64,000 nt of DNA from Gammaproteobacteria bacterium (lineage in GTDB: Bacteria; Pseudomonadota; Gammaproteobacteria; G965277405). A program made the position numbers and the translations under genes. The stretch lies in the NCBI GenBank assembly GCA_965277405.1, contig OZ255726.1:1120001-1184000 (forward strand). The letters run 5' to 3'. Below the pieces are notes generated by a model, which worked only from the letters and a program-made list of their open reading frames with translations, ran no database searches and was not told where the DNA came from. Within the stretch, counting starts at the first letter, position 1; each line of letters begins with the position of its first letter. Below, piece by piece: positions 1 through 64,000 of this stretch.

Positions 1-954
1 CGCTTGGTTATAATGTGTTTGACCCATCTGAAGTTGTCCCAGAGTTCACCGCTGATGTAGGCACTAAAAAAGGTGAAAAAGTTGATTATGCAATAATATG
101 TAATGGTGAATTGCGGATTTTGATTGAGTGTAAGAGTGCCAATAGCGTATTAACAAAAGATCACGCATCACAGCTTTTCAGATATTATGGGACAACTAAT
201 GTGCGTTTTGCGATACTCACTAACGGAATTATCTACAAGTTTTACACTGATTCAGAAGAAAAGAATAAAATGGACGACGCGCCATTTTTTACATTTGATC
301 TTATTGGCTATCAAGCAAGTGATGTCGCGGAACTTAAAAAGTTTGCCAAAGACGATTTTTCTGTAGATAACATCATCGCTACAGCCAGCACACTTAAGTA
401 TGCTGGTGCCGTGAAGCGTGTTTTGGCAGCAGAGCTGCTTGAGCCATCGGAAGCATTTGTACGCTTTTTTATCGGACAAATTTATGACGGACGCGTTACT
501 CAATCAGTATTAGATGAATTTACGCAAATCGTTAAAAGTGCAAGAGCGCAATTTATTAACGAACAAGCGAATGTGAGATTAAAGAAAGCGATGTCAAATG
601 TTGAAACTATAGATGATAATGAAAATACAGAAACGACGAATCCAGATAATCCAGATATTGAAACGACTGTTGAAGAAATTGAAGGGTTTCATATAGTCAA
701 AGCTATTTTGAGAGAGAAGGTGAATTGTTGACAGAATTAGCATGCGCGACACAAAAAGCTACTGTGGAATCCTACTGGATAATAACAATCGTAAGCCTCT
801 TTGTAGACTACACTTTAATCGAACCATCAAGTATTTAGAGATAATCGAAAACGTAGATAGTGGTGTGCAAGGCAATCGAATGCCAATAGCAGCACTGAAT
901 GACATTTTTAAGTTTGCACCTCAATTGATAAAAACCCTACTTTTCTATCAATAA
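1..954 (+). pseudogene. HsdR N-terminal (restriction endonuclease-like) domain protein, 5' end outside the window, split by a 1-nt frameshift near 725
   Basis: Frame reads LGYNVFDP..EVVPEF..GEKVDYAI..LIECK..QLFRYY..AILTNG (PD-(D/E)xK type). ORFs 15-731 and 742-954 (MRDTKSYCGILLDNNNRKPLCRLHFN) join as V-N-V-D-R-I-S-M-R-D if one T at 725/726 is removed. Confidence 0.75.
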
Positions 955-1133
955 TCACATCATAACACAACCACGTACGGCGATTTAAGCGCAATCCTCC
1001 TATAGCCGCTCTGAAATTATTACAACCATATAGTAATGTTTGCGGCAATGATGCCATATTGCCGTGTAGCCTTGCGAACGCGTTCGCCATACCATCAAAC
1101 CATCCGTAGCCTCTCTAATATTTGCAGAGCTAC

Positions 1134-1220
1134 ATGCAAACATCATATCAACTCAGCCGCCGCAGCCGTGCACGCCTTGCTGGCGTGCATACGCAACTCT
1201 GTGCAGTTGTTGAACGGGGA
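1134..1220 (+). pseudogene. Possible N-terminal fragment of a phage M15-family endolysin/peptidase
   Basis: YQLSRRSRARLAGVHTQLCAVVERG resembles the 'YxLSxRSxxRLxGVHPDLVxVVxRA' start of M15 peptidases; similarity is lost after about 30 aa. Confidence 0.3.
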
Positions 1221-1346
1221 GATACACACCACTCCAGCAGCATACATGCAACCACCAGCGTGGTCGGCAATACTAGAGACGGCAGATGTAGAGGAATGTT
1301 TCTTACAACAGTTTGGTACAGATATCCAACGTGCTCCCGTATTTCA

Positions 1347-1654
1347 GGGACCTCTGATTAATTCCATGATTGGCGAGACGGAGATAAACGCTGATGATAA
1401 CTAGACGCAGTGCGCAGCTAACACTGGTGGTCTTGTGGGGGTTGCCAAGTACTGCAACGACGTTGGCACAGCATTTTTTACTGTCCGTCTGTTGAATATA
1501 CTTTGGGTTTGCGGCAATTGCTTACGCTTGCTGTGTTGCCGCCATTGGCGTATATACTACGGCATGCGCTCTGCGGTTTGCGTGCGGTTTGCGCCTTGCA
1601 ATCATCAGGAATTGCAGGCAGACTAGCTCCATCAGCGAGTTAATCAGTGCTTTC
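1347..1654 (+). mobile_element. IS5-type MITE, copy 1 (~308 bp)
   Basis: Left end GGGACCTCTGATTAA, right end TTAATCAGTGCTTTC followed by TTAG; interior aligns by eye with the copies at 15046, 17356 and 23553. Confidence 0.85.
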
Positions 1655-1666
1655 TTAGGAATATCC

Positions 1667-2896
1667 ATGAGCAACACACCAAACGCACCGTACCTTGAGC
1701 AAATTATCGCTGTAAAAAAAGCCTTACGCGCAACAGGCAACTATCAACTACGCTTTGCCGCTATTCAAGCGATTATTGCGCCGCAAGTAGCCGAAGTACG
1801 CAAGCTTGGGCAAACTGCTATTCCAGCAATTGAATACACAGATTTAGCAATTGTTTCTTCACAGCAACAACAACAAATCCGCAAACGTGGCTGCGTAATT
1901 ATCCGCAATGTGTTTGAGCGGTCGCGTGTAGACAATTGGAATGCCATGATAGACACCTACTTACACAGCAATGACTACACAGGAAAATCAGCATCAAAAC
2001 AAGGTCTTGATAAATACTTCAGCAATTTAGCTAGCTCAAAGCCGCAAATTTATAGCGTATATTGGTCGAAACCGCAAATTCAAGCACGTCAATCACAAGA
2101 GCTTGCGCAAACTCGCCAATGGCTAAATCACCTCTGGCAATACCAATATGATGGGCGCAATGTATTTAATCCAGATCAAGAGTGTAGCTACGCTGACCGC
2201 ATCCGCCAACGTGAACCAGGTGATGCAACATTAGGGCTATCGCCACATATCGACGGAGGAACAATTGAACGCTGGATTGATACTGGCTATCGCCAGGTAT
2301 ATCGTCATGTGTTTGATGGCGACATTCATGAGCACAACCCATTTGCTGCCGCTTATCGCACCCAAACAACAGAAATACCATCACCCGCAGTCTGTAGCAT
2401 GTTCCGTACATTTCAAGGCTGGACTGCGCTCAGCAGCCAAGGTCCTGGTGAAGGAACCCTTAATCTTGTTCCAATTGCTGATGCAATGAGCTGGGTGTTA
2501 TTACGCGCATTGCAGGATGATGTTGGTGAAAATGATTTGTGCGGCTTTCAAGCTGGTCGGGCAATGACAATGGTCCCGCAATACCACCAACTGCTCCTCG
2601 ATGCATATGTGCCAATTCCGCGTGTTAACGCTGGCGATACTGTGTGGTGGCATCCAGATGTTATCCATGGTGTTGAAAACCAACACAACGGCGATGGCTA
2701 CAGCAACGTGATGTATATTGGCGCCGCGCCAGATTGTCAGAAAAACAAAGACTTTTTAACCTTACAAAGTCCAGCGTTTGAATCTGGTAAATCCTGTCCA
2801 GACTTTGCCCCAGAACACTACGAAGTTGACTTTGCCAACCGCGCTACAACTATCGATTTAACCGATATCGGACGCAAACAAATGGGTTATGCCTAG
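1667..2896 (+). CDS. ybiU: YbiU/DUF1479 (Gig2-like) family putative Fe(II) oxygenase
   Basis: KPQIYSVYWSKPQIQARQ, YADRIRQREPGD..LGLSPHIDGG, FRTFQGWTALS, GDTVWWHPDVIHGVE. ATG 1667 follows AGGA; the longer ORF start lies inside the MITE. Confidence 0.85.
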   Translation: MSNTPNAPYLEQIIAVKKALRATGNYQLRFAAIQAIIAPQVAEVRKLGQTAIPAIEYTDLAIVSSQQQQQIRKRGCVIIRNVFERSRVDNWNAMIDTYLHSNDYTGKSASKQGLDKYFSNLASSKPQIYSVYWSKPQIQARQSQELAQTRQWLNHLWQYQYDGRNVFNPDQECSYADRIRQREPGDATLGLSPHIDGGTIERWIDTGYRQVYRHVFDGDIHEHNPFAAAYRTQTTEIPSPAVCSMFRTFQGWTALSSQGPGEGTLNLVPIADAMSWVLLRALQDDVGENDLCGFQAGRAMTMVPQYHQLLLDAYVPIPRVNAGDTVWWHPDVIHGVENQHNGDGYSNVMYIGAAPDCQKNKDFLTLQSPAFESGKSCPDFAPEHYEVDFANRATTIDLTDIGRKQMGYA

Positions 2897-2924
2897 CCAA
2901 CGTAATGGGAAAATTTATACGTTA

Positions 2925-3097
2925 TTATAGCAAATATTCACCAGCCTTGGGATATTGATACTTGGGTAATAGTCGCTGGATGTCGCTGTAATAACACTCC
3001 CCCTCTGCAAACGTCATTTGCTTGATATCAATTTTCAAAATAATATCCTGAATATTATGGCAGGTCGTCTTGGTTTTGGTGGGTTTGCAGAGGTTCT
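2925..3097 (-). mobile_element. Degenerate IS5-family element: end plus transposase N-terminal remnant
   Basis: The minus strand encodes KQMTFAEGE...YPKAG, like the IS5 transposase start MKQMTFADAE...HYPK; IR-like GTTTGCAGAGGTTCT at 3083-3097. Confidence 0.6.
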
Positions 3098-3396
3098 CAA
3101 GGCCAGTGTATAGCCGAACATATAGACTGAAATGCAACGGTGACTCCCGACCAATGGAATGGAGTGGATATGCTCCGTTGCTGCAAGCACATAGCAATAT
3201 GAAACGCATACCATCAGGTAGCAATGGAGGCGTTTTCTGCACCAGCACGAGTCATTATGATGTTCAAGGCATAGCTCAGGGGCATACCATAACGCATACC
3301 AATTTACATGACTAGCTGGATGTACTACTATTGCTTGAATCGAATCTTCTTAAAAGAGCAAGTATTCGCCAACATCATGGCCATGATGGTTACGAT

Positions 3397-3474
3397 ACTA
3401 AACACTAAACACTAAACACTAAACACTAAACACTAAACACTAAACACTAAACACTAAACACTAAACACTAAACA
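3397..3474. repeat. Perfect 7-bp tandem repeat (ACTAAAC) x11
   Basis: Counted directly: 11 units 3397-3473 plus one A. Confidence 0.97.
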
Positions 3475-3599
3475 TTTCGCTGCATAATCATGAGGTGTCG
3501 CGCTAGCGATTGAGATCCTCTGGCAATATACCCAATATAAGATTATGTGCCCCCTGCTTACAACAGACCTAAAATCAGCTGCTCCCCCATTGTGCCATT

Positions 3600-4271
3600 A
3601 TCCGCATTGGACACGCGCAAGGCGAATTCCTGGCTTTTCTGGATGTCGATGACTGGTGGTTGCCAGAAAAGCTCGAACGCCAGATCAACCTTTTTGACGA
3701 TCCGCAAGTCGGTATGACGTGCAGCAACTATACCATCAAACATGAGGGCAAGGGTGGCCGCGAATGGACAGCGCTCGCAATACCTCTGACAACAGCATGC
3801 AACCTCGATAGCCTGCTGAAGGACTACCCAGTGGGTTTATTAACACTCATGGTACGCACATCAGCACTGGTTTCTGTCGTGCAGCCGTTTGATCCGCGCT
3901 ACCATATTATCGGTGACTTCGATCTTGTGATTCGCCTCGCAACCAGATGGAAACTTGGATATCTGGATGAGCCGGTCGCGGTTTACCGCCTGCATGCCGA
4001 CAATGAAACCGCCAGGCACCGCATGCGTCAAGTTGATGAGTTGCAGCTCTGGCAAAAGGACATGGAACACAAACCAGCCGTGTCCTCCAGTCCAAGTTTT
4101 CACTGGGTCGAGTTCAGAACCGACTACATCGCTGCGATGCACTATCTGCTTGAGGGCGACAAGTTTGCCGCATTCTCGGTCATTCGGCGCATGCCCGTCA
4201 ACCGGCGGTCCCTGCGTTTGTGGATCGGGCTGTTTGCGCCGACCTCGCTGGTCCGCCACTTCAAGAACTAA
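3600..4271 (+). pseudogene. 5'-truncated family 2 glycosyltransferase
   Basis: In-frame AQGEFLAFLDVDDWWLPEKLERQ (DxD motif) just upstream of the called start, and a GDFDLVIRL motif. The usual N-terminal Rossmann strand is absent and composition shifts to GC-rich near 3600. Confidence 0.75.
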
Positions 4272-4392
4272 TTCCGTTGCTGAACTGACGAGCGGTTTCA
4301 ATACTAATTTAGCGCAAGTTGTCCTGTTTTGGCGTTTTATGTCTGCTAACCTTTACTGAAATAATGATCTGGTCCTGCTGGGACGCCAACTG

Positions 4393-5460
4393 GTGACGAA
4401 AATCGTGCTCTATGTGAACGCCGCAAACATACATACTGGGGGAGGGCGTTGGCTGCTGACTGCCCTGATGGAGGAGATAGCCAGCTTCGAAGAGGTCGTT
4501 GTCTATCTGGATGAGCGGTTTCCCCACCTAACGGAAACGCCGAAAAGCCTTCAGGTGCGCAAGGTTCACTGCAACCTGCTATCCCGCGTCAAGGCTGATA
4601 TCGAATTATCTAGCAATTTGAACACTGGGGACATAGCCCTTTATTTCGGTAATCTTCCACCTATACGAAAATCGGCCGGCAAGACCGCTGTATTCATCCA
4701 GAATCGGTATCTGGTTGACTATGTAAGCCTTTCGGGGTTCTCATTTCATGCACAGATCCGCATTTGGCTCGAACGAGCCTGGCTACGCCTTTTCCACCGG
4801 AACGCCGATCTGTTAGTGGTTCAGACAGCCTCCATGCAGGCAGCCCTTTCACAAACATGCGGCATTCCGCGCACGCGCATCTTGGTTGCGCCTTTTGTCG
4901 GGCAAAGCACTTCCGGTAAGGAAAGCGAAACCCCGGCAAAGGTCGGACGCAAGAGCGGGAAACAAATCGATTTCATTTACCCAGCGAGCGGCGAGCCACA
5001 CAAGAATCATGACCTGCTCGTCGCAGCATGGCACCTGCTGGCGGCCGAGGGCATCCACCCACGATTGCTCCTCACCCTCGGTGATGCTCATTTCAAATCA
5101 CTCAAGGATCGTCGCACCGAGACTGCGGAGCACAGCAACATTGCGCTCGTAAATTTGGGAGCTCTACCCCGCGAAAAGCTTATGTCTAGGCTGAAGCAGG
5201 TGGATGCACTGATCTTTCCATCGCTGCTTGAGTCGTTTGGCCTTCCATTGATCGAGGCGTACCAAGCCGGTCTGCCGATTGTTGCAGGGGAGCTTGATTA
5301 TGTGCGCGATGTTGTGATGCCGGACGAGGTCTTCAACCCTTGTTCGGCTCTCTCGATCGCCCGTGCGGTAAAAAGGTTCATGGGACTGGATACCGGCACC
5401 GTGCCTGTACTCAAGGGGCGCCAGTTCATGGCTGCAATTACAAAGGAGCTCACCCGCTAG
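4393..5460 (+). CDS. Glycosyltransferase family 4 (group 1)
   Basis: HTGGG N-terminal loop, YPASGEPHKNH, FPSLLESFGLPLIEA. Confidence 0.9.
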   Translation: MTKIVLYVNAANIHTGGGRWLLTALMEEIASFEEVVVYLDERFPHLTETPKSLQVRKVHCNLLSRVKADIELSSNLNTGDIALYFGNLPPIRKSAGKTAVFIQNRYLVDYVSLSGFSFHAQIRIWLERAWLRLFHRNADLLVVQTASMQAALSQTCGIPRTRILVAPFVGQSTSGKESETPAKVGRKSGKQIDFIYPASGEPHKNHDLLVAAWHLLAAEGIHPRLLLTLGDAHFKSLKDRRTETAEHSNIALVNLGALPREKLMSRLKQVDALIFPSLLESFGLPLIEAYQAGLPIVAGELDYVRDVVMPDEVFNPCSALSIARAVKRFMGLDTGTVPVLKGRQFMAAITKELTR

Positions 5461-6686
5461 TGCATGTGCTCGTAATCAGCCAGTATTTCTGGCCAGAAGA
5501 TTTTAGAATCAATGACGTGGTTGAGGGTCTGATGAGCCGGGGGCATCAGGTTACCGTGCTCACCGGCCGTCCGAACTATCCGGGCGGCAAACTGTTTCCG
5601 GGTTATGGCTGGTTCAACAAGCGTACCGAGACCTTCAAGGGCGCAAGGGTTGTGCGCGTGCCGATTATCACCCGCGGACAGAATTCAGGGTTCAGGCAGG
5701 CTCTAAACTACATTTCCTTTGCGCTTTCCGCCGCTCTGTTCGGACCATTCCGGTGTTTGGGCAAATACGAAGCCATTCTTGTTTACGAGCCATCACCGGT
5801 TACCGTAGGTATACCCGCCAGGCTCTTGAGGGTACTCAAGCGCCTTCCTATCCTATTCTGGGTTCAGGATCTCTGGCCTGAGAGCCTTGAGGCTACGGGG
5901 GCGGTGAAGTCTCCGCTTATTCTTGGTGCCGTCAGGCGACTGGTGGGCTGGACATATCATGGCTGTACCCGCATCCTCGTACAGTCCGAGGCCTTTGTAG
6001 AATCCATCATGCAGTTCGGCATCTCAGCTGAAAAAATTGGCTATTTGCCCAACAGTGCCGAAGCCTTTTACAGACCAGTGGAAAACGCGGAAGTGCCGGG
6101 TATAGCTTCCTTGCCCGCAGGCTTTCGCGTTATGTTTGCGGGAAATATTGGCGCAGCACAGTCTTTTGAAACAATCCTTTCGGCGGCAGAAACTCTTATA
6201 ATGGAAAAGAACATCCACTGGGTTATTCTCGGCGATGGGCGGCAGGCAAACTGGGTTCGCAAGGAAGTTGCCCGCCGCAAGCTCGACGGCTGCTTTCACT
6301 TGATGGGGCGGTTCCCCGCCTATACCATGCCCGCTTGGTTTGGGCATGCGGACGCCATGTTGGTCACACTCAAACGCAGCCCGATATTCGCAATGACAAT
6401 TCCCTCCAAGGTGCAATCATACCTTGCATGTGCCAAACCGGTTGTCGCTGCCATCGACGGAGAGGGCGCCCGCATTTTGGAGCTTTCCGGTGCCGGGCTT
6501 AGTGCACCGGCGGAAGACGCGTGCGCATTGGCCGATGCTGTTCTTCGGCTTTATAGAATGTCCAAGGAGGAAAGACTGGCAATGGGGCAGAATGGACAGG
6601 CATATTTTGATGCAAATTTTGCACGGGAGCTGCTGCTCGACCGGCTTGAGCACTGGCTTCTGGAATTGGCTAGGATGGAAAAATGA
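5460..6686 (+). CDS. WbuB-like glycosyltransferase family 4
   Basis: VLVISQYFWPEDFRIND, GRPNYPGG, WVQDLWPESL, FAGNIGAAQ, TIPSKVQSYLA; GTG start overlaps the upstream stop. Confidence 0.88.
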   Translation: MHVLVISQYFWPEDFRINDVVEGLMSRGHQVTVLTGRPNYPGGKLFPGYGWFNKRTETFKGARVVRVPIITRGQNSGFRQALNYISFALSAALFGPFRCLGKYEAILVYEPSPVTVGIPARLLRVLKRLPILFWVQDLWPESLEATGAVKSPLILGAVRRLVGWTYHGCTRILVQSEAFVESIMQFGISAEKIGYLPNSAEAFYRPVENAEVPGIASLPAGFRVMFAGNIGAAQSFETILSAAETLIMEKNIHWVILGDGRQANWVRKEVARRKLDGCFHLMGRFPAYTMPAWFGHADAMLVTLKRSPIFAMTIPSKVQSYLACAKPVVAAIDGEGARILELSGAGLSAPAEDACALADAVLRLYRMSKEERLAMGQNGQAYFDANFARELLLDRLEHWLLELARMEK

Positions 6687-7540
6687 CAAAAATTCTAGTG
6701 CTGGGTTGCAGCGGCATGCTCGGAAATGCCGTAACCCGTGTGATGGCCGAGAGCCGAGATCTTGACGTCTGGTGCACAGCGCGTGCCCGAGGCGTAGAGA
6801 AATTCCTGCCTAAAGAGATTGCCGACAATATCCGCTGCGGTGTAGACGTTCTTAACTCGGACGCCCTAGCAGCGTTGCTCGCCGAAATAAAACCTGATGT
6901 ATTGATAAATTGCGTCGGGCTGGTCAAGCAACTGAGCAATGCCAACGATCCACTTGAGGCGCTGCCCATCAATGCCATCCTGCCCCATCGCCTCGCGCGG
7001 CTCTGCGCACTTGGCGGTGCACGGCTGATTCACCTCAGTACTGATTGCGTCTTCAGTGGCACCAAAGGTAACTATGCAGAAACCGACGACGCCGATGCGC
7101 AAGACCTGTATGGCCGCTCGAAATTTCTCGGTGAGGTCGACTATCCCGATGCCATTACGCTGCGCACATCAATTATCGGGCACGAACTGTCAAGCGCGCA
7201 CGGGCTTGTTGGATGGTTTCTTGCACAGAGCGGTCAGGTGAAGGGTTTTACCAAGGCCGTATTTTCCGGCCTGCCTACGGTTGAGCTGGCGCGAGTCATA
7301 CGCGACGAGGTGCTGCCCAGGCCGAATTTGCACGGTGTTTATCACGTCGCCGCTGCGCCGATCAGCAAATATGACCTGTTGCAACTCGTCAGTTTAGTCT
7401 ACAATAAGCCAATACAAATCATACCCGACGACAAGATCACCATCGACCGTTCGCTGAACGCAGAACGTTTTGAAAAAGCCACAGGATACGTTGCGCCGAC
7501 GTGGCTTGACCTGATCAAACGCATGCATGAATTCCAGTAA
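6683..7540 (+). CDS. RmlD-like NDP-4-keto-6-deoxyhexose reductase (QnlA/WbvR type)
   Basis: GCSGMLG, HLSTDCVFSG, YGRSK SDR motifs; 285 aa with no C-terminal cupin. Confidence 0.85.
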   Translation: MTKILVLGCSGMLGNAVTRVMAESRDLDVWCTARARGVEKFLPKEIADNIRCGVDVLNSDALAALLAEIKPDVLINCVGLVKQLSNANDPLEALPINAILPHRLARLCALGGARLIHLSTDCVFSGTKGNYAETDDADAQDLYGRSKFLGEVDYPDAITLRTSIIGHELSSAHGLVGWFLAQSGQVKGFTKAVFSGLPTVELARVIRDEVLPRPNLHGVYHVAAAPISKYDLLQLVSLVYNKPIQIIPDDKITIDRSLNAERFEKATGYVAPTWLDLIKRMHEFQ

Positions 7541-7549
7541 GGTTCCCAG

Positions 7550-8560
7550 ATGTTCTCAGACCGCACATTGATGATTACCGGAGGTACAGGCTCATTCGGC
7601 AACGCCGTAGTGAGCAAGTTTCTTGAAACCGAAATCCGGGAAATACGCATCTTCAGCCGGGATGAGAAGAAGCAGGAGGATATGCGCCTTGCGCTGAACC
7701 ATCCAAAGCTGAAATTCCACATTGGTGATGTTCGCGATTATTCGAGCGTGTTTGATGCCATGCGTGGCGTGGATTTTGTGTTTCACGCCGCAGCGCTGAA
7801 ACAGGTGCCCTCGTGCGAATTTTATCCCATGGAAGCTTTGCGCACCAATGTTCACGGTACGGAAAATGTCATCAATGCCACTATAGCACAGGGTGCTAAA
7901 CGCTTCGTGCTACTGAGCACGGACAAAGCAGTTTACCCCATCAACGCGATGGGCATTTCGAAGGCGATGGCCGAGAAGGTCATGGTCGCGAAATCACGGT
8001 TTCTATCCAATGGTGAAACAGTTCTTTGTGCCACGCGATACGGCAATGTGATGGCTTCCCGTGGGTCGGTCATTCCTCTGTTCGTTGCACAGATCAAGCA
8101 GGGCCTGCCACTGACGATCACCGATCCCGATATGACGAGGTTCCTGATGTCGCTCGATGATTCGGTTGATCTGGTTCTGCACGCGTTTAACAACGCCTCG
8201 CAGGGAGACATTTTCGTCCAGAAAGCACCTGCCTCCACCATCGGTGTACTCGCACAGGCTCTACTAGAGATTTTCGACAGCACTTCGGCACTTGTGGTGA
8301 TCGGTACGCGCCACGGCGAAAAGCTCTATGAATCTCTTTTGTCACGGGAGGAGCTGGTTCGGGCAGACGAGATGGATCGGTATTACAGAGCGCCAATGGA
8401 TGCCCGCGATCTCAACTATAACAAATACTTTGTCGAGGGTGAGCCGAGGCTCTCGGGGTCGGAAGACTATACTTCGCATAACGCGCAGCGGCTGAACCTT
8501 GAGCAGGTCAAGGCGCTCTTGCTGGATCTCGATTACATTCAGGATGCACTTAATGCCTAA
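7550..8560 (+). CDS. fnlA: UDP-GlcNAc 4,6-dehydratase/5-epimerase (FnlA/WbjB/CapE family)
   Basis: ITGGTGSFG, FSRDEKKQEDMR, HAAALKQVPSCEFYP, LSTDKAVYPINAMGISKA, RYGNVMASRGSVIP. Confidence 0.92.
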   Translation: MFSDRTLMITGGTGSFGNAVVSKFLETEIREIRIFSRDEKKQEDMRLALNHPKLKFHIGDVRDYSSVFDAMRGVDFVFHAAALKQVPSCEFYPMEALRTNVHGTENVINATIAQGAKRFVLLSTDKAVYPINAMGISKAMAEKVMVAKSRFLSNGETVLCATRYGNVMASRGSVIPLFVAQIKQGLPLTITDPDMTRFLMSLDDSVDLVLHAFNNASQGDIFVQKAPASTIGVLAQALLEIFDSTSALVVIGTRHGEKLYESLLSREELVRADEMDRYYRAPMDARDLNYNKYFVEGEPRLSGSEDYTSHNAQRLNLEQVKALLLDLDYIQDALNA

Positions 8561-9680
8561 GGTTTTGACCATTGTGGGTACACGCCCTGAGCTGATCAAG
8601 ATGAGCCGGGTGATTGCCGAGCTCGACCGGCAGGTGGATCACGTGCTGGTACATTCTGGGCAGAACTATGACTACGAACTGAATCAAGTATTCTTTGATG
8701 ATTTGAAGATTCGCAAGCCTGACCATTTTCTGAATGTCGCGGCAGAAACTGCCTCGAAGACTATCGCCGATGTTATTGCGAAAACTGATGATATTCTGGC
8801 TCAGGAAAGGCCGGACGCGGTTCTGCTGTACGGTGACACTAATACCTGCCTGGCGGTAATACCAGCGAAGCGGCACAAGATACCGGTATTTCATATGGAA
8901 GCGGGCAACCGCTGCTTTGATCAACGTGTTCCCGAGGAATTGAACCGCAAGGTGGTAGACCATCTCAGCGACATCAATATGGTGCTGACAGAGCATGCGC
9001 GACGCTATCTGATTGCCGAAGGTATCCGGCCAGAGACCATCATCAAGACTGGCTCGCATATGCGGGAAGTGCTCGACTTCTACATGCCGGACATCGATAA
9101 ATCGGATGTGCTCAAGCGTGAAGGGCTGGCTGCAGGAAAATTCTTCGTTGCCAGCATGCACCGCGAAGAAAATGTCGATCCCCTAGATTCGCTGCGCAGC
9201 ATTGTGGCGACCCTCAATATGCTTGCGGGCAGATATGGGTATCCCATTATGATTTCCACACACCCTCGGACCCGCAAGCGGCTGGAGGAAACCGGCCTTC
9301 AATCCAACAATACGCTGCTGCGGTTCATGAAGCCCTTCGGGTTCCTAGACTATGTGAAACTGCAGCTGAACGCCTTGTGCATTCTGTCCGACAGCGGCTC
9401 GATCACGGAGGAGGCATCTATCCTCAATCTTCCAGCAGTGACCCTACGTAACGTGCATGAGCGACCGGAAGGTATGGATGTCGGCACACTGGTCATGTCG
9501 GGGCTTGACACCCAGTCGGTGCTTGACGCTGTCAAACTTGTGATCTCGCAGCATGACAGCAAGAACCGGGTATTCCAGGTTGTCCCAGATTATCTGGCGG
9601 CAGCTGTTTCCAAGCAGGTTGTGAGGCTAGTTCTGAGCTATATTGGTTATGTAAACCGAACCGTGTGGCATGAGCAGTAA
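8553..9680 (+). CDS. Non-hydrolysing UDP-hexNAc 2-epimerase (FnlC/WbjD/QnlB family)
   Basis: VGTRPELIK, HSGQNYDYEL, HMEAGNRCFDQRVPEE, SDSGSITEE, HERPEG; ATG 8553 overlaps the fnlA stop. Confidence 0.9.
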   Translation: MPKVLTIVGTRPELIKMSRVIAELDRQVDHVLVHSGQNYDYELNQVFFDDLKIRKPDHFLNVAAETASKTIADVIAKTDDILAQERPDAVLLYGDTNTCLAVIPAKRHKIPVFHMEAGNRCFDQRVPEELNRKVVDHLSDINMVLTEHARRYLIAEGIRPETIIKTGSHMREVLDFYMPDIDKSDVLKREGLAAGKFFVASMHREENVDPLDSLRSIVATLNMLAGRYGYPIMISTHPRTRKRLEETGLQSNNTLLRFMKPFGFLDYVKLQLNALCILSDSGSITEEASILNLPAVTLRNVHERPEGMDVGTLVMSGLDTQSVLDAVKLVISQHDSKNRVFQVVPDYLAAAVSKQVVRLVLSYIGYVNRTVWHEQ

Positions 9681-9755
9681 CCGCCCCATGCGCGTGCTTG
9701 TTACCGGAGCCAACGGATTTGTCGGCAAGGCGCTTGCCGACGCGACGGCGAGGTT
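9670..9755 (+). pseudogene. N-terminal stub of an NAD-dependent epimerase, cut at an IS5-type end
   Basis: MSSNRPMRVLVTGANGFVGKALA followed by TTGGTCAGAGCTTCC-TTAG (9756-9774). Confidence 0.7.
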
Positions 9756-9964
9756 TTGGTCAGAGCTTCCTTAGATCAACGGCGAAAGCTACAGGCTCAA
9801 ACACAGCCGTAAAACCGACTATAACCAGAACAGCTGGACTAACGGCCAGTAGGCGCTTTGGCATGCGTTAGCTATATGGAAAGCACCCACACCAAAGCGT
9901 CGCCTAACCTCAAAACTCAGTGGCTCCTTGTTACGCCGCGATCTGGACCTCTTTTAAGCCAAGA

Positions 9965-9992
9965 TTGACAGCTAGGAACAATACGGTAGAAT
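9965..9992 (+). promoter_or_regulatory. Sigma70-like promoter of the sugar ABC operon
   Basis: TTGACA-16 bp-TAGAAT; GAGGAG RBS near 10013 precedes ATG 10024. Confidence 0.6.
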
Positions 9993-10023
9993 CCTGATAA
10001 GCCAATTTAAAAGAGGAGTAAAT

Positions 10024-11046
10024 ATGACTGACTAAAACAAAAACCCGAAGAAACCTGCAAGGCGCGACTTCCTGAAGACCGTAGCGCTAGGATCTGTGGT
10101 GCTGGGTGCCGGAACGTTAGCACCAGAACTCGTGTCAAAAACCGCCAGCGTGGCATATGCCCAAGGTGGTGATAAGTTGAAGATGGCTTTTATCCAGTAT
10201 ATACCGCACACCGTGCCGGCTGCCTGGAGCAAGGGCATTGAAGATGTCCTGAATTCTCAGCCGACGATCGAGTATCAGTTGCTCGACGGTCAGGCTAAAG
10301 CCGAGGTTCAGGCGAGTTTGATGGATTCACTCATTATTAACGGTACCAACGTGATCTTTCTGCAGCCCGTTGATAGCGTGGCTCTGGGTCCGTCAATCGC
10401 TAAGGCGCGGCGCGCGGGAATTCCAGTGATCACACTCAACATTGATGCGCCTGAACTCCATGCTGCGCATGTGGAGATGAGTCACTATCTAGGAGCCAAG
10501 GACATTGCTAAATCGACGGGTGCGGCAATGGGTGGTACTGGTAAGGTGGCAATCCTGAATGCGCCTCCTGGACTGATTATCCGTGATCAGCGTGAAAATG
10601 GCTTTGTCGATGGCATGGTCGAACATCATCCCAGCATACAGATTGTAGCCAATCAGGTTGCCGACTGGTCGCGCAAGAAGGCGCAGGATGTATTCACCAC
10701 GATCCTGGCGGCAAATCCTGATGTGACAGGTGTTTATGGTATCAACGATTCCATGGCCCTTGGTGCCGTAGATGTTGCCAAGCAAAAGGGAATTCTTGAT
10801 AAAATTACCGTCTACGGCAACGATGGTGAGAAAGATGCACTGCAGTCGATTGAAAATGGCGAGCTCACCGGAACACAATATACTGACGTGTATCAGCAAG
10901 GCCGGTATGCAGCAGCCGCTGCCACGGTGCTTGCCAGTGGCGGTGTTTCGGCGCGTGATATCGGTAGACAGGGAGCCCTTTTGATGCCGTACATCATTGC
11001 GACGCTGGATACGGTAGGCCAGATCGGTCCAGCGCAACGCTGGTAG
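10024..11046 (+). pseudogene. Sugar ABC transporter periplasmic binding protein with Tat signal; in-frame stop at codon 4
   Basis: ATG ACT GAC TAA then NKNPKKPARRDFLKTVALG, in frame with ORF 10096-11046 (RbsB-like: QPVDS, GIPVITLN, NDSMALGA). Confidence 0.8.
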
Positions 11047-11075
11047 GTGTTCAGGTTGTTGTAATGTTACGAACG

Positions 11076-11107
11076 CGGGGCGTGTTTTACCGATAAATCA
11101 CGCCTCG
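11076..11107 (+). terminator. Intercistronic stem-loop after the binding-protein gene
   Basis: CGGGGCGTGTTTTA-ccga-TAAATCACGCCTCG imperfect inverted repeat. Confidence 0.5.
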
Positions 11108-11127
11108 GGCTTTGCAGGTTTGGCGCA

Positions 11128-12060
11128 ATGCACTTGATAAACAAAATACCCAACAAGGAACTCCTGTTCCTCTTAGTTGCCGCCGTTGTGATATTTTCGA
11201 TATTTGCAAATCGATTTTTGACGCCCTCGAACTTTGAGAACATTCTTACGGGTTATTCGTTTCTGGCAATTCTTGCCATCGGCCAGGGTCTGACCATCAT
11301 GGTTAGAGGAATTGATCTCAGCATCGGGTCGAACGTTGCTTTGGGGGCGATGGTGCTTTTCGATTTGACGATGATCCTGCAACTTCCAGGATATCAGGCA
11401 ATACCGCTTGCGACCTTGGCTGCCTATCGCGGAGCAGTTTATGCCATTTCGGGGCGGCAACTTTTCCCCGAACTGTCTTCAAAACCCATAACCGACCCAT
11501 GGATTCGTTATCTGGGTGATTTTATCGACCTAGGCGGTCTATTGCGGCTCGACGGTGTTGTGCAACTTCCCTGGATACCAGTTTCCTTTGTTGTGCTTCT
11601 TATCTTTGCCGCTGTCGTCCAGTTTGCGGTGTTTAGCACGCGCTGGGGGCTAAACCTGAGGACACTTGGGGGCAACGCGGAAGCCGCGCATCTTGCCGGT
11701 CTAAACACCAGCCTTCTGGAAATTTCAGCCTATGTTATTTGCGGCCTAGCGGCCGGGCTTGCAGCCGTCATCCTAGTTGGACGCTTCACGACCGCGACGG
11801 AGGCGCTTGGCAGCGGCATGGAACTAACCTCGATTGCTGCGGCCGTGATTGGCGGAACCAGGTTGCACGGTGGTGTAGGCGGGGTGTTCGGCCCGCTAAT
11901 TGGCGCCTTCCTGCTTGGTGTTATTTTGATCGGGTTGACGTTGATGGGCGTTTCGCAATTTATCCAGCAGATTTTGACGGGTACAATACTAATTGCAGCA
12001 GTTTCATATGATCGATTCCTCATTCATCGTTCGAAAAAGCGTGCTGGGGTGACAACATGA
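11128..12060 (+). CDS. Sugar ABC transporter permease (RbsC-like), apparent in-frame internal deletion
   Basis: GIDLSIG, GGNAEAAHLAG, ELTSIAAAVIGGT; the GxxNG..P segment is missing around 11410. Confidence 0.8.
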   Translation: MHLINKIPNKELLFLLVAAVVIFSIFANRFLTPSNFENILTGYSFLAILAIGQGLTIMVRGIDLSIGSNVALGAMVLFDLTMILQLPGYQAIPLATLAAYRGAVYAISGRQLFPELSSKPITDPWIRYLGDFIDLGGLLRLDGVVQLPWIPVSFVVLLIFAAVVQFAVFSTRWGLNLRTLGGNAEAAHLAGLNTSLLEISAYVICGLAAGLAAVILVGRFTTATEALGSGMELTSIAAAVIGGTRLHGGVGGVFGPLIGAFLLGVILIGLTLMGVSQFIQQILTGTILIAAVSYDRFLIHRSKKRAGVTT

Positions 12061-13571
12061 TACCCTTTGCCCTGCAAGCGCTTGCGGTATCGAAGAAATT
12101 TGGCACTTTTGCAGCTCTGCAGCCGCTAGATTTTTCGATTGAGGTGGGGGAGGTGCGCGGACTGGTTGGCAGTAACGGTGCGGGAAAGACCACCTTCATC
12201 AAGGTGCTAACGGGTGCACACCGCCCGACAACTGGCACGATTTTGGTGGACGGGCACGAACTGCCGGACAATTCGACCGCTGCGCATCTGCACGCTGGTA
12301 TCGCATGCATCTATCAGCATTCCAGTCTGGCACCAAATCTGACAGTTCTTGACAACCTGTATTTAGGACGTCATCCATGCGGTATCCTTGGCATAATCAA
12401 TAGACAAAAATTGCGAGCGGATGGCCTTGCGCTTCTTACCGGTCATGGAGTGGATGTTGAGCCCGACGTGCTCGTTGAGACCTTGCCCACGGTCAAACAG
12501 AAACAAATCGAAATCCTCAAGGCCTTGGCACAAAATGCCAAAATAATCCTGATGGACGAACCGACAGCGTGGCTGTCACATGCGGAGGTAAAGCGGCTCC
12601 ACGAAACTATTGCCAGACTGCAAGCGCGCGGCATCGCTATTGTCTATATTTCCCATATGATAAACGAAATTTTTCAGGTCTGTGACAGTGTGTCGGTCCT
12701 GCGCGATGGAACACATGTTTGGACCGGCGCGGTCTCTAGTACGGATCGCCCTGAGTTGATACAGCATATGCTTGGTGAATCAGCTAGCAAACTCACCGGT
12801 CATTCCAGACCTCAGGACAGGGCAAAGCGTAACTCCGGTGCGGTGAAATTGTCCAGCAAGGGGCTTTGCCGTGCCGGGTATTTTTTTGATGTCAACTTCG
12901 ATCTGCATGCTGGTGAAATTTTGTGTGTTACCGGACTGATCGGAGCCAAGCGCACCGAACTTGTGCGTTGTCTATTCGGCGCAGACCGACCGGACAAGGG
13001 AACAATCGAGATCGACGGTGCACCGGTGCAAATCAGTTCACCCAGACAGGCAATGAACCTGGGCATCGGTTTCGTTCCCGAGGATCGTCACCGAGATGGC
13101 CTTTTTTTGACGCATTCAATCCGCGAAAACCTGGTTCTTGCCGCGCTTTCCAAGCTCAGCGATGGGCTGTTGATGAGGAGCCGTGTGTTTCGTGATGTAG
13201 CTGCACGCCAGGTCAAAAAGCTAAACATCGTACCGACCGATCCAGAACGGGTGGTCGGCTGGCTCAGTGGTGGCAACCAGCAGAAAATCCTGCTCGGCAA
13301 ATGGCTTGAAACCAATCCGTCGATCATCATTCTTGATGAGCCGACGGTCGGCGTCGATGTCGGCGCCAAGGCTGAAATCTACGCAATTCTTGATGAATTG
13401 AAGCGCCGTGGCGCGGCTGTTTTGGTTGTTTCGTCGGACATTGAGGAAGTTCAAGCGATTGCCGACAGAATTGCGGTGATGGCGGATGGGTGTCTTGGCA
13501 AGTGCTTTGAGGCATCGAGTGTTACACATGCGGAATTGATAGGCTTGATCAGCGGAAATGCGACCGCATGA
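12057..13571 (+). CDS. Sugar ABC transporter ATP-binding protein (RbsA-like, two NBDs)
   Basis: GSNGAGKT, MDEPT, VPEDR, LSGGNQQK, LDEPTVGVDVGAK. Confidence 0.93.
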   Translation: MIPFALQALAVSKKFGTFAALQPLDFSIEVGEVRGLVGSNGAGKTTFIKVLTGAHRPTTGTILVDGHELPDNSTAAHLHAGIACIYQHSSLAPNLTVLDNLYLGRHPCGILGIINRQKLRADGLALLTGHGVDVEPDVLVETLPTVKQKQIEILKALAQNAKIILMDEPTAWLSHAEVKRLHETIARLQARGIAIVYISHMINEIFQVCDSVSVLRDGTHVWTGAVSSTDRPELIQHMLGESASKLTGHSRPQDRAKRNSGAVKLSSKGLCRAGYFFDVNFDLHAGEILCVTGLIGAKRTELVRCLFGADRPDKGTIEIDGAPVQISSPRQAMNLGIGFVPEDRHRDGLFLTHSIRENLVLAALSKLSDGLLMRSRVFRDVAARQVKKLNIVPTDPERVVGWLSGGNQQKILLGKWLETNPSIIILDEPTVGVDVGAKAEIYAILDELKRRGAAVLVVSSDIEEVQAIADRIAVMADGCLGKCFEASSVTHAELIGLISGNATA

Positions 13572-14497
13572 GCACTTTTGCGGACAAATTTTCCAGCCTT
13601 GCATTGCCTATTGCGGTTGTAGTAACCGCTCTTGTGTTTGGACTGGTTGAGCCAGCCTTTTTGTCGTCGGGAAACCTGACGGGCATCGTGCATCGTATGG
13701 CGACCATTGGCATTATGGCAGTTGGCATGACGTTTGTGATCATGACAGGCGGCATTGACCTTGCGGTCGGTCCTGTTATGGCGCTCGCCGGGCTTGCGTC
13801 GTATTTCTCACTTCAGGTCGGCATTCCCCTGCCATTGTCAATCGTGGTCGGCGTGTTGAGCGGTGCGGTTGTCGGTGCAATCAATGGCACAGCAATAGCG
13901 TTTTTCAGGTTGCCTGCGATAATTGTGACCCTTGGCATGTTGTCGATCGTGCGTGGCGTGGCGCTGACGATCGGCGGACCGACCCTCCACCAGATCAGCG
14001 ACCAACCTGCGTACACATTCATAGGTACAGGGTCGTTTTGCGGCCTTCCGGTTTCGGTGTTGATTTTTGCATTGCTGGCTTTGATTGCAGTGCTGGTCCA
14101 GAAATACACCATCTACGGCCTTCAGATTTCGACCCTTGGTGACAATGAAAGAGCGTCGGAACTGTCCGGTCGCCCCACCCGATTGCTGAAATTGTCAACA
14201 TATGTTGTGTGTGGAGTGACTGCAGCAATTGCGGGTATTATCGAGAGCTCACAAGTTTACACCGCGTCGGCGAACTTTGGTGAGTTTGGCACTGAACTCG
14301 ATGTGATTTCAGCCGTCATACTTGGCGGGGCAAGCATGTTTGGCGGAAAGGAGTATGTATGGAACACAGTGCTGGGTGTCCTATTTCTGGGTGTGATCAA
14401 TAGCGGGCTGAACATTTTGAACATTCCCGTGGATGTTCAGCTAATGGTCAAGGGCGCTATAATTGTTTTGGCGATCAGCGTTTCTTTGCATAAGTAA
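13568..14497 (+). CDS. Sugar ABC transporter permease
   Basis: GGIDLAVG, GAINGTAIAFFRLPAIIVTLG, ELDVISAVILGGAS. Confidence 0.9.
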   Translation: MSTFADKFSSLALPIAVVVTALVFGLVEPAFLSSGNLTGIVHRMATIGIMAVGMTFVIMTGGIDLAVGPVMALAGLASYFSLQVGIPLPLSIVVGVLSGAVVGAINGTAIAFFRLPAIIVTLGMLSIVRGVALTIGGPTLHQISDQPAYTFIGTGSFCGLPVSVLIFALLALIAVLVQKYTIYGLQISTLGDNERASELSGRPTRLLKLSTYVVCGVTAAIAGIIESSQVYTASANFGEFGTELDVISAVILGGASMFGGKEYVWNTVLGVLFLGVINSGLNILNIPVDVQLMVKGAIIVLAISVSLHK

Positions 14498-14619
14498 CGG
14501 GAGGCTAGCATAGTGAGGTCCTGTCGATATAGTGCAGCCCTCAAATGTTCTGGCATTGTGGGTTATGCAACACTCAAATCTTCGAGGTGATACCAATGCA
14601 GAATTCCGACAGTTGTCTG

Positions 14620-15031
14620 GCTTGGAAAAAGATGCAAGACCATCGCATTAACATATTTTTTCATAGAAAATATCTGCATTCCTCATTACTCAGAAAATCA
14701 TCGTATGCGGAGTATCAGCAGGTCACAATCTTAGTTTTAGTGATGCTTTGTGAGGAAATTCCCGCTTGTGAACTCGATTGTTTGGCAGACCTCATACATT
14801 GGCAAGACCTGCGCCAACACCTGCGCATTGTGCCTAGAGACAATATCAGTATGGTTACAATATTTATTACCAACATGGTACAACTTAGCGGATGAAGCAG
14901 TGAGCCATGCAGTTGCTCGCGCTTTAGTTTGCATGAAGTTTGGTAATTTTACTCTTGCAGGCAGCTAATGCGACAATGTGTGTCCGCTTGCGGAACAAGG
15001 TAAACACATAATCTTTTCAAAGCCCTCCTTA
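14620..15031 (+). mobile_element. Highly decayed IS5-family (IS1106-like) remnant
   Basis: Frameshifted pieces LDCLADLIHWQDLRQHL and LLPTWYNLADEAVSHAVARAL (cf. LLQxWYNLSDxxLE); IR-like TTTTCAAAGCCCTC near 15014-15027. Confidence 0.45.
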
Positions 15032-15045
15032 GCATTTACACTTAG

Positions 15046-15338
15046 GGAATCTCTGATTAAGTCCATAATGGGCAAGATTGAGAAAAACGCTTATGATAAC
15101 TAGACGCAGTGCATAGATAATGCTGGTGGTCTTGTGGGTGTTGCCACGCGCTGCTACGACGTTAGCACCGCTTTTTTCCCGTCGTTGTGTTGAATATACT
15201 TTGGGTTTGCTGTAGCGGTACTTGCTGTGTTGCATCCCTTGGCGTATATGCTACGGCATACGCTCAGCGGTTTGCGTCTTGCAATCATCAGCAATTACCA
15301 TCAAATTCGCTTCATCAGCGACTTAATCAGAGGTGTCC
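15046..15338 (+). mobile_element. IS5-type MITE, copy 2
   Basis: TTAG|GGAATCTCTGATTAA ... TTAATCAGAGGTGTCC|TTTA; interior matches the other copies. Confidence 0.85.
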
Positions 15339-15419
15339 TTTAAGGTATACAATGGAGCGGTGCGATAAGCTCCTATATCTTGTCTTCCTGCGCTAATACC
15401 TTGAATACCTTGCGACATT

Positions 15420-15670
15420 AGCAGACGGTTGTTTTGTCATGTTCTCTTCTGCCAAGACTCAGACAGCAAAAGCGCATGGGGGCAGGCCAGTCGCGATCTT
15501 GTTAGCTAAATTTTATCATCCACAAGGTTGTAGCGCAAGCTGAACACAGGTGACTTGAACATCAACACGCTGTCTATCGGCTTGCGTCCAATACGCGAAT
15601 TACGTTACTTATCGCCAGCTCTATCTAGCACAGGTCATAATTCATCTAGTAGCAACAGTTTGATTTAGAC
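15420..15670 (-). mobile_element. IS5-family transposase fragment
   Basis: The minus strand reads GRKPIDSVLMFKSPVFSLRYNLV (cf. GRKPxDxVLMFKxLVLxxLYNLSD, DUF772 region). Confidence 0.55.
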
Positions 15671-15695
15671 CTGTGGGTCTTTTTCTTGGATTGTA

Positions 15696-16262
15696 TTAGT
15701 AAATTAAATTCGCTCTGCGATTTAACTTCCACGCACCTTCATTATCAGCACTATCAACTGGTCGTAACTCACCATAACTGATTACATTAATATTTTTTTG
15801 CCGTACGCCACGAATACGTAAATACCTAGCTACAGCTTCACCGCGACGATTACCTAATGCGTTATTATATTCAATCGTGCCACGATCATCAGCATGACCT
15901 TCGATAGTTACTTCTAATTCCGGCTGTGCAAGCAAACGAGATAAAATCACTTCTGCATGCGCATCTAACGCTTCAAACGCAATTCCCTTGAGTTCATCTT
16001 GATCATAGTCAAAGTAATATGTTTTAACATCTAAAAGTTCAGCCGTTCTTCGTGATTCTTCACTTGCTTCACTTGCTTCACTTGCTTCAGTGGCAGCAGT
16101 TGCTTGTTCGGTTGGTGTTTCTTGCTGTAGTGTGGCTTCTTGCTCTACAGTTTCAGCAACACTACCACTATCTTCGGTGTCACTACTTTTTACTTGATTT
16201 TGCGCGCAAGCACTAATTCCAGCTAAAAACACAAAAAACAAAATGGTTTGCAGTATTTTCAT
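15696..16262 (-). CDS. pal: Peptidoglycan-associated lipoprotein (Pal/OmpA-C domain)
   Basis: Lipobox ISAC; YFDYDQ, IEGHADDRGTIEYNNALGNRR, ISYGELRP, NRRA; 9-bp repeat (EAS x3) in the linker. Confidence 0.88.
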   Translation of the reverse strand: MKILQTILFFVFLAGISACAQNQVKSSDTEDSGSVAETVEQEATLQQETPTEQATAATEASEASEASEESRRTAELLDVKTYYFDYDQDELKGIAFEALDAHAEVILSRLLAQPELEVTIEGHADDRGTIEYNNALGNRRGEAVARYLRIRGVRQKNINVISYGELRPVDSADNEGAWKLNRRANLIY

Positions 16263-16276
16263 TATATTTTTCCTAG

Positions 16277-16843
16277 TTAATATTTTAATTCAACTCGTCT
16301 ATTTTGCATCCAAGCAGTTTCGTCATTCCCTTTGACTGCTGGGACCTCTTCACCATAGCTTACAACACGTACTGCTGTTTTGGGAACACCTCGATGAACT
16401 AAATACGTACTTACAGCAGCAGCCCGTCTTTCTGCTAAGGCAATATTATAGCCTTTAGAGCCACGATCGTCTGTATGTCCTTCAACTATAACAACAAGAT
16501 TCGGGTTACTCAATAACGCATGTGTCATATTTTGCACATGAGCATCTAAAGTAGCGAATGCTTGTGGGCGTATTTGACTACTGTTCGTAGTAAATAAGAA
16601 TACACGCTGTTGTAAGTTTGAGTCTGAGCCGAGTAATTCTAGGGATTGTGTAATCAAATAATCTGTTGGACGGAGTTCATCATCAAAACCAAACTCAGAA
16701 CCTTGTGTAATGTCTTGTTCGGGAAAGTTTTGATCAGAAAAAAAGCTGTTGTTAGTATTGTCATCAACTGGAATAACAACTGCGCAACTCCCAATGGACG
16801 TCATCATAACAAAAAAAGCCAGTCGAATACTGGTGTCAATCAT
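16277..16843 (-). CDS. Second Pal-like lipoprotein (OmpA-C domain)
   Basis: Lipobox IGSC after ATG 16843; VEGHTDDRGSKGYNIALAERRA, VSYGEEVP, NRRVEL. Confidence 0.85.
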   Translation of the reverse strand: MIDTSIRLAFFVMMTSIGSCAVVIPVDDNTNNSFFSDQNFPEQDITQGSEFGFDDELRPTDYLITQSLELLGSDSNLQQRVFLFTTNSSQIRPQAFATLDAHVQNMTHALLSNPNLVVIVEGHTDDRGSKGYNIALAERRAAAVSTYLVHRGVPKTAVRVVSYGEEVPAVKGNDETAWMQNRRVELKY

Positions 16844-17062
16844 AACTATACTGCCATTGGCTTTGTGAACGAGAATATATTTTAACAAGATGCTTAAGTG
16901 TTCTGTAGTAAGAAAGCTGATTTCCTATACAAATTATAATTGTCAGGTAGGTTATTAGCATATTATTGTGTGAAACTCTAGGGAAAATGTAAATATCAAA
17001 ATCTGATAATCTCTTGGCAATAATAGTAGAAAGTTTACAAACTCTTGGCACTATACTAACAG

Positions 17063-17146
17063 GCCCGGATGGTGGAATTGGTAGACACTCAAGACTTAAA
17101 ATCTTGTGGACGTAAGTCCGTGCCGGTTCGAGTCCGGCTCTGGGTA
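17063..17146 (+). tRNA. tRNA-Leu (anticodon TAA)
   Basis: GCCCGGATGGTGGAATTGGTAGACAC, anticodon arm CAAGA-CTTAAAA-TCTTG, long variable arm, GGTTCGAGTCC; followed by TCA rather than CCA. Confidence 0.95.
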
Positions 17147-17355
17147 TCATTTTTTGTTGCAATAGTATGGGGTGCATCCAGATTAGTATGTAGTATTTTG
17201 CACAAAGGTTACAATTTTGAGCGTGTAGTTTGTGTGTAATCATTTATGAAAAAACACAGGCCCGCTTGTTGTGATGCGTTTAGAGCCGCTTTTTTTTATA
17301 AGCTTTAGCATTATGTGTGGTTTGTTTGTGTTGGCGCGGTTCAGTCGTCGGTTAA

Positions 17356-17634
17356 GAAACCTTTGATTAAGCCCATGATGGGCGAGACGGAGAAAAAAAC
17401 GCTGATAAAACTTAAGCGAAGTGCGCGCTAACGCTTGGTGGGTCTTGCCAAGTGCTGCAACGAGGCAGCGCAGCGTTTTTTCCCGTTGTTGTGTTGAATA
17501 TACTTTCGGTTTGCGGCAGCGGCACTTGCTGTGTTGCATCCCATGGCGTATATGCTATGCCATGCGCTTAGCGCCTTGCAATCCTCAGCAAATGCAGGCA
17601 AACTCGCGCCATAAGCGAGTTAATCAAAGATTAC
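17356..17634 (+). mobile_element. IS5-type MITE, copy 3
   Basis: TTAA|GAAACCTTTGATTAA ... TTAATCAAAGATTAC|ATAG. Confidence 0.85.
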
Positions 17635-17711
17635 ATAGGGCAGCGGTAATGCCTTGTAATCAACGCCAGTTCGATACAAACTTGGCGTATTTGCAATTAT
17701 TAATATATTAT

Positions 17712-18698
17712 ATGCAATACCCTCAAACTAGAATGCGCCGGCTACGCTCTGACGTATGGATACGGAAACTGGTACAACAAACATCGTTAAGCGTGCATGA
17801 CTTTATCTACCCTGTATTCGTCCACTATGACCCAAACCATCGTCAGCCGATTGCCGCGCTGCCTGGGATTGAGCGGATGGGTAATACAGTGTTGCTGCGT
17901 CATTTGCAGCCATTGGTACGGCAAGGGTTGCTGGCGATTGCAATATTTCCTGTTATTGATGCTAACAAAAAATCAGCAGATGCTGCTGAGGCTTGGAACC
18001 CTAACGGATTGGTGCAACAAGCAGTCGTTAGTGTTAAAAAGCACTTTCCTCAACTTGGGGTGATTACTGATGTTGCCTTGGATCCGTATACCAGCCACGG
18101 TCAAGATGGGCTCATGGATGCGCATGGATATATCGTCAATGACAGCAGTTGCGATGTGTTAGTGAAACAGGCGTTGTCGCATGCAGATGCAGGTGCTGAT
18201 ATAGTTGCACCGTCTGATATGATGGATGGGCGGATTGGGTTAATTCGCACTGCTTTGGAGGAACATGCGTATCCATTAGTTAAAATATTGGCATATAGTG
18301 CGAAATATGCATCAGCATATTATGGACCGTTTCGCGCAGCGGTTGGTTCAGTACAAAGCCTTGCTGGTGCTAATAAATCAACGTACCAAATGGATATCGC
18401 CAACAGTGCCGAAGCGCTAAAGGAAATTCAATTAGATATCGATGAAGGCGCTGATATTGTTATGGTAAAACCGGCGCTACCGTATCTGGATATCATTCAG
18501 TCGGCACATAACATATTTAAAACAACACCTGTGTTTGCATATCAAGTGAGTGGTGAGTATGCGCAACTCCAAGCTGCAATAGCCAATGGCTGGCTTGATG
18601 ATGCGGCTATTGTCGAAGCATGTATGGCGATAAAGCGTGCGGGGGCGAGTGCAATGTTGAGTTACTTTACTCCGAAAATTTTTTCATTGCTGGCGTGA
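17712..18698 (+). CDS. hemB: Porphobilinogen synthase (ALA dehydratase)
   Basis: YPQTRMRRLR, TDVALDPYTSHGQDG, APSDMMDGRI, YSAKYASAYYGPFR, MVKPALPYLD; the 5' extension of the called ORF is MITE sequence. Confidence 0.96.
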   Translation: MQYPQTRMRRLRSDVWIRKLVQQTSLSVHDFIYPVFVHYDPNHRQPIAALPGIERMGNTVLLRHLQPLVRQGLLAIAIFPVIDANKKSADAAEAWNPNGLVQQAVVSVKKHFPQLGVITDVALDPYTSHGQDGLMDAHGYIVNDSSCDVLVKQALSHADAGADIVAPSDMMDGRIGLIRTALEEHAYPLVKILAYSAKYASAYYGPFRAAVGSVQSLAGANKSTYQMDIANSAEALKEIQLDIDEGADIVMVKPALPYLDIIQSAHNIFKTTPVFAYQVSGEYAQLQAAIANGWLDDAAIVEACMAIKRAGASAMLSYFTPKIFSLLA

Positions 18699-19726
18699 GT
18701 AGTTTGCATGCGCTAAATGACGTTATTATTTCTCAACAGAACACTCTGGCTGTTCCAGCAATAGCAGATGCGCTTGTGGTTGTGAGCCACTTGCAAGATG
18801 TCCAACAATTGCCAGCCTTACAAGAGCGTCTGCAGTTGCCAATACTGCTGCTCGGTAGTGGGAGTAACGTGGTATTACCACAACGGTTGCATCGGCTAGT
18901 TGTTAAGTTGGCTGTTGGCAAAATGAGTGTTCACGCAGAAGATGATGCGTCGATCATCATTGATGTGGCAGCGGGCTATAACTGGCATCAACTCGTCTAC
19001 ACGGCGACACAACGCGGCTGGTTTGGTTTAGAGAAGTTAGCGCTTATTCCAGGGACTGTTGGTGCAGCTCCTTTGCAAAATATAGGCGCATATGGCGCAT
19101 CATTTAGTGATTGTTGTGTGGCGGTAGAATATTATGATTTGCAGCAGCAAACGTGGTGTTGGCGTGCTAGTGAGCGTTGTGAATTTGGATATAGAACGAG
19201 TTGGTTTGCCCACCAACGTCAGTTGATAGTTACTCAAGTCAGGTTGCGATTAGCTAAATTTGCAGCTGCTATTCAGCCTGAATATCAGCAGTTGCGAGAT
19301 AGGTGTGGTGACCAGCTTGCGCCGATGGATGTGTTGCATGCGGTCATTGCCTTGCGTACAAGAAAACTTCATGACCCGCAGCGCACCCCAAATGCTGGGA
19401 GTTTTTTTCACAATCCTGTTGTCGATGTGGCGATTGCAGAGAATATTTGCACTAGGTTTCCACAAATCAAATCACATGTTCGTCAACAACAAGTTGTTAT
19501 CCCTGCAGCTGCACTTATTGAACACGCTGGTCTCAAAGGTTTTTGCGATAGTGTGTACAATGGTGCTGCAGTGTCGGGGCGACACGCGCTGTGTCTTATC
19601 AATTGTGGCCATGCAACAGGGAATGATTTTTTGCGACTTGCCAAGCACATCCAGCGCACAGTATTGGCGCAATTTGGGGTATTGTTGACGATAGAACCGC
19701 AGGTAATTCAGCCCGTCCAACAATGA
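18695..19726 (+). CDS. murB: UDP-N-acetylenolpyruvoylglucosamine reductase
   Basis: LGSGSNV, GLEKLALIPGTVGAAPLQNIGAYG, FGYRTS, PNAGSFF, HALCLIN; GTG start overlaps the hemB stop. Confidence 0.92.
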   Translation: MSSLHALNDVIISQQNTLAVPAIADALVVVSHLQDVQQLPALQERLQLPILLLGSGSNVVLPQRLHRLVVKLAVGKMSVHAEDDASIIIDVAAGYNWHQLVYTATQRGWFGLEKLALIPGTVGAAPLQNIGAYGASFSDCCVAVEYYDLQQQTWCWRASERCEFGYRTSWFAHQRQLIVTQVRLRLAKFAAAIQPEYQQLRDRCGDQLAPMDVLHAVIALRTRKLHDPQRTPNAGSFFHNPVVDVAIAENICTRFPQIKSHVRQQQVVIPAAALIEHAGLKGFCDSVYNGAAVSGRHALCLINCGHATGNDFLRLAKHIQRTVLAQFGVLLTIEPQVIQPVQQ

Positions 19727-19754
19727 TGTAATCATAGGAGTAGCAGCAGATAAT

Positions 19755-20933
19755 ATGGCAGTATCGATACCAGCTTTTCCAGAGTTCTACACACATGAGT
19801 TTCGTACAGTTGTGGCAGCAACGCATGTGCGGTATGCCAATCGTGACGATATGGTTATGATTGAATTACCCGATACTGCAACGATTGCTGGGGTATTTAC
19901 GCTTAACGCATTTGCCGCGGCACCTGTTAAGATATGTCGCAATCATATGCAGCGAGCAACAGCAAAATACCTCATCGTCAACTCTGGTAATGCGAATGCT
20001 GCCACAGGCGCCCAAGGGCTTGTCGCTGCGCAGGAGATTTTACAGCACTATGCCATTATGCTTGGATGTCATATTGAGCAAATCCTGCCGTTCTCTACAG
20101 GTGTGATTGGTGAGCAGTTGCCTATTGAGAAACTCAAACGTGGGTTTTCGTTGCCTATCGATTGGCGGCATAATGCTTGGCTACGCGCGACGCAGGCGAT
20201 GATGACGACTGATACCCAAGCCAAAGCCGTATATTTACGCGATGGTGGTGTATATATTGCGGGAATTATAAAAGGGTCTGGCATGATTGAGCCACATATG
20301 GCAACCATGTTGGGGTTTTTATTTACAAATATGACCGTAAATCAAGCAGATCTGCAGCAATTGCTGACGGAGGTTGTCGATGTTACTTTTCATTGTTTGA
20401 CAATAGACAGTGATACATCAACAAATGATAGTGTGATGCTTAGTGCAAGCAATACACAGCACATCAGTATGTCAAGGTTTTCCGTATTGCTCGAGCGTGC
20501 TTGTAGTCAATTGGCACAAATGGTGGCGCGAGATGGCGAAGGCGCGAGCAAGTTTATAACTGTGCAAGTATACGGTGAGGCACACCAGCAAGCTCGCAGT
20601 ATTGGCAAAGCAGTGGCGAATTCACCATTAGTAAAAACTGCGCTGTTTGCTAGCGACCCGAATTGGGGAAGAATTATTATGGCCGTTGGCAAAGCTGGTG
20701 TGAATATCGACCAACGCTTGGTAGATATTTGGATAAATAATGCCTGTGTTGTCACAGCTGGCATGCAGGCAGCAAGCTATAGTGAAGCTATCGGTCAAAA
20801 GTTGTTACAGCAAGAAGACATTACCATTGATATTTATATGCGAGGCAAAGGAACCCAGCCCCCGAGCGCGCGTATTTGGACATGCGATTTGTCTCATGAA
20901 TACGTACGGATAAATGCTGAGTACCGCAGCTAG
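19755..20933 (+). CDS. argJ: Bifunctional glutamate N-acetyltransferase / amino-acid acetyltransferase
   Basis: NSGNANAATG, STGVIG, MTTDT, KGSGMIEPHMATML, DTSTND, RDGEGA, TCDLSHEYVRINAEYRS. Confidence 0.96.
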   Translation: MAVSIPAFPEFYTHEFRTVVAATHVRYANRDDMVMIELPDTATIAGVFTLNAFAAAPVKICRNHMQRATAKYLIVNSGNANAATGAQGLVAAQEILQHYAIMLGCHIEQILPFSTGVIGEQLPIEKLKRGFSLPIDWRHNAWLRATQAMMTTDTQAKAVYLRDGGVYIAGIIKGSGMIEPHMATMLGFLFTNMTVNQADLQQLLTEVVDVTFHCLTIDSDTSTNDSVMLSASNTQHISMSRFSVLLERACSQLAQMVARDGEGASKFITVQVYGEAHQQARSIGKAVANSPLVKTALFASDPNWGRIIMAVGKAGVNIDQRLVDIWINNACVVTAGMQAASYSEAIGQKLLQQEDITIDIYMRGKGTQPPSARIWTCDLSHEYVRINAEYRS

Positions 20934-20966
20934 TATGTTGCATAGCCTCAAGCGTGTTCTTTTCCC

Positions 20967-23543
20967 ATGAGCACATTCTCGCTGAGCAATCATACGCCGA
21001 TGATGCAGCAGTATTTGTCGATAAAAGCCGCGCACCCCGATACGCTGTTGTTGTATCGCATGGGCGATTTCTACGAGCTATTCTTTGAAGATGCACAACG
21101 TGCCGCTGATTTGCTTGGGATTACCTTAACCCATCGCGGCAAATCGAATGGCAAACCTATTCCGATGGCTGGCGTTCCGTTTCATGCTATCGATCGATAT
21201 TTAAGCACCCTAGTAAAACTCGGTGAAACAGTGGCAATTTGCGAGCAAATTGGTAGTCCTGGCAACAGCAAAGGCCCTGTTGAGCGTAAGGTTGTGCGCA
21301 TAATTACTCCAGGAACCTTGACTGACGAGAGTTTGTTAGAAGCGCACCAACGCAATGTTTTGGTTGCAATATATCCGTATGGTGACACGCAATCTGCTTG
21401 GGGTTTGGCGAGTATTGCGTTGAGTGAAGGGGTTATTTTTGTGATGCATACCAGTGATCTTGTCAATGAACTGGCACGTATTAAGCCTGTCGAAATCTTG
21501 TATCCAGAAGAAGCGAAAATTGATAGCAATTGGTACGCTGCATCATGGAAAAAACTGCACCAGTGGCATTTTGATGGAAATCAAGCCGTTGCTGAGCTAA
21601 GCAAACATTTCGGGGTTGCCGACTTGCATTCATTTGGGTGCTTGGAGGTGCCACAAGCATTGGTTGCATGCGGTGCGCTGTGGTTTTATATTGTTGATAC
21701 ACAACGCCACGAAATATCCCATATCCACGATATTGTTGTCGAACAAACTAATGCGTATGTTTTGCTCGATGCAGCAACGCGGCGTAACTTAGAAATTGAC
21801 GTGAATTTGCGCGGTGGCAGTGCAGCAACCTTGGTCGGCGTCGTTGATAAAACTGTAACAGGAATGGGTGCACGGCTATTACGCCAATGGCTGCACCAAC
21901 CATTACGAGATCAACAACAAGTAACTGCAAGACATCAGGCTGTAGGCGCATTGATAGCCCAACAATGGTCTGGAGATGTTCGTGCAGAAATGCGAAAATG
22001 TGGCGATATCGAGCGGATTTGTGCACGCCTTGCGTTGGCAACCATCCGTCCGCGTGACTTTTTAAAACTCGCTGAGTCGTTGGCTGTTTTACCCGAGTTG
22101 ATCGCAGTATTCGATGCATCACCTCCAGGCTTATTGGGCGATGTCATCAACCAAATTGATGTTTTGGAAAAATTAACGGTATTACTGCATTCAGCAATAG
22201 ATACGCATACACCAATGTTGTTGCGTGATGGTGGCGTGATCGCCACCGGGTATGACCGGGATTTGGACGGGTTGCGTAATCTGAGCGCAAATACCAATGA
22301 ATACCTTGCCAAATATGAATTGCGCGAAAAGCAGCGGACCGGCATCCAAACATTGAAGGTGGGCTATAATTCTGTGCATGGGTATTATATTGAAATTGGT
22401 AAGGCACAACAAGCAGCAATCCCAGATGATTATCGCCGGCGGCAGACACTAAAAAATTATGAGCGATACATCACTCCAGAGCTTAAGGAATATGAAGATA
22501 AGATTGTAGGTGCGAGTCAACGGGCGTTGCAACGCGAAAAAGAGCTGTATACCCAGCTGATTGAGCGCAGTTTATCAGATTTAACTGCGCTACAGAGCAA
22601 TGCGCGGGTGATCGCGGTGCTCGATGTTCTAGCAAGTTTTGCTGTATGTGCTGAAGAGAAACAATGGGCATGTCCAGAAATGACGGTTGCTGGACAGGTT
22701 ACTATTCGTCAAGGGCGCCACCCTGTAGTTGAAGCACAACTTGGCAAAACATTTGTAGCCAATGATTGCGTGTTACACCAGAAAGAAAAAATGTGGTTGA
22801 TTACTGGTCCCAATATGGGAGGAAAATCAACATTTATGCGGCAAGTGGCAGTGACTGTGCTGTTGGCATATTGTGGTTGTTGGGTTCCTGCTAGTTCAGC
22901 AACAATTGGTCCGATCGATAGAATCTTCACGCGGATAGGTGCGGCTGATGATTTGGCTGGTGGGCGTTCTACGTTCATGGTGGAAATGATTGAGTCAGCA
23001 GAGATTTTGCGTCATGCTACCCGCGATAGTTTAGTGTTGCTCGATGAAATTGGCCGCGGCACGAGTACCTTTGACGGGCTCGCGTTGGCATGGTCCATTG
23101 CTAGCCACATTGCCAACTCTATACAGGCGTATGCCTTATTTGCGACCCATTATTTTGAATTGACGCAATTGCCAACTATTGCCCCAACTGTAGTAAACAT
23201 GCACGTAGCGGCTAAAGAGCATAAAGATCAAATTATCTTTTTGTATCAATTACGCCAAGGACCAGCTGGGCAAAGTTACGGGCTGCAAGTCGCAAAACTG
23301 GCTGGTATTCCAGCCGTTGTCGTCAAAGAAGCCAAGCAGTACTTGCAAGTTTTGCAACAATCACAGCCAGCAAATGAAACGATGTCTACTGTAGATTATG
23401 TTGATGATACAGTAGCTGAACCGGCGGCAATTGCTGCGTTGATTGCTGAGCTGGCATTGACAAGTCCAGATACATTGACTCCAAAACAAGCACATGATTT
23501 GCTGTACACATTGCAACAGCGAGCACTGCGTTGTATTGAGTAA
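20967..23543 (+). CDS. mutS: DNA mismatch repair protein MutS
   Basis: [53 protein letters not shown]. Confidence 0.98.
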
Positions 23544-23552
23544 AACTGTTAT

Positions 23553-23858
23553 GAACCCTCTGATTAATTCCATGATGGCCGAGACGAAAAAAAACGCTGA
23601 TGACACTTAAGCGCAGCACTTGATAATACTGGTGGTCTTGTGGGTGTTGTCAAGTACTGCAACGACGTTGGCGCAGCGTTTTTTCCCGGAGTTGTGTTGA
23701 ATATACTTTGGGTTTGCGGCAATTGCTTACGCTTGCTGTGTTGCATCCATTGGCGGATATGCTACAGCATGCGCCTGCGGAATGCTCGCGGTTTGCGCCT
23801 TGCGATCATCAGCAATTGCAGGCAAACTCGTTCCATCAGCGAGTTAACCAGAGCTCCC
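23553..23858 (+). mobile_element. IS5-type MITE, copy 4, with 4-bp target duplication TTAT
   Basis: TTAT|GAACCCTCTGATTAA ... TTAACCAGAGCTCCC|TTAT, between convergent mutS and pmbA. Confidence 0.9.
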
Positions 23859-25190
23859 TTATGCTCCTATAGTAAAACCATGAATCAGTATTGAACCTGT
23901 ATGGATGGAGCTACGAGTGTCGATATCATTACCATGTGCTTGGATGCCCGCAAAGATATCAATCAAATTTGCAGCCAAGGTGATCTCTTCGACAGCATGC
24001 GTGATTTTCCCTGCGGAAATCCATTTGCCACTCGCGCCAAAAGAAATATCACCAGTGAGCGTGTTGGCACCTTGACCCATGATATCCGTACATAAAAAAC
24101 CTGTGTGACATTGCTCCACGAGGGCGTCGAAGTTTGTTATGTGGTCACTTTCAATTGAAATAACACCAATATAACCGCCGTTACCAGTTGGTTTGGTGTT
24201 GCATTTGCGTGCATACACGATGTTAAATAAAAACTGTTTGAGGATGCCGTTTTCAATAATAGTTTTGTCTTGCGTGGCGATGCCATCTTGATCGTACCAT
24301 GCGCTCCCGCTGATGCCACGCTGGTGGCATTGTTCGTGAACCTGTAGCCATGGTGGAAATATTTGTTTGCCAATTTTATCGATTAAAAAACTAGATTGTT
24401 TGAATAGATGTTTGCCATGACAGGCGCTCAGTAGTTGCCGCCAAACCATCTGTGCTACATCAGCATGCAGCAGCACAGGGTATGTGCCAGATGTTATTGT
24501 ATGCGGTTGCAGTTTATCTAGCGCCTTATGCGCCGCATTGGTTGCGATAGCACTGCTGAATGGCATTTTAGTAACGTCGTGGTGCGTCACATAGTCGTAG
24601 GCAATTTGCTTTTTACCCGCGCTTGCAGCAATAACTGCACAAGAGGCTGAATATTGTGTTTGTTGCGTTTGTTGTGCCCAGCCGTGGCTGTTAAAAATCA
24701 TTGTGGACTCGTTAGACTGGCTAAATGTACATTGCTCAACGCTAATACGATTATCGACGTTTGTAGCTGTACGTTCTAGTTGATTGCAGTAATCAATAGC
24801 TTGTGATGTAGACAAAGACGCAGGGTGATACAAGTCAAAGGAATTGTTGTGTATATCACGTTGTTTGGCTAAATACGTAAGTTCAGGTAACGCATAGTGG
24901 TGGTCTGCTTGGTTAAGTTCGGCTTGGCGGATGGTTTGCAGCAACAACGAATGCAGCGTATCAGCATCAATTTGATTGCTGTGTGAAACACTATGTCGAC
25001 CATCACTAATAACCGTAACCGCAACAGCATATTCGTCAAAATCTTCCAGCTGTTCCAGTTGCAGATTTCTGGTTTCAATGTTTGTTCCACATTCATGGGA
25101 AATCACGATTTGGCATTGAACACCATGTTCATTGGCAAGAGCGATAGTTTTCTCTGAGTTACTAATGATAGTTGCAATAGTATGATGCAT
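23859..25190 (-). CDS. pmbA: PmbA/TldE family protein
   Basis: DLYHP, SSFLIDKIGKQIFP, YDQDGIAT, PTGNGG, MGQGANTLTGDISFGASG, EEITLAANL. Confidence 0.88.
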   Translation of the reverse strand: MHHTIATIISNSEKTIALANEHGVQCQIVISHECGTNIETRNLQLEQLEDFDEYAVAVTVISDGRHSVSHSNQIDADTLHSLLLQTIRQAELNQADHHYALPELTYLAKQRDIHNNSFDLYHPASLSTSQAIDYCNQLERTATNVDNRISVEQCTFSQSNESTMIFNSHGWAQQTQQTQYSASCAVIAASAGKKQIAYDYVTHHDVTKMPFSSAIATNAAHKALDKLQPHTITSGTYPVLLHADVAQMVWRQLLSACHGKHLFKQSSFLIDKIGKQIFPPWLQVHEQCHQRGISGSAWYDQDGIATQDKTIIENGILKQFLFNIVYARKCNTKPTGNGGYIGVISIESDHITNFDALVEQCHTGFLCTDIMGQGANTLTGDISFGASGKWISAGKITHAVEEITLAANLIDIFAGIQAHGNDIDTRSSIHTGSILIHGFTIGA

Positions 25191-25522
25191 GGTGATTTGC
25201 GAAGTCTAGTGGGGAAATAAGTTTGCGGATAAATTGTACTGATTGTAAGGTGAATTCACAAGCAGGTATTGGGCTGCGTTGTTTGCAACTAAACAACCTT
25301 CACGTTTACTACTCCTAACAACCGCTGTAACCCATTGTAATTTATTTATAAATAGGATATAAAAGAGAGTAAGAGTTGCGCTATGGACGAATTGGCAATT
25401 ATATGTTACTCAGCAACTGCCAATAAATAACATAATAATGTAACTATCGCATTACTAAATATAACAAGACGATAACTATATATACGACCATCGCATTTTA
25501 GGACCACTACGAATCTTGTTTC

Positions 25523-26227
25523 ATGCGACTAAACTATAAATTTCAACATGCCGTGCTGCATGGCATAGCTGATAAATTACGTAATGTTCGACTGTTTGCT
25601 ATAATAAGCGCAGGTTTTTTGGGATTGGTTTCAGGTTGTTCATTGCTTGGTCTTGCTGATGGTGCGGAAAATACGACGCCTGCTGACTCGTTGGCTCAAT
25701 TATTAGGTAATCAGCTCGGCCAACAAAAAACCAATCAACGGGTTTCAGCTGCTTCTATATATGGTGAGAAAGGCATTATTTTATATGATCCTTTAGGGAA
25801 TGGTACGGATTTCGTGTTGGACCCATCTGGGCGGATTGTGAAATCTGATTTAGACGCGGCAGAAACAGGATTAGAAATTAACGATTTGGAACGACGTTTT
25901 TTTCGTTCCAACAAGCATCTGATTGATGCCGAAAGTTTATTTTATTCTGGTTTGTACGAAGAAGCACTCAACGAAACAAAAGCATCAATTGAGCTTACTC
26001 CGCGTTCAGCAAAAGCTTATGCAATAAAAGGTTCATTGGAATATAAGCTTGGGCGGCTAGAGCGTGCTAGAGCAGCTTGGATGGTTGCATTAAAGCTTGA
26101 CCCAAAGATGAAAAGCGTGTCACGCGCCCTCTATTTAACTTCTATTCCTGATGCAAATCAAAGAATAGCTGCAACAAGTGGCAGCACGGATAGCGCAGTA
26201 GTAGTTGGTGGGGGCACAGAACAGTAA
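25523..26227 (+). CDS. TPR-repeat putative lipoprotein
   Basis: Hydrophobic stretch ending in lipobox LVSGC; TPR-like helices AESLFYSGLYEEAL..IELTP..AKAYAIKGSLEYKLG..ARAAWMVALKLDP. Confidence 0.7.
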   Translation: MRLNYKFQHAVLHGIADKLRNVRLFAIISAGFLGLVSGCSLLGLADGAENTTPADSLAQLLGNQLGQQKTNQRVSAASIYGEKGIILYDPLGNGTDFVLDPSGRIVKSDLDAAETGLEINDLERRFFRSNKHLIDAESLFYSGLYEEALNETKASIELTPRSAKAYAIKGSLEYKLGRLERARAAWMVALKLDPKMKSVSRALYLTSIPDANQRIAATSGSTDSAVVVGGGTEQ

Positions 26228-26332
26228 TAATAATGAAAAATAATATTGCAGAGCATCCGTACATCTTATTCGGAAAGAGTCCGTGAATCTCATGCTTGAT
26301 CAACTCCGTTTTTTATTATGGGCTGTAATATA

Positions 26333-28330
26333 ATGCCTCAAAATATACTGGCAATATTCATTGGCGTAGTGGTAATGCTCTCAGGTCAAGCATGGGCTGT
26401 AATTATTGATGTGGAAAATCCAGCTGTTGACGAGGTGTTTTTTGAAAAAGAAATGGAAAGCAGGCTTTCTCGTGATATTCAAGCATATCTTGGACATGAT
26501 AGGTTTATTTTAGGTATTGATTTTAAGCTTTCTTCGTTTGCAGGCTTCGGGAGGCAAGGTAGCGATGCTGGTGATAGCGATGCTGGTGATAGAGTGGTTG
26601 TTCGTGAAATAACAACGTCATTGCCTGGTTTACCTGGTGCAGAAGTAAAATTTCAAAAAGAATTAACGGGTGAAGATATTAATAATTTGCGGGAAAATCT
26701 GCGCTTAGATGAAAGCTCGCTGGGGTCTAGAAGTCCGCTAAGCTCTGTGCTACAGCCAAGCACACAAAGTGCTAATGCGCTTGCAGGAACTGGAACTGAA
26801 GTGTTTCTTGTGTTAGATACTACGGTGACAACGGCGCAGGAAAACTTTATCCGCGATGTAATGTCTAGAAAGTTGAGTATAGATCTAAACAAAGGTGATA
26901 GTATTCAAATCGTTCGATCTACTTTTGAACGTGAAAGTAATAGTTCAAATACGAGCAATCAACAGCCTAATCAATTTGGAGAAAATCCTGCGCAGCAACC
27001 GCCATTATCTGGAAATCAAGTCCCCGTTGCAGGTGCAGGCGCACCAACTACTGACTCGGGAAATGTAAGTGATTCAGTAACTGATCCAACTTTGTTGCAA
27101 AAAATCAATGAACTTGAACAGGGGTTGAAGAAAGATTTTATTGAGAAAAATTTAGTTTGGATTTTACTCGGTGGCTTTGGTTTTTTATTGTTTTTTAGTC
27201 TGATATTGTTTTTGGCATCACGCAAACCGGCGCAATCAATGATGCCAGCGTATCCGCCGATGGCGCCGCCGCAAAGTCCTAGAACAGGCGCTAGTAATGC
27301 CGAAAAAAATAATGTTGATCAAATTGAGATTGAGGGAATGCGTCATCGTGCGGTAGTGGCAGAAACTAAACGTGAGATTGCAGCGATAGGTTTAGCATCG
27401 CCCAATATTGTAAAACAAGAAATGAACAATCTGTGGGCACAAAACCGCATGGATACGATTGCTGCTGTATATACTGGTCTTGGAAATTCAATTTATGAGT
27501 CATTGTTTGGTGGACTGTCTGCATCTCAATCTTCAGAAATTAGTGCGTATTTATCAGAACGTGAAATCACATCGACACAATTAGAGGCACAAGTTAAAGA
27601 TTTTTATTCTCGATCATTACGTGCTGCGAACGACCCTGATGGTAAGCATAAGTCGCATTCATTTGCATTCTTAAATAAAATGAGAATAGGGTCGCTGCAA
27701 TTCTTGTTAAAAAATGAAAAACCACGGGTCAAAGCCTTGGTTATTTCACAGCTTGAAAATGAAAAGGCAACGACTGTATTAAATAGTTTTGAGGATAAAG
27801 ATCGAAGTAAAGTTGTTCATGAATTAGCTCAATTTGAAGACTTTCCGTATGAGACATTTAATGAAGTTGCGCAATTATTGGTTAGAAAAGCTAAAAAAAT
27901 TCCTGCTGTTAATAATGTTGGGGCAAATGGTATAAATATTTTAATTAATTTATTGGATAATATGGATAGCAGTGATGAAAGTCGCTTAATTGAAGAATTG
28001 CAAAATATGGATCCTGAGTTACACGATAAGCTTAAAACATTGTATTTTACTTTTAATGATCTAAGTAAAGCGCCGCTGCGTGTTATGGGTGAAGCGCTAC
28101 TAGAAGTTGATAAAAGCACTATCGCTATAGCGTTAATGCAAGCATCTGATGTTATTAGAAAACGTGTTTTAAGCAGTATGCCTAAGCGTGTTTCCCAGAC
28201 TATTGAGGTTGAAATAAAAGAAATACAAGACACTATTAAAAACGAACAGATTCAGTCTGCTCGAAAAGTGTTGTTACGCAGTATGCGTGCTTTAGTACGC
28301 AATGGTAAAATTGATATGAGTAAAATCTAA
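26333..28330 (+). CDS. Membrane-anchored FliG M/C-domain protein with N-terminal exported FliF(RBM3)-like domain
   Basis: Signal peptide ending AWA; EKEMESRLSRDIQAYLG and FIRDVMSRKLSIDLNKGDSIQIVRSTF resemble FliF ring motifs; TM LVWILLGGFGFLLFFSLILFLA; FliG-like FAFLNK..LLKNEKPRVKALVISQL, YFTFNDL, EVDKSTIAIAL, MPKRVSQTIEVE, MRALVRNGKI. Confidence 0.75.
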   Translation: MPQNILAIFIGVVVMLSGQAWAVIIDVENPAVDEVFFEKEMESRLSRDIQAYLGHDRFILGIDFKLSSFAGFGRQGSDAGDSDAGDRVVVREITTSLPGLPGAEVKFQKELTGEDINNLRENLRLDESSLGSRSPLSSVLQPSTQSANALAGTGTEVFLVLDTTVTTAQENFIRDVMSRKLSIDLNKGDSIQIVRSTFERESNSSNTSNQQPNQFGENPAQQPPLSGNQVPVAGAGAPTTDSGNVSDSVTDPTLLQKINELEQGLKKDFIEKNLVWILLGGFGFLLFFSLILFLASRKPAQSMMPAYPPMAPPQSPRTGASNAEKNNVDQIEIEGMRHRAVVAETKREIAAIGLASPNIVKQEMNNLWAQNRMDTIAAVYTGLGNSIYESLFGGLSASQSSEISAYLSEREITSTQLEAQVKDFYSRSLRAANDPDGKHKSHSFAFLNKMRIGSLQFLLKNEKPRVKALVISQLENEKATTVLNSFEDKDRSKVVHELAQFEDFPYETFNEVAQLLVRKAKKIPAVNNVGANGINILINLLDNMDSSDESRLIEELQNMDPELHDKLKTLYFTFNDLSKAPLRVMGEALLEVDKSTIAIALMQASDVIRKRVLSSMPKRVSQTIEVEIKEIQDTIKNEQIQSARKVLLRSMRALVRNGKIDMSKI

Positions 28331-28341
28331 GACTATTTTGC

Positions 28342-29133
28342 ATGCCATCCTTCGGAACAATTGGTGGCTTTATAGCAGGGATTGTACTGTTCACAACTGC
28401 TGTTAGCCAAGCCACTGATGATTATATTATATTCCTAAGCGTCCCCAGCGTACTTTTAGTCGTTGGCGGTACGATTTCCGCAACATTTTTAAGTTTTGAG
28501 GTTAGGGATATTTTTAGTGCGTTTTTTGGTATGTTTTTTTTGTTTTTTAAGAAAAATAATGAGAAAGGTTTTAGAAAAGATATAAAGATGCTATTAGATT
28601 TTGCTAAAATACAACGAACAGAAGGAATGCTGCAAATTGAAATGCAACTTACAAGAACGCAACGTAAAGATGTTTTTATTAGCTTTGCTGTTGATTTACT
28701 ATTGAGTAATTATCGTCCGGCTGAGATACGGTCAATGTTAACGGATATGGTATTAGCAAATTTTGATAAAGGTAACCTCAAGGCCTCTGTCATGCGTACA
28801 ATGGGTGCGTATTCGCCTGCTTTTGGAATGATAGGTACGTTAATTGGTCTTATTATTATTCTCAGTGGATTCGGTGGAGATATATCACAACTAGGCGCTG
28901 GGCTTTCACTGGCGCTTATTTCCACCTTATATGGCGTTTTATTAGCCAATTTCACGTATTATCCTGCCGCAGAAAAATTCGCTAGAAATACTGATTTGCA
29001 ACATTTTCGTGAAAAAATTTTATTAGAAGGCTTTGTGTTGATTGCTGCAAGAAAAGGAGCGTTGGCTATACAGGATAAATTAAATAGCTTGTTAACGCCT
29101 GAATTACGCTACAAAATTAACAGTAGTCAATAA
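28342..29133 (+). CDS. motA: MotA/PomA-family stator A subunit
   Basis: PSVLLVVGGTISA, RTEGMLQIE, SPAFGMIGTLIGLI, LALISTLYGVLLAN..YP. Confidence 0.88.
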   Translation: MPSFGTIGGFIAGIVLFTTAVSQATDDYIIFLSVPSVLLVVGGTISATFLSFEVRDIFSAFFGMFFLFFKKNNEKGFRKDIKMLLDFAKIQRTEGMLQIEMQLTRTQRKDVFISFAVDLLLSNYRPAEIRSMLTDMVLANFDKGNLKASVMRTMGAYSPAFGMIGTLIGLIIILSGFGGDISQLGAGLSLALISTLYGVLLANFTYYPAAEKFARNTDLQHFREKILLEGFVLIAARKGALAIQDKLNSLLTPELRYKINSSQ

Positions 29134-29136
29134 GTC

Positions 29137-29835
29137 ATGGATGTGTATCCAGAAGGGGGGGTAGCTACAAGACTACAATCAAACAGCAGTGGAAAAGATG
29201 CTAGGAGGAATGAGCCTTGGCTGTTAACGTATTCAGACACGATTACTTTGCTTTTTACTTTTGTGCTGATAATTTTAAAAATTTCTTCTATTGATGTGAA
29301 TAAGGCAGAAGAATTACGTGAAGGTTTATCTCAAACATTTTTAAAAAAAGATATTTCAACTGCATTTCAATCATTTTCAAAAGAAATTGAGCAAGTAACA
29401 AACATTAATCATGATTTACAGGTTGATATCACCAGTAGATACGTGACTATAGAGTTGACAAACTCAAGTATATACGATGTTGGTAGCGCTGATATTGTGA
29501 ATAAAGAGATTAAAACTATACAGTCAGTAGTTGATATTCTAATACAAGACCCATACGCAAGGTATACATTAGAAGTTGAAGGACATACTGATGATGTTCC
29601 AATTAAAAACTTGGAGTTTCAGTCCAATTGGGAACTTTCAACTGCTCGAGCAACAAACATTGTTAGATATTTAGAAGAAAATGGTGTAAGTAGAGAACGG
29701 ATGAAAGCAATTGGATACGCAGATTCTAAACCATTGCCTGAGACCTTGGATATTAATGGCAATATTGTTCCTGAAAAAAGACCGTTAAATCGTAGAATTT
29801 CAATCCGTATTTCACGCTATAAAATTAATGACTAA
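29137..29835 (+). CDS. motB: MotB/PomB-family stator B subunit
   Basis: WLLTYSDTITLL (conserved Asp), VEGHTDDVPI, SNWELSTARA, GYADSKP, NRRISI. Confidence 0.88.
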   Translation: MDVYPEGGVATRLQSNSSGKDARRNEPWLLTYSDTITLLFTFVLIILKISSIDVNKAEELREGLSQTFLKKDISTAFQSFSKEIEQVTNINHDLQVDITSRYVTIELTNSSIYDVGSADIVNKEIKTIQSVVDILIQDPYARYTLEVEGHTDDVPIKNLEFQSNWELSTARATNIVRYLEENGVSRERMKAIGYADSKPLPETLDINGNIVPEKRPLNRRISIRISRYKIND

Positions 29836-30784
29836 AAGAGTTCATCATCAACAAATACAATCACTACTAAACGCTTTACAAAATAATATTGTTGGACAAA
29901 AAAAACTATTAGAAAGATTGATCATTGGATTATTATCTGATGGACATATATTAGTTGAAGGCGCGCCAGGGTTAGCAAAATCGCTAACTGTTGCAACATT
30001 AGCAAAGCTTATAAACTGTGATTTTCAGCGTATTCAATTTACTCCAGATTTACTCCCCAGCGATATTACAGGGAGTGAAATCTACAAGCCGCAAACTCAA
30101 GCATTTAGCTACCAAAAAGGGCCAATATTTAGTAATTTAGTGTTAGCTGATGAAATTAATAGAGCACCAGCAAAGGTTCAATCAGCCCTGCTTGAAGCAA
30201 TGTCTGAACGCCAAGTAACCATCGGCAATACAACGTATACGTTACCAGCTTTATTTCAGGTCATGGCAACTCAAAATCCCATTGAACACGAAGGTACGTT
30301 CCAACTGCCAGAAGCACAGCTTGATAGGTTTATTATGTATGTGGCAATTGATTATCCTTCTATAGATGAAGAGTTAATGATTATGCGACTTAATCAAAAA
30401 AAGGCGGTTGAGATCACACCAGTTATTGACATTACAACTATTTTGCAAGCACGTGAGGAAGTCCGTGAGATGTATATTCACGAAAGATTATTAATGTATA
30501 TTGCAGAAGTTGTCCATGCTACGCGTACCCAAAAAAACAGAACAAGTGGCAATCAAGGCTATATAGAAATAGGTGCAGGACCAAGAGCAAGTATTGCGTT
30601 AGCAACACTGTCACGTTCTCTTGCATATCTAAGAGGTCAAGACGAGGTCACTCCAGATATTATCCAAGAGCTGTGTTATGACGTGCTCGCCCATCGAATC
30701 ATTTTAAATTTTAGCTCAGAAAACACAGTTCAACAAAAATACCAAATAATTGACGAGGTACTGAGTAGCGTGAAAATTGTATAG
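29828..30784 (+). CDS. moxR: MoxR-family AAA+ ATPase
   Basis: GHILVEGAPGLAKS, RIQFTPDLLPSDITG, LADEINRAPAKVQSALLEAM, ATQNPIEHEGTFQLPEAQLDRF; start overlaps the motB end. Confidence 0.95.
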   Translation: MTKRVHHQQIQSLLNALQNNIVGQKKLLERLIIGLLSDGHILVEGAPGLAKSLTVATLAKLINCDFQRIQFTPDLLPSDITGSEIYKPQTQAFSYQKGPIFSNLVLADEINRAPAKVQSALLEAMSERQVTIGNTTYTLPALFQVMATQNPIEHEGTFQLPEAQLDRFIMYVAIDYPSIDEELMIMRLNQKKAVEITPVIDITTILQAREEVREMYIHERLLMYIAEVVHATRTQKNRTSGNQGYIEIGAGPRASIALATLSRSLAYLRGQDEVTPDIIQELCYDVLAHRIILNFSSENTVQQKYQIIDEVLSSVKIV

Positions 30785-31582
30785 ATGTTTCAAGTTTTAG
30801 AAAAGCTGTCAACAGGGTGGTTAATAAATTCCGAATATATCCAAGCAGCGTATGCGTATCAGCGCAAGGTCAGTAAAAGTAGGCTACATCATACTTATGG
30901 TGCCAGCAGATTAACAAAAAAAGGAAAAGGTTCTGATTTTGATCATTTAAGGGAGTTCACTAGCAGTGATGATATTCGACATATTGCATGGAAAGCTTCG
31001 TTACGATCACAAAAAACATATACAAAAGTATTTTCTGATGAGATTGAAGATAAGATAAAAATTTATGTGATGTTGAATGCCGAGTTGTCATTTGCTATAA
31101 AAAAAAGATCTGCAGCATTTGCTTTATATATAGCACTCCACAGCGCTGTAGAAACATGTTATAAAAAAAATATGCAATGTGAAATTTTGCTTATTCATGG
31201 CAACAATGTCATCGAGAGAGCCAAAATACGTATGCAGAAAGAAATTATCAGAACACTTAGTAGCCTTGCTAAGAAAATCAACGCTGCAATGTGTAAGTAT
31301 AAAACTGGTGATTTATTTAAAATGGATGATATAAAGATTACTCCGCATTCAATTGTTCTTACAGGTGCGCGTAATATACAGCATTACGGATTAGATAGCA
31401 GCACCCTACTGGGCAGCACACTACTGGTAGTAGATGAAGAACCATTGCAACGAATAAGAATTATTGCCCAAACAAATTCTGGTGTGAAACAGGTTAATGT
31501 CGGCGCAAATGCCATAGACTGCGCCATCGTTGCAGATGACACTGTCGAAGATATCTATGCAAAAGTGCAAAGCTGTATATGA
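30785..31582 (+). CDS. DUF58 family protein (MoxR-associated), divergent
   Basis: GKGSDFDHLREFTSSDDIRHIAWKAS..TKVFSDE. Confidence 0.75.
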   Translation: MFQVLEKLSTGWLINSEYIQAAYAYQRKVSKSRLHHTYGASRLTKKGKGSDFDHLREFTSSDDIRHIAWKASLRSQKTYTKVFSDEIEDKIKIYVMLNAELSFAIKKRSAAFALYIALHSAVETCYKKNMQCEILLIHGNNVIERAKIRMQKEIIRTLSSLAKKINAAMCKYKTGDLFKMDDIKITPHSIVLTGARNIQHYGLDSSTLLGSTLLVVDEEPLQRIRIIAQTNSGVKQVNVGANAIDCAIVADDTVEDIYAKVQSCI

Positions 31583-31992
31583 AAGATGTTCATCAACCAT
31601 ATAATTTATATCTTTATTTAAATATTACTTGGATTGCTATTGCAATTGTTTTCATGGTATTTCTTATAATAAGTTATATATATTTACAACGATATCTAGC
31701 AAATAGAAAAATACAGCAAACTATACGTAGGTTGCAAGATATAGAGAGCGATGAGGTTTTTGCATTAAACATTGTGCAAGCCATCAAGCATTCAATGGAT
31801 GAACATGGGATACAAAGCAATATGCTCCATGGCGAACGCTTGTATAAAACCTTGCTTAAACATTACAAATACAAGGCAACCATCACATTAAGAGACTTTT
31901 TAATATCAACATACAAAGAACAAAAAATGATTCAGAGACATTTAGTTCTAAAAGAAATTGAGTTACTAATAAAAAGCAATGTTAGCAATTGA
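31579..31992 (+). CDS. Small membrane protein, DUF4381-like position in the MoxR/Bat operon
   Basis: MKDVHQP start, one TM segment, ATGA overlap; located between DUF58 and vWA genes. Confidence 0.55.
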   Translation: MKDVHQPYNLYLYLNITWIAIAIVFMVFLIISYIYLQRYLANRKIQQTIRRLQDIESDEVFALNIVQAIKHSMDEHGIQSNMLHGERLYKTLLKHYKYKATITLRDFLISTYKEQKMIQRHLVLKEIELLIKSNVSN

Positions 31993-32905
31993 TTGGCCGC
32001 TATTTTCTATTGTAGTAATTGGTTGCTATGTATTGTATAAATACCGAAAAACCATCCGCGTTACTAGCATCTGGTATCCATTTGTAATAGATGAGGCAAC
32101 TAAAAAATCTCACTATCGTTCGTCCTTTTTATTTGCAGTGTGCTCTATATTGCTGATTGGCGGAGGTATGCGCCTGCAAAAAATAGATGAAACTGTTAGT
32201 ATTAAGCAGAATTATAGGGACTTAATACTAGCAATAGACGCATCAGATAGCATGCGAGTACGCGATATGGAAATAAATAATCAGCTTTTTAGCAGATACG
32301 ACGCTGTAAAATATTATATGGATAAGTTTATCGATAAACGTCAAGGTGATCGATTAGGGTTTGTGATATTCGGATCAAAGGCATATATTCAAGCACCATT
32401 AACAGCCGATTTATCGGTGATAAAAACATACCTAGAAGAGTCATATATAGGCATTGCTGGGCCAAAGACGGCAATTGGTGATGCACTTGCCTTAGCAGTC
32501 AAACAAAAAGACAAAGATGACACGAATCAAGCAATTATTTTAATAACAGACGGCTCAAATACATCAGGAACAATTGATCCATATCAAGCCGTAGCAATTG
32601 CAAAAAAAAAGAAGATTAAAATATATACCATAGCTATTGGCAATAGACGATTTTCACGAGACATAGATTTTAGGTTTCTGCAAACCGCTGCAGCATCAAC
32701 CAACGGCAAGCATTTCTATGCCAGTAACGCAAATGAATTGGCATCTATTTATGCGCAACTAGATCGACTAGAACAAAATATCGAACAGTCTTCAACGTTT
32801 AGCAAGTATTTTGAGTTGTACTATTGGTTTGTATTAGCCTTCATTATTGTGTTTATAGTGGGTTATATGTTTACTCCGTCAAGGCGTGTCAGGAAACATA
32901 TATAA
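31979..32905 (+). CDS. vWA-domain membrane protein (BatA-like)
   Basis: MIDAS DASDS, GDRLGFVIFG..AYIQAPLT, TAIGDAL, ILITDGSN, IYTIAIG; N- and C-terminal TM segments. Confidence 0.88.
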   Translation: MLAIDWPLFSIVVIGCYVLYKYRKTIRVTSIWYPFVIDEATKKSHYRSSFLFAVCSILLIGGGMRLQKIDETVSIKQNYRDLILAIDASDSMRVRDMEINNQLFSRYDAVKYYMDKFIDKRQGDRLGFVIFGSKAYIQAPLTADLSVIKTYLEESYIGIAGPKTAIGDALALAVKQKDKDDTNQAIILITDGSNTSGTIDPYQAVAIAKKKKIKIYTIAIGNRRFSRDIDFRFLQTAAASTNGKHFYASNANELASIYAQLDRLEQNIEQSSTFSKYFELYYWFVLAFIIVFIVGYMFTPSRRVRKHI

Positions 32906-32936
32906 AACAACTTTAGGCAATTTAATGCGAATCATA

Positions 32937-33371
32937 ATGGATAATAATCAATTAAAAATTGCTGGATTTAGTTTGATTGAATTGCTGATTGTAATGGTGA
33001 TTGTTGCTGTACTCAGTGTTGTCGCCTTGCCAGTATACCAAACGTATGTAGGGCGAGCAAAGTTTACAGAGGTTATTCAAGCTACCGCACCATATAAAAT
33101 TGCCGCAGAAATTGCATGGCAAAATACTGCAACGAGTCTAACTGATCTTGATGCTGGATCCCATGGAATTCCAGATGCAACAGGAAGTAATGACCGCGAA
33201 ATAAAATCTATCACTATGGTCGCTGGAGTTATTACCGCAACAGCAAATACTGTCGTAGATGAAAACAACGCAGGAGTAACTTACGTACTTCAGGCCCACG
33301 ATTTTTCAGGTGGAATCATATGGAAGGTTGATGCTGCCAACAGTAGCTGTAAAAATCTTGGCTATTGTTGA
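32937..33371 (+). CDS. Type IVa pilin
   Basis: Prepilin cleavage site G|FSLIELLIVMVIVAVLSVVALPVYQ; C-terminal Cys pair. Confidence 0.9.
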   Translation: MDNNQLKIAGFSLIELLIVMVIVAVLSVVALPVYQTYVGRAKFTEVIQATAPYKIAAEIAWQNTATSLTDLDAGSHGIPDATGSNDREIKSITMVAGVITATANTVVDENNAGVTYVLQAHDFSGGIIWKVDAANSSCKNLGYC

Positions 33372-33530
33372 AAATGATGTTGTAAAGTTTTGTGTTTATA
33401 GCTGAAGAAGGCGTAGACTAATAAAACTATTGCAAAAACAGCTTCCTATCTCGACAGCTTGTAGTTAGCTCCTTGAAATTTATGTAATAGCATAAACATA
33501 CAAAACACTTCTATTTACAAAATCAAAGAA

Positions 33531-35468
33531 ATGGCAAAAAATGTACTGATATGGATCGGGATTGTTCTTGGACTTGTATTTATATTAAGTCAAGAGATGA
33601 GCTTTGAGCCGGAACAAGAAAATATTTCATATTCAGATTTCCTCACAAGTGTGCGCAATGGAAAATTATCTCAAGTCACCATAGATGGCTATACTATCTC
33701 AGGGCAATATCAAAATGGACAGGGCTTTGAAACAGTTCGACCAGCTGCGCAAGACCCTAAACTAATTGATGATTTGTACAATAATAAAGTTGAAATCGTA
33801 GGTAAGTTACCTGAGCAACCGTCGTTATGGCGACAATTGCTGGTCGCAAGTTTCCCAATAATATTGATGGTAACAATATTTATGTTAGTAATGCGCCAAA
33901 TGCAAGGAGGCATGGGCGGGGGGCGATCTGGTGGACCAATGTCGTTTGGGCGCAGTAAAGCGAAATTACTCAGGTCCGATGAAGTCAAAGTAACATTTGC
34001 AGATGTTGCAGGAGTCGATGAGGCAAAAGAAGAAGTCAGTGAATTGGTTGAGTTTCTAAAAGAACCTGCAAAATTTAAAAATTTAGGTGGCAAAATACCG
34101 AAAGGGGTGTTGATGTCTGGTTTACCAGGAACAGGTAAAACCTTATTAGCGAAAGCCATCGCTGGAGAGGCAGATGTGCCATTCTTTAGCATCTCTGGAT
34201 CGGATTTCGTAGAAATGTTTGTAGGTGTTGGCGCCTCAAGGGTGCGCGACATGTTTACCCAAGCTCGAAAACAATCACCATGCATTATTTTTATTGATGA
34301 GATTGATGCAGTCGGTCGTCATCGAGGTGCAGGTATGGGCGGTGGTCACGATGAACGTGAGCAAACATTGAATCAATTGCTTGTAGAAATGGACGGCTTT
34401 GATGGACACGAAGGCGTGATTGTCATTGCCGCCACAAATAGGCCTGATGTACTTGACCCAGCACTTCTTCGACCAGGTAGATTCGACAGGCAGGTCGTAG
34501 TTGGGTTGCCAGACATCCGTGGGAGAACAGAAATTCTGCAGGTTCATACACGTAAAGTACCGATAGATAAAAATGTTAATGTTGAAGTAATCGCGCGTGC
34601 AACACCTGGTTTTTCTGGCGCTGATTTAGCAAATCTCGTGAATGAAGCTGCATTATTTTCTGCGAAAAAAGGTAGGAGAAAAGTCAGCATGGCTGAGTTT
34701 GAACAAGCTAAAGATAAAATTTTAATGGGTGCCGAACGCCGCTCGATGGTGATGAGTGACGAAGAAAAACGCAATACTGCATACCATGAGTCAGGTCATG
34801 CAATCGTTGGGAGACTGGTTCCAGAACATGATCCTGTGTATAAAGTGACTATTATTCCACGTGGTAGGGCACTTGGGGTAACAATGTTCTTGCCAGAAAA
34901 AGATAAATACAGCCATAGTAAACGTGCAATTGAGAGTCAGATTGCTAGCTTATTTGGTGGGCGAGTAGCGGAAGAATTGACGTTAGGAAGTGATGGTATA
35001 ACTACAGGTGCATCGAACGATATTGAACGCGCCACCAGTCTGGCAAGGAATATGGTTACAAAATGGGGGTTATCTGAGGCAATTGGACCGTTACATTTTG
35101 GTGAAGAGAATGAAAATCCATTTTTGGGCTATTCAGCAGCAAAACAACAAAGCCCAATTGCTAGTGATACAGCAAATAAAATTGATGCCGAAGTAAAGCG
35201 CATCATTCAACAATCACACGTTCGGGCTAAAAAAATTCTGGTTGACAATCGTGATATTTTAGAACTTATGTCGGATGCGCTGATGGAGTATGAAACGCTT
35301 GAGTCGAAGCAGATTGACGATATTATGAAGAGGATTAAACCCAAGCCCATAGATGAATATAAAGATGATGATAGCGGTAGCGCATCTTCAACAGTTAATA
35401 AGCAGAAAAAACCTAAAGCAATGAAAACTGATGACTATAAAGGCACAGGGGACCCATCAGTTGCTTAG
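33531..35468 (+). CDS. ftsH: ATP-dependent zinc metalloprotease FtsH
   Basis: Two TMs, [40 protein letters not shown]. Confidence 0.98.
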
Positions 35469-35692
35469 TATAAAATCAGTTGATTATTTTTGATTATATT
35501 TATCAAAGGTTCCTTCATAGTTGAAAATTACAGTAAAAAGCCACAGATATTTTGAAAATTAGCAATTTTTATTTAGATTTATATGTAAAATTCATCCTTT
35601 TTAAACCTATTATTCAGTAACAACTATGATATACACCAATTATGGTGCATACAGAGATAACTGGGTTACATGGTTTTTGTGTCTTACAATAT

Positions 35693-35769
35693 AGGCGCGT
35701 AGCTCAGTTGGTTAGAGCACTACCTTGACATGGTAGGGGTCGTTGGTTCGATTCCAATCGCGCCTACCA
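35693..35769 (+). tRNA. tRNA-Val (anticodon GAC)
   Basis: AGGCGCGTAGCTCAGTTGGTTAGAGC, CTACC-TTGACAT-GGTAG, GGTTCGATTCC, ends ACCA. Confidence 0.97.
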
Positions 35770-35817
35770 TTGTATAAAAAAATTATAAGCAATTAGTGAC
35801 GTTCAACTCTGCGGTAT

Positions 35818-37710
35818 ATGCCAAAAATTACACTTCCTGATAATACAGTTCTTGATTATCCACACCCGGTTACATTAGGTGAAGTGGCAATTAAAATAGG
35901 AGCAGGCTTGGCAAAGGCTGCAGTAGCTGGCAGCGTCAATGGTAAGCAGCAAGACTTGGATGATGTCATCACACAAGATAGTTCGGTGCTACTGTATACT
36001 GCCAAGAACCCAGAAGGAGTTGCAGTAATTAGACACTCTTGCGCACATTTATTTGGTCACGCAATTAAACAGCTGTTCCCCAATGTACAAATGGCAATTG
36101 GCCCCGTAATTGAAAATGGTTTTTACTACGATATTAAGTATGAGCGGAGCATTACTTTAGCTGAAATGGCAGAAGTTGAGCAACGCATGATGGTACTTGC
36201 GAAACAAGCATATGTTGTCAACAAAGTTATGACCAAGCGCTGCGAAGCTATTGAAATATTCACAACACGGCATGAACCCTATAAGCTTGAATTAATCAGA
36301 GACCTCCCCAATGTTACAGAATTTGGCTTATATCACCATCAAGAATACATCGACATGTGTATTGGCCCACATGTTCCGCATATGGGGCATATTAAGGCAT
36401 TTAAACTGACAAGTATTGCTGGAGCATATTGGCGCGGTGATGCCAACAATACGGCAATGCAACGCTTTTATGGCACATGTTGGCCCGATACCAAGCAGCT
36501 ACGCCAATACTTATTTCAACTAGAACAAGCGCAGCTGCGCGATCACCGTAAACTGGGCAAACATCTTGGTTTATTTCACCAACAAGAAGAAGCACCAGGC
36601 ATGGTGTTTTGGCATGCAAAAGGTCAGCTATTATTTTGTTTAATAGAGCAGTATTTGCGGAAAAAATTTAATGATACTGGCTATCAGGAAATCAAAACAC
36701 CGTTATTGATTGATAAATCGTTGTGGGAAAAATCTGGGCATTGGGAGAAGTTTCGTGACGACATGTTTGTTACTGATTCTGAAAAAAGAACATTTTGTGT
36801 AAAACCAATGAATTGTCCAGGTCATATTCAAATCTTTAATCAAGGATTAAAAAGCTATAAAGAGCTGCCAATACGCTTTGCGGAATTTGGTGTTGTCCAC
36901 AGAAACGAAGCCAGCGGGACATTACACGGACTGATGCGGTTACGTAGTTTTACCCAAGATGATTCACACGTGTTTTGCAAGGAAGAGCAGCTGCTTGATG
37001 AAGTAGGGCAGATGATTGATATAATACTCAACGTCTATCAAGACTTCGGTTTTGATGAAGTTGAACTGAAACTATCAACCAGGCCAGCGCAACGTGTTGG
37101 CGCTGATGAAATTTGGGATAAAGCAGAACACGCACTCGCAGCTGCGCTTAATAGCAAAAATCTCACATGGCAAGAGTTGCCAGGAGAAGGCGCATTTTAT
37201 GGTCCAAAGATTGAGTTTTCATTACGAGATTGCTTACATCGAGTATGGCAATGTGGCACAATTCAAGTAGACTTTTCTATGCCAGCAAGACTTGGAGCTG
37301 TATACATTGATAGCGATAATAGCAAGCGCGTACCAGTTATGATTCACCGAGCAGTGCTTGGTTCAATTGAACGTTTTATAGGAATTTTGATTGAGCACTA
37401 TGCAGGCAAGCTGCCAGTTTGGTTGGCACCGGTACAATGTGTTATTTTACCAATTTCCGAACATCAACATCAGTATGCCGAATCAGTACAAACGCAATTG
37501 CGAGTATTAGGCGTGCGTAGCGAGACCGATATGCGCGCTGAGAAAATAAATTATAAAATTCGTAACCACAGTATGAACAAAACGCCATATTTATTTATTG
37601 TTGGTGACGCAGAGCAGCAAAAAAACAGCGTGCGAGTCCGCGAGCAAAATGGCACAGACTTGGGTGAATTGTCACTTGAGTCCGCACAAAAACTATTTCT
37701 TGCAAAATGA
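35818..37710 (+). CDS. thrS: Threonine--tRNA ligase
   Basis: RHSCAHL, RDHRKLG, KPMNCPGH, HRNEASG, AFYGPKI, IHRAVLGSIERF. Confidence 0.98.
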   Translation: MPKITLPDNTVLDYPHPVTLGEVAIKIGAGLAKAAVAGSVNGKQQDLDDVITQDSSVLLYTAKNPEGVAVIRHSCAHLFGHAIKQLFPNVQMAIGPVIENGFYYDIKYERSITLAEMAEVEQRMMVLAKQAYVVNKVMTKRCEAIEIFTTRHEPYKLELIRDLPNVTEFGLYHHQEYIDMCIGPHVPHMGHIKAFKLTSIAGAYWRGDANNTAMQRFYGTCWPDTKQLRQYLFQLEQAQLRDHRKLGKHLGLFHQQEEAPGMVFWHAKGQLLFCLIEQYLRKKFNDTGYQEIKTPLLIDKSLWEKSGHWEKFRDDMFVTDSEKRTFCVKPMNCPGHIQIFNQGLKSYKELPIRFAEFGVVHRNEASGTLHGLMRLRSFTQDDSHVFCKEEQLLDEVGQMIDIILNVYQDFGFDEVELKLSTRPAQRVGADEIWDKAEHALAAALNSKNLTWQELPGEGAFYGPKIEFSLRDCLHRVWQCGTIQVDFSMPARLGAVYIDSDNSKRVPVMIHRAVLGSIERFIGILIEHYAGKLPVWLAPVQCVILPISEHQHQYAESVQTQLRVLGVRSETDMRAEKINYKIRNHSMNKTPYLFIVGDAEQQKNSVRVREQNGTDLGELSLESAQKLFLAK

Positions 37711-37817
37711 CTACTGCGCGAAGTTGCGTATTTCGTGTAATATTATTCAGATACATTCGTCCACAACTACAAACCATGCGATGATTATTATATTGCTTTT
37801 AAAAAAGGAGTAGCACC

Positions 37818-38339
37818 ATAGCCAAACAAAAAAAAAGATTAGTTAACGAAGACATTGAAGCTGTAACCTTACGCGTAATCGATGAGGTTGGTAAACAAGT
37901 AGGTGTTATGGACAGAGAGCAGGCATTGCAGCTTGCTAAAAGTAAATCACTGGACTTGCTGCTGATTGCAGACATGGGGGAACCGCCAGTCGCCAAGATT
38001 ATTGATTACGGCAAATATCTTTTCGACGCAAAAAAGAAAAAAAGCGCTTCACAGAAAAAGCAACATCAGACACAATTGAAAGAAATAAAAATCCGCCCAG
38101 GCACCGAAGAAAGTGACTATCAGGTAAAAATTCGCAACCTGACTCGTTTCCTTAATGATGGTGATAAGACAAAAGTAACATTACGTTTTCGTGGTCGAGA
38201 GATGGCGCATACGGAATTAGGCAGAAAAATGCTCGAACGCATTAAGCTTGATCTCGATGAACATGGAGACGTTGAACAGATGCCTGAGCTTGAAGGAAGA
38301 CAAATGATTATGATTTTGTCGCCAAAACGTAAAAACTAA
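37818..38339 (+). CDS. infC: Translation initiation factor IF-3, non-canonical ATA start
   Basis: AAGGAG then ATA (37818), in frame with VNEDI..LRVIDE..; PPVAKIIDYGKY, KEIKIRP, LRFRGRE. Confidence 0.93.
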   Translation: MAKQKKRLVNEDIEAVTLRVIDEVGKQVGVMDREQALQLAKSKSLDLLLIADMGEPPVAKIIDYGKYLFDAKKKKSASQKKQHQTQLKEIKIRPGTEESDYQVKIRNLTRFLNDGDKTKVTLRFRGREMAHTELGRKMLERIKLDLDEHGDVEQMPELEGRQMIMILSPKRKN

Positions 38340-38362
38340 AATTAACTTAATGCGAGCATTAT

Positions 38363-38557
38363 ATGTCAAAAATTAAATCAAATCGTGGGGCTGCCAAGCG
38401 TTTTAAGGCGCGGGCAAACTACATCAAACGTAAACAGTCGTTCCTACGGCACATTCTTACTAAAAAGTCCACAAAACGTAAACGGGCACTACGACCTAAA
38501 CTAGCTGTGCATAAATCTGATGTGGCATCGATCAAACGAATGCTTCCAAATCTATAA
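38363..38557 (+). CDS. rpmI: 50S ribosomal protein L35
   Basis: [26 protein letters not shown]; conserved synteny. Confidence 0.96.
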
Positions 38558-38569
38558 TTAGGAACTGAC

Positions 38570-38932
38570 ATGCCAAGAGTAACAAGATCTGTTGTCGCCC
38601 GCGCTAAACATAAAAAAATTTTAAAACAGGCTAAAGGATATTATGGGGCGAGGAGCAGAGTATTTCGCGTTGCCAAACAAGCCGTTATTAAAGCCAAACA
38701 ATATGCATACCGAGATCGGCGCAATAAAAAAAGAGACTTTCGTAGACTGTGGATTGTGCGTATTAACGCAGCAGCGCGTATGTATGATATGACCTATAGC
38801 CAATTTATTCATGGTCTTCATACAGCAGAAATAGCGATCGATCGCAAGATTCTTGCAGATATTGCGGTACACGACCTTGCGGCATTTGCAGAATTGATTG
38901 CAAAAATCAAGCAAGCTGCACCTAATAAGTAA
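38570..38932 (+). CDS. rplT: 50S ribosomal protein L20
   Basis: [36 protein letters not shown]. Confidence 0.97.
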
Positions 38933-38958
38933 CGTTTATCAAGTAGAGATAGCAACGC

Positions 38959-39981
38959 ATGGAGCAAATCCAGGCTATACAACAGCATGCGCAAACATTA
39001 ATTGAAGCAGTAGCTTCTTTGCAGGATGTAGAGCGTGTCCGCACCAAGGTGACTGGTAAGCAGAGCCAACTTACACAGGCATTTAGAGCGCTGAAATCGC
39101 TACCGCCAGCAGAAAAGACCCAAGTTGGTGCCGCCTTAAATGTTGCAAAGAATTATGTGCATGATTTGTTGAAAAACAAAGAAGCAATGCTGCAACAAGA
39201 GTATTACCAACAACAAATGAAACGTGAAGCTATTGACGTTACTTTGCCTGGAATATCCAGAAACTCAGCGGGGGTTCATCCAATCACAGCAACACGTAGA
39301 AAAGCAGAAGCGATATTTCAGTCCATGGGATGTGTGATTGAGACAGGACCAGAAATAGAAGATGAATACCATAATTTTACGGCATTAAACTTGCCTGAAT
39401 TGCACCCGTCGCGTGACTTGATGGACACATTTTATATTGCTGATGATTTAGTATTGCGTACACATACATCACCGGTGCAAGTAAGAACAATGGAGTCTCA
39501 AGCACCGCCGATACAAATGATTTGCCCAGGTCGGGTGTATCGTTGTGATTCTGATGTCACCCATACTCCAATGTTTCATCAAATAGAAGGATTGATCGTT
39601 GATCAAGGGATTGGGTTCGCCCACTTGAAAGGTTGTATGGATACATTTCTACAAGCTTTTTTTGGGTCATCGGTACGTAGCCGCTTTCGATCATCATATT
39701 TTCCATTTACCGAGCCGTCAGCAGAAGTTGATGTGAGTTGTGTGAATTGTGATGGTATAGGTTGTCGCGTTTGTGCGCATACAGGTTGGATAGAAATACT
39801 CGGTTGCGGAATGGTCAATCCAAAAGTATTGCGTATGTCTAATATAGATGCTGATAAATACACGGGTTTTGCGTTTGGAATTGGGATAGAGCGCTTAGCA
39901 ATGCTAGATTTACATGTCGCAGACATTCGTTTGTTGTATGAAAACGAGCGCACATTTTTACAACAATTCATCGCTGAGTAA
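38959..39981 (+). CDS. pheS: Phenylalanine--tRNA ligase alpha subunit
   Basis: LRTHTSPVQ, HTPMFHQIEG, YFPFTEPSAE, GFAFGIGIER. Confidence 0.98.
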   Translation: MEQIQAIQQHAQTLIEAVASLQDVERVRTKVTGKQSQLTQAFRALKSLPPAEKTQVGAALNVAKNYVHDLLKNKEAMLQQEYYQQQMKREAIDVTLPGISRNSAGVHPITATRRKAEAIFQSMGCVIETGPEIEDEYHNFTALNLPELHPSRDLMDTFYIADDLVLRTHTSPVQVRTMESQAPPIQMICPGRVYRCDSDVTHTPMFHQIEGLIVDQGIGFAHLKGCMDTFLQAFFGSSVRSRFRSSYFPFTEPSAEVDVSCVNCDGIGCRVCAHTGWIEILGCGMVNPKVLRMSNIDADKYTGFAFGIGIERLAMLDLHVADIRLLYENERTFLQQFIAE

Positions 39982-39992
39982 AGTAAAACGCA

Positions 39993-42404
39993 ATGAAGTG
40001 TTCTACCCAGTGGTTACAGGCGCATCTGCAAAGCGATGAATCAATTGAGCAAATAGCTGAAACTCTGTCGTTTGCAGGGTTAGAGGTTGATTCACTACAA
40101 GCGGTTGCTGCAAAATTTGATGATGTCGTGGTGGCAGAGATACAAGAGGTAATACAGCACCCCAACGCTGATACCCTTAAACTGTGCAAGGTATTTGATG
40201 GAATACAGCGCTATCAAATTGTTTGTGGAGCGACTAATGTTCGTGTAGGTTTGCGTACAGCCTTGGCGAAAATAGGCGCGGTTCTTCCTGGAAACCTTAT
40301 TATTAAGAAATCTCATATTCGTGGAGAAGAATCGTTGGGGATGATGTGTTCAGTCCGCGAGCTGACGCTAGGTGAAGATCATGATGGCATTGTTGAAATC
40401 GATGCAAATATAGCGCTTGGCAGCAATATATATGAGTATTTCCAACTCGATGATCAAATCATTGAAATTGGCGTAACACCAAACCGTGGCGACTGCTTAA
40501 GTGTCGCAGGCATCGCCAGAGACATTGCTGCTCAGCAGCAATGCGCGCGGATCACGCCAAAAATAACACCAGTTGTAGCTAGCACAAGCTCAGCAATAGC
40601 TGTGAATGTGCATGCAACAGCAGCATGTCCAGTATTCTGTTTACGTGTTATTGATGGTATTGACCATGATGCGCAAACACCACTTTGGATGCGTGAACGG
40701 TTGCGGCGCAGTGGGGTGCGTTTAGTAAGCCCTATAGTGGATATTACCAATTATGTTATGTTGGAAATCGGCCAACCCATGCATGCATTTGAACGTGGTG
40801 CTTTTGCTGAAACGTTGCATGTGCGCTGGGCTGGTGCGGATGAACAAGTGCAACTGCTCAATGGTAAAACAATTAAACTTAGTACAGATGAACTAGTGAT
40901 AGCCAACGATACCCAAAACGATACCCAAGCTGTGGCGCTTGCTGGTGTTATGGGCAGCTTGCAATCAGAAGTATCGAGCAAATCGACGTCAATTGTGCTT
41001 GAAGCCGCGCATTTTATTCCAAATGTGATTCGCGGGAAAAGCCGCAAATTCTCTTTAAATTCCGAAGCTTCAATGCGGTTTGAGCGTGGCGTGGATTATA
41101 CATTGCCGCAGCAGGCAATTGAGTATGCGACACAATTGCTGCTTGATATTGTCGGAGGCAACGCCGGTCCTGTAGTGGTAGCCGATACAATTGAAGAGTG
41201 TTATCCAGCACAGCATGTAACACTATATTTTGCGCATTTAGATAAAGTAACGGGAACACATATAGACCCAGCAAGAGCAATCAGCATTTTAGCATCGCTA
41301 GGCTTTGTTGCTGCAGAGCAAACAGCAGATAGTATTACGGTTATTGTGCCAACATTCCGCTTTGATATTGAGCAACAAGCCGACCTCATTGAAGAAGTAT
41401 TGCGTATTTATGGCTTTGATAATATTCCAGCGAAATTGCCTAATTTTCAGATACAGGATCGTGGTAATAAGCAAATATCACAACAAGATAGTATTACAAC
41501 GGCAATGACAGTATTAGGATATCAAGAAGCGATTACCTATAGTTTTATAGATCTCAACCAGCATCTTTGGTTTGCTGACACCAGCAACGCAGTGCCTTTA
41601 CGCAACCCAATTTCAACTAGCATGTCGCATATGCGGACAAGCTTGCTGCCAGGTTTGATTCAGACATTGCAATTCAACAGCAATCGCAAGAATGTAAACT
41701 TGCGGTTTTTTGAAATAGGCGCTGTTTTTCAGCCAATTGTGGCATTATCAGCATCACCTTCACTTGAGCAAATTGATCAATTTCAAATGGTTGGGATGGC
41801 AATGATGTGCGAAAACCTGCACGGACAAGATTGGCAATCAAATGTTGCCGCGTCATGGTATCACTTAAAAGGTGATCTTGAATCTTTAATGAAACAACAC
41901 CGAACATTTGAATATCAGGCTGCAAGTCTACCAGGATTTCACCCGACACAATGTGCTCAGATTAGCGTATCTGGCAGGCAAGCCGGTGTTATAGGCAGAC
42001 TTGACCCTATATTGCAGCAGCAGCTATTCACCCAGAATGAGTCGCCAGTTTTTCTTGCTCAATTACGCTTAGACGTATTACAAACAACGGCTATAGTAGC
42101 GCCACATGTTGTTTCAAAGTTCCCAGCGGTAAGCCGCGATCTTGCTTTGGTATTGCAGCAACAAACGACATATGCAGAAGTAGCAAACAATATTCGCAAT
42201 GTGTCGTCTCATGATTTACAGTCGCTTGAAACCTTTGATGTGTTTGTTGATGAAGATAAAATTGGTGTAGGGAGGAAGAGTATTGCAATTCGACTCACTT
42301 GGAAAAAGGCTGATGGAACATATACCGTTGAGGAGATAGATGCGAAAATTGCCAGAATTTGCAAACAGTTACAAACACAGTTAGGTATCGGACTGCGTGC
42401 ATGA
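39993..42404 (+). CDS. pheT: Phenylalanine--tRNA ligase beta subunit
   Basis: HPNADTL, IVCGATN, TPNRGDCLS, RFERGVD, DLIEEVLR, SKFPAVSRDLA. Confidence 0.97.
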   Translation: MKCSTQWLQAHLQSDESIEQIAETLSFAGLEVDSLQAVAAKFDDVVVAEIQEVIQHPNADTLKLCKVFDGIQRYQIVCGATNVRVGLRTALAKIGAVLPGNLIIKKSHIRGEESLGMMCSVRELTLGEDHDGIVEIDANIALGSNIYEYFQLDDQIIEIGVTPNRGDCLSVAGIARDIAAQQQCARITPKITPVVASTSSAIAVNVHATAACPVFCLRVIDGIDHDAQTPLWMRERLRRSGVRLVSPIVDITNYVMLEIGQPMHAFERGAFAETLHVRWAGADEQVQLLNGKTIKLSTDELVIANDTQNDTQAVALAGVMGSLQSEVSSKSTSIVLEAAHFIPNVIRGKSRKFSLNSEASMRFERGVDYTLPQQAIEYATQLLLDIVGGNAGPVVVADTIEECYPAQHVTLYFAHLDKVTGTHIDPARAISILASLGFVAAEQTADSITVIVPTFRFDIEQQADLIEEVLRIYGFDNIPAKLPNFQIQDRGNKQISQQDSITTAMTVLGYQEAITYSFIDLNQHLWFADTSNAVPLRNPISTSMSHMRTSLLPGLIQTLQFNSNRKNVNLRFFEIGAVFQPIVALSASPSLEQIDQFQMVGMAMMCENLHGQDWQSNVAASWYHLKGDLESLMKQHRTFEYQAASLPGFHPTQCAQISVSGRQAGVIGRLDPILQQQLFTQNESPVFLAQLRLDVLQTTAIVAPHVVSKFPAVSRDLALVLQQQTTYAEVANNIRNVSSHDLQSLETFDVFVDEDKIGVGRKSIAIRLTWKKADGTYTVEEIDAKIARICKQLQTQLGIGLRA

Positions 42405-42721
42405 GTACAATAACAAAAGCAGATATTCGATATCAACTCGAGCGCTCTGGCAAGTTTGATTTTCTCGAGGCAAACCAAGTTGTTGATTTGTTTTTTCAAA
42501 TTCAAGCAGATACTTTAGCAAACCATAACAAGGTAAAGTTGCCAAGTATTGGCACCTTTTCAATTGTGGAAAAAAAAGCACGTTTGGGTAGAAACCCGAA
42601 AACAGGAGAAGATGCAGCAATACCTAAACACTTTACAATTATTTTTCGCAGTGGACCAAAACTGCGGAAGAAACTTATAGAGAAGTCAGCATATATTATT
42701 GAAAAAATTACAGATGGGTAA
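42401..42721 (+). CDS. ihfA: Integration host factor alpha subunit (divergent)
   Basis: TITKADI, RLGRNPKTGE, FRSGPKLR; ATGA overlap with pheT. Confidence 0.9.
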   Translation: MSTITKADIRYQLERSGKFDFLEANQVVDLFFQIQADTLANHNKVKLPSIGTFSIVEKKARLGRNPKTGEDAAIPKHFTIIFRSGPKLRKKLIEKSAYIIEKITDG

Positions 42722-42745
42722 TACCAGTGGCTATTATGACGTTAT

Positions 42746-42819
42746 CGGGGCGTAGCGCAGTTTGGTAGCGCACCACGCTGGGGGTGTGGGGGTCGTAGGT
42801 TCAAATCCTGCCGTCCCGA
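42746..42819 (+). tRNA. tRNA-Pro (anticodon GGG)
   Basis: CGGGGCGTAGCGCAGTTTGGTAGCGC, CCACG-CTGGGGG-TGTGG, GGTTCAAATCC; followed by TCA. Confidence 0.95.
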
Positions 42820-43127
42820 TCAATCAGCAACAGTCAAACTATGTTATAAACAATATTCAATAACAATAAAGTAAATGTTTATTAACTCCATGATAGAGCA
42901 ATCTACGGCTCTACAGATGGGGCACCTATTTATTACTAACAGGAAGGATACAGGTTATTACTGATGGGAAAGGTACAGGCACTGCTTGTTACAATCCATA
43001 ATCATAATGGAATAATGCTGCCAGCAAGCTGTTGTTACAACGTTATACGCGCTTATATGGCTATGAGCGCCAAATACTTCACTTTCTCCTCCTGTGCCGT
43101 ATACGTGTCGTTTATCAGCAGAAAATT

Positions 43128-43703
43128 TTGAGTAACTCAGCTGAACTCACTGCATTGGCAAAACGCGCGCAAACAGGTGACAAAGCTGCATATAAGGAGT
43201 TTCTGGTACAAATAAACACGCATATTAAGAAAATCGTGTATTTTAGATGGTGGGGAGATTATCAATACAGAGAAGATATTGCGCAAAATATCTTATTAGC
43301 GCTGCATACCAGCTTTCATACATATGATGCAGAACGCCCTATTCTTCCTTGGGTGAATACCATCGCCATATACCGCATAGCATATTTTTCACGCAAGCAT
43401 GCTAAAATACGGCAAGAAAACTTATACAGTTTTTTAGAAGAAGAAGAATCAAGCGAAAACTATGTGCCCGTAGACCCGATTGATGAGTATCAGCAACAAG
43501 AAATGCAGGACTTGGTTGAAAAGGCTTTACAAATGCTACCAAGCAAACAAGCAGATATTGTGCGTAAACTAAAAATTGAAGAAATGAGTTTACAGCAAAT
43601 ATCTGATGAAACAGGGATGTCTGTCGGTTCTATTAAGATTACGGCACACCGAGCGTATAAGAAACTTAGCGATTTTTTTAATAAACAAGAAAAAAACATG
43701 TAA
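43128..43703 (+). CDS. ECF sigma factor (start uncertain; TTG 43128 chosen)
   Basis: AQTGDKAAYKEFL, EDIAQNILLALH..HTYD..PWVNTIA, LQMLPSKQ, SVGSIKITAHRAYKKL. Confidence 0.88.
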   Translation: MSNSAELTALAKRAQTGDKAAYKEFLVQINTHIKKIVYFRWWGDYQYREDIAQNILLALHTSFHTYDAERPILPWVNTIAIYRIAYFSRKHAKIRQENLYSFLEEEESSENYVPVDPIDEYQQQEMQDLVEKALQMLPSKQADIVRKLKIEEMSLQQISDETGMSVGSIKITAHRAYKKLSDFFNKQEKNM

Positions 43704-43758
43704 CTTATCAGGATTATTGCATGAACGTAACTTTATAACGTATAGTAAACGAAGAAAA

Positions 43759-44502
43759 ATGAAAGAATCAAGATTGCAGAATCACAAGATTGCGACAACA
43801 ACGTTGATTGATACACTTGTTGCAGATTTACAGCCAGTACAACCATTTCAAGTAAGTAAACACGTTAAACACTGGCTATTAGGGACATTTATCTTCTTGA
43901 TTGCGTATGTGTTTGTGGTAAAAGGCATCCGTGACGACTTGGTATTGCAGCTATTGCAACCAACTTTCTGGCTGACAATGTTCATTGCAGGGTGCACAGT
44001 GATCACGGCAGTATTGCACACGATGATGATTGCAATCCCAGGCTATATTAGCAAAGTGCGATATACGGCTCCAATTTTTCTGTCTGTGTTGATTGCGGTG
44101 TTAGGCCATGGTTTACTTGTTAATTTTATTGAATACCCGCAAGGCTTTTTATTCTTCTACAACGACTGGTCGATTGCGATTGAAACGCTAGTGCTTGGAA
44201 CGGTGCCATTTTTATTGTTACGCTATTATGTTGTTTCACTTTTGCCTACACAGCCAGTTGTAACAACATTTTGGTGTGCTGTTGCAAGCTATACCGCGGC
44301 AGCAACAATGATGCGCTTTCATTACGACAGAATGTGGGGACCAATAGACGATTATTGTTCCATAGTTGTATGGGTATATCTGCCTGTTATATTTGCATGC
44401 CTTTGTATAACCGCTGTGGCCGCTATTGTTCCTAAAATATTTAGCGCAAGACTATGCGTTCAGATATTTAGTAGTTCTTATAACAAGCAGCATATTCAAT
44501 AA
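43759..44502 (+). CDS. NrsF/DUF1109-like membrane anti-sigma factor
   Basis: TTTLIDTLVADLQPV, GIRDDL, about six TM segments; directly downstream of the ECF sigma gene. Confidence 0.7.
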   Translation: MKESRLQNHKIATTTLIDTLVADLQPVQPFQVSKHVKHWLLGTFIFLIAYVFVVKGIRDDLVLQLLQPTFWLTMFIAGCTVITAVLHTMMIAIPGYISKVRYTAPIFLSVLIAVLGHGLLVNFIEYPQGFLFFYNDWSIAIETLVLGTVPFLLLRYYVVSLLPTQPVVTTFWCAVASYTAAATMMRFHYDRMWGPIDDYCSIVVWVYLPVIFACLCITAVAAIVPKIFSARLCVQIFSSSYNKQHIQ

Positions 44503-44628
44503 TCAGCGCTTCCCTATCAGCGCTTCCCTAAATGTAAATGCTACGGCATGCACTCAGCGGTTTGCGCCTTGCAATCATCAGCAATTGCAGGCAAACTCGC
44601 TCCATCAGCGAGTTAAGCAGAGGTTCAC
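44499..44628 (+). mobile_element. Partial MITE copy 5 (3' third) preceded by a tandemly duplicated IS5-type end
   Basis: ATCAGCGCTTCCCT x2 (44502-44529), then ATGCTACGGCATG...AACTCGCTCCATCAGCGAGTTAAGCAGAGGTTCAC|CTAA. Confidence 0.8.
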
Positions 44629-44632
44629 CTAA

Positions 44633-44978
44633 CAGCCGCATTGAATCGACTTGGTACAATATATCCTCCATAGCGAAATCGCTGAGGTTAGCACCACTTG
44701 CATGACATGTACGCTCAGCAGCATTTGCAGTGGATATTGTGGTCGACCGCCTGTTTTGCGCAGGTTTGGTGTAGTGTTGGCAACAACATTGTCTAACATG
44801 CTGCCATGGAATAACCGCTGCTAATTTCTCAAGGAATATTTCTCTACAAATTTTGCGTTGCTTATCTGCGTATTTGGACTTTTGCAAATGTCATTTGCTT
44901 CATATCATATCATATCTACAAACAATAGGCTGAACATTATGGCAGATTAGTAGTTGTTTGGTGATTTTCAGAGATGCC
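44633..44978 (-). mobile_element. IS5-family element 5' remnant with truncated transposase
   Basis: KYADKQRKICREIFLEKLAAVIPW...SDFAMEDILYQVDSMR; IR-like ATTTTCAGAGATGCC at 44964-44978. Confidence 0.75.
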
Positions 44979-45135
44979 TTCAGCTTCTCAAGAAATATTT
45001 CTTTGTGGGTTTTCTGCTTCTTTATTGAATACTATCAAGCTACGAAAACTGATTTTTGCGATCTTAAAATTACCACGAATATATTTTCTCATAGTGAGAA
45101 CTATGTGTTGAAATCATTTGGTTTTTCACAGATTC

Positions 45136-45948
45136 CTATAGTTCTGCTCCCAGCCGAAACGACATCTTCCTGGCTATCTCCTGCACGCTGCGCACAATCA
45201 GATCCTCGCCATTTTTATCTACAGATTGCTGCGACAAGCTAACCGCAACTCCTGCAATTGGGCGGTTTTCGGAATTCAGTACGGACGCGCCGAAGCAAAT
45301 CATTCCATCTTTGACTTGCTGGTTGTCGATCGAATAGCCGCGTCCACGGATTTGTTTCAATTCACGCATAAGTTGTGAAAAATCCTGCACACTATGGTCA
45401 GTCAGCGGTTCAGGAAAACTGTTACCGATTAGTTTTCTGACCTCGGTGTCGCTCATGTAACTTAACAACGATTTTCCAGTTGCCGTGAACGCGGCAGGAA
45501 GGAGCATTCCGCTGTGAAAATCGAAGCCCACTGGCAATTTTGAGTTGCGGACAGCGAGATAGACCACCTCTGACCCTTCTAGAACCGAAAGCGTGATAGT
45601 GGCACCAGGTAGTTGGCTGCTTTCATCCAAGATCCTTACAAACTCAATTGCCAAATCAGATTCTTGGACGAACCGATTCGCCCAGCGCATGACATGTGGT
45701 CCCAAAAAATAGGTTTGACCCGTCCTGCAAACCAGTAAATTTAGCTCAATCAGTGTCTTGCATAGTCCATGAACGCTGCTTTTTGCTAAGCCAACCCTAG
45801 CAGCAATCTCAGTGATGGTCAGGTTTTGTTTTGACGTAGCAACAACGTCGAGAATACTCACCCCACGCGCTAGTGCCGGGACCAGTTTATGACTGCCCTC
45901 AAGTTTATTGAAAGTCGTTTGTGTTTTTTTAGTGCTTTTTATGTCCAA
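45136..45948 (-). CDS. blcR: IclR-family regulator, BlcR/AttJ-like
   Basis: VPALARGVSILD, LAKSSVHGL, GPHVMRWAN, LPAAFTATGK, RGYSIDNQQVKDGM; divergent from the lactonase operon. Confidence 0.8.
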   Translation of the reverse strand: MDIKSTKKTQTTFNKLEGSHKLVPALARGVSILDVVATSKQNLTITEIAARVGLAKSSVHGLCKTLIELNLLVCRTGQTYFLGPHVMRWANRFVQESDLAIEFVRILDESSQLPGATITLSVLEGSEVVYLAVRNSKLPVGFDFHSGMLLPAAFTATGKSLLSYMSDTEVRKLIGNSFPEPLTDHSVQDFSQLMRELKQIRGRGYSIDNQQVKDGMICFGASVLNSENRPIAGVAVSLSQQSVDKNGEDLIVRSVQEIARKMSFRLGAEL

Positions 45949-46031
45949 AGCCCATTCCTATTTGCGCGTTTGATAAAACTTGCTGAACTGTATCAGTAGA
46001 GTGGCAGCAGTCCTTGCAATAGAGAATTTGT

Positions 46032-46045
46032 TTCAGTATACTGAA
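46032..46045. promoter_or_regulatory. Palindromic candidate IclR operator
   Basis: Perfect palindrome TTCAGTATACTGAA in the divergent intergenic region. Confidence 0.6.
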
Positions 46046-46176
46046 TTGCGTTCAAAGGAGAAAGAAGTTGCAAATCTTACCAGTATTTAACAGTCCTAGC
46101 GTAGTTTACCACTGCTACATAGAATTTGACACATCCGCAATTGTAACCGAAAAAACCAATATGGAAAGAGCGGCTG

Positions 46177-46566
46177 ATGGTAGATGAAGCGCGGGATTGG
46201 GTGATTAAGTTCAGTGAGGCATCCGACAATAATGCTACGATCGGTGCGATGTCGCGTTATTTCACCTGCACTTACATGTTAGACATGGAATATCGCCGCA
46301 TGATTGTTGAGATGATTGACGGCAAAGTATACCGTATCAATATTAACCCTAGCGGGATGGACGCCTATGATTTTGCGTTGAGAGCCAGTGCGGCGACATG
46401 GCGAGAATTTGCCCGCCCCATTCCGAAACCGATGTTCCATGGCATATGGTCAGCTAGCTTTCGTAAAGATTTAAAAATCGAAGGCAACACTTTGGTGCTG
46501 ATGCAAAATTTGCGCAATTTCACGATTCAGTTCGAATTGCTGCGCGTGGTTGGCGTGCCTGTATGA
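46177..46566 (+). CDS. Small hypothetical protein, possible SCP2-like lipid-binding fold
   Basis: DFALRASAATWREF..P.P.FHGIW..LKIEGN pattern; precedes an alpha/beta hydrolase. Confidence 0.55.
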   Translation: MVDEARDWVIKFSEASDNNATIGAMSRYFTCTYMLDMEYRRMIVEMIDGKVYRININPSGMDAYDFALRASAATWREFARPIPKPMFHGIWSASFRKDLKIEGNTLVLMQNLRNFTIQFELLRVVGVPV

Positions 46567-46608
46567 GCATCAATATATTGCAAAAATCCCAGATCACAAC
46601 GGGCTGAA

Positions 46609-47463
46609 ATGGTAACTCATTCTCCCGTAACAGGACGATTTGTGACAATTGACGTCGATGGCTGTGAATACAAGGTGTTCTACTTACAAAACGGCAGTGG
46701 AGTGCCGTTGCTATGCCAGCATACGGCTGGCTGTCACAACCTCCAGTGGCGCGACCTGTTGGAAGACCATGAGATTACGTCCAGATATAACGTAATCGCA
46801 TACGACCTGCCACGCCACGGCAAATCTGATCCTCCTCACAACAAGGAATGGTGGAAGGAAGAGTACTTGCTGACAGCCGACCACTTTGTCAACTTCATCA
46901 TTAAACTATGCGACGCTCTGGAGCTTGATAATCCGATTTTTATGGGTTCATCGTTTGGAGGTAACGTTGCGTTGCAACTGGCGCTGCGCCATCCTGATCG
47001 TTTTCGCGCTGTCATTCCAGTTGAATCAGCCGAACATGCGCCAGGTTTCTACCTTGATCTGTGGCGTCATCCCCATGCAAATGCGGCACAGGTTTGTGCC
47101 AGTGGTGTTTGGGATCTTATGGCACCACAAAGCCCTGACTTGGATCGCTGGTTGACTTGGCATTATTATACTCAAGGCTCAGAAGCATTCAAAGGCGATC
47201 TGTATTTCTATTCGGTTGAACATGATTTGCGCGACAAGCTTGGACAAATAGACACCAGGCGCTGTCCCGTCATCATGATGACAGGAACCTATGACTATCT
47301 AACACCGCCCGAGGTCACCGAGGAGACAGCACGGAAAATTGCTGGCGGAATTTATATTGAGATGGAAGACATTGGGCATTTTCCTATGAGCGAGAATTAT
47401 CCTCTGTTCCGAGAATACCTGCGCGAGGCGCTGCGAATCATTGAGGATCGAACTGATGGATGA
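46609..47463 (+). CDS. Alpha/beta hydrolase
   Basis: HTAG, YDLPRHGKS, nucleophile motif GSSFGG, GTYDY, GHFPM. Confidence 0.9.
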   Translation: MVTHSPVTGRFVTIDVDGCEYKVFYLQNGSGVPLLCQHTAGCHNLQWRDLLEDHEITSRYNVIAYDLPRHGKSDPPHNKEWWKEEYLLTADHFVNFIIKLCDALELDNPIFMGSSFGGNVALQLALRHPDRFRAVIPVESAEHAPGFYLDLWRHPHANAAQVCASGVWDLMAPQSPDLDRWLTWHYYTQGSEAFKGDLYFYSVEHDLRDKLGQIDTRRCPVIMMTGTYDYLTPPEVTEETARKIAGGIYIEMEDIGHFPMSENYPLFREYLREALRIIEDRTDG

Positions 47464-47499
47464 CGGGCTTGCTAACACTGTGAACAAGAATGTTGACCG

Positions 47500-48426
47500 A
47501 TGAAGATTCTTGAATTTAACGAGCGTGGGCTGCAGGTCGAGCGGGATTCGAAATTGGTTCGTCAAATGGATTCGCTCAGCCATCTGGCGGTGCCACCAAA
47601 TCTGACACGGGCAGATCACGAACGACCTCACGTACAGTCAGACATGCAACTTTACATGTTCCAGACTGGCATCCTACGCACCAAAACTAAGTATATCAAG
47701 TTGAACCAAGGCGAGGAAAATTTCGAAATCCCAGTGCCGTGGTTCCTGATCAAGCATCGCAAGGGTATTGTGGTCATTGATGGTGGCAACGCCATTGAAG
47801 TTGCCATCGACAAGCGTGCGCATTGGGGGGCTGTTTGTGATACCTATGACCCAATTATGAACGTCGACGAAACCTGTGTCGAGCAATGTCGCTTGGTGGG
47901 GGTTGAGCCAGCAGATGTTCGTTTTGTAGTGCAGTCACATCTGCATCTAGACCATTCTGGTGCCGTGGGCCGGTTCCCCAACGCCCAGCATATCGTGCAG
48001 CGATTAGAGTATGATTATGCCTTCAACCCAGACTGGTTTTCCGCGGGAGCTTATATTCGAGCCGATTTTGACCGCCCAGGGTTAGATTGGAAATTTCTGG
48101 GAGGGGTGTACACAGATAATTTCGATCTGTTTGGTGATGGCACAATCCGCATGATCTTCACGCCAGGTCATTCGCCTGGGCATCAATCATTCTTGATTAC
48201 CCTACCGAACACCGGAGCTGTACTACTGACAATTGATGCAGCTTATACGCTGGATCATTGGCACGACAAGGCATTACCTGGGCTGAACTGCTCGGCTGTA
48301 GATACTGCCCACTCAGTCGCCAAGCTTCACAAAATTGCAAAAGACACCGGCGCAATCGTAGTCACTGGGCATGACCCGGATAACTGGGAGACGTTTCGAA
48401 AAGCCCCACGAGGTTTTTATGATTGA
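47500..48426 (+). CDS. attM: AttM/BlcC-family N-acyl-homoserine lactone / gamma-butyrolactone lactonase (alternative start 47644)
   Basis: EIPVPWFLI, IDGGNAIEVA, QSHLHLDHSGAVGRFPNA, TPGHSPGHQS, TIDAAYTLDHW, VTGHDP, closely matching AttM as recalled. Confidence 0.9.
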   Translation: MKILEFNERGLQVERDSKLVRQMDSLSHLAVPPNLTRADHERPHVQSDMQLYMFQTGILRTKTKYIKLNQGEENFEIPVPWFLIKHRKGIVVIDGGNAIEVAIDKRAHWGAVCDTYDPIMNVDETCVEQCRLVGVEPADVRFVVQSHLHLDHSGAVGRFPNAQHIVQRLEYDYAFNPDWFSAGAYIRADFDRPGLDWKFLGGVYTDNFDLFGDGTIRMIFTPGHSPGHQSFLITLPNTGAVLLTIDAAYTLDHWHDKALPGLNCSAVDTAHSVAKLHKIAKDTGAIVVTGHDPDNWETFRKAPRGFYD

Positions 48427-48531
48427 ATGAACCATGGGTGCATGGAGGCACTCGTTTCACAGCTCCGAGCCGAACACGGTATAGGAGTAATAAAGGCCAA
48501 GCTATTTTGGTCGTAACCAACGGAGGTAAAA

Positions 48532-49713
48532 ATGAATATGCTTAAAATAAATCAACTTAAATCTATTGCCATGGCAATAGTGGGGCTGGCAATCAGTGCT
48601 GTCGCTACTGCAGGAGGGCTTGACGACATCGATCAGGAAGTGCGTGCGCGCTTGTATGACCCAGAAATGACTGACCCATCCCAACCAGTCGAGGCTAGCA
48701 TCTATGCTGACTTCGTGGCTAAAAACCCACCGCCTTGGACCATCGGCTACGCCAGTTCCTATGCTGGCAACACTTGGCGTGCTGGTGTCATGGCACAGTT
48801 GCAGAACGAAATCATTCCGCGCTGGCAAGAGCTTGGATTGATTAAAGAGGTTATTATCACGCAATCTAACCTCAAGGATGCTACCCAGATCCAACAGATG
48901 CGCCAACTGGTTGACCGGGGTGTCGATGCGATCATTGTGTGCTGTTCAAACCCAACCGCGCTGAATCAAACGGCAAAATATGCCTATGACCAGGGAGTGC
49001 CGACCTTCTCGCTGACGGGATATCTGACATCACCATACGCGGTAAATTCGTCGGTGAACTACCAGAAGGCTGGATTTGAAATTGGCAAATTGATGGCCGA
49101 ACAACTGAATGGTTCGGGCAACGTTCTTGTGGTTGAGGGTATCCCTGGCACATCTGGTTCTGACAGCCAAGATCGAGGTGTAAAGGCTGGCCTTGCCACG
49201 GCCGAAGGAGTTAAAGTTGTGGGATCTATTGCTGGAATGTGGACCGACCAGGTGGCCCAAGGTGAATTGCAGAAGTGGCTGGCAACACACCCAGGTAAAC
49301 TGGATGGCATCGTTGTCCAGTCTGCGGCTGAAATGGGCGTTTTGCGTGCACTAGCGCAATCTGGGCGCGACAACATCCCTGTTTCCATCGGTGGCGAACT
49401 GGGAGCGCTTTGCTACTGGCGCAACAACCCAGACTATATTTCAGCTGCAATCCAGACCTGGCCTCCGCAGGATGAGATAGAGCTTATCTGGGACATCATG
49501 ATGCGCACCCTCCAGGGACAAGGACCAAAGATACAATCTATCATGGTCGAGCCGGTGACTATTTCCTTTGACGAACTCAAAGGGGTCATGGGCAAGGATT
49601 GCAGCCAGAATACTGCCGACTGGCTACCCGTTGGCAAGGACAGATGGGGCGGGCAAGCCTATCTGGATGGGTTCTTCCTGCGCCCTGCCGATCCTACGGT
49701 TTACAAGCCTTAA
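48532..49713 (+). CDS. ABC transporter substrate-binding protein (sugar-type fold)
   Basis: Signal peptide, PPWTIGYASSYAGNTWR, QIQQMRQLVDRGVDAIIV; GGAGG RBS. Confidence 0.88.
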   Translation: MNMLKINQLKSIAMAIVGLAISAVATAGGLDDIDQEVRARLYDPEMTDPSQPVEASIYADFVAKNPPPWTIGYASSYAGNTWRAGVMAQLQNEIIPRWQELGLIKEVIITQSNLKDATQIQQMRQLVDRGVDAIIVCCSNPTALNQTAKYAYDQGVPTFSLTGYLTSPYAVNSSVNYQKAGFEIGKLMAEQLNGSGNVLVVEGIPGTSGSDSQDRGVKAGLATAEGVKVVGSIAGMWTDQVAQGELQKWLATHPGKLDGIVVQSAAEMGVLRALAQSGRDNIPVSIGGELGALCYWRNNPDYISAAIQTWPPQDEIELIWDIMMRTLQGQGPKIQSIMVEPVTISFDELKGVMGKDCSQNTADWLPVGKDRWGGQAYLDGFFLRPADPTVYKP

Positions 49714-49725
49714 CACAATGAAACT

Positions 49726-49756
49726 TCGGACCGACCTTATAGATAGGGCGGTCCGA
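49726..49756 (+). terminator. Intercistronic stem-loop
   Basis: TCGGACCG...CGGTCCGA inverted repeat after the binding-protein gene. Confidence 0.55.
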
Positions 49757-49774
49757 TTATTTAGGTAAAATGCT

Positions 49775-51511
49775 ATGGCATTAGATCAAGCCAATTTAAT
49801 ACAAACGCCCGCCGCCCAAGTCACGATATCGGTTGTCAATGTCTCCAAGTTTTTTGGACCGACTCGTGCACTAGAAGGCTGCAGCTTTTCTGCGCGCGCC
49901 GGTGAAATTCACGCCATCGTGGGCGGTAACGGCAGCGGTAAAAGCACATTGGCAAAAATTGTTTCTGGTATATTGCCGATTGACCGTGGACAGGTCTCAA
50001 TTCTTGGAGAAACTCCGTCAACGCCAGCTGAAAGCCGCGCCATTGGGATTTCTACCGTCTATCAGGAAGTGCTAGTTGCTGACGAAAGCACGGTCGCCGA
50101 TAATTTGTTCATGGGCACAGACGCGCTTTTTTCTGCAAGCGTCTCTACACGCGACAAGGTTGATCGTGCCGCCACTCTTATGCACGAACTTGCTGGTGAA
50201 AAAGTTGACCCGTATGCATTGGTCGGTACTTTACCATTGGGAATCAAACAGTGGATCACCATCGGGCGCGGGTTGCTGCAAACACCACGTATTCTGATAC
50301 TGGACGAATCCTCGGCTGCCCTTGATTTTGACGGCACTGAACGGCTGTTCGCCAAGATACGAGAATCGCGCGATAATGGCACGACGGTCCTAATAGTGAC
50401 GCACCGCATTGCCGAATTGATCCGTATTTCTGACCGCGCTACGGTTTTGCGCGATGGTCGCGATGTCGGCGTACTTAAAAAAGCCGATATTACTGAAAAA
50501 AACCTGCTTGCCCTGATGACTGGTGAAGATCAAAGTGAAGCGCACCGCCATGTGACTGCCCCGCAACCGCTTGACCCGACACCGGTGATGCAGGTGCATG
50601 CATTGAAAGTTTGGAGCGATGCAGAAACTATGGATTTTGAGCTGTTGCAAGGAGAGATTGTTGGCATCGCTGGTCTTGACGGACACGGGCAGGACGAATT
50701 TGTGCGAATTTTGGCAGGGGTGATGCCTGCGGCAATAGGGAAGCCCATGGTTGCGGACCGCACAGGAATCTTGCAGCCGATTCAAACGCTAAGAGACGCG
50801 GTTAACGCTAAAATTGCCTACGTTTCAGGTGATCGTAAGCGCGAAGGAATCTTTGACTCCCTCAGCATTTTTGAAAATATGCTGATGCCACTTTACCGCG
50901 AGAAACGACGCGCGGGCAAATTAGGCATCATTGACTGGACAGCGCTGCGTGCAATTTTCAACCGCGAGGTTGAAACCCTGATGATCAAATTCGACTTAGA
51001 GAGCGACAAAATCACCTCACTATCTGGCGGCAATCAGCAAAAATTATTAATCGGTCGTGGCTTTGCCATGCGCCCGAATATTATCGTGCTGAATGATCCA
51101 GCTCGGGGCATTGATGTCGGGGCTAAATCAGAGCTTTACCAACATCTTCTGGGCTTTGCGCAAAGCGGTAAGTCGGTTATTTACATGTCGAGCGAATTGG
51201 AGGAGTTTATAGGCTTTGCCACGCGTGTTATCGTTTTTCGCAACGGCAGTCAGTTTGACGCTTTTGCAGGTGAATCTGTTGACGGCAAGAGCATTTTGGC
51301 AGCAATGTTCGGTCAGACCAATCGTTCTGGATTGAAAACCAGGAATGGTACTCCCGATAATTCGCCAAAAGCAACGCGCGCAACTAAGGACAAGCTAACT
51401 GTTGCCAGCGTGAGTCCGCAACTGGGAAATCCTCAAGTTGCGTCAAGACCAAGTATAAAAATTCTTGAATTCGGTCAGGCCGGAGAAAAACGCCAGATGT
51501 ATACAAAATGA
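49775..51511 (+). CDS. ABC transporter ATP-binding protein (two NBDs) with C-terminal extension
   Basis: GGNGSGKS, LILDESSAALD, LSGGNQQK, LNDPARGIDVGAK. Confidence 0.92.
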   Translation: MALDQANLIQTPAAQVTISVVNVSKFFGPTRALEGCSFSARAGEIHAIVGGNGSGKSTLAKIVSGILPIDRGQVSILGETPSTPAESRAIGISTVYQEVLVADESTVADNLFMGTDALFSASVSTRDKVDRAATLMHELAGEKVDPYALVGTLPLGIKQWITIGRGLLQTPRILILDESSAALDFDGTERLFAKIRESRDNGTTVLIVTHRIAELIRISDRATVLRDGRDVGVLKKADITEKNLLALMTGEDQSEAHRHVTAPQPLDPTPVMQVHALKVWSDAETMDFELLQGEIVGIAGLDGHGQDEFVRILAGVMPAAIGKPMVADRTGILQPIQTLRDAVNAKIAYVSGDRKREGIFDSLSIFENMLMPLYREKRRAGKLGIIDWTALRAIFNREVETLMIKFDLESDKITSLSGGNQQKLLIGRGFAMRPNIIVLNDPARGIDVGAKSELYQHLLGFAQSGKSVIYMSSELEEFIGFATRVIVFRNGSQFDAFAGESVDGKSILAAMFGQTNRSGLKTRNGTPDNSPKATRATKDKLTVASVSPQLGNPQVASRPSIKILEFGQAGEKRQMYTK

Positions 51512-51524
51512 GCTAAACATCCAT

Positions 51525-52922
51525 ATGACTCAGTATCACGAAGACTACAAACGACAAGACGGAGGTGTTTCAAGCTCCTACCTGCTGGTGCCTATATCTG
51601 TGTTGTTCATCCTGCTAATTGCCGCTGTGATCAGGTCGCCATCATTGATTTCCAGTTCCGGCATCGGGGCGGCAATTATTGTGTCGGCGCCGCTTATTCT
51701 GGCGACCTATGCGCTGATGGTAAATGCCACCTCTGGGCGTGGCACAATTGATCTATCGGTCGGCCCGCTAATTGGTTTTATTAATGTAACCATCATCCAG
51801 TTGACGGCATCTGGGATTATCGGATCACCGATTTCAATATTCCTGTTCGCCTTGATGGTTGGTATTGCTTATCAACTAGTGATGGGGCTGATCATCATCT
51901 TTGTGCGGGTGCAGCCTATAATCGTGTCGCTAAGCGGGTTTCTGGCGCTTGCTGGCATCAATCTAGTTATCCTGCCCCGTCCTGGCGGGCTAGCACCACA
52001 GTGGATGCTGTCTTGGGGTGCTGGCACAACAATATTGTCGCCAGTTCTGTGGATTTTGGTTGTGGCGACACTAGGGTGGTTGCTCTTCACCAGAACCGCA
52101 TTTTACACCCATCTGCGGTTGATGGGGTCTGACGAACGCGCGGCCTATACCAGTGGTGTTCCCATCACCATTGTCCGCCTTGGAGCGCATGTAATTGCAG
52201 GAATATTCAGTGGGTTGGCGGCAATCACCTTTACCTCGCTCATTAGTTCTGGGGATCCAAGCCAAGGCACGACCTATACCCTTATTGCGGTGACAGCACT
52301 GGTTCTGGGTGGCACCTCACTAGCTGGAGGTCGGGGCACGGTCATAGGGTCGTTGTGCGGGGCGGTGAACCTGTATCTGATTACATATGTTTTAGCAACC
52401 TTCAACTTTGGCGCGGTACAAAGTTTTGTGACGGATCTGGCCTATGGCTTGATACTGGTTGCGTCGCTGTTGCTCACACTAGCCCTGCCGTTCATCCAAC
52501 GCCATATTCGTAATTTCTCTCCGTTACTCTACTTTGTGGTTCTTGCGGTTGTGGCGTTTGGAGTCATTCTGCATGCCACCTTCGACTACGATGCGTTGCG
52601 TCTAGCAGTGTCGGCACAGGAGGGATCAGGCGCCATTGTGGCCGCGTCGTTCGAACCTGCGAATTTTGCAGGTCCATTCGAAACCGCGCTGCTGAGCAAC
52701 AGTGACACCAAGCTGCGTAGCTATGCCAGACCAATGATCCTAGCTGGATTGCTGCTTATTCTGATTCCAGTTTTGTTGCGCGTCTTAGTTTCGCAATCCA
52801 ATCGCCGTGATATCGGGCCGCTGGTCGCTCTTGTCATCGCCGCGCTGGTTCTGCTGAGCGGCTATTTCCTCAGCCGCAGTCCAGAACTGCCATTGCTAAC
52901 TAAAACGCAGGTTTCACAATGA
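51525..52922 (+). CDS. ABC transporter permease with extra C-terminal TM segments
   Basis: IDLSVGP, GSDERAAYTSG, LVLGGTSLAGGRG. Confidence 0.87.
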   Translation: MTQYHEDYKRQDGGVSSSYLLVPISVLFILLIAAVIRSPSLISSSGIGAAIIVSAPLILATYALMVNATSGRGTIDLSVGPLIGFINVTIIQLTASGIIGSPISIFLFALMVGIAYQLVMGLIIIFVRVQPIIVSLSGFLALAGINLVILPRPGGLAPQWMLSWGAGTTILSPVLWILVVATLGWLLFTRTAFYTHLRLMGSDERAAYTSGVPITIVRLGAHVIAGIFSGLAAITFTSLISSGDPSQGTTYTLIAVTALVLGGTSLAGGRGTVIGSLCGAVNLYLITYVLATFNFGAVQSFVTDLAYGLILVASLLLTLALPFIQRHIRNFSPLLYFVVLAVVAFGVILHATFDYDALRLAVSAQEGSGAIVAASFEPANFAGPFETALLSNSDTKLRSYARPMILAGLLLILIPVLLRVLVSQSNRRDIGPLVALVIAALVLLSGYFLSRSPELPLLTKTQVSQ

Positions 52923-54301
52923 CGAATTCTATGGCGCGTACCAGAGAAAACGGCACCTTGCTGGCGAGACTAATCGGTCTTGTTCTAGCGATTTCCTTGG
53001 CTGGGACTGGCGTGATTATCGGCTTTGTGCAGGACCAACCAGCGCAACAGGTCATCCTGTATGCCGTGGCAACATTGGCCCTGTCTGCATGGGCGTGGCG
53101 GTATTTTCTATTGCAGTTCCACAGTTTAGAACACAATGGTGGTTCGGTTGACGAACTAGGAGCGCTGCGCCTGACATGGAAAAAATACCGCTATGGTGCG
53201 CTCGGGGTTACGATTCTGTTGCTGAGCTTTATTACTCTGTCGCTGACAATCAACGGGTTCTTCAGTCTCTGGAGCGTCCTCTCTGCGCTGATTCTGCTGG
53301 TTATTCTGTTGGTGACACTAACCGTCGGGAAATTCGTTTCAGAAAACAAAAGTGCGTTTATTGGGCTTATGGTTCTGGTCGGGATGTTTTCAATAGGCTC
53401 TATGAATATCGAAGGGTTTTCTGCTGCGAACAACATCAAGTCGATGCTGTTGTTCGCGGCCTTCCTTGGGCTGGCCAGTGTCGGGCAAACACTCGTCGCT
53501 CTGCTAGGCGGGCTTGATTTGTCGATTCCGTTTGTGATCGGCTCGGCCAATGTTGGGCTGCTGTACATGATCAGCATCGGTGTTCCACCGTGGCTGGCAA
53601 CAATCCTAACGTTACTACTGGGGGCGATTGTTGGGGCGATCAACGGAATCATGAGCTTTCGCCTCCAGGGACAGGCGCTGATTTTGACACTTGGTATGGG
53701 GTTTGCGATTTCGGGAGGTACTCAGATACTGACATCAATCGGGACGGCATACAGCGGCAATGTGTTTGCAACTGTGCCAGGATGGCTTAGCAACCTGTCC
53801 GCCATGAATGGGAACACCTTTGGAATGTCATTCCCGCCAGTCATCGCCATATGGGTTTTGGTGGCGATAGTCCTAATAGTGGGCATGCGGCATACGGTTG
53901 CCGGTCGTTATTTGTATGCGCTGGGGGTCAACCGTGTTTCGGCAAGCCGCGTTTCGATATCAGAGCGGGTTTACTGGGTCGTGATGTATACCCTCAGCGG
54001 GTTCTTTTCAGCGATGACTGGTGCCTTGTTGCTGGGCTGGAGCGGCGGCGGATTTATCGGTGTCGGTGACAATTACCTGTTTATGACGCTAGCAGCAGTG
54101 GTTGTCGGGGGTACTTCGTTGCTGGGGGGGATAGGCGGCTATGGATTCACGGTGATTGGGGTGCTCGTACTACAGGTTCTAACGTCATTCCTTGTTGGTA
54201 TCGGGCTGAATTTTGAATGGCAGCAATTCATCTTTGGTCTGCTCATTCTACCGATGGTGGCGCTGTATGCGCGCTCACCTCACATACGCACACAGATTTA
54301 G
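52919..54301 (+). CDS. ABC transporter permease with extra N-terminal TM segments
   Basis: GQTLVALLGGLDLSIP, GAING, AAVVVGGTSLLGG. Confidence 0.87.
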   Translation: MTNSMARTRENGTLLARLIGLVLAISLAGTGVIIGFVQDQPAQQVILYAVATLALSAWAWRYFLLQFHSLEHNGGSVDELGALRLTWKKYRYGALGVTILLLSFITLSLTINGFFSLWSVLSALILLVILLVTLTVGKFVSENKSAFIGLMVLVGMFSIGSMNIEGFSAANNIKSMLLFAAFLGLASVGQTLVALLGGLDLSIPFVIGSANVGLLYMISIGVPPWLATILTLLLGAIVGAINGIMSFRLQGQALILTLGMGFAISGGTQILTSIGTAYSGNVFATVPGWLSNLSAMNGNTFGMSFPPVIAIWVLVAIVLIVGMRHTVAGRYLYALGVNRVSASRVSISERVYWVVMYTLSGFFSAMTGALLLGWSGGGFIGVGDNYLFMTLAAVVVGGTSLLGGIGGYGFTVIGVLVLQVLTSFLVGIGLNFEWQQFIFGLLILPMVALYARSPHIRTQI

Positions 54302-54350
54302 AAAAAACGCTTATGAAACATAGATATACTAGCAATATTGGGAGGACACT

Positions 54351-55109
54351 GTGAACCCTCCGATCCTTGCAACCATTGATCTAACTGGCGCCAGTTATTC
54401 TGCGACTCTTTTGGGCTTGATCGCCACAACAGTATTGCTGCTGATGGGAACTGGCTGGGTCGCACGGGGCTGGAAATTGCCAGTAACGCTGTGTGCCGTG
54501 GCAGCTCTTGTCGGGGCGCTGGCATTGTTTGAAGCCCGTCATGTATGGCTAATCACAGCCGAAGTGCCAATAGTTTATCACTATGTTGGCTGGTTTATTT
54601 CAATGCCGCTGCAAGTGATGGCCTTGTATTTTCTGGCGCGCCAAGTTGTGGCGTTATCGGTTGCGCTGTTTTGGCGTTTAATCGTTACTTCGATGCTGAT
54701 GATCCTAGTGCGATATCTAGGTGAGGCAGGTTTCATGCATGCAACGCTGGCATTTTTGATTGGTATTGTTTTCTGGCTGTATATTTTGGGCGAGCTTTTC
54801 TTCGGGCGGGCGAACGAAGCTATTTTTAAAAGCTCGAACCCCTGTATTCAGCGTGGATATTTCTGGTTACGGCTGATCGTGACCGTTGGCTGGGCGGTAT
54901 ACCCGCTTGGCAATTTCATCACTAGTTTCGGTGGCTATGTCGATCATGGCGGGTTGAGCGTTACCTATAATATTGCTGACTTCCTGAATCGGATGGCATT
55001 TGGGCTGGCTGTATTGGCAACCGCAATCTTTGCCGCCGCGGAGGATGTGGCATGCCTGGTGCCAAGTGCGGGTAACAAGAAAACTACACAACTGGAGAGA
55101 CGGCAATGA
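54351..55109 (+). CDS. Proteorhodopsin-like 7TM protein lacking the retinal-binding lysine (flotillin-associated rhodopsin type)
   Basis: Colinear with proteorhodopsin: WKLPVTL, VYHYVGWFISMPLQ (cf. VFRYIDWLLTVPLL), YLGEAG, GWAVYPLG, YNIADFLNRMAFG (cf. YNLADFVNKILFG). Confidence 0.88.
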   Translation: MNPPILATIDLTGASYSATLLGLIATTVLLLMGTGWVARGWKLPVTLCAVAALVGALALFEARHVWLITAEVPIVYHYVGWFISMPLQVMALYFLARQVVALSVALFWRLIVTSMLMILVRYLGEAGFMHATLAFLIGIVFWLYILGELFFGRANEAIFKSSNPCIQRGYFWLRLIVTVGWAVYPLGNFITSFGGYVDHGGLSVTYNIADFLNRMAFGLAVLATAIFAAAEDVACLVPSAGNKKTTQLERRQ

Positions 55110-56809
55110 ACGGAGCAGACATCATCGCAATCATTATTCTGGCGGCAATAGTTATTGCCGTACTCGCCTATCTTCTTCACTGGCTTTACCGCCATTCCAG
55201 CAAGGACATCTCTTTTGTGCGAACTGGATTTCGTGGTGAAAAAATCATCATGGGTGGTGGAGCATTGGTGCTGCCAATCGTACATGACCTGACTGAAGTC
55301 AACATGAACACGCTGCGTCTGGAAGTGCTCCGGGCGCGTGAGAAATCATTGATCACCAAGGATCGGATGCGGATTGAGCTGGAAGTCGAGTTTTACGTAC
55401 GTGTCATCCCGACTAAAGACGCAGTAGCAACTGCAGCTCGCACATTGGGCAAGCGCACGATGAACCCAGAAAGCCTGCGTGATCTCATTCAAGGACGCTT
55501 TGTCGATGCAATGGGAGCGGTTGCTGCATCCATGGCAATGGAAGAAATTCACGAAAACCGATCGACATTCATCAAGGCAATTCGAACCGAGGTTGCCGAC
55601 AGTCTGAGCATGAACGGACTGGAGCTAGAAACAGTTTCGCTAACTTCGCTTGAGCAAACCGATATCAAGCTATTTAACCCATCAAATGCTTTCGACGCAG
55701 AGGGTCTGACCCGCCTGACCGAGGAAATCGAAAAGCGCAAGAAAAAACGTAATGACATCGAGCAGGACACCATGATCGCGATTCGCGAGAAAAATTTGGA
55801 GGCGGAAAAACTCACTTTGAATATCCAGCGCGACAGCGAATACGCCCGCCTTGCCGAAGACAGCGAAGTAGCGATGCGCCGGGCTGAGCAAAAGACTAAA
55901 GTCGAACAAATGAACGCCGCTAAAGAGCGTGAGATTGAGATAGCAAGACTTATCGAGCGTGAAGAAGTCGAGTGTCGCCGTATCCAGATGGAACAAAAAC
56001 TTGAGGCCATGGAAATCAAACGTCAGGAGGCCCGCGAACTTGATGAGCAACAACGCGAGATCGCAGTATCTATTAAATCCAAGGAACGCTCTGAGGCGCA
56101 GGTGCAAGCGGAAACTACCCGTGCAACAATGATGGAAGCACGGGAAAAAACCCACACTGTGCGTGACATGGAAATAGCAAACCGACTCAAAATGGTAGAG
56201 TTGGTTGCTGCCGAGAAGGAGGCCGAGCGTCAGGCAATCGGTGTCAAAACGCAGGCTGAAGCGGAAAAGTCAGCCGCATTAGATCGAGCGGAGGCAGACC
56301 GGATTGCGGTTGCGGCATTGCAACAACGGCTTGCCGTTGAGGCCGAAGGCAAGCGCGCGCTTAATGTGGCAGAAAACCTACGTTCGGATGCCAGCCGTAA
56401 AAGCGCGCTGCACCAGCGTCTGGTGGAAAATCTGCCCGATATAATCCGCGAAAGCGTCAAGCCGATGGAAAAAATCAACGAAATCAAGATTGTCCATGTC
56501 GAAGGACTGCCTGGTCTATCCCGCGGCGGTAGCAACGATGGCTCAAGCAACGCAGATGGTAGTGCCCCACGCGACGGCAATCTTGCCGATCAGGTGGTGA
56601 ATTCGGCCTTGCGATATCGTGCGCAGGCGCCGTTTGTCGACACGCTGCTAGGAGATATCGGCATGTCTGGTGAAAACATCCACCGGATGGAAGGTCTACA
56701 GGACTTATCCAAGATTATCTATACCGAACCCAGCGGAGCAAAACCTGCTGAACCTGCGCAGCCTAAAGTAAAAAAAACAAATAATCTTGCAAATAATCTT
56801 GCAGAATAG
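55106..56809 (+). CDS. Flotillin (SPFH/band 7 + coiled coil)
   Basis: N-terminal TM, FVRTGFRG..GGALVLPIVH, LITKDRMR, FNPSNAFDAEGLT, AE-rich coiled coil, LPDIIRESVKPMEKI. Confidence 0.92.
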   Translation: MNGADIIAIIILAAIVIAVLAYLLHWLYRHSSKDISFVRTGFRGEKIIMGGGALVLPIVHDLTEVNMNTLRLEVLRAREKSLITKDRMRIELEVEFYVRVIPTKDAVATAARTLGKRTMNPESLRDLIQGRFVDAMGAVAASMAMEEIHENRSTFIKAIRTEVADSLSMNGLELETVSLTSLEQTDIKLFNPSNAFDAEGLTRLTEEIEKRKKKRNDIEQDTMIAIREKNLEAEKLTLNIQRDSEYARLAEDSEVAMRRAEQKTKVEQMNAAKEREIEIARLIEREEVECRRIQMEQKLEAMEIKRQEARELDEQQREIAVSIKSKERSEAQVQAETTRATMMEAREKTHTVRDMEIANRLKMVELVAAEKEAERQAIGVKTQAEAEKSAALDRAEADRIAVAALQQRLAVEAEGKRALNVAENLRSDASRKSALHQRLVENLPDIIRESVKPMEKINEIKIVHVEGLPGLSRGGSNDGSSNADGSAPRDGNLADQVVNSALRYRAQAPFVDTLLGDIGMSGENIHRMEGLQDLSKIIYTEPSGAKPAEPAQPKVKKTNNLANNLAE

Positions 56810-56853
56810 GCTGGCTCTGCCTGTTCTGAAAGACTGACAAGGAGGCAATCAAG

Positions 56854-57279
56854 TTGGAAACATCACAAAAAATTGAACGTGGTATCATTGTATTCTGTAA
56901 CTGGACGGTGTTCGGACTGGTCGGGCTCGGTTTGCTGATGGAAGGCGGTGCGCGCGACAGTTTTTTGCTTGGATCGGTCGGGGTCGGCAGCATCATCGTC
57001 GGATTTTCTGGTCATATCTTAGTTAATTCAATTTTCCAACAATCCTTTACCTTGGGTGAGACGGTGCTAGGGCTGGGATTGTTCGCAATATTTGTACTGA
57101 CATTTATTGCATTATGGATTGGTGGAGGGTTATCGAGGGTAGATTTTAATATAGGGCTGAGTCTGTTGGCAGTCCTTGTGGCCGAGTTCTTGGTGTATGT
57201 GATCAGCCGCTATGGCTTGCGCGGCGCGTTCAAGCGCTTTGACGTTATCCCGACAACTGGGTTAGGAAACGGGAAATGA
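56854..57279 (+). CDS. Hypothetical 4-TM membrane protein
   Basis: Four hydrophobic segments, AGGAGG RBS, ATGA overlap with the next gene. Confidence 0.7.
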   Translation: METSQKIERGIIVFCNWTVFGLVGLGLLMEGGARDSFLLGSVGVGSIIVGFSGHILVNSIFQQSFTLGETVLGLGLFAIFVLTFIALWIGGGLSRVDFNIGLSLLAVLVAEFLVYVISRYGLRGAFKRFDVIPTTGLGNGK

Positions 57280-59231
57280 GCCAGTCTGACCCTAAGGTAT
57301 GGTTGGCGCTGTATTTTCTGGTCTACTGCGCCTTGTCCCTATTTTGGGCACGCCGGTCTGCTTTACTCAATGATGGTCCTGCGGGATTCTTTGTGGCGAA
57401 TAATGCTCTGCCAGTCTGGGTCGTGGCATTGGTCATGACAGGGGCCAGTCTGTCGGGCTGGGTAGTGCTAGGTTTTCCAGAAATAATTGCAACGCAAGGA
57501 TTTGGTTTTGCCATGCTTGGGTTGGCAGGAATTATCTTGCCGCTTGCTGGGGTGTTGTTTTTCAAACGTCAGTGGCTGCTGGGGCGGCATTTTAGCATAT
57601 CCAGTCAGGGCGTCCTGTTTACTCGGCATTTCGGTGGCTGGGGTCTTTCGGTGATTTCAGCGGGTATTGCCGTAGTGTTTGCCATAGGGTTCAGCGGCAT
57701 GCAGCTGCGAGCATTAGGGGGTATTCTGGCGCAGGCTTCTGGGGACATGTTAAATGCTGCGACCATCATCTGGGCCATTTCATTATTGCTATTCTCCTAT
57801 GTGGTGATCGGTGGAATGCGCGCAATTGGCTATCTTGGTGCCATGCAAACGGTTTTAATTGGGCTGTTTATAGTCGGGCTAACTGTTTTGCTGCTGGTAA
57901 CCTCGGATGGTTTTTCTGCTTTGAACCAGCATCTTGCGGCAATATCGCAGTCTGGCAAGGCGCAGCAAACCAATCTATTTCAGGTAGCAGGCGTCATTCA
58001 GTTTACCGCTGGTATTGGCCTTGAAAACCCAGTGGGTGGCCAATGGAGCGCGGTGATGATTTTGAGCACTGCAATGACGCTGATGGGGTTTCAGGCCAGT
58101 CCAATGGCCACCCAGTTAATTTTGAGCGCGCGCGGTGCGAACGGGCTTGCGGCCGGACAGACATGGGTGATGGCAGCTGTTTTTGGTGGATTTGTAGTCT
58201 TTGGAGTTATTCTAATCGGTGCACAAGGTCTGGTTGCAGGTGACAGCACCGTGTTGGGGAGCATGCTGGCGCAGTTGGGGTTTGATTCTCCTTGGTTTAT
58301 GGCCTCACTATCATTAGGGGCCGTTGCGGCGGTACAAATTGTAGCGGGTCTCAGCCTGTTGAGTGCAGCCACGGCATTGGTATGCGACATCTACATTCCT
58401 TTTTTTCATAAAGGACTGGGAGCGACCCGCGCAGTTTTGCTGGCCCGCATTCTTGTTGGGTTATTACTGTTGACTTCGATTCTTCTTGCCTTGTTGGACC
58501 CGGTCAGTCTCTCGTCTATCGGCGCGATTGCCTTGCCGATCGCATTTCAACTCTGGCCTGCCTTGCTTGGTCTGTGCTGGTTGCGCTGGATCAGCCGTCA
58601 AGCTGCCACGGCAGGAGTCGTAATCGGAATTTTAGCGGTGTTGGTGACAGATAAGCTGGGTGGTGATGTGCTTGGTTTTCTTGGACTTAATCTGCCATGG
58701 GGACGATGGCCTTGGACGATTCACTCGGCTGCGTGGGGGATGTTTTTCAATCTTCTGGCTGTTGTCACGATTTCGGCAATCACCTTGGGACGTGGACATT
58801 CTGCAACTGCGCCGCAAATGTGGGACTTTCTACGCCAACACGCTCCAGTTAGTGTTGAAGCCCGCGCGCTGAAAGCTGTGGGCTGGTCGGTAATTCTGGC
58901 ATGGTTTTTTCTGGCACTTGGTCCTGGTATAGTGCTGGCAAATCAGGCGTTTGGTACGGCTGGCGCAGGAATTGCAGGCTGGCGTGTCACAATGCCGTCG
59001 CTTTGGGCGTGGTCCCTTGTGTTCTGGGTGCTGGGCGTGTTGCTGATCTGGTTTCTGTCTTATCGACTGGAATTGGCGACTGCCCCCACCAAGGACATTC
59101 CACTGGCGGTAGATCAGCCCCGCCTACCAGCTACCAACACTCGTATGCAGGAGGGCGAGCTGGTTCGCCTCGTTCGCACTGTTGCAATCATTGCCAGTGG
59201 CATTGCACTCGTCGTCTGGATTTTCGGCTGA
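57276..59231 (+). CDS. Sodium:solute symporter family protein
   Basis: FFVANNALP, ASLSGWVVLGFP, YVVIGGMRA, many TM segments, PWGRWPWTIHSAAWG. Confidence 0.8.
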   Translation: MSQSDPKVWLALYFLVYCALSLFWARRSALLNDGPAGFFVANNALPVWVVALVMTGASLSGWVVLGFPEIIATQGFGFAMLGLAGIILPLAGVLFFKRQWLLGRHFSISSQGVLFTRHFGGWGLSVISAGIAVVFAIGFSGMQLRALGGILAQASGDMLNAATIIWAISLLLFSYVVIGGMRAIGYLGAMQTVLIGLFIVGLTVLLLVTSDGFSALNQHLAAISQSGKAQQTNLFQVAGVIQFTAGIGLENPVGGQWSAVMILSTAMTLMGFQASPMATQLILSARGANGLAAGQTWVMAAVFGGFVVFGVILIGAQGLVAGDSTVLGSMLAQLGFDSPWFMASLSLGAVAAVQIVAGLSLLSAATALVCDIYIPFFHKGLGATRAVLLARILVGLLLLTSILLALLDPVSLSSIGAIALPIAFQLWPALLGLCWLRWISRQAATAGVVIGILAVLVTDKLGGDVLGFLGLNLPWGRWPWTIHSAAWGMFFNLLAVVTISAITLGRGHSATAPQMWDFLRQHAPVSVEARALKAVGWSVILAWFFLALGPGIVLANQAFGTAGAGIAGWRVTMPSLWAWSLVFWVLGVLLIWFLSYRLELATAPTKDIPLAVDQPRLPATNTRMQEGELVRLVRTVAIIASGIALVVWIFG

Positions 59232-59252
59232 TTGTAAAATGAGAGAAACCAT

Positions 59253-60410
59253 ATGAATCCTTTTGTCTTCAACACATCACCCAGCATCCGCTTTGGTGCT
59301 GGTCAGCTGTCGCAGCTTGGTGAAATCGTCAAAGCCGAGATCGGCGATCACATTCTGTTAGTGACGGATCATGGAATAATCGCGACTGGCATCGTAGATC
59401 GTGCCCTCGCAGCATTGAATTCTGCTGGCATTGAAGTCACGGTGTTCAGCGATGTGCAGGCCGACCCGCCTGAAACAATTGTATTGCAGGCAACCCAGGC
59501 TGCAATCAACTCTGAGGTCCAAGGCATTGTCGGCCTTGGCGGGGGTTCTTCCCTTGATGTTGCCAAGTTGGCTGCCCTGCTCGCACTGGGTCGGGAGGAG
59601 TTGAAGGATGCCTATGGCATTGGCAACGCTATTGGACCGCGCCTGCCACTAATCCTTGTTCCAACCACCGCCGGTACTGGGTCCGAAGTGACGCCTATCT
59701 CTATTGTAACTACAGGTGCTTGCGAAAAGATGGGGGTGGTTTCACCCGTGATACTGCCTGATATCGCGCTGCTAGACCCAGACCTGACGCTGGGTTTGCC
59801 TGCGCATATTACTGCGGCCACCGGCATTGATGCCATGGTGCATGCGATCGAGTCCTATGCCTCGGCCAGTTCAAATAACAACCCTATATCCCGCAATCTA
59901 GCGACACAAGCATTACGCCTGATGGGGGGAGCACTCGAGACTACCGTACATAACGGTAGTAATGTCGAGGCCCGCGCCAATATGCTGCTAGGTTCGATGC
60001 TAGCGGGTCAAGCATTTGCCAATTCGCCTGTTGCCGCGGTTCACGCGCTTGCATATCCTATCGGCGGGTATTTTCATGTTCCGCATGGTTTATCCAATGC
60101 GCTGGTACTGCCTCATGTGCTGCGCTTCAACACTAAAGTCGCGCCACAGCCTTACGCTGAAATGGCACCTTATGCCTTTCCTGATCTGGCACGACTGCAA
60201 GGACAAGAACTCGCCGAAGCATTCTGCGATGCTATGGAGGATCTTTCAAAACGCTGCGGATTGCAACAAACACTTCGCGAAATGGATATACCTCGTGATT
60301 TCCTGCCAAAACTGGCCAGTGCCGCAATGAACCAGACCAGATTGCTGGTCAATAACCCACGGAAAGTCCACGAGGTTGATGCGCTCTCAATTTATGAAGC
60401 CGCCTGGTAA
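59253..60410 (+). CDS. Iron-containing alcohol dehydrogenase, AttL/BlcB (gamma-hydroxybutyrate dehydrogenase)-like
   Basis: GLGGGSSLDVAK, PTTAGTGSEVT, TGIDAMVHAIE, AFANSPVAAVHALAYP, HVPHGLSNA. Confidence 0.88.
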   Translation: MNPFVFNTSPSIRFGAGQLSQLGEIVKAEIGDHILLVTDHGIIATGIVDRALAALNSAGIEVTVFSDVQADPPETIVLQATQAAINSEVQGIVGLGGGSSLDVAKLAALLALGREELKDAYGIGNAIGPRLPLILVPTTAGTGSEVTPISIVTTGACEKMGVVSPVILPDIALLDPDLTLGLPAHITAATGIDAMVHAIESYASASSNNNPISRNLATQALRLMGGALETTVHNGSNVEARANMLLGSMLAGQAFANSPVAAVHALAYPIGGYFHVPHGLSNALVLPHVLRFNTKVAPQPYAEMAPYAFPDLARLQGQELAEAFCDAMEDLSKRCGLQQTLREMDIPRDFLPKLASAAMNQTRLLVNNPRKVHEVDALSIYEAAW

Positions 60411-60699
60411 CGCCGTATTGAAAGGGTCTGTGGGCGCAGCTCACTCGCCATAAACTGATGTGAGATCACTATGTCAACAATATATACCAAACTGACCGCT
60501 GGCAACAATACCAGTATTTAGTCTCAGCAAAAAAAACCCTATTTTCGAGAAATTCTATCTTTGAGTCCAGTTAAATTAGGGCTAGCATTTCCTGTTTTTG
60601 TCGTAAACTCGTACTTTTTTTATAGATATTGACTCAAAAAGCGTGAATTTGTGCTCTGAAATGTCCGCTAGAAGCACGTTCCCCTTTTTTAGTTTGCTA

Positions 60700-61742
60700 A
60701 AATTTAGGCTACTATTCTGAGCTTCCTCTTTTCAATTTTTCTTTTTCTTGGTTTAATATTTCCCTGCTATGCGCTTAACAGGTCGTTCGTTGATCTATTG
60801 ATGAACTTCGTTTTGCTGTGTTTTGCGCAACGTGGGGCGTTGCGCTCAATTCACGGCATTGCTTGGCATTGCTTGACAAGGCCTTTGGTGTCGTATTTCT
60901 TGTCCGCTGCCAATGTCACTTGGCGATTTCCTGGAATATTGGCTAGCATTTCTATCGCAGCATCGGTTGCAGCGGTGCCGCTGAACTGTTTGCTATGTGC
61001 GTCTACCACCAAACCATTGCGGTCCTCAATCATAATATTGCCCACGTAACACGGTATTGCCGCTTGGCCTTGGCTTTTCTTGCCAAAGCGCGCTTCTGGA
61101 TCTGTGGTAGATTGGTGGGTAGCGCGGTGGCGTTTCTTGCCTTTAACATCAATCCGTTTGTTGCTGCTGCCATAATTGTGGTCATCGTCGTCTTTCATGT
61201 GGAAGCTTTTCACTGATGCCAGCGCGTATAGTAATGTTCCATCCACACTGAAATGTTCGTCTGCAAGAAGACCTGCTGTTTCAGCCTGTTGTTTGATGCG
61301 AATGAAAAACTTAACAGCAGTATTTCCCGCAAGAAGACGATCGCGGTTTTTGGTGACGGTTGAGTGATTCCAAATACCATCATCCATACAAAAACCGACA
61401 AACCAACGGAACATCAGGTTATAGCCAATTTGCTCCATCAACGCACGTTCGCTGCGGATCGTGAAAAGCGCCATCAACAACTGGGCACGCAATAATTTCT
61501 CTGGTGGTATACCTGCTCGTCAGCTTGGGGCATACAAAGTATTGAAGTGGCCGTTCATCTCCTACAACGCCACATCGACCATTTTCTTGATATGGAGAAT
61601 TGGGTGATTTTGGGGTACTGCGCTTGCAGCGATAGGGTGCTGAACATTCTAGCTTGGGTGAAATCAGTTCCTCGTATCGAATTATCTCAGGAAAATAAAC
61701 ATTATACCTTATTAAGGAAGGGGTGTGTTTTTCAACAGCCTT
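60700..61742 (-). mobile_element. IS5-family element with frameshifted/nonsense transposase pseudogene
   Basis: Pieces RGTDFTQARMFS, NHPILHIKKMVD, GIPPEKLLRAQLLMALFTIRSER..YNLMFRWFVG, FSVDGTL, STTDPEAR, ADKKYD; end GTTTTTCAACAGCC(T) near 61727-61741. Left boundary approximate. Confidence 0.8.
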
Positions 61743-61846
61743 AGCAAAGCATTTGAACGTTGACTACTAGAATAATATTTCTTAGCATAAACTTCTTGTG
61801 TATCAAGGAATAACCCCCAATAATATAGGAACTTCTGATTAAGACC

Positions 61847-62431
61847 ATGATTACGATTACTGACGCAGCGCAAACATATTTGCAGCAATTACTCGATAAA
61901 CAAGATGTCCAAGACATTGCCGTGCGTTTATTCGTGCATAATCCAGGCACATTTACCGCAGAAACATGTTTGGCATATTGTAAGCCTGGTGAGGAGCAAG
62001 CAACAGATACTCGCATCGATGACTTGATGTTTACGGTCTACCTCGATGCGCCGAGTCTACCATATCTAAAAGATACAGCTGTTGACTTTGATAGCGACCA
62101 AATGGGTGGACAGTTGACCATCAAAGCACCAAATGCCAAACTTCCTCAAGTCGATGAGAACAGCGCAGTTGCCGATCAAGTCCGCTATGTATTATTCAAC
62201 GACATCAATCCAGGTCTAGCCGCACACGGAGGAATGGTGCAGTTAATTGAAATGAAAGAAAACGATACTATTGCTGTACTCCAATTTGGTGGTGGCTGCC
62301 AAGGCTGCGGGATGATCGACACAACACTGCAACATGGAGTTGAAACGATGATTAAAGAAAAAGTTCCGCAAATTGTTGCCATTCAAGACATTACTGACCA
62401 CAGTCAAGCAGACAATGCCTATTTTTCATAA
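61847..62431 (+). CDS. nfuA: Fe/S biogenesis protein NfuA
   Basis: MITITDAAQ, NPGTFTAETCLAYC, GGQLTIKAPNAK, INPGLAAHGG, FGGGCQGC. Confidence 0.95.
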   Translation: MITITDAAQTYLQQLLDKQDVQDIAVRLFVHNPGTFTAETCLAYCKPGEEQATDTRIDDLMFTVYLDAPSLPYLKDTAVDFDSDQMGGQLTIKAPNAKLPQVDENSAVADQVRYVLFNDINPGLAAHGGMVQLIEMKENDTIAVLQFGGGCQGCGMIDTTLQHGVETMIKEKVPQIVAIQDITDHSQADNAYFS

Positions 62432-62943
62432 TGCGCATCATGCGGCTGATTTGGTTACCACTGAGTATTATCGTATTGGTATTCGTGATTACTATTACGG
62501 TGCGTGTCGTAGAAAAACCAAAGCCAATTGCCTTACCTGCGGGTAAGCAAGTTTCATTTGTCCTAACCGATACCAGCCAATCACTCACCCAACTTGATTT
62601 TCAATCAGTATCTGCAATCACTTGGTTTGATGCATCATGTCTACCGAGTTGTACAACTATTACCCAAGTTGCAGCCCTCAAAATCCGCTACCCGCAACTC
62701 AAGGTTGTTTTGGTTGCACTTAGTCCAGTATCACAACAACAATATCTTGATTTTACTGTTATCAAACCACAGCGCAGACAAATTGAGCACCTAGCACGCC
62801 AACTGGGTAGCTGGGTGGAATTTATGCCAAAATTATTGTATAGCAAAAAGATTTTTATATTTTCTCAACAGCGGTTGCAATTAGTAGTAGATGCTCAACT
62901 TGACCCTAATCAAGTTAATCTTTCTCAGTATCGCACGCTGTAA
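62431..62943 (+). CDS. Divergent SCO-like (thioredoxin-fold) membrane-anchored protein
   Basis: N-terminal TM, FVLTD, CLPSC (CxxxC), LARQLG; LYS where SCO proteins have xHS. Confidence 0.45.
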   Translation: MRIMRLIWLPLSIIVLVFVITITVRVVEKPKPIALPAGKQVSFVLTDTSQSLTQLDFQSVSAITWFDASCLPSCTTITQVAALKIRYPQLKVVLVALSPVSQQQYLDFTVIKPQRRQIEHLARQLGSWVEFMPKLLYSKKIFIFSQQRLQLVVDAQLDPNQVNLSQYRTL

Positions 62944-63985
62944 CAGCGTCAAATACGGCTGCAGCTACGGTTGCTGTGGCGATTGACTGCATACAATTGT
63001 GGTGTTGCAATGGGCAGCTGCGTTGGAAACAAGGAGAACACGGTTGCGGCTGATGGATAATCCGTGCCTGTGCATGCAATGGTGGCGTATGGGTTGGGTC
63101 AGTTGATCCAAACAATGCTACCACCTTAGCCCCAATCGCACAGGCCACATGCATCAGCCCTGAGTCATGACATACGAGCACTTCAACTGCGCTGATGACA
63201 TCGATTACTTCATCTAAGCTTGTTATGCCACACAGCGACACAACGTTGTCGTTCGTAAGCAATTGCTCCGCCAACGGTTGATCAGCATCACTGCCAACAA
63301 CAACAACGACATATACTGGAGCGAGCAGCGCAACCAATTGCTTATATTTCTCAATCGGCCATTGCTTGCTAGGTCCAAATGCTGCACCTGGAGCTATCGC
63401 AATACATTTAGCGGCTGCGTTTACACCATGTTGCTGGAGTAGCCGAATGCCTTTGTTCGGTACTGCGAACAATTTTGGTAGGGTGTCATTATCAACGTCT
63501 CCTGCAATACAACTAAGCAATTGGGTATACCGATGCACCATTTTTTTGATGCGCTTGGCTTTGCCTATTGGCCTGTTGTTTATTAACCCATACCGTGACT
63601 CTCCTAGCCAACCAATACGCCGCGGTATTTTTGCGAACCATGGAATGAGTGCGTGTTTCCAAGCATTTGGCAGTACAAAAGCATATTGATAGTTTCTACA
63701 AGTCAATCCGTCTGCTAGTGCAATTCGTTGCAAAAGTGCAAACGACTTACGTTGAATGGAATTGCGAATTACTTGATCGACTTCTGGCATACGCTGCACT
63801 ACAGCTGCAAGCTCGCGGTTGACAAAAACATCGATACGAACTTTTGGAAATGCCGTGGCAAACCCACGCAGCAGCGCATGTGCCATCACCAAGTCCCCCA
63901 GCCATTGCGGCGCAATAAAAAGCGCACGTTTTGGCGGTGTTACCAGTGAGTTATTTTGAAGCAATGCGATATAACACCGTGGCAC
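62915..63985 (-). CDS. waaF: Lipopolysaccharide heptosyltransferase II (start uncertain)
   Basis: PQWLGDLVMA, RMPEV, RRIGWLGESRYGLIN, PGAAFGPSKQWP, HDSGLMHVA, HTPPL, CSPCFQRSCPLQHHNC. Confidence 0.93.
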   Translation of the reverse strand: MPRCYIALLQNNSLVTPPKRALFIAPQWLGDLVMAHALLRGFATAFPKVRIDVFVNRELAAVVQRMPEVDQVIRNSIQRKSFALLQRIALADGLTCRNYQYAFVLPNAWKHALIPWFAKIPRRIGWLGESRYGLINNRPIGKAKRIKKMVHRYTQLLSCIAGDVDNDTLPKLFAVPNKGIRLLQQHGVNAAAKCIAIAPGAAFGPSKQWPIEKYKQLVALLAPVYVVVVVGSDADQPLAEQLLTNDNVVSLCGITSLDEVIDVISAVEVLVCHDSGLMHVACAIGAKVVALFGSTDPTHTPPLHAQARIIHQPQPCSPCFQRSCPLQHHNCMQSIATATVAAAVFDAVTACDTEKD

Positions 63986-64000
63986 CGCGCCAACGCGGTA

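Follow-up and report, generated by a model that had tools for sequence, protein, structure and literature searches.

A lysine-less flotillin-associated rhodopsin in a horizontally acquired gene block with a lactonase and two uptake systems

We analyzed a 64-kb stretch of gammaproteobacterial DNA, in the following called the window. Positions 54351..55109 (plus strand) hold an ORF with a GTG start and, a few bases upstream of it, the ribosome-binding site GGGAGG. The encoded protein of 252 amino acids belongs to the Pfam family Bac_rhodopsin (PF01036; E 9.3e-22, 78 bits versus a cut-off of 24.6) and is a lysine-less flotillin-associated rhodopsin (FAR). Its helix G motif reads NIADFLNRMAFG and, as the preliminary description had stated, the Schiff-base lysine is replaced by Arg214 (codon CGG, 54990..54992, plus strand), which corresponds in the alignment to K213 of PsFAR and the lysine of the proteorhodopsin 4jq6. 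An alignment with 18 proteorhodopsin representatives confirmed that the pump residues R/D/T/E have given way to H77/G80/S84/A91. A check for a read-level error at the arginine codon revealed none: CGG is identical in the contigs from three public runs of one study, which is possibly the source of the assembly itself and thus no independent support, and arginine occupies this position in 110 of the best 120 homologues. The ORF is intact and, as described before, its stop overlaps the flotillin start codon (caATGAac, 55106-55109). This ATGA overlap is unique to the window; in 36 other loci the two genes are separated by 33-144 nt.

The preliminary description had grouped FAR, flotillin, a 4-TM protein and a sodium:solute symporter (SSF) as a four-gene unit. 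Their linkage is conserved, but the real unit is larger and comprises 13 genes in about 15.3 kb (45136-60410). The first gene (45136..45948, minus strand), divergent from the operon, encodes an IclR-family transcription regulator (Pfam IclR_C and HTH_IclR) with sub-threshold NCBIfam matches to BhcR and PcaR; it was found in the same divergent position in the 18 loci with all 13 genes. All following genes of the block are located on the plus strand. The first (46177..46566) encodes a 129-aa SCP2-like, i.e., lipid-carrier-like, protein with a weak Pfam SCP2 match (E 0.046, 14.5 bits, under the cut-off of 21.3); its closest ESM Atlas cluster is annotated 'putative SCP2 domain-containing protein' (score 0.98), and its median identity in the syntenic loci is 73%. 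The best-conserved gene of the block (46609..47463; 80-84% identity, median 83%, across the 18 loci with complete synteny) encodes an alpha/beta-fold hydrolase (Pfam Abhydrolase_1), for which the closest solved structures are distant esterases only. It is followed by a gene for an AttM-family N-acyl-homoserine-lactone/gamma-butyrolactone lactonase (47500..48426; NCBIfam equivalog NF045700, 429.6 bits versus a cut-off of 390). Residues 50-304 of this protein match PDB 9kho 'N-acylhomoserine lactonase' (E 3e-109), its true start is probably Met49 (47644), and inspection of the sequence revealed no signal peptide.

Upstream of the FAR gene lie the genes for an ABC importer, which consists of a periplasmic solute-binding protein of the CUT2 type with an N-terminal signal peptide (48532..49713; Pfam Peripla_BP_4; PDB matches to CUT2 binding proteins at about E 2.5e-20), a double-cassette ATPase (49775..51511; two stretches of Pfam ABC_tran, matches to NCBIfam sugar-type ATPases below their cut-offs) and two permeases (51465-52922 and 52919-54301; Pfam BPD_transp_2). 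In the permeases, the Pfam domain spans residues 78-332 of 485 and 173-444 of 460, respectively; each is enlarged by about three additional hydrophobic segments, and tblastn coverage was 0.9-1.0 across most related loci. The flotillin gene downstream of FAR (55106..56809) encodes 567 amino acids comprising an N-terminal TM helix, which is the single N-terminal hydrophobic segment (residues 6-24), an SPFH domain, a coiled coil and a Flot domain (Pfam Flot 2.2e-32, 112 bits; Band_7 4.4e-14, 53 bits). Then follows the gene for the 141-aa 4-TM protein (56854..57279), whose four hydrophobic segments were recognized by hydropathy and whose stop overlaps the SSF start. It matched no Pfam or NCBIfam family and only unnamed ESM Atlas clusters, and might possibly be a small subunit of the symporter. 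A tblastn homologue was present in 33 of 36 related loci; of the others, L033 ends at a contig edge and the complete loci L053 and L061 gave no match. The SSF protein itself (57276..59231, 651 aa) is a divergent family member with a borderline Pfam SSF match (25.7 bits versus a cut-off of 22.8) and 30 bits to the VC_2705-type family TIGR03648, far under the cut-off. The last gene (59253..60410) encodes an iron-containing alcohol dehydrogenase (Pfam Fe-ADH and ADH_Fe_C), which also matched PDB entries. Among the NCBIfam families, 4-hydroxybutyrate dehydrogenase, ErcA, SarD and lactaldehyde reductase scored below their respective cut-offs. Neither Fe-ADH nor the IclR regulator, the SSF protein or the binding protein reaches an equivalog cut-off, which counts against a substrate assignment.

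Half of the 36 related loci (18) hold all 13 genes in the window's order, and the core from the binding protein to SSF is intact in 27, each of which also contains the 4-TM gene. FAR, flotillin and SSF were found in this order in 35 loci, the exception being interrupted by a contig end, and the cluster is distributed over several bacterial classes. The linkage of FAR to its three downstream neighbors, as originally described, is thus substantiated. A flotillin gene on the same strand 3' of the rhodopsin gene was present in 36/36 FAR loci versus 0/44 proteorhodopsin loci of Pelagibacteraceae. In a sample of 151 genomes, the flotillins with at least 68% identity (n = 4) were all encoded directly 3' of a FAR; the most conserved flotillin segment comprises residues 1-30, including the N-terminal TM helix (majority fraction 0.90 versus 0.74-0.82 in the other domains). 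Flotillin paralogues without FAR occurred in 30 of the 151 genomes, indicating that flotillin is generally independent of FAR. At least 8 of the 36 FAR loci lack the lactonase or have it replaced, and therefore FAR function cannot rely on it.

The 13-gene block was horizontally acquired by a deep-branching gammaproteobacterium, and its composition is foreign. The GC content of the island is 0.508 versus a genome mean of 0.448, and only 0.65% of 15.5-kb genome windows are equally high. No homologue with more than 32% identity was found in 40 genomes of the same class. The PheS of the host does not exceed 57% identity to any other found, whereas FAR and most of the other cluster proteins reach 57-84% with their alphaproteobacterial counterparts in fully syntenic loci; the IclR, 4-TM and SSF proteins show lower values (38-56%). 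One related locus (L017) carries a plasmid title. The right boundary of the island carries an IS-like element of about 0.94 kb with a DUF772 transposase (60782..61719, minus strand; Pfam DUF772). This element is host-owned and not part of the cluster, with three more copies (95-97% identity) and one deleted copy elsewhere in the genome.

The window gene belongs to the lysine-less branch of the already published FArhodopsin family, in agreement with the preliminary description. Among solved structures, the top match was PsFAR of Pseudothioglobus (PDB 9R21; E 6.8e-50, residues 2-225); proteorhodopsins followed at 3e-40 and weaker. In a maximum likelihood tree of 66 rows, 40 flotillin-linked rows, including three (P0121, P0124, P0126) whose context is not known and whose grouping was taken from an earlier quick tree, were split from the remaining rows by a single branch (UFboot 98, SH-aLRT 96), and the window FAR was placed within a set of 28 rows (100/98) inside the lysine-less branch. 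Lysine-less FArhodopsins were reported from freshwater as a clade of the proteorhodopsin family with Gln, Thr, Leu or Arg at the lysine site, always adjoining flotillin (Haro-Moreno et al., 2023, mSystems, PMC10308929); arginine variants are therefore already published. As in the window, the clusters described there contain membrane translocators, a sodium symporter, a sterol-carrier-like protein, alpha/beta-hydrolases and Fe-ADH, while the terms 'lactonase', 'lactone' and 'Rhizobi' are absent from the main text of that article. The window's host, in contrast to those carriers, does not belong to any known FAR lineage of streamlined freshwater plankton. The same article describes Rh-noK, a xanthorhodopsin-like protein that also naturally lacks the Schiff-base lysine. 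In contrast to the window FAR, it belongs to a different clade without flotillin, is accompanied by a functional rhodopsin encoded in tandem, and can pump again once the lysine has been put back.

The preliminary description had noted the lack of retinal-synthesis genes in the window, and this holds for all 64 kb and extends to the whole source genome, which is complete (one contig of 2.17 Mb, 98% completeness). Blh (PF15461) gave no match in this genome, with positive controls matched in 3/3 proteorhodopsin-bearing Pelagibacter genomes, and neither did phytoene synthase (PF00494), for which the control matched in 8/14 genomes. The PF01036 profile search yielded a single match and no second rhodopsin; the earlier label 'paralogue' is therefore wrong for this genome. 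Since lysine, retinal pathway and second rhodopsin are all missing, FAR must act without light and retinal. It is unable to form a retinal Schiff base and operates light-free, in line with the original proposal.

The block resembles known lactone catabolism. The blcABC/attKLM genes of Agrobacterium serve lactone catabolism under an IclR-type repressor. With these the block shares the AttM/BlcC-family lactonase, at equivalog level, an Fe-ADH and a divergent IclR-family regulator; it differs in having no succinate-semialdehyde dehydrogenase and an Fe-ADH under the 4-hydroxybutyrate dehydrogenase cut-off, and adds two transport systems, FAR, flotillin, the SCP2-like protein and the alpha/beta-hydrolase. 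A second parallel is provided by HflK/C with FtsH, an SPFH cage enclosing a client. Flotillins, too, are reported to build membrane-attached cages (PMC11260169). As with HflK/C, an SPFH or flotillin protein is encoded in the block with a fixed integral-membrane partner; judged from the genes, FAR and flotillin may be likened to a client and its cage.

We favor, with moderate confidence, the explanation that the acquired lactone and uptake block includes a retinal-free FAR that would support flotillin structurally as its partner within an uptake microdomain. We regard this as the likeliest role of FAR, and the scaffold function is suggested by gene order. PsFAR was reported to form a pentamer without retinal (Kovalev et al., 2025, bioRxiv 10.1101/2025.04.29.651185). 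The window FAR might assemble similarly, and the pentamer would be a fixed membrane partner or client of the adjoining flotillin, both together delimiting a membrane patch that houses the ABC importer and SSF. A substrate, perhaps of the lactone or ester type, would be imported, opened by the cytoplasmic lactonase or hydrolase and then oxidized by Fe-ADH. PsFAR and the window FAR both carry a bulky charged residue at the beta-ionone site (E120 and R121, respectively), whereas K213, R76, D79 and H84 of PsFAR correspond to R214, H77, G80 and M85, and S54, which holds the free lysine, to G55; PsFAR also differs in that it coexists with a proteorhodopsin. The preprint describes an aromatic residue at the H84 position as conserved across all FARs. 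Met85 departs from this rule, which counts against the favored explanation; methionine occurs in 106 of the best 120 homologues and phenylalanine in only one. That the pocket is blocked in the branch of the window FAR is therefore an assumption based on R121, M85 and F141.

An unlikely alternative is that FAR acts on lipids, either scrambling phospholipids independently of retinal or ordering lipids, and sets the lipid composition of the flotillin domain, perhaps aided by the SCP2-like carrier of the same operon. Light-independent benefits via scramblase activity were reported for a proteorhodopsin (PMC10730872), flotillins are scaffolds of lipid domains, and FAR retains the rhodopsin fold, including W81, W181, Y184 and P185. 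However, no scramblase path is identifiable in the FAR sequence, and opsin scramblase activity requires no special partner, which leaves the strict pairing with one flotillin subfamily unexplained. Slightly less probable, in our view, is a chemical receptor, gate or conduit, corresponding to the 'ligand sensor' of the preliminary description. Here the old retinal pocket, lined by R121, R214, H77 and D210, would accommodate an anionic ligand, e.g., a lactone-derived hydroxy-acid, and control the neighboring transporters. Consistent with this, the operon probably handles lactones or hydroxy-acids, R121 (120/120), H77 (118/120) and R214 (110/120), all at former pocket or counter-ion positions, are fixed in the best 120 homologues, and 25 positions are kept in at least 95% of the branch of the window FAR but differ from proteorhodopsins. 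On the other hand, the block contains no transducer or signalling gene, the equivalent PsFAR residues only fill the pocket, and sister FAR subclades with the same gene cluster have Leu, Gln, Val or Glu at the lysine site and Arg, Pro or Gln at the H77 site, so that a fixed Arg/His binding site is not general.

That FAR is a decaying pump relic without a function of its own, as the loss of the lysine and all pump residues might suggest, is very improbable and contradicted by the intact frame, the retention of R121, G80 (119/120), H77 and R214 among the best 120 homologues, the 32 invariant columns in a 33-sequence alignment, the conserved position in a cluster spanning several bacterial classes and a median dN/dS of 0.159 (152/253 usable pairs; flotillin, 0.125 with 162/253), which answers the earlier question of neutral decay: the FAR gene is under purifying selection.

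Equally little probability remains for the proposal that FAR serves a bona fide proteorhodopsin as accessory subunit, the heterocomplex tuning the pump in dim light (Haro-Moreno et al., 2023). Marine FAR genomes were reported to always contain a proteorhodopsin (PMC10308929), and the genome G076 with a lysine-bearing FAR has a second rhodopsin adjoining a Blh gene. For the freshwater FArhodopsins, known from short metagenome contigs, the presence of another rhodopsin was undecidable for the authors (PMC10308929), whereas in the complete source genome the window FAR stands alone. Moreover, FAR is the sole rhodopsin in 32 of 34 other genomes with a lysine-less FAR, and Blh is absent from 33 of them. 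These results contradict the published helper idea for the lysine-less branch. What is added here is a complete FAR genome without another rhodopsin and without a phytoene synthase or Blh match, in which FAR is part of a 13-gene block of foreign composition.

The FAR gene (positions 54351-55109, plus strand) has a GTG start and encodes a protein of 252 aa, which matched the Pfam family Bac_rhodopsin (PF01036) with an E-value of 9.3e-22 and 78 bits compared to a cut-off of 24.6. Proteorhodopsins in the PDB matched at E 3e-40 to 2e-33, but the top match among solved structures, ahead of these, was PsFAR, the flotillin-associated rhodopsin (FArhodopsin) of Pseudothioglobus (PDB 9R21, E 6.8e-50). 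In the alignment to the solved structures, Arg214 of the motif DFLNR (codon CGG, positions 54990-54992, plus strand) is paired with K213 of PsFAR, and the other pairs of interest are H77/R76, G80/D79, S84/T83, M85/H84, A91/M90, R121/E120 and D210/D209 (window/PsFAR). The Schiff-base lysine is absent by this alignment, which matches a genome without a retinal pathway. As the codon in the DNA and the alignment to PsFAR agree, the preliminary description had been right about Arg214 and the altered helix C sites, and also its placement of the protein among the flotillin-associated rhodopsins was borne out by the family profile, the match to PsFAR and the position in the tree. FArhodopsins are widespread. 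Since they have already been defined by PMC10308929 and by Kovalev et al. (2025), in the portions of these articles available to us, the window FAR is, judged by homology, a member of this published family.

A phylogeny with proteorhodopsins and FArhodopsins had been proposed as a check. The careful IQ-TREE analysis included 66 rows, namely the window, 36 flotillin-linked loci, four Pelagibacteraceae proteorhodopsin loci and 25 full-length representatives from 50%-clusters. In the resulting ML tree, 40 FAR rows were located on one side of a branch with UFboot 98 and SH-aLRT 96; three proteins for which genomic context was lacking (P0121, P0124, P0126) were put in the FAR group from a quick tree. 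The window FAR is on this side, which places it by sequence in the FAR clade and separate from the pumping proteorhodopsins. It lies inside a 28-row set (support 100/98) within the lysine-less subclade, and its branch arises close to the base of its subclade. The quick tree of the same rows contained a 37-row lysine-less clade (SH-aLRT 100) with three Lys-bearing FARs as sister. In sister FAR subclades with the same neighbor genes, position 214 is occupied by Gln, Leu, Glu or Arg, and position 77 by Arg, Pro or Gln. The flotillin-linked rhodopsins of three loci, L028, L029 (10001-10699) and L030 (10001-10699), have a proteorhodopsin-like helix C (R, D, T, with V at the site of PsFAR H84), Gln or Arg at the lysine site and Arg at the 121 site, and thus look like intermediate forms. 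Two of the three genomes showed a weak second rhodopsin-family match.

Residue conservation was assessed in the 120 best of 782 homologues at E ≤ 1e-10 (60-100% identity). The lysine site is occupied by Arg in 110 of these, by Leu in five, by Val in two and by Gln, Ser and Cys in one each. H77 was kept in 118, G80 and S84 in 119 each, and A91 in 118 sequences. In the available part of the preprint, PsFAR is described as a pentamer free of retinal, with H84 and E120 filling the pocket (Kovalev et al., 2025, bioRxiv 10.1101/2025.04.29.651185). The site of E120 is R121 in the window FAR and invariant in all 120 homologues, and the site of H84 is the non-aromatic M85, with Met in 106, Ile in seven, Leu in five and Phe and Gln in one homologue each. 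Altogether, 25 FAR positions were at least 95% conserved yet unlike those of 18 proteorhodopsin representatives, while the fold residues W81, W181, Y184 and P185 are common to both groups.

To judge selection, a test also suggested in the preliminary description, pairwise dN/dS values (NG86) were calculated for the window together with 22 loci from its own subclade, using pairs with 0.05 < dS < 2. The median was 0.159 for FAR (range 0.047-0.365, 152/253 pairs usable) and 0.125 for flotillin (162/253 pairs usable), with synonymous sites being saturated in the pairs that include the window itself. FAR is under purifying selection of about the same strength as the neighboring flotillin. A read-level error at the Arg codon had been named as a possible objection; CGG was unchanged in the contigs of all three public sequencing runs, which belong to one study and are possibly the assembly's own source. 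One low-depth contig of the third run (X3, depth 10.6) differed by T>A at 54989 and 55006 only and was identical over the rest of the covered 3.1-kb stretch. In frame, these changes would be N213K, adjoining Arg214, and L219Q in helix G; they may reflect strain variation or a mistake in the assembly. The comparisons show FAR to be a rhodopsin-fold protein under selection, predicted to be retinal-incompetent.

A pattern scan of contigs of one genome per species yielded 80 loci, 36 of the FAR type and 44 with a Pelagibacteraceae proteorhodopsin, and their neighborhoods were scored by tblastn with the window's 13 cluster proteins. A same-strand flotillin gene directly follows FAR in 36/36 FAR loci and in 0/44 proteorhodopsin loci. 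The linkage of FAR to flotillin, the 4-TM protein and the SSF-type transporter, as described for the window, holds, and FAR, flotillin and SSF were found in order in 35 of the 36 FAR loci, the remaining one stopping at a contig edge. The eight-gene run that starts with the binding protein and ends with SSF was in order in 27 of the 36, and 18 contained the full 13-gene set, ordered and oriented as in the window. Without the unpublished locus L028 (genome G067), these counts are 35/35, 34/35, 27/35 and 18/35; no conclusion hangs on L028 alone, because the published locus L029 (genome G068) shows the same features. Median identity to the window in the 18 full loci was 83% for the alpha/beta-hydrolase, 73% for the SCP2-like protein, 71% for both Fe-alcohol dehydrogenase (Fe-ADH) and binding protein, 70% for the lactonase, 69% for FAR, 68% for flotillin and 44% for both the 4-TM protein and SSF. 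According to record titles, the carriers include Hoeflea, Oricola, Rhizobium, Metarhizobium, Pararhizobium, Roseovarius, Martelella (a plasmid record), Cohaesibacter, Lichenifustis, Tistlia, Roseiarcus, Oxalobacteraceae, Methylibium and Rhizobacter, among others. Their genomes of 2.6-7.6 Mb indicate that they are not streamlined plankton.

The ATGA overlap of the FAR stop and flotillin start codons at 55106-55109, read from the DNA, was rejected as a conserved feature: the other 36 loci have spacers of 33-144 nt, and the 4-nt overlap was found in the window only. The C-terminal tail of the window FAR is longer, giving 252 aa compared to 232-240 aa in the other loci. An apparent FAR-flotillin fusion in locus L048 (937-aa frame) was likewise discarded, as tblastn alignments can read through a stop and the ORF listing contains two genes. 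In a sample of 151 genomes drawn around one carrier, a close FAR (≥ 61% identity) was present in four, and in the same four the gene directly downstream codes for a flotillin of at least 68% identity; three FAR-flotillin pairs of greater divergence were found, and 30 genomes contained other flotillin paralogues (≤ 55% identity) and no FAR. FAR is strictly paired with one flotillin subfamily.

The flotillin (55106-56809, same strand as FAR) matched the Pfam families Flot (112 bits, cut-off 27) and Band_7 (53 bits, cut-off 23.6). The equivalog of Bacillus FloT was not reached (68 compared to 700 bits). The single N-terminal TM helix in residues 1-30 (55106-55195) is near-identical across all 36 loci, including those with Lys-bearing FAR types, and is more conserved than the SPFH domain. 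Downstream of flotillin lies the gene of the 141-aa 4-TM membrane protein (56854-57279), for which Pfam, NCBIfam and the ESM Atlas gave no named family, followed by the SSF-type transporter gene (57276-59231). The latter protein is assigned to the sodium:solute symporter family by a borderline Pfam match of 25.7 bits against a cut-off of 22.8. The binding protein is CUT2-like and has a signal peptide. The two ABC permeases (51465-54301) comprise 485 and 460 aa, of which BPD_transp_2 covers only about 255-270 residues each; both have about three extra hydrophobic segments, located C-terminally in the first and N-terminally in the second, and these extensions appear conserved in most related loci.

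The MBL-fold protein of the cluster was assigned to the AttM-family lactonase equivalog NF045700 (429.6 bits, cut-off 390) and matched a solved N-acylhomoserine lactonase at E 3e-109. This homology begins at residue 50, and the sequence contains no recognizable signal peptide; the N-terminal extension of 47 residues probably results from a start codon called too far upstream. Of the 36 FAR loci, 25 encode a lactonase of at least 60% identity, eight have none or a distant MBL protein and three are cut off upstream. The Fe-ADH (59253-60410), encoded downstream of SSF, scored 248.9 bits against 4-hydroxybutyrate dehydrogenase (NF058672, cut-off 500), and, like the IclR regulator and the SSF protein, stayed under every NCBIfam equivalog cut-off. 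An aldehyde dehydrogenase domain was not found by Pfam in any of the 13 cluster proteins. The cluster thus shares an AttM/BlcC-family lactonase with the blc/att lactone catabolic operon, but differs in lacking recognizable counterparts of its 4-hydroxybutyrate and succinate-semialdehyde dehydrogenases. The 129-aa protein is SCP2-like according to a weak Pfam match and a language-model match. By its gene content, the block resembles a unit for uptake and catabolism of lactones or esters as putative substrate class.

According to the available portion of their article, Haro-Moreno et al. (2023; PMC10308929), who named the FArhodopsins, found the gene always adjoining a flotillin gene and surrounded by genes for a sterol-carrier-like protein, inner-membrane translocators, a sodium symporter, alpha/beta-hydrolases and Fe-ADHs; all of these occur in the window cluster. 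No paper combining a FArhodopsin with a lactonase was found in the literature covered; Tables S2-S4 of PMC10308929 (gene lists and Lys-site variants) might include lactonases or sequences of the Arg type similar to the window FAR. Neither promoter-like sites (27 compared to 19.5 ± 3.9 in shuffled sequences) nor terminator-like sites (18 compared to 20.2 ± 5.0) inside the island were clearly above expectation.

The 13-gene island (45136-60410) has a GC content of 0.508 and a GC3 of about 0.49-0.60, compared to a genome mean GC of 0.448 (sd 0.023) in 15.5-kb windows, of which 0.65% reach the island value, and a GC3 of 0.33-0.42 in the flanking housekeeping genes. Homologous clusters elsewhere have a GC of 0.565-0.694. 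The host represents an isolated lineage of the Gammaproteobacteria and has a genome of 2.17 Mb; the 40 nearest genomes available share only the class with it, and none of them contains a homologue above 32% identity. No other protein found was more than 57% identical to the host PheS, and the hits with names all came from Gammaproteobacteria; most cluster proteins exceed this ceiling in their identity to alphaproteobacterial proteins. The nearest relatives of the FAR protein, P0002 and P0003, are 80-81% identical. The right edge of the island is adjoined by an IS-like element (60782-61719), which measures about 0.94 kb and carries an ORF for a DUF772 transposase; elsewhere in the genome it has three further copies (95-97% identity) and one copy with an internal deletion. 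Only short repeats at chance level were found flanking the island. The FAR operon is a mobile operon for transport and catabolism, and the genomes that carry it have no light-harvesting machinery.

The genes immediately to the left of the island (43032-44502), for an ECF-type sigma factor and an NrsF-like anti-sigma factor, are host genes, given their low GC content (0.38-0.39). A second GC-rich block (4393-14497, GC3 0.54-0.62 compared to 0.3-0.4 nearby) encodes two group-1 glycosyltransferases, RmlD-like and Polysacc_synt_2 enzymes, a UDP-GlcNAc 2-epimerase and a second CUT2-type ABC importer, and is probably another acquired island. A 435-aa Gig2-like protein (PF07350, 416 bits) is encoded at 1589-2896, adjoining a fragment that has a type I restriction HsdR N-terminal domain.

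With respect to the mechanism, in the reading that we favor, FAR would assemble into pentamers like those of PsFAR and would be the dedicated membrane partner of its flotillin. A specific intramembrane contact of the two proteins would fit, since the N-terminal TM helix is the most conserved part of flotillin; for PsFAR, the available part of the preprint reports no evident flotillin-binding adaptation (bioRxiv 10.1101/2025.04.29.651185). As flotillins build membrane-attached cages, according to the accessible portion of PMC11260169, FAR and flotillin might delimit a membrane patch holding the ABC and SSF systems. Less probably, the Arg-lined former retinal pocket of FAR might have a ligand-binding or gating role, or FAR might act as a lipid scramblase, a function treated in the part of PMC10730872 available to us. 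A further proposal, to which we give little credence, is that R121, R214 and H77 form a carboxylate-binding site and that the FAR pentamer is a substrate-sensing gate in a flotillin-caged compartment for the uptake of lactone-derived hydroxy acids. If true, the rhodopsin fold of the lysine-less branch would have been converted from a light-operated to a chemical device, giving a bacterial ligand-operated opsin inside a defined SPFH microcompartment.

In the portion of PMC10308929 available to us, FARs were proposed to complement a co-resident proteorhodopsin, most freshwater FArhodopsins were reported to lack the lysine, with Gln, Thr, Leu or Arg in its place, and the authors could not tell whether the freshwater organisms possess a second rhodopsin. 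The host genome is a single contig of 2,174,577 bases (98% complete) whose only PF01036 match is FAR. The absence of retinal synthesis genes, stated in the preliminary description for the window, extends to the whole genome: no match was obtained for phytoene synthase, with a control positive in 8 of 14 named genomes, or for Blh/BCD, with a search positive in 3/3 Pelagibacter genomes with proteorhodopsin. FAR was the sole rhodopsin-family match in 32 of 34 other lysine-less-FAR genomes of unstated completeness, the exceptions G067 and G068 each having a weak second hit, and Blh was absent in 33 of these 34, the remaining genome, G064, showing a partial hit where a contig ends. In G076, one of two genomes with a Lys-bearing FAR, a second rhodopsin gene adjoins Blh, and marine-type FArhodopsins keep the lysine and co-occur with a proteorhodopsin, whereas the window genome has one PF01036 match with Arg at position 214. 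The complementation of a proteorhodopsin is therefore argued against for the lysine-less branch, as the window genome and 32 of the 34 others offer no partner rhodopsin, and the function of lysine-less FARs has to be looked for in connection with flotillin and transport.

The same cluster is present in records titled Rhizobium aquaticum DSM 29780, Metarhizobium album NS-104, Roseovarius litoreus DSM 28249, Tistlia consotensis USBA 355, Lichenifustis flavocetrariae BP6-180914, Hoeflea sp. CAU 1731, Rhizobium sp. LjRoot30 and Pararhizobium antarcticum NAQVI 59, and FAR function is therefore open to genetics. Beside the FArhodopsin papers of 2023 and 2025 nothing here is surprising, and the added value is modest: a closed genome and a comparative set in which the lysine-less branch works without a rhodopsin partner, and a defined 13-gene context with an AttM-type lactonase.
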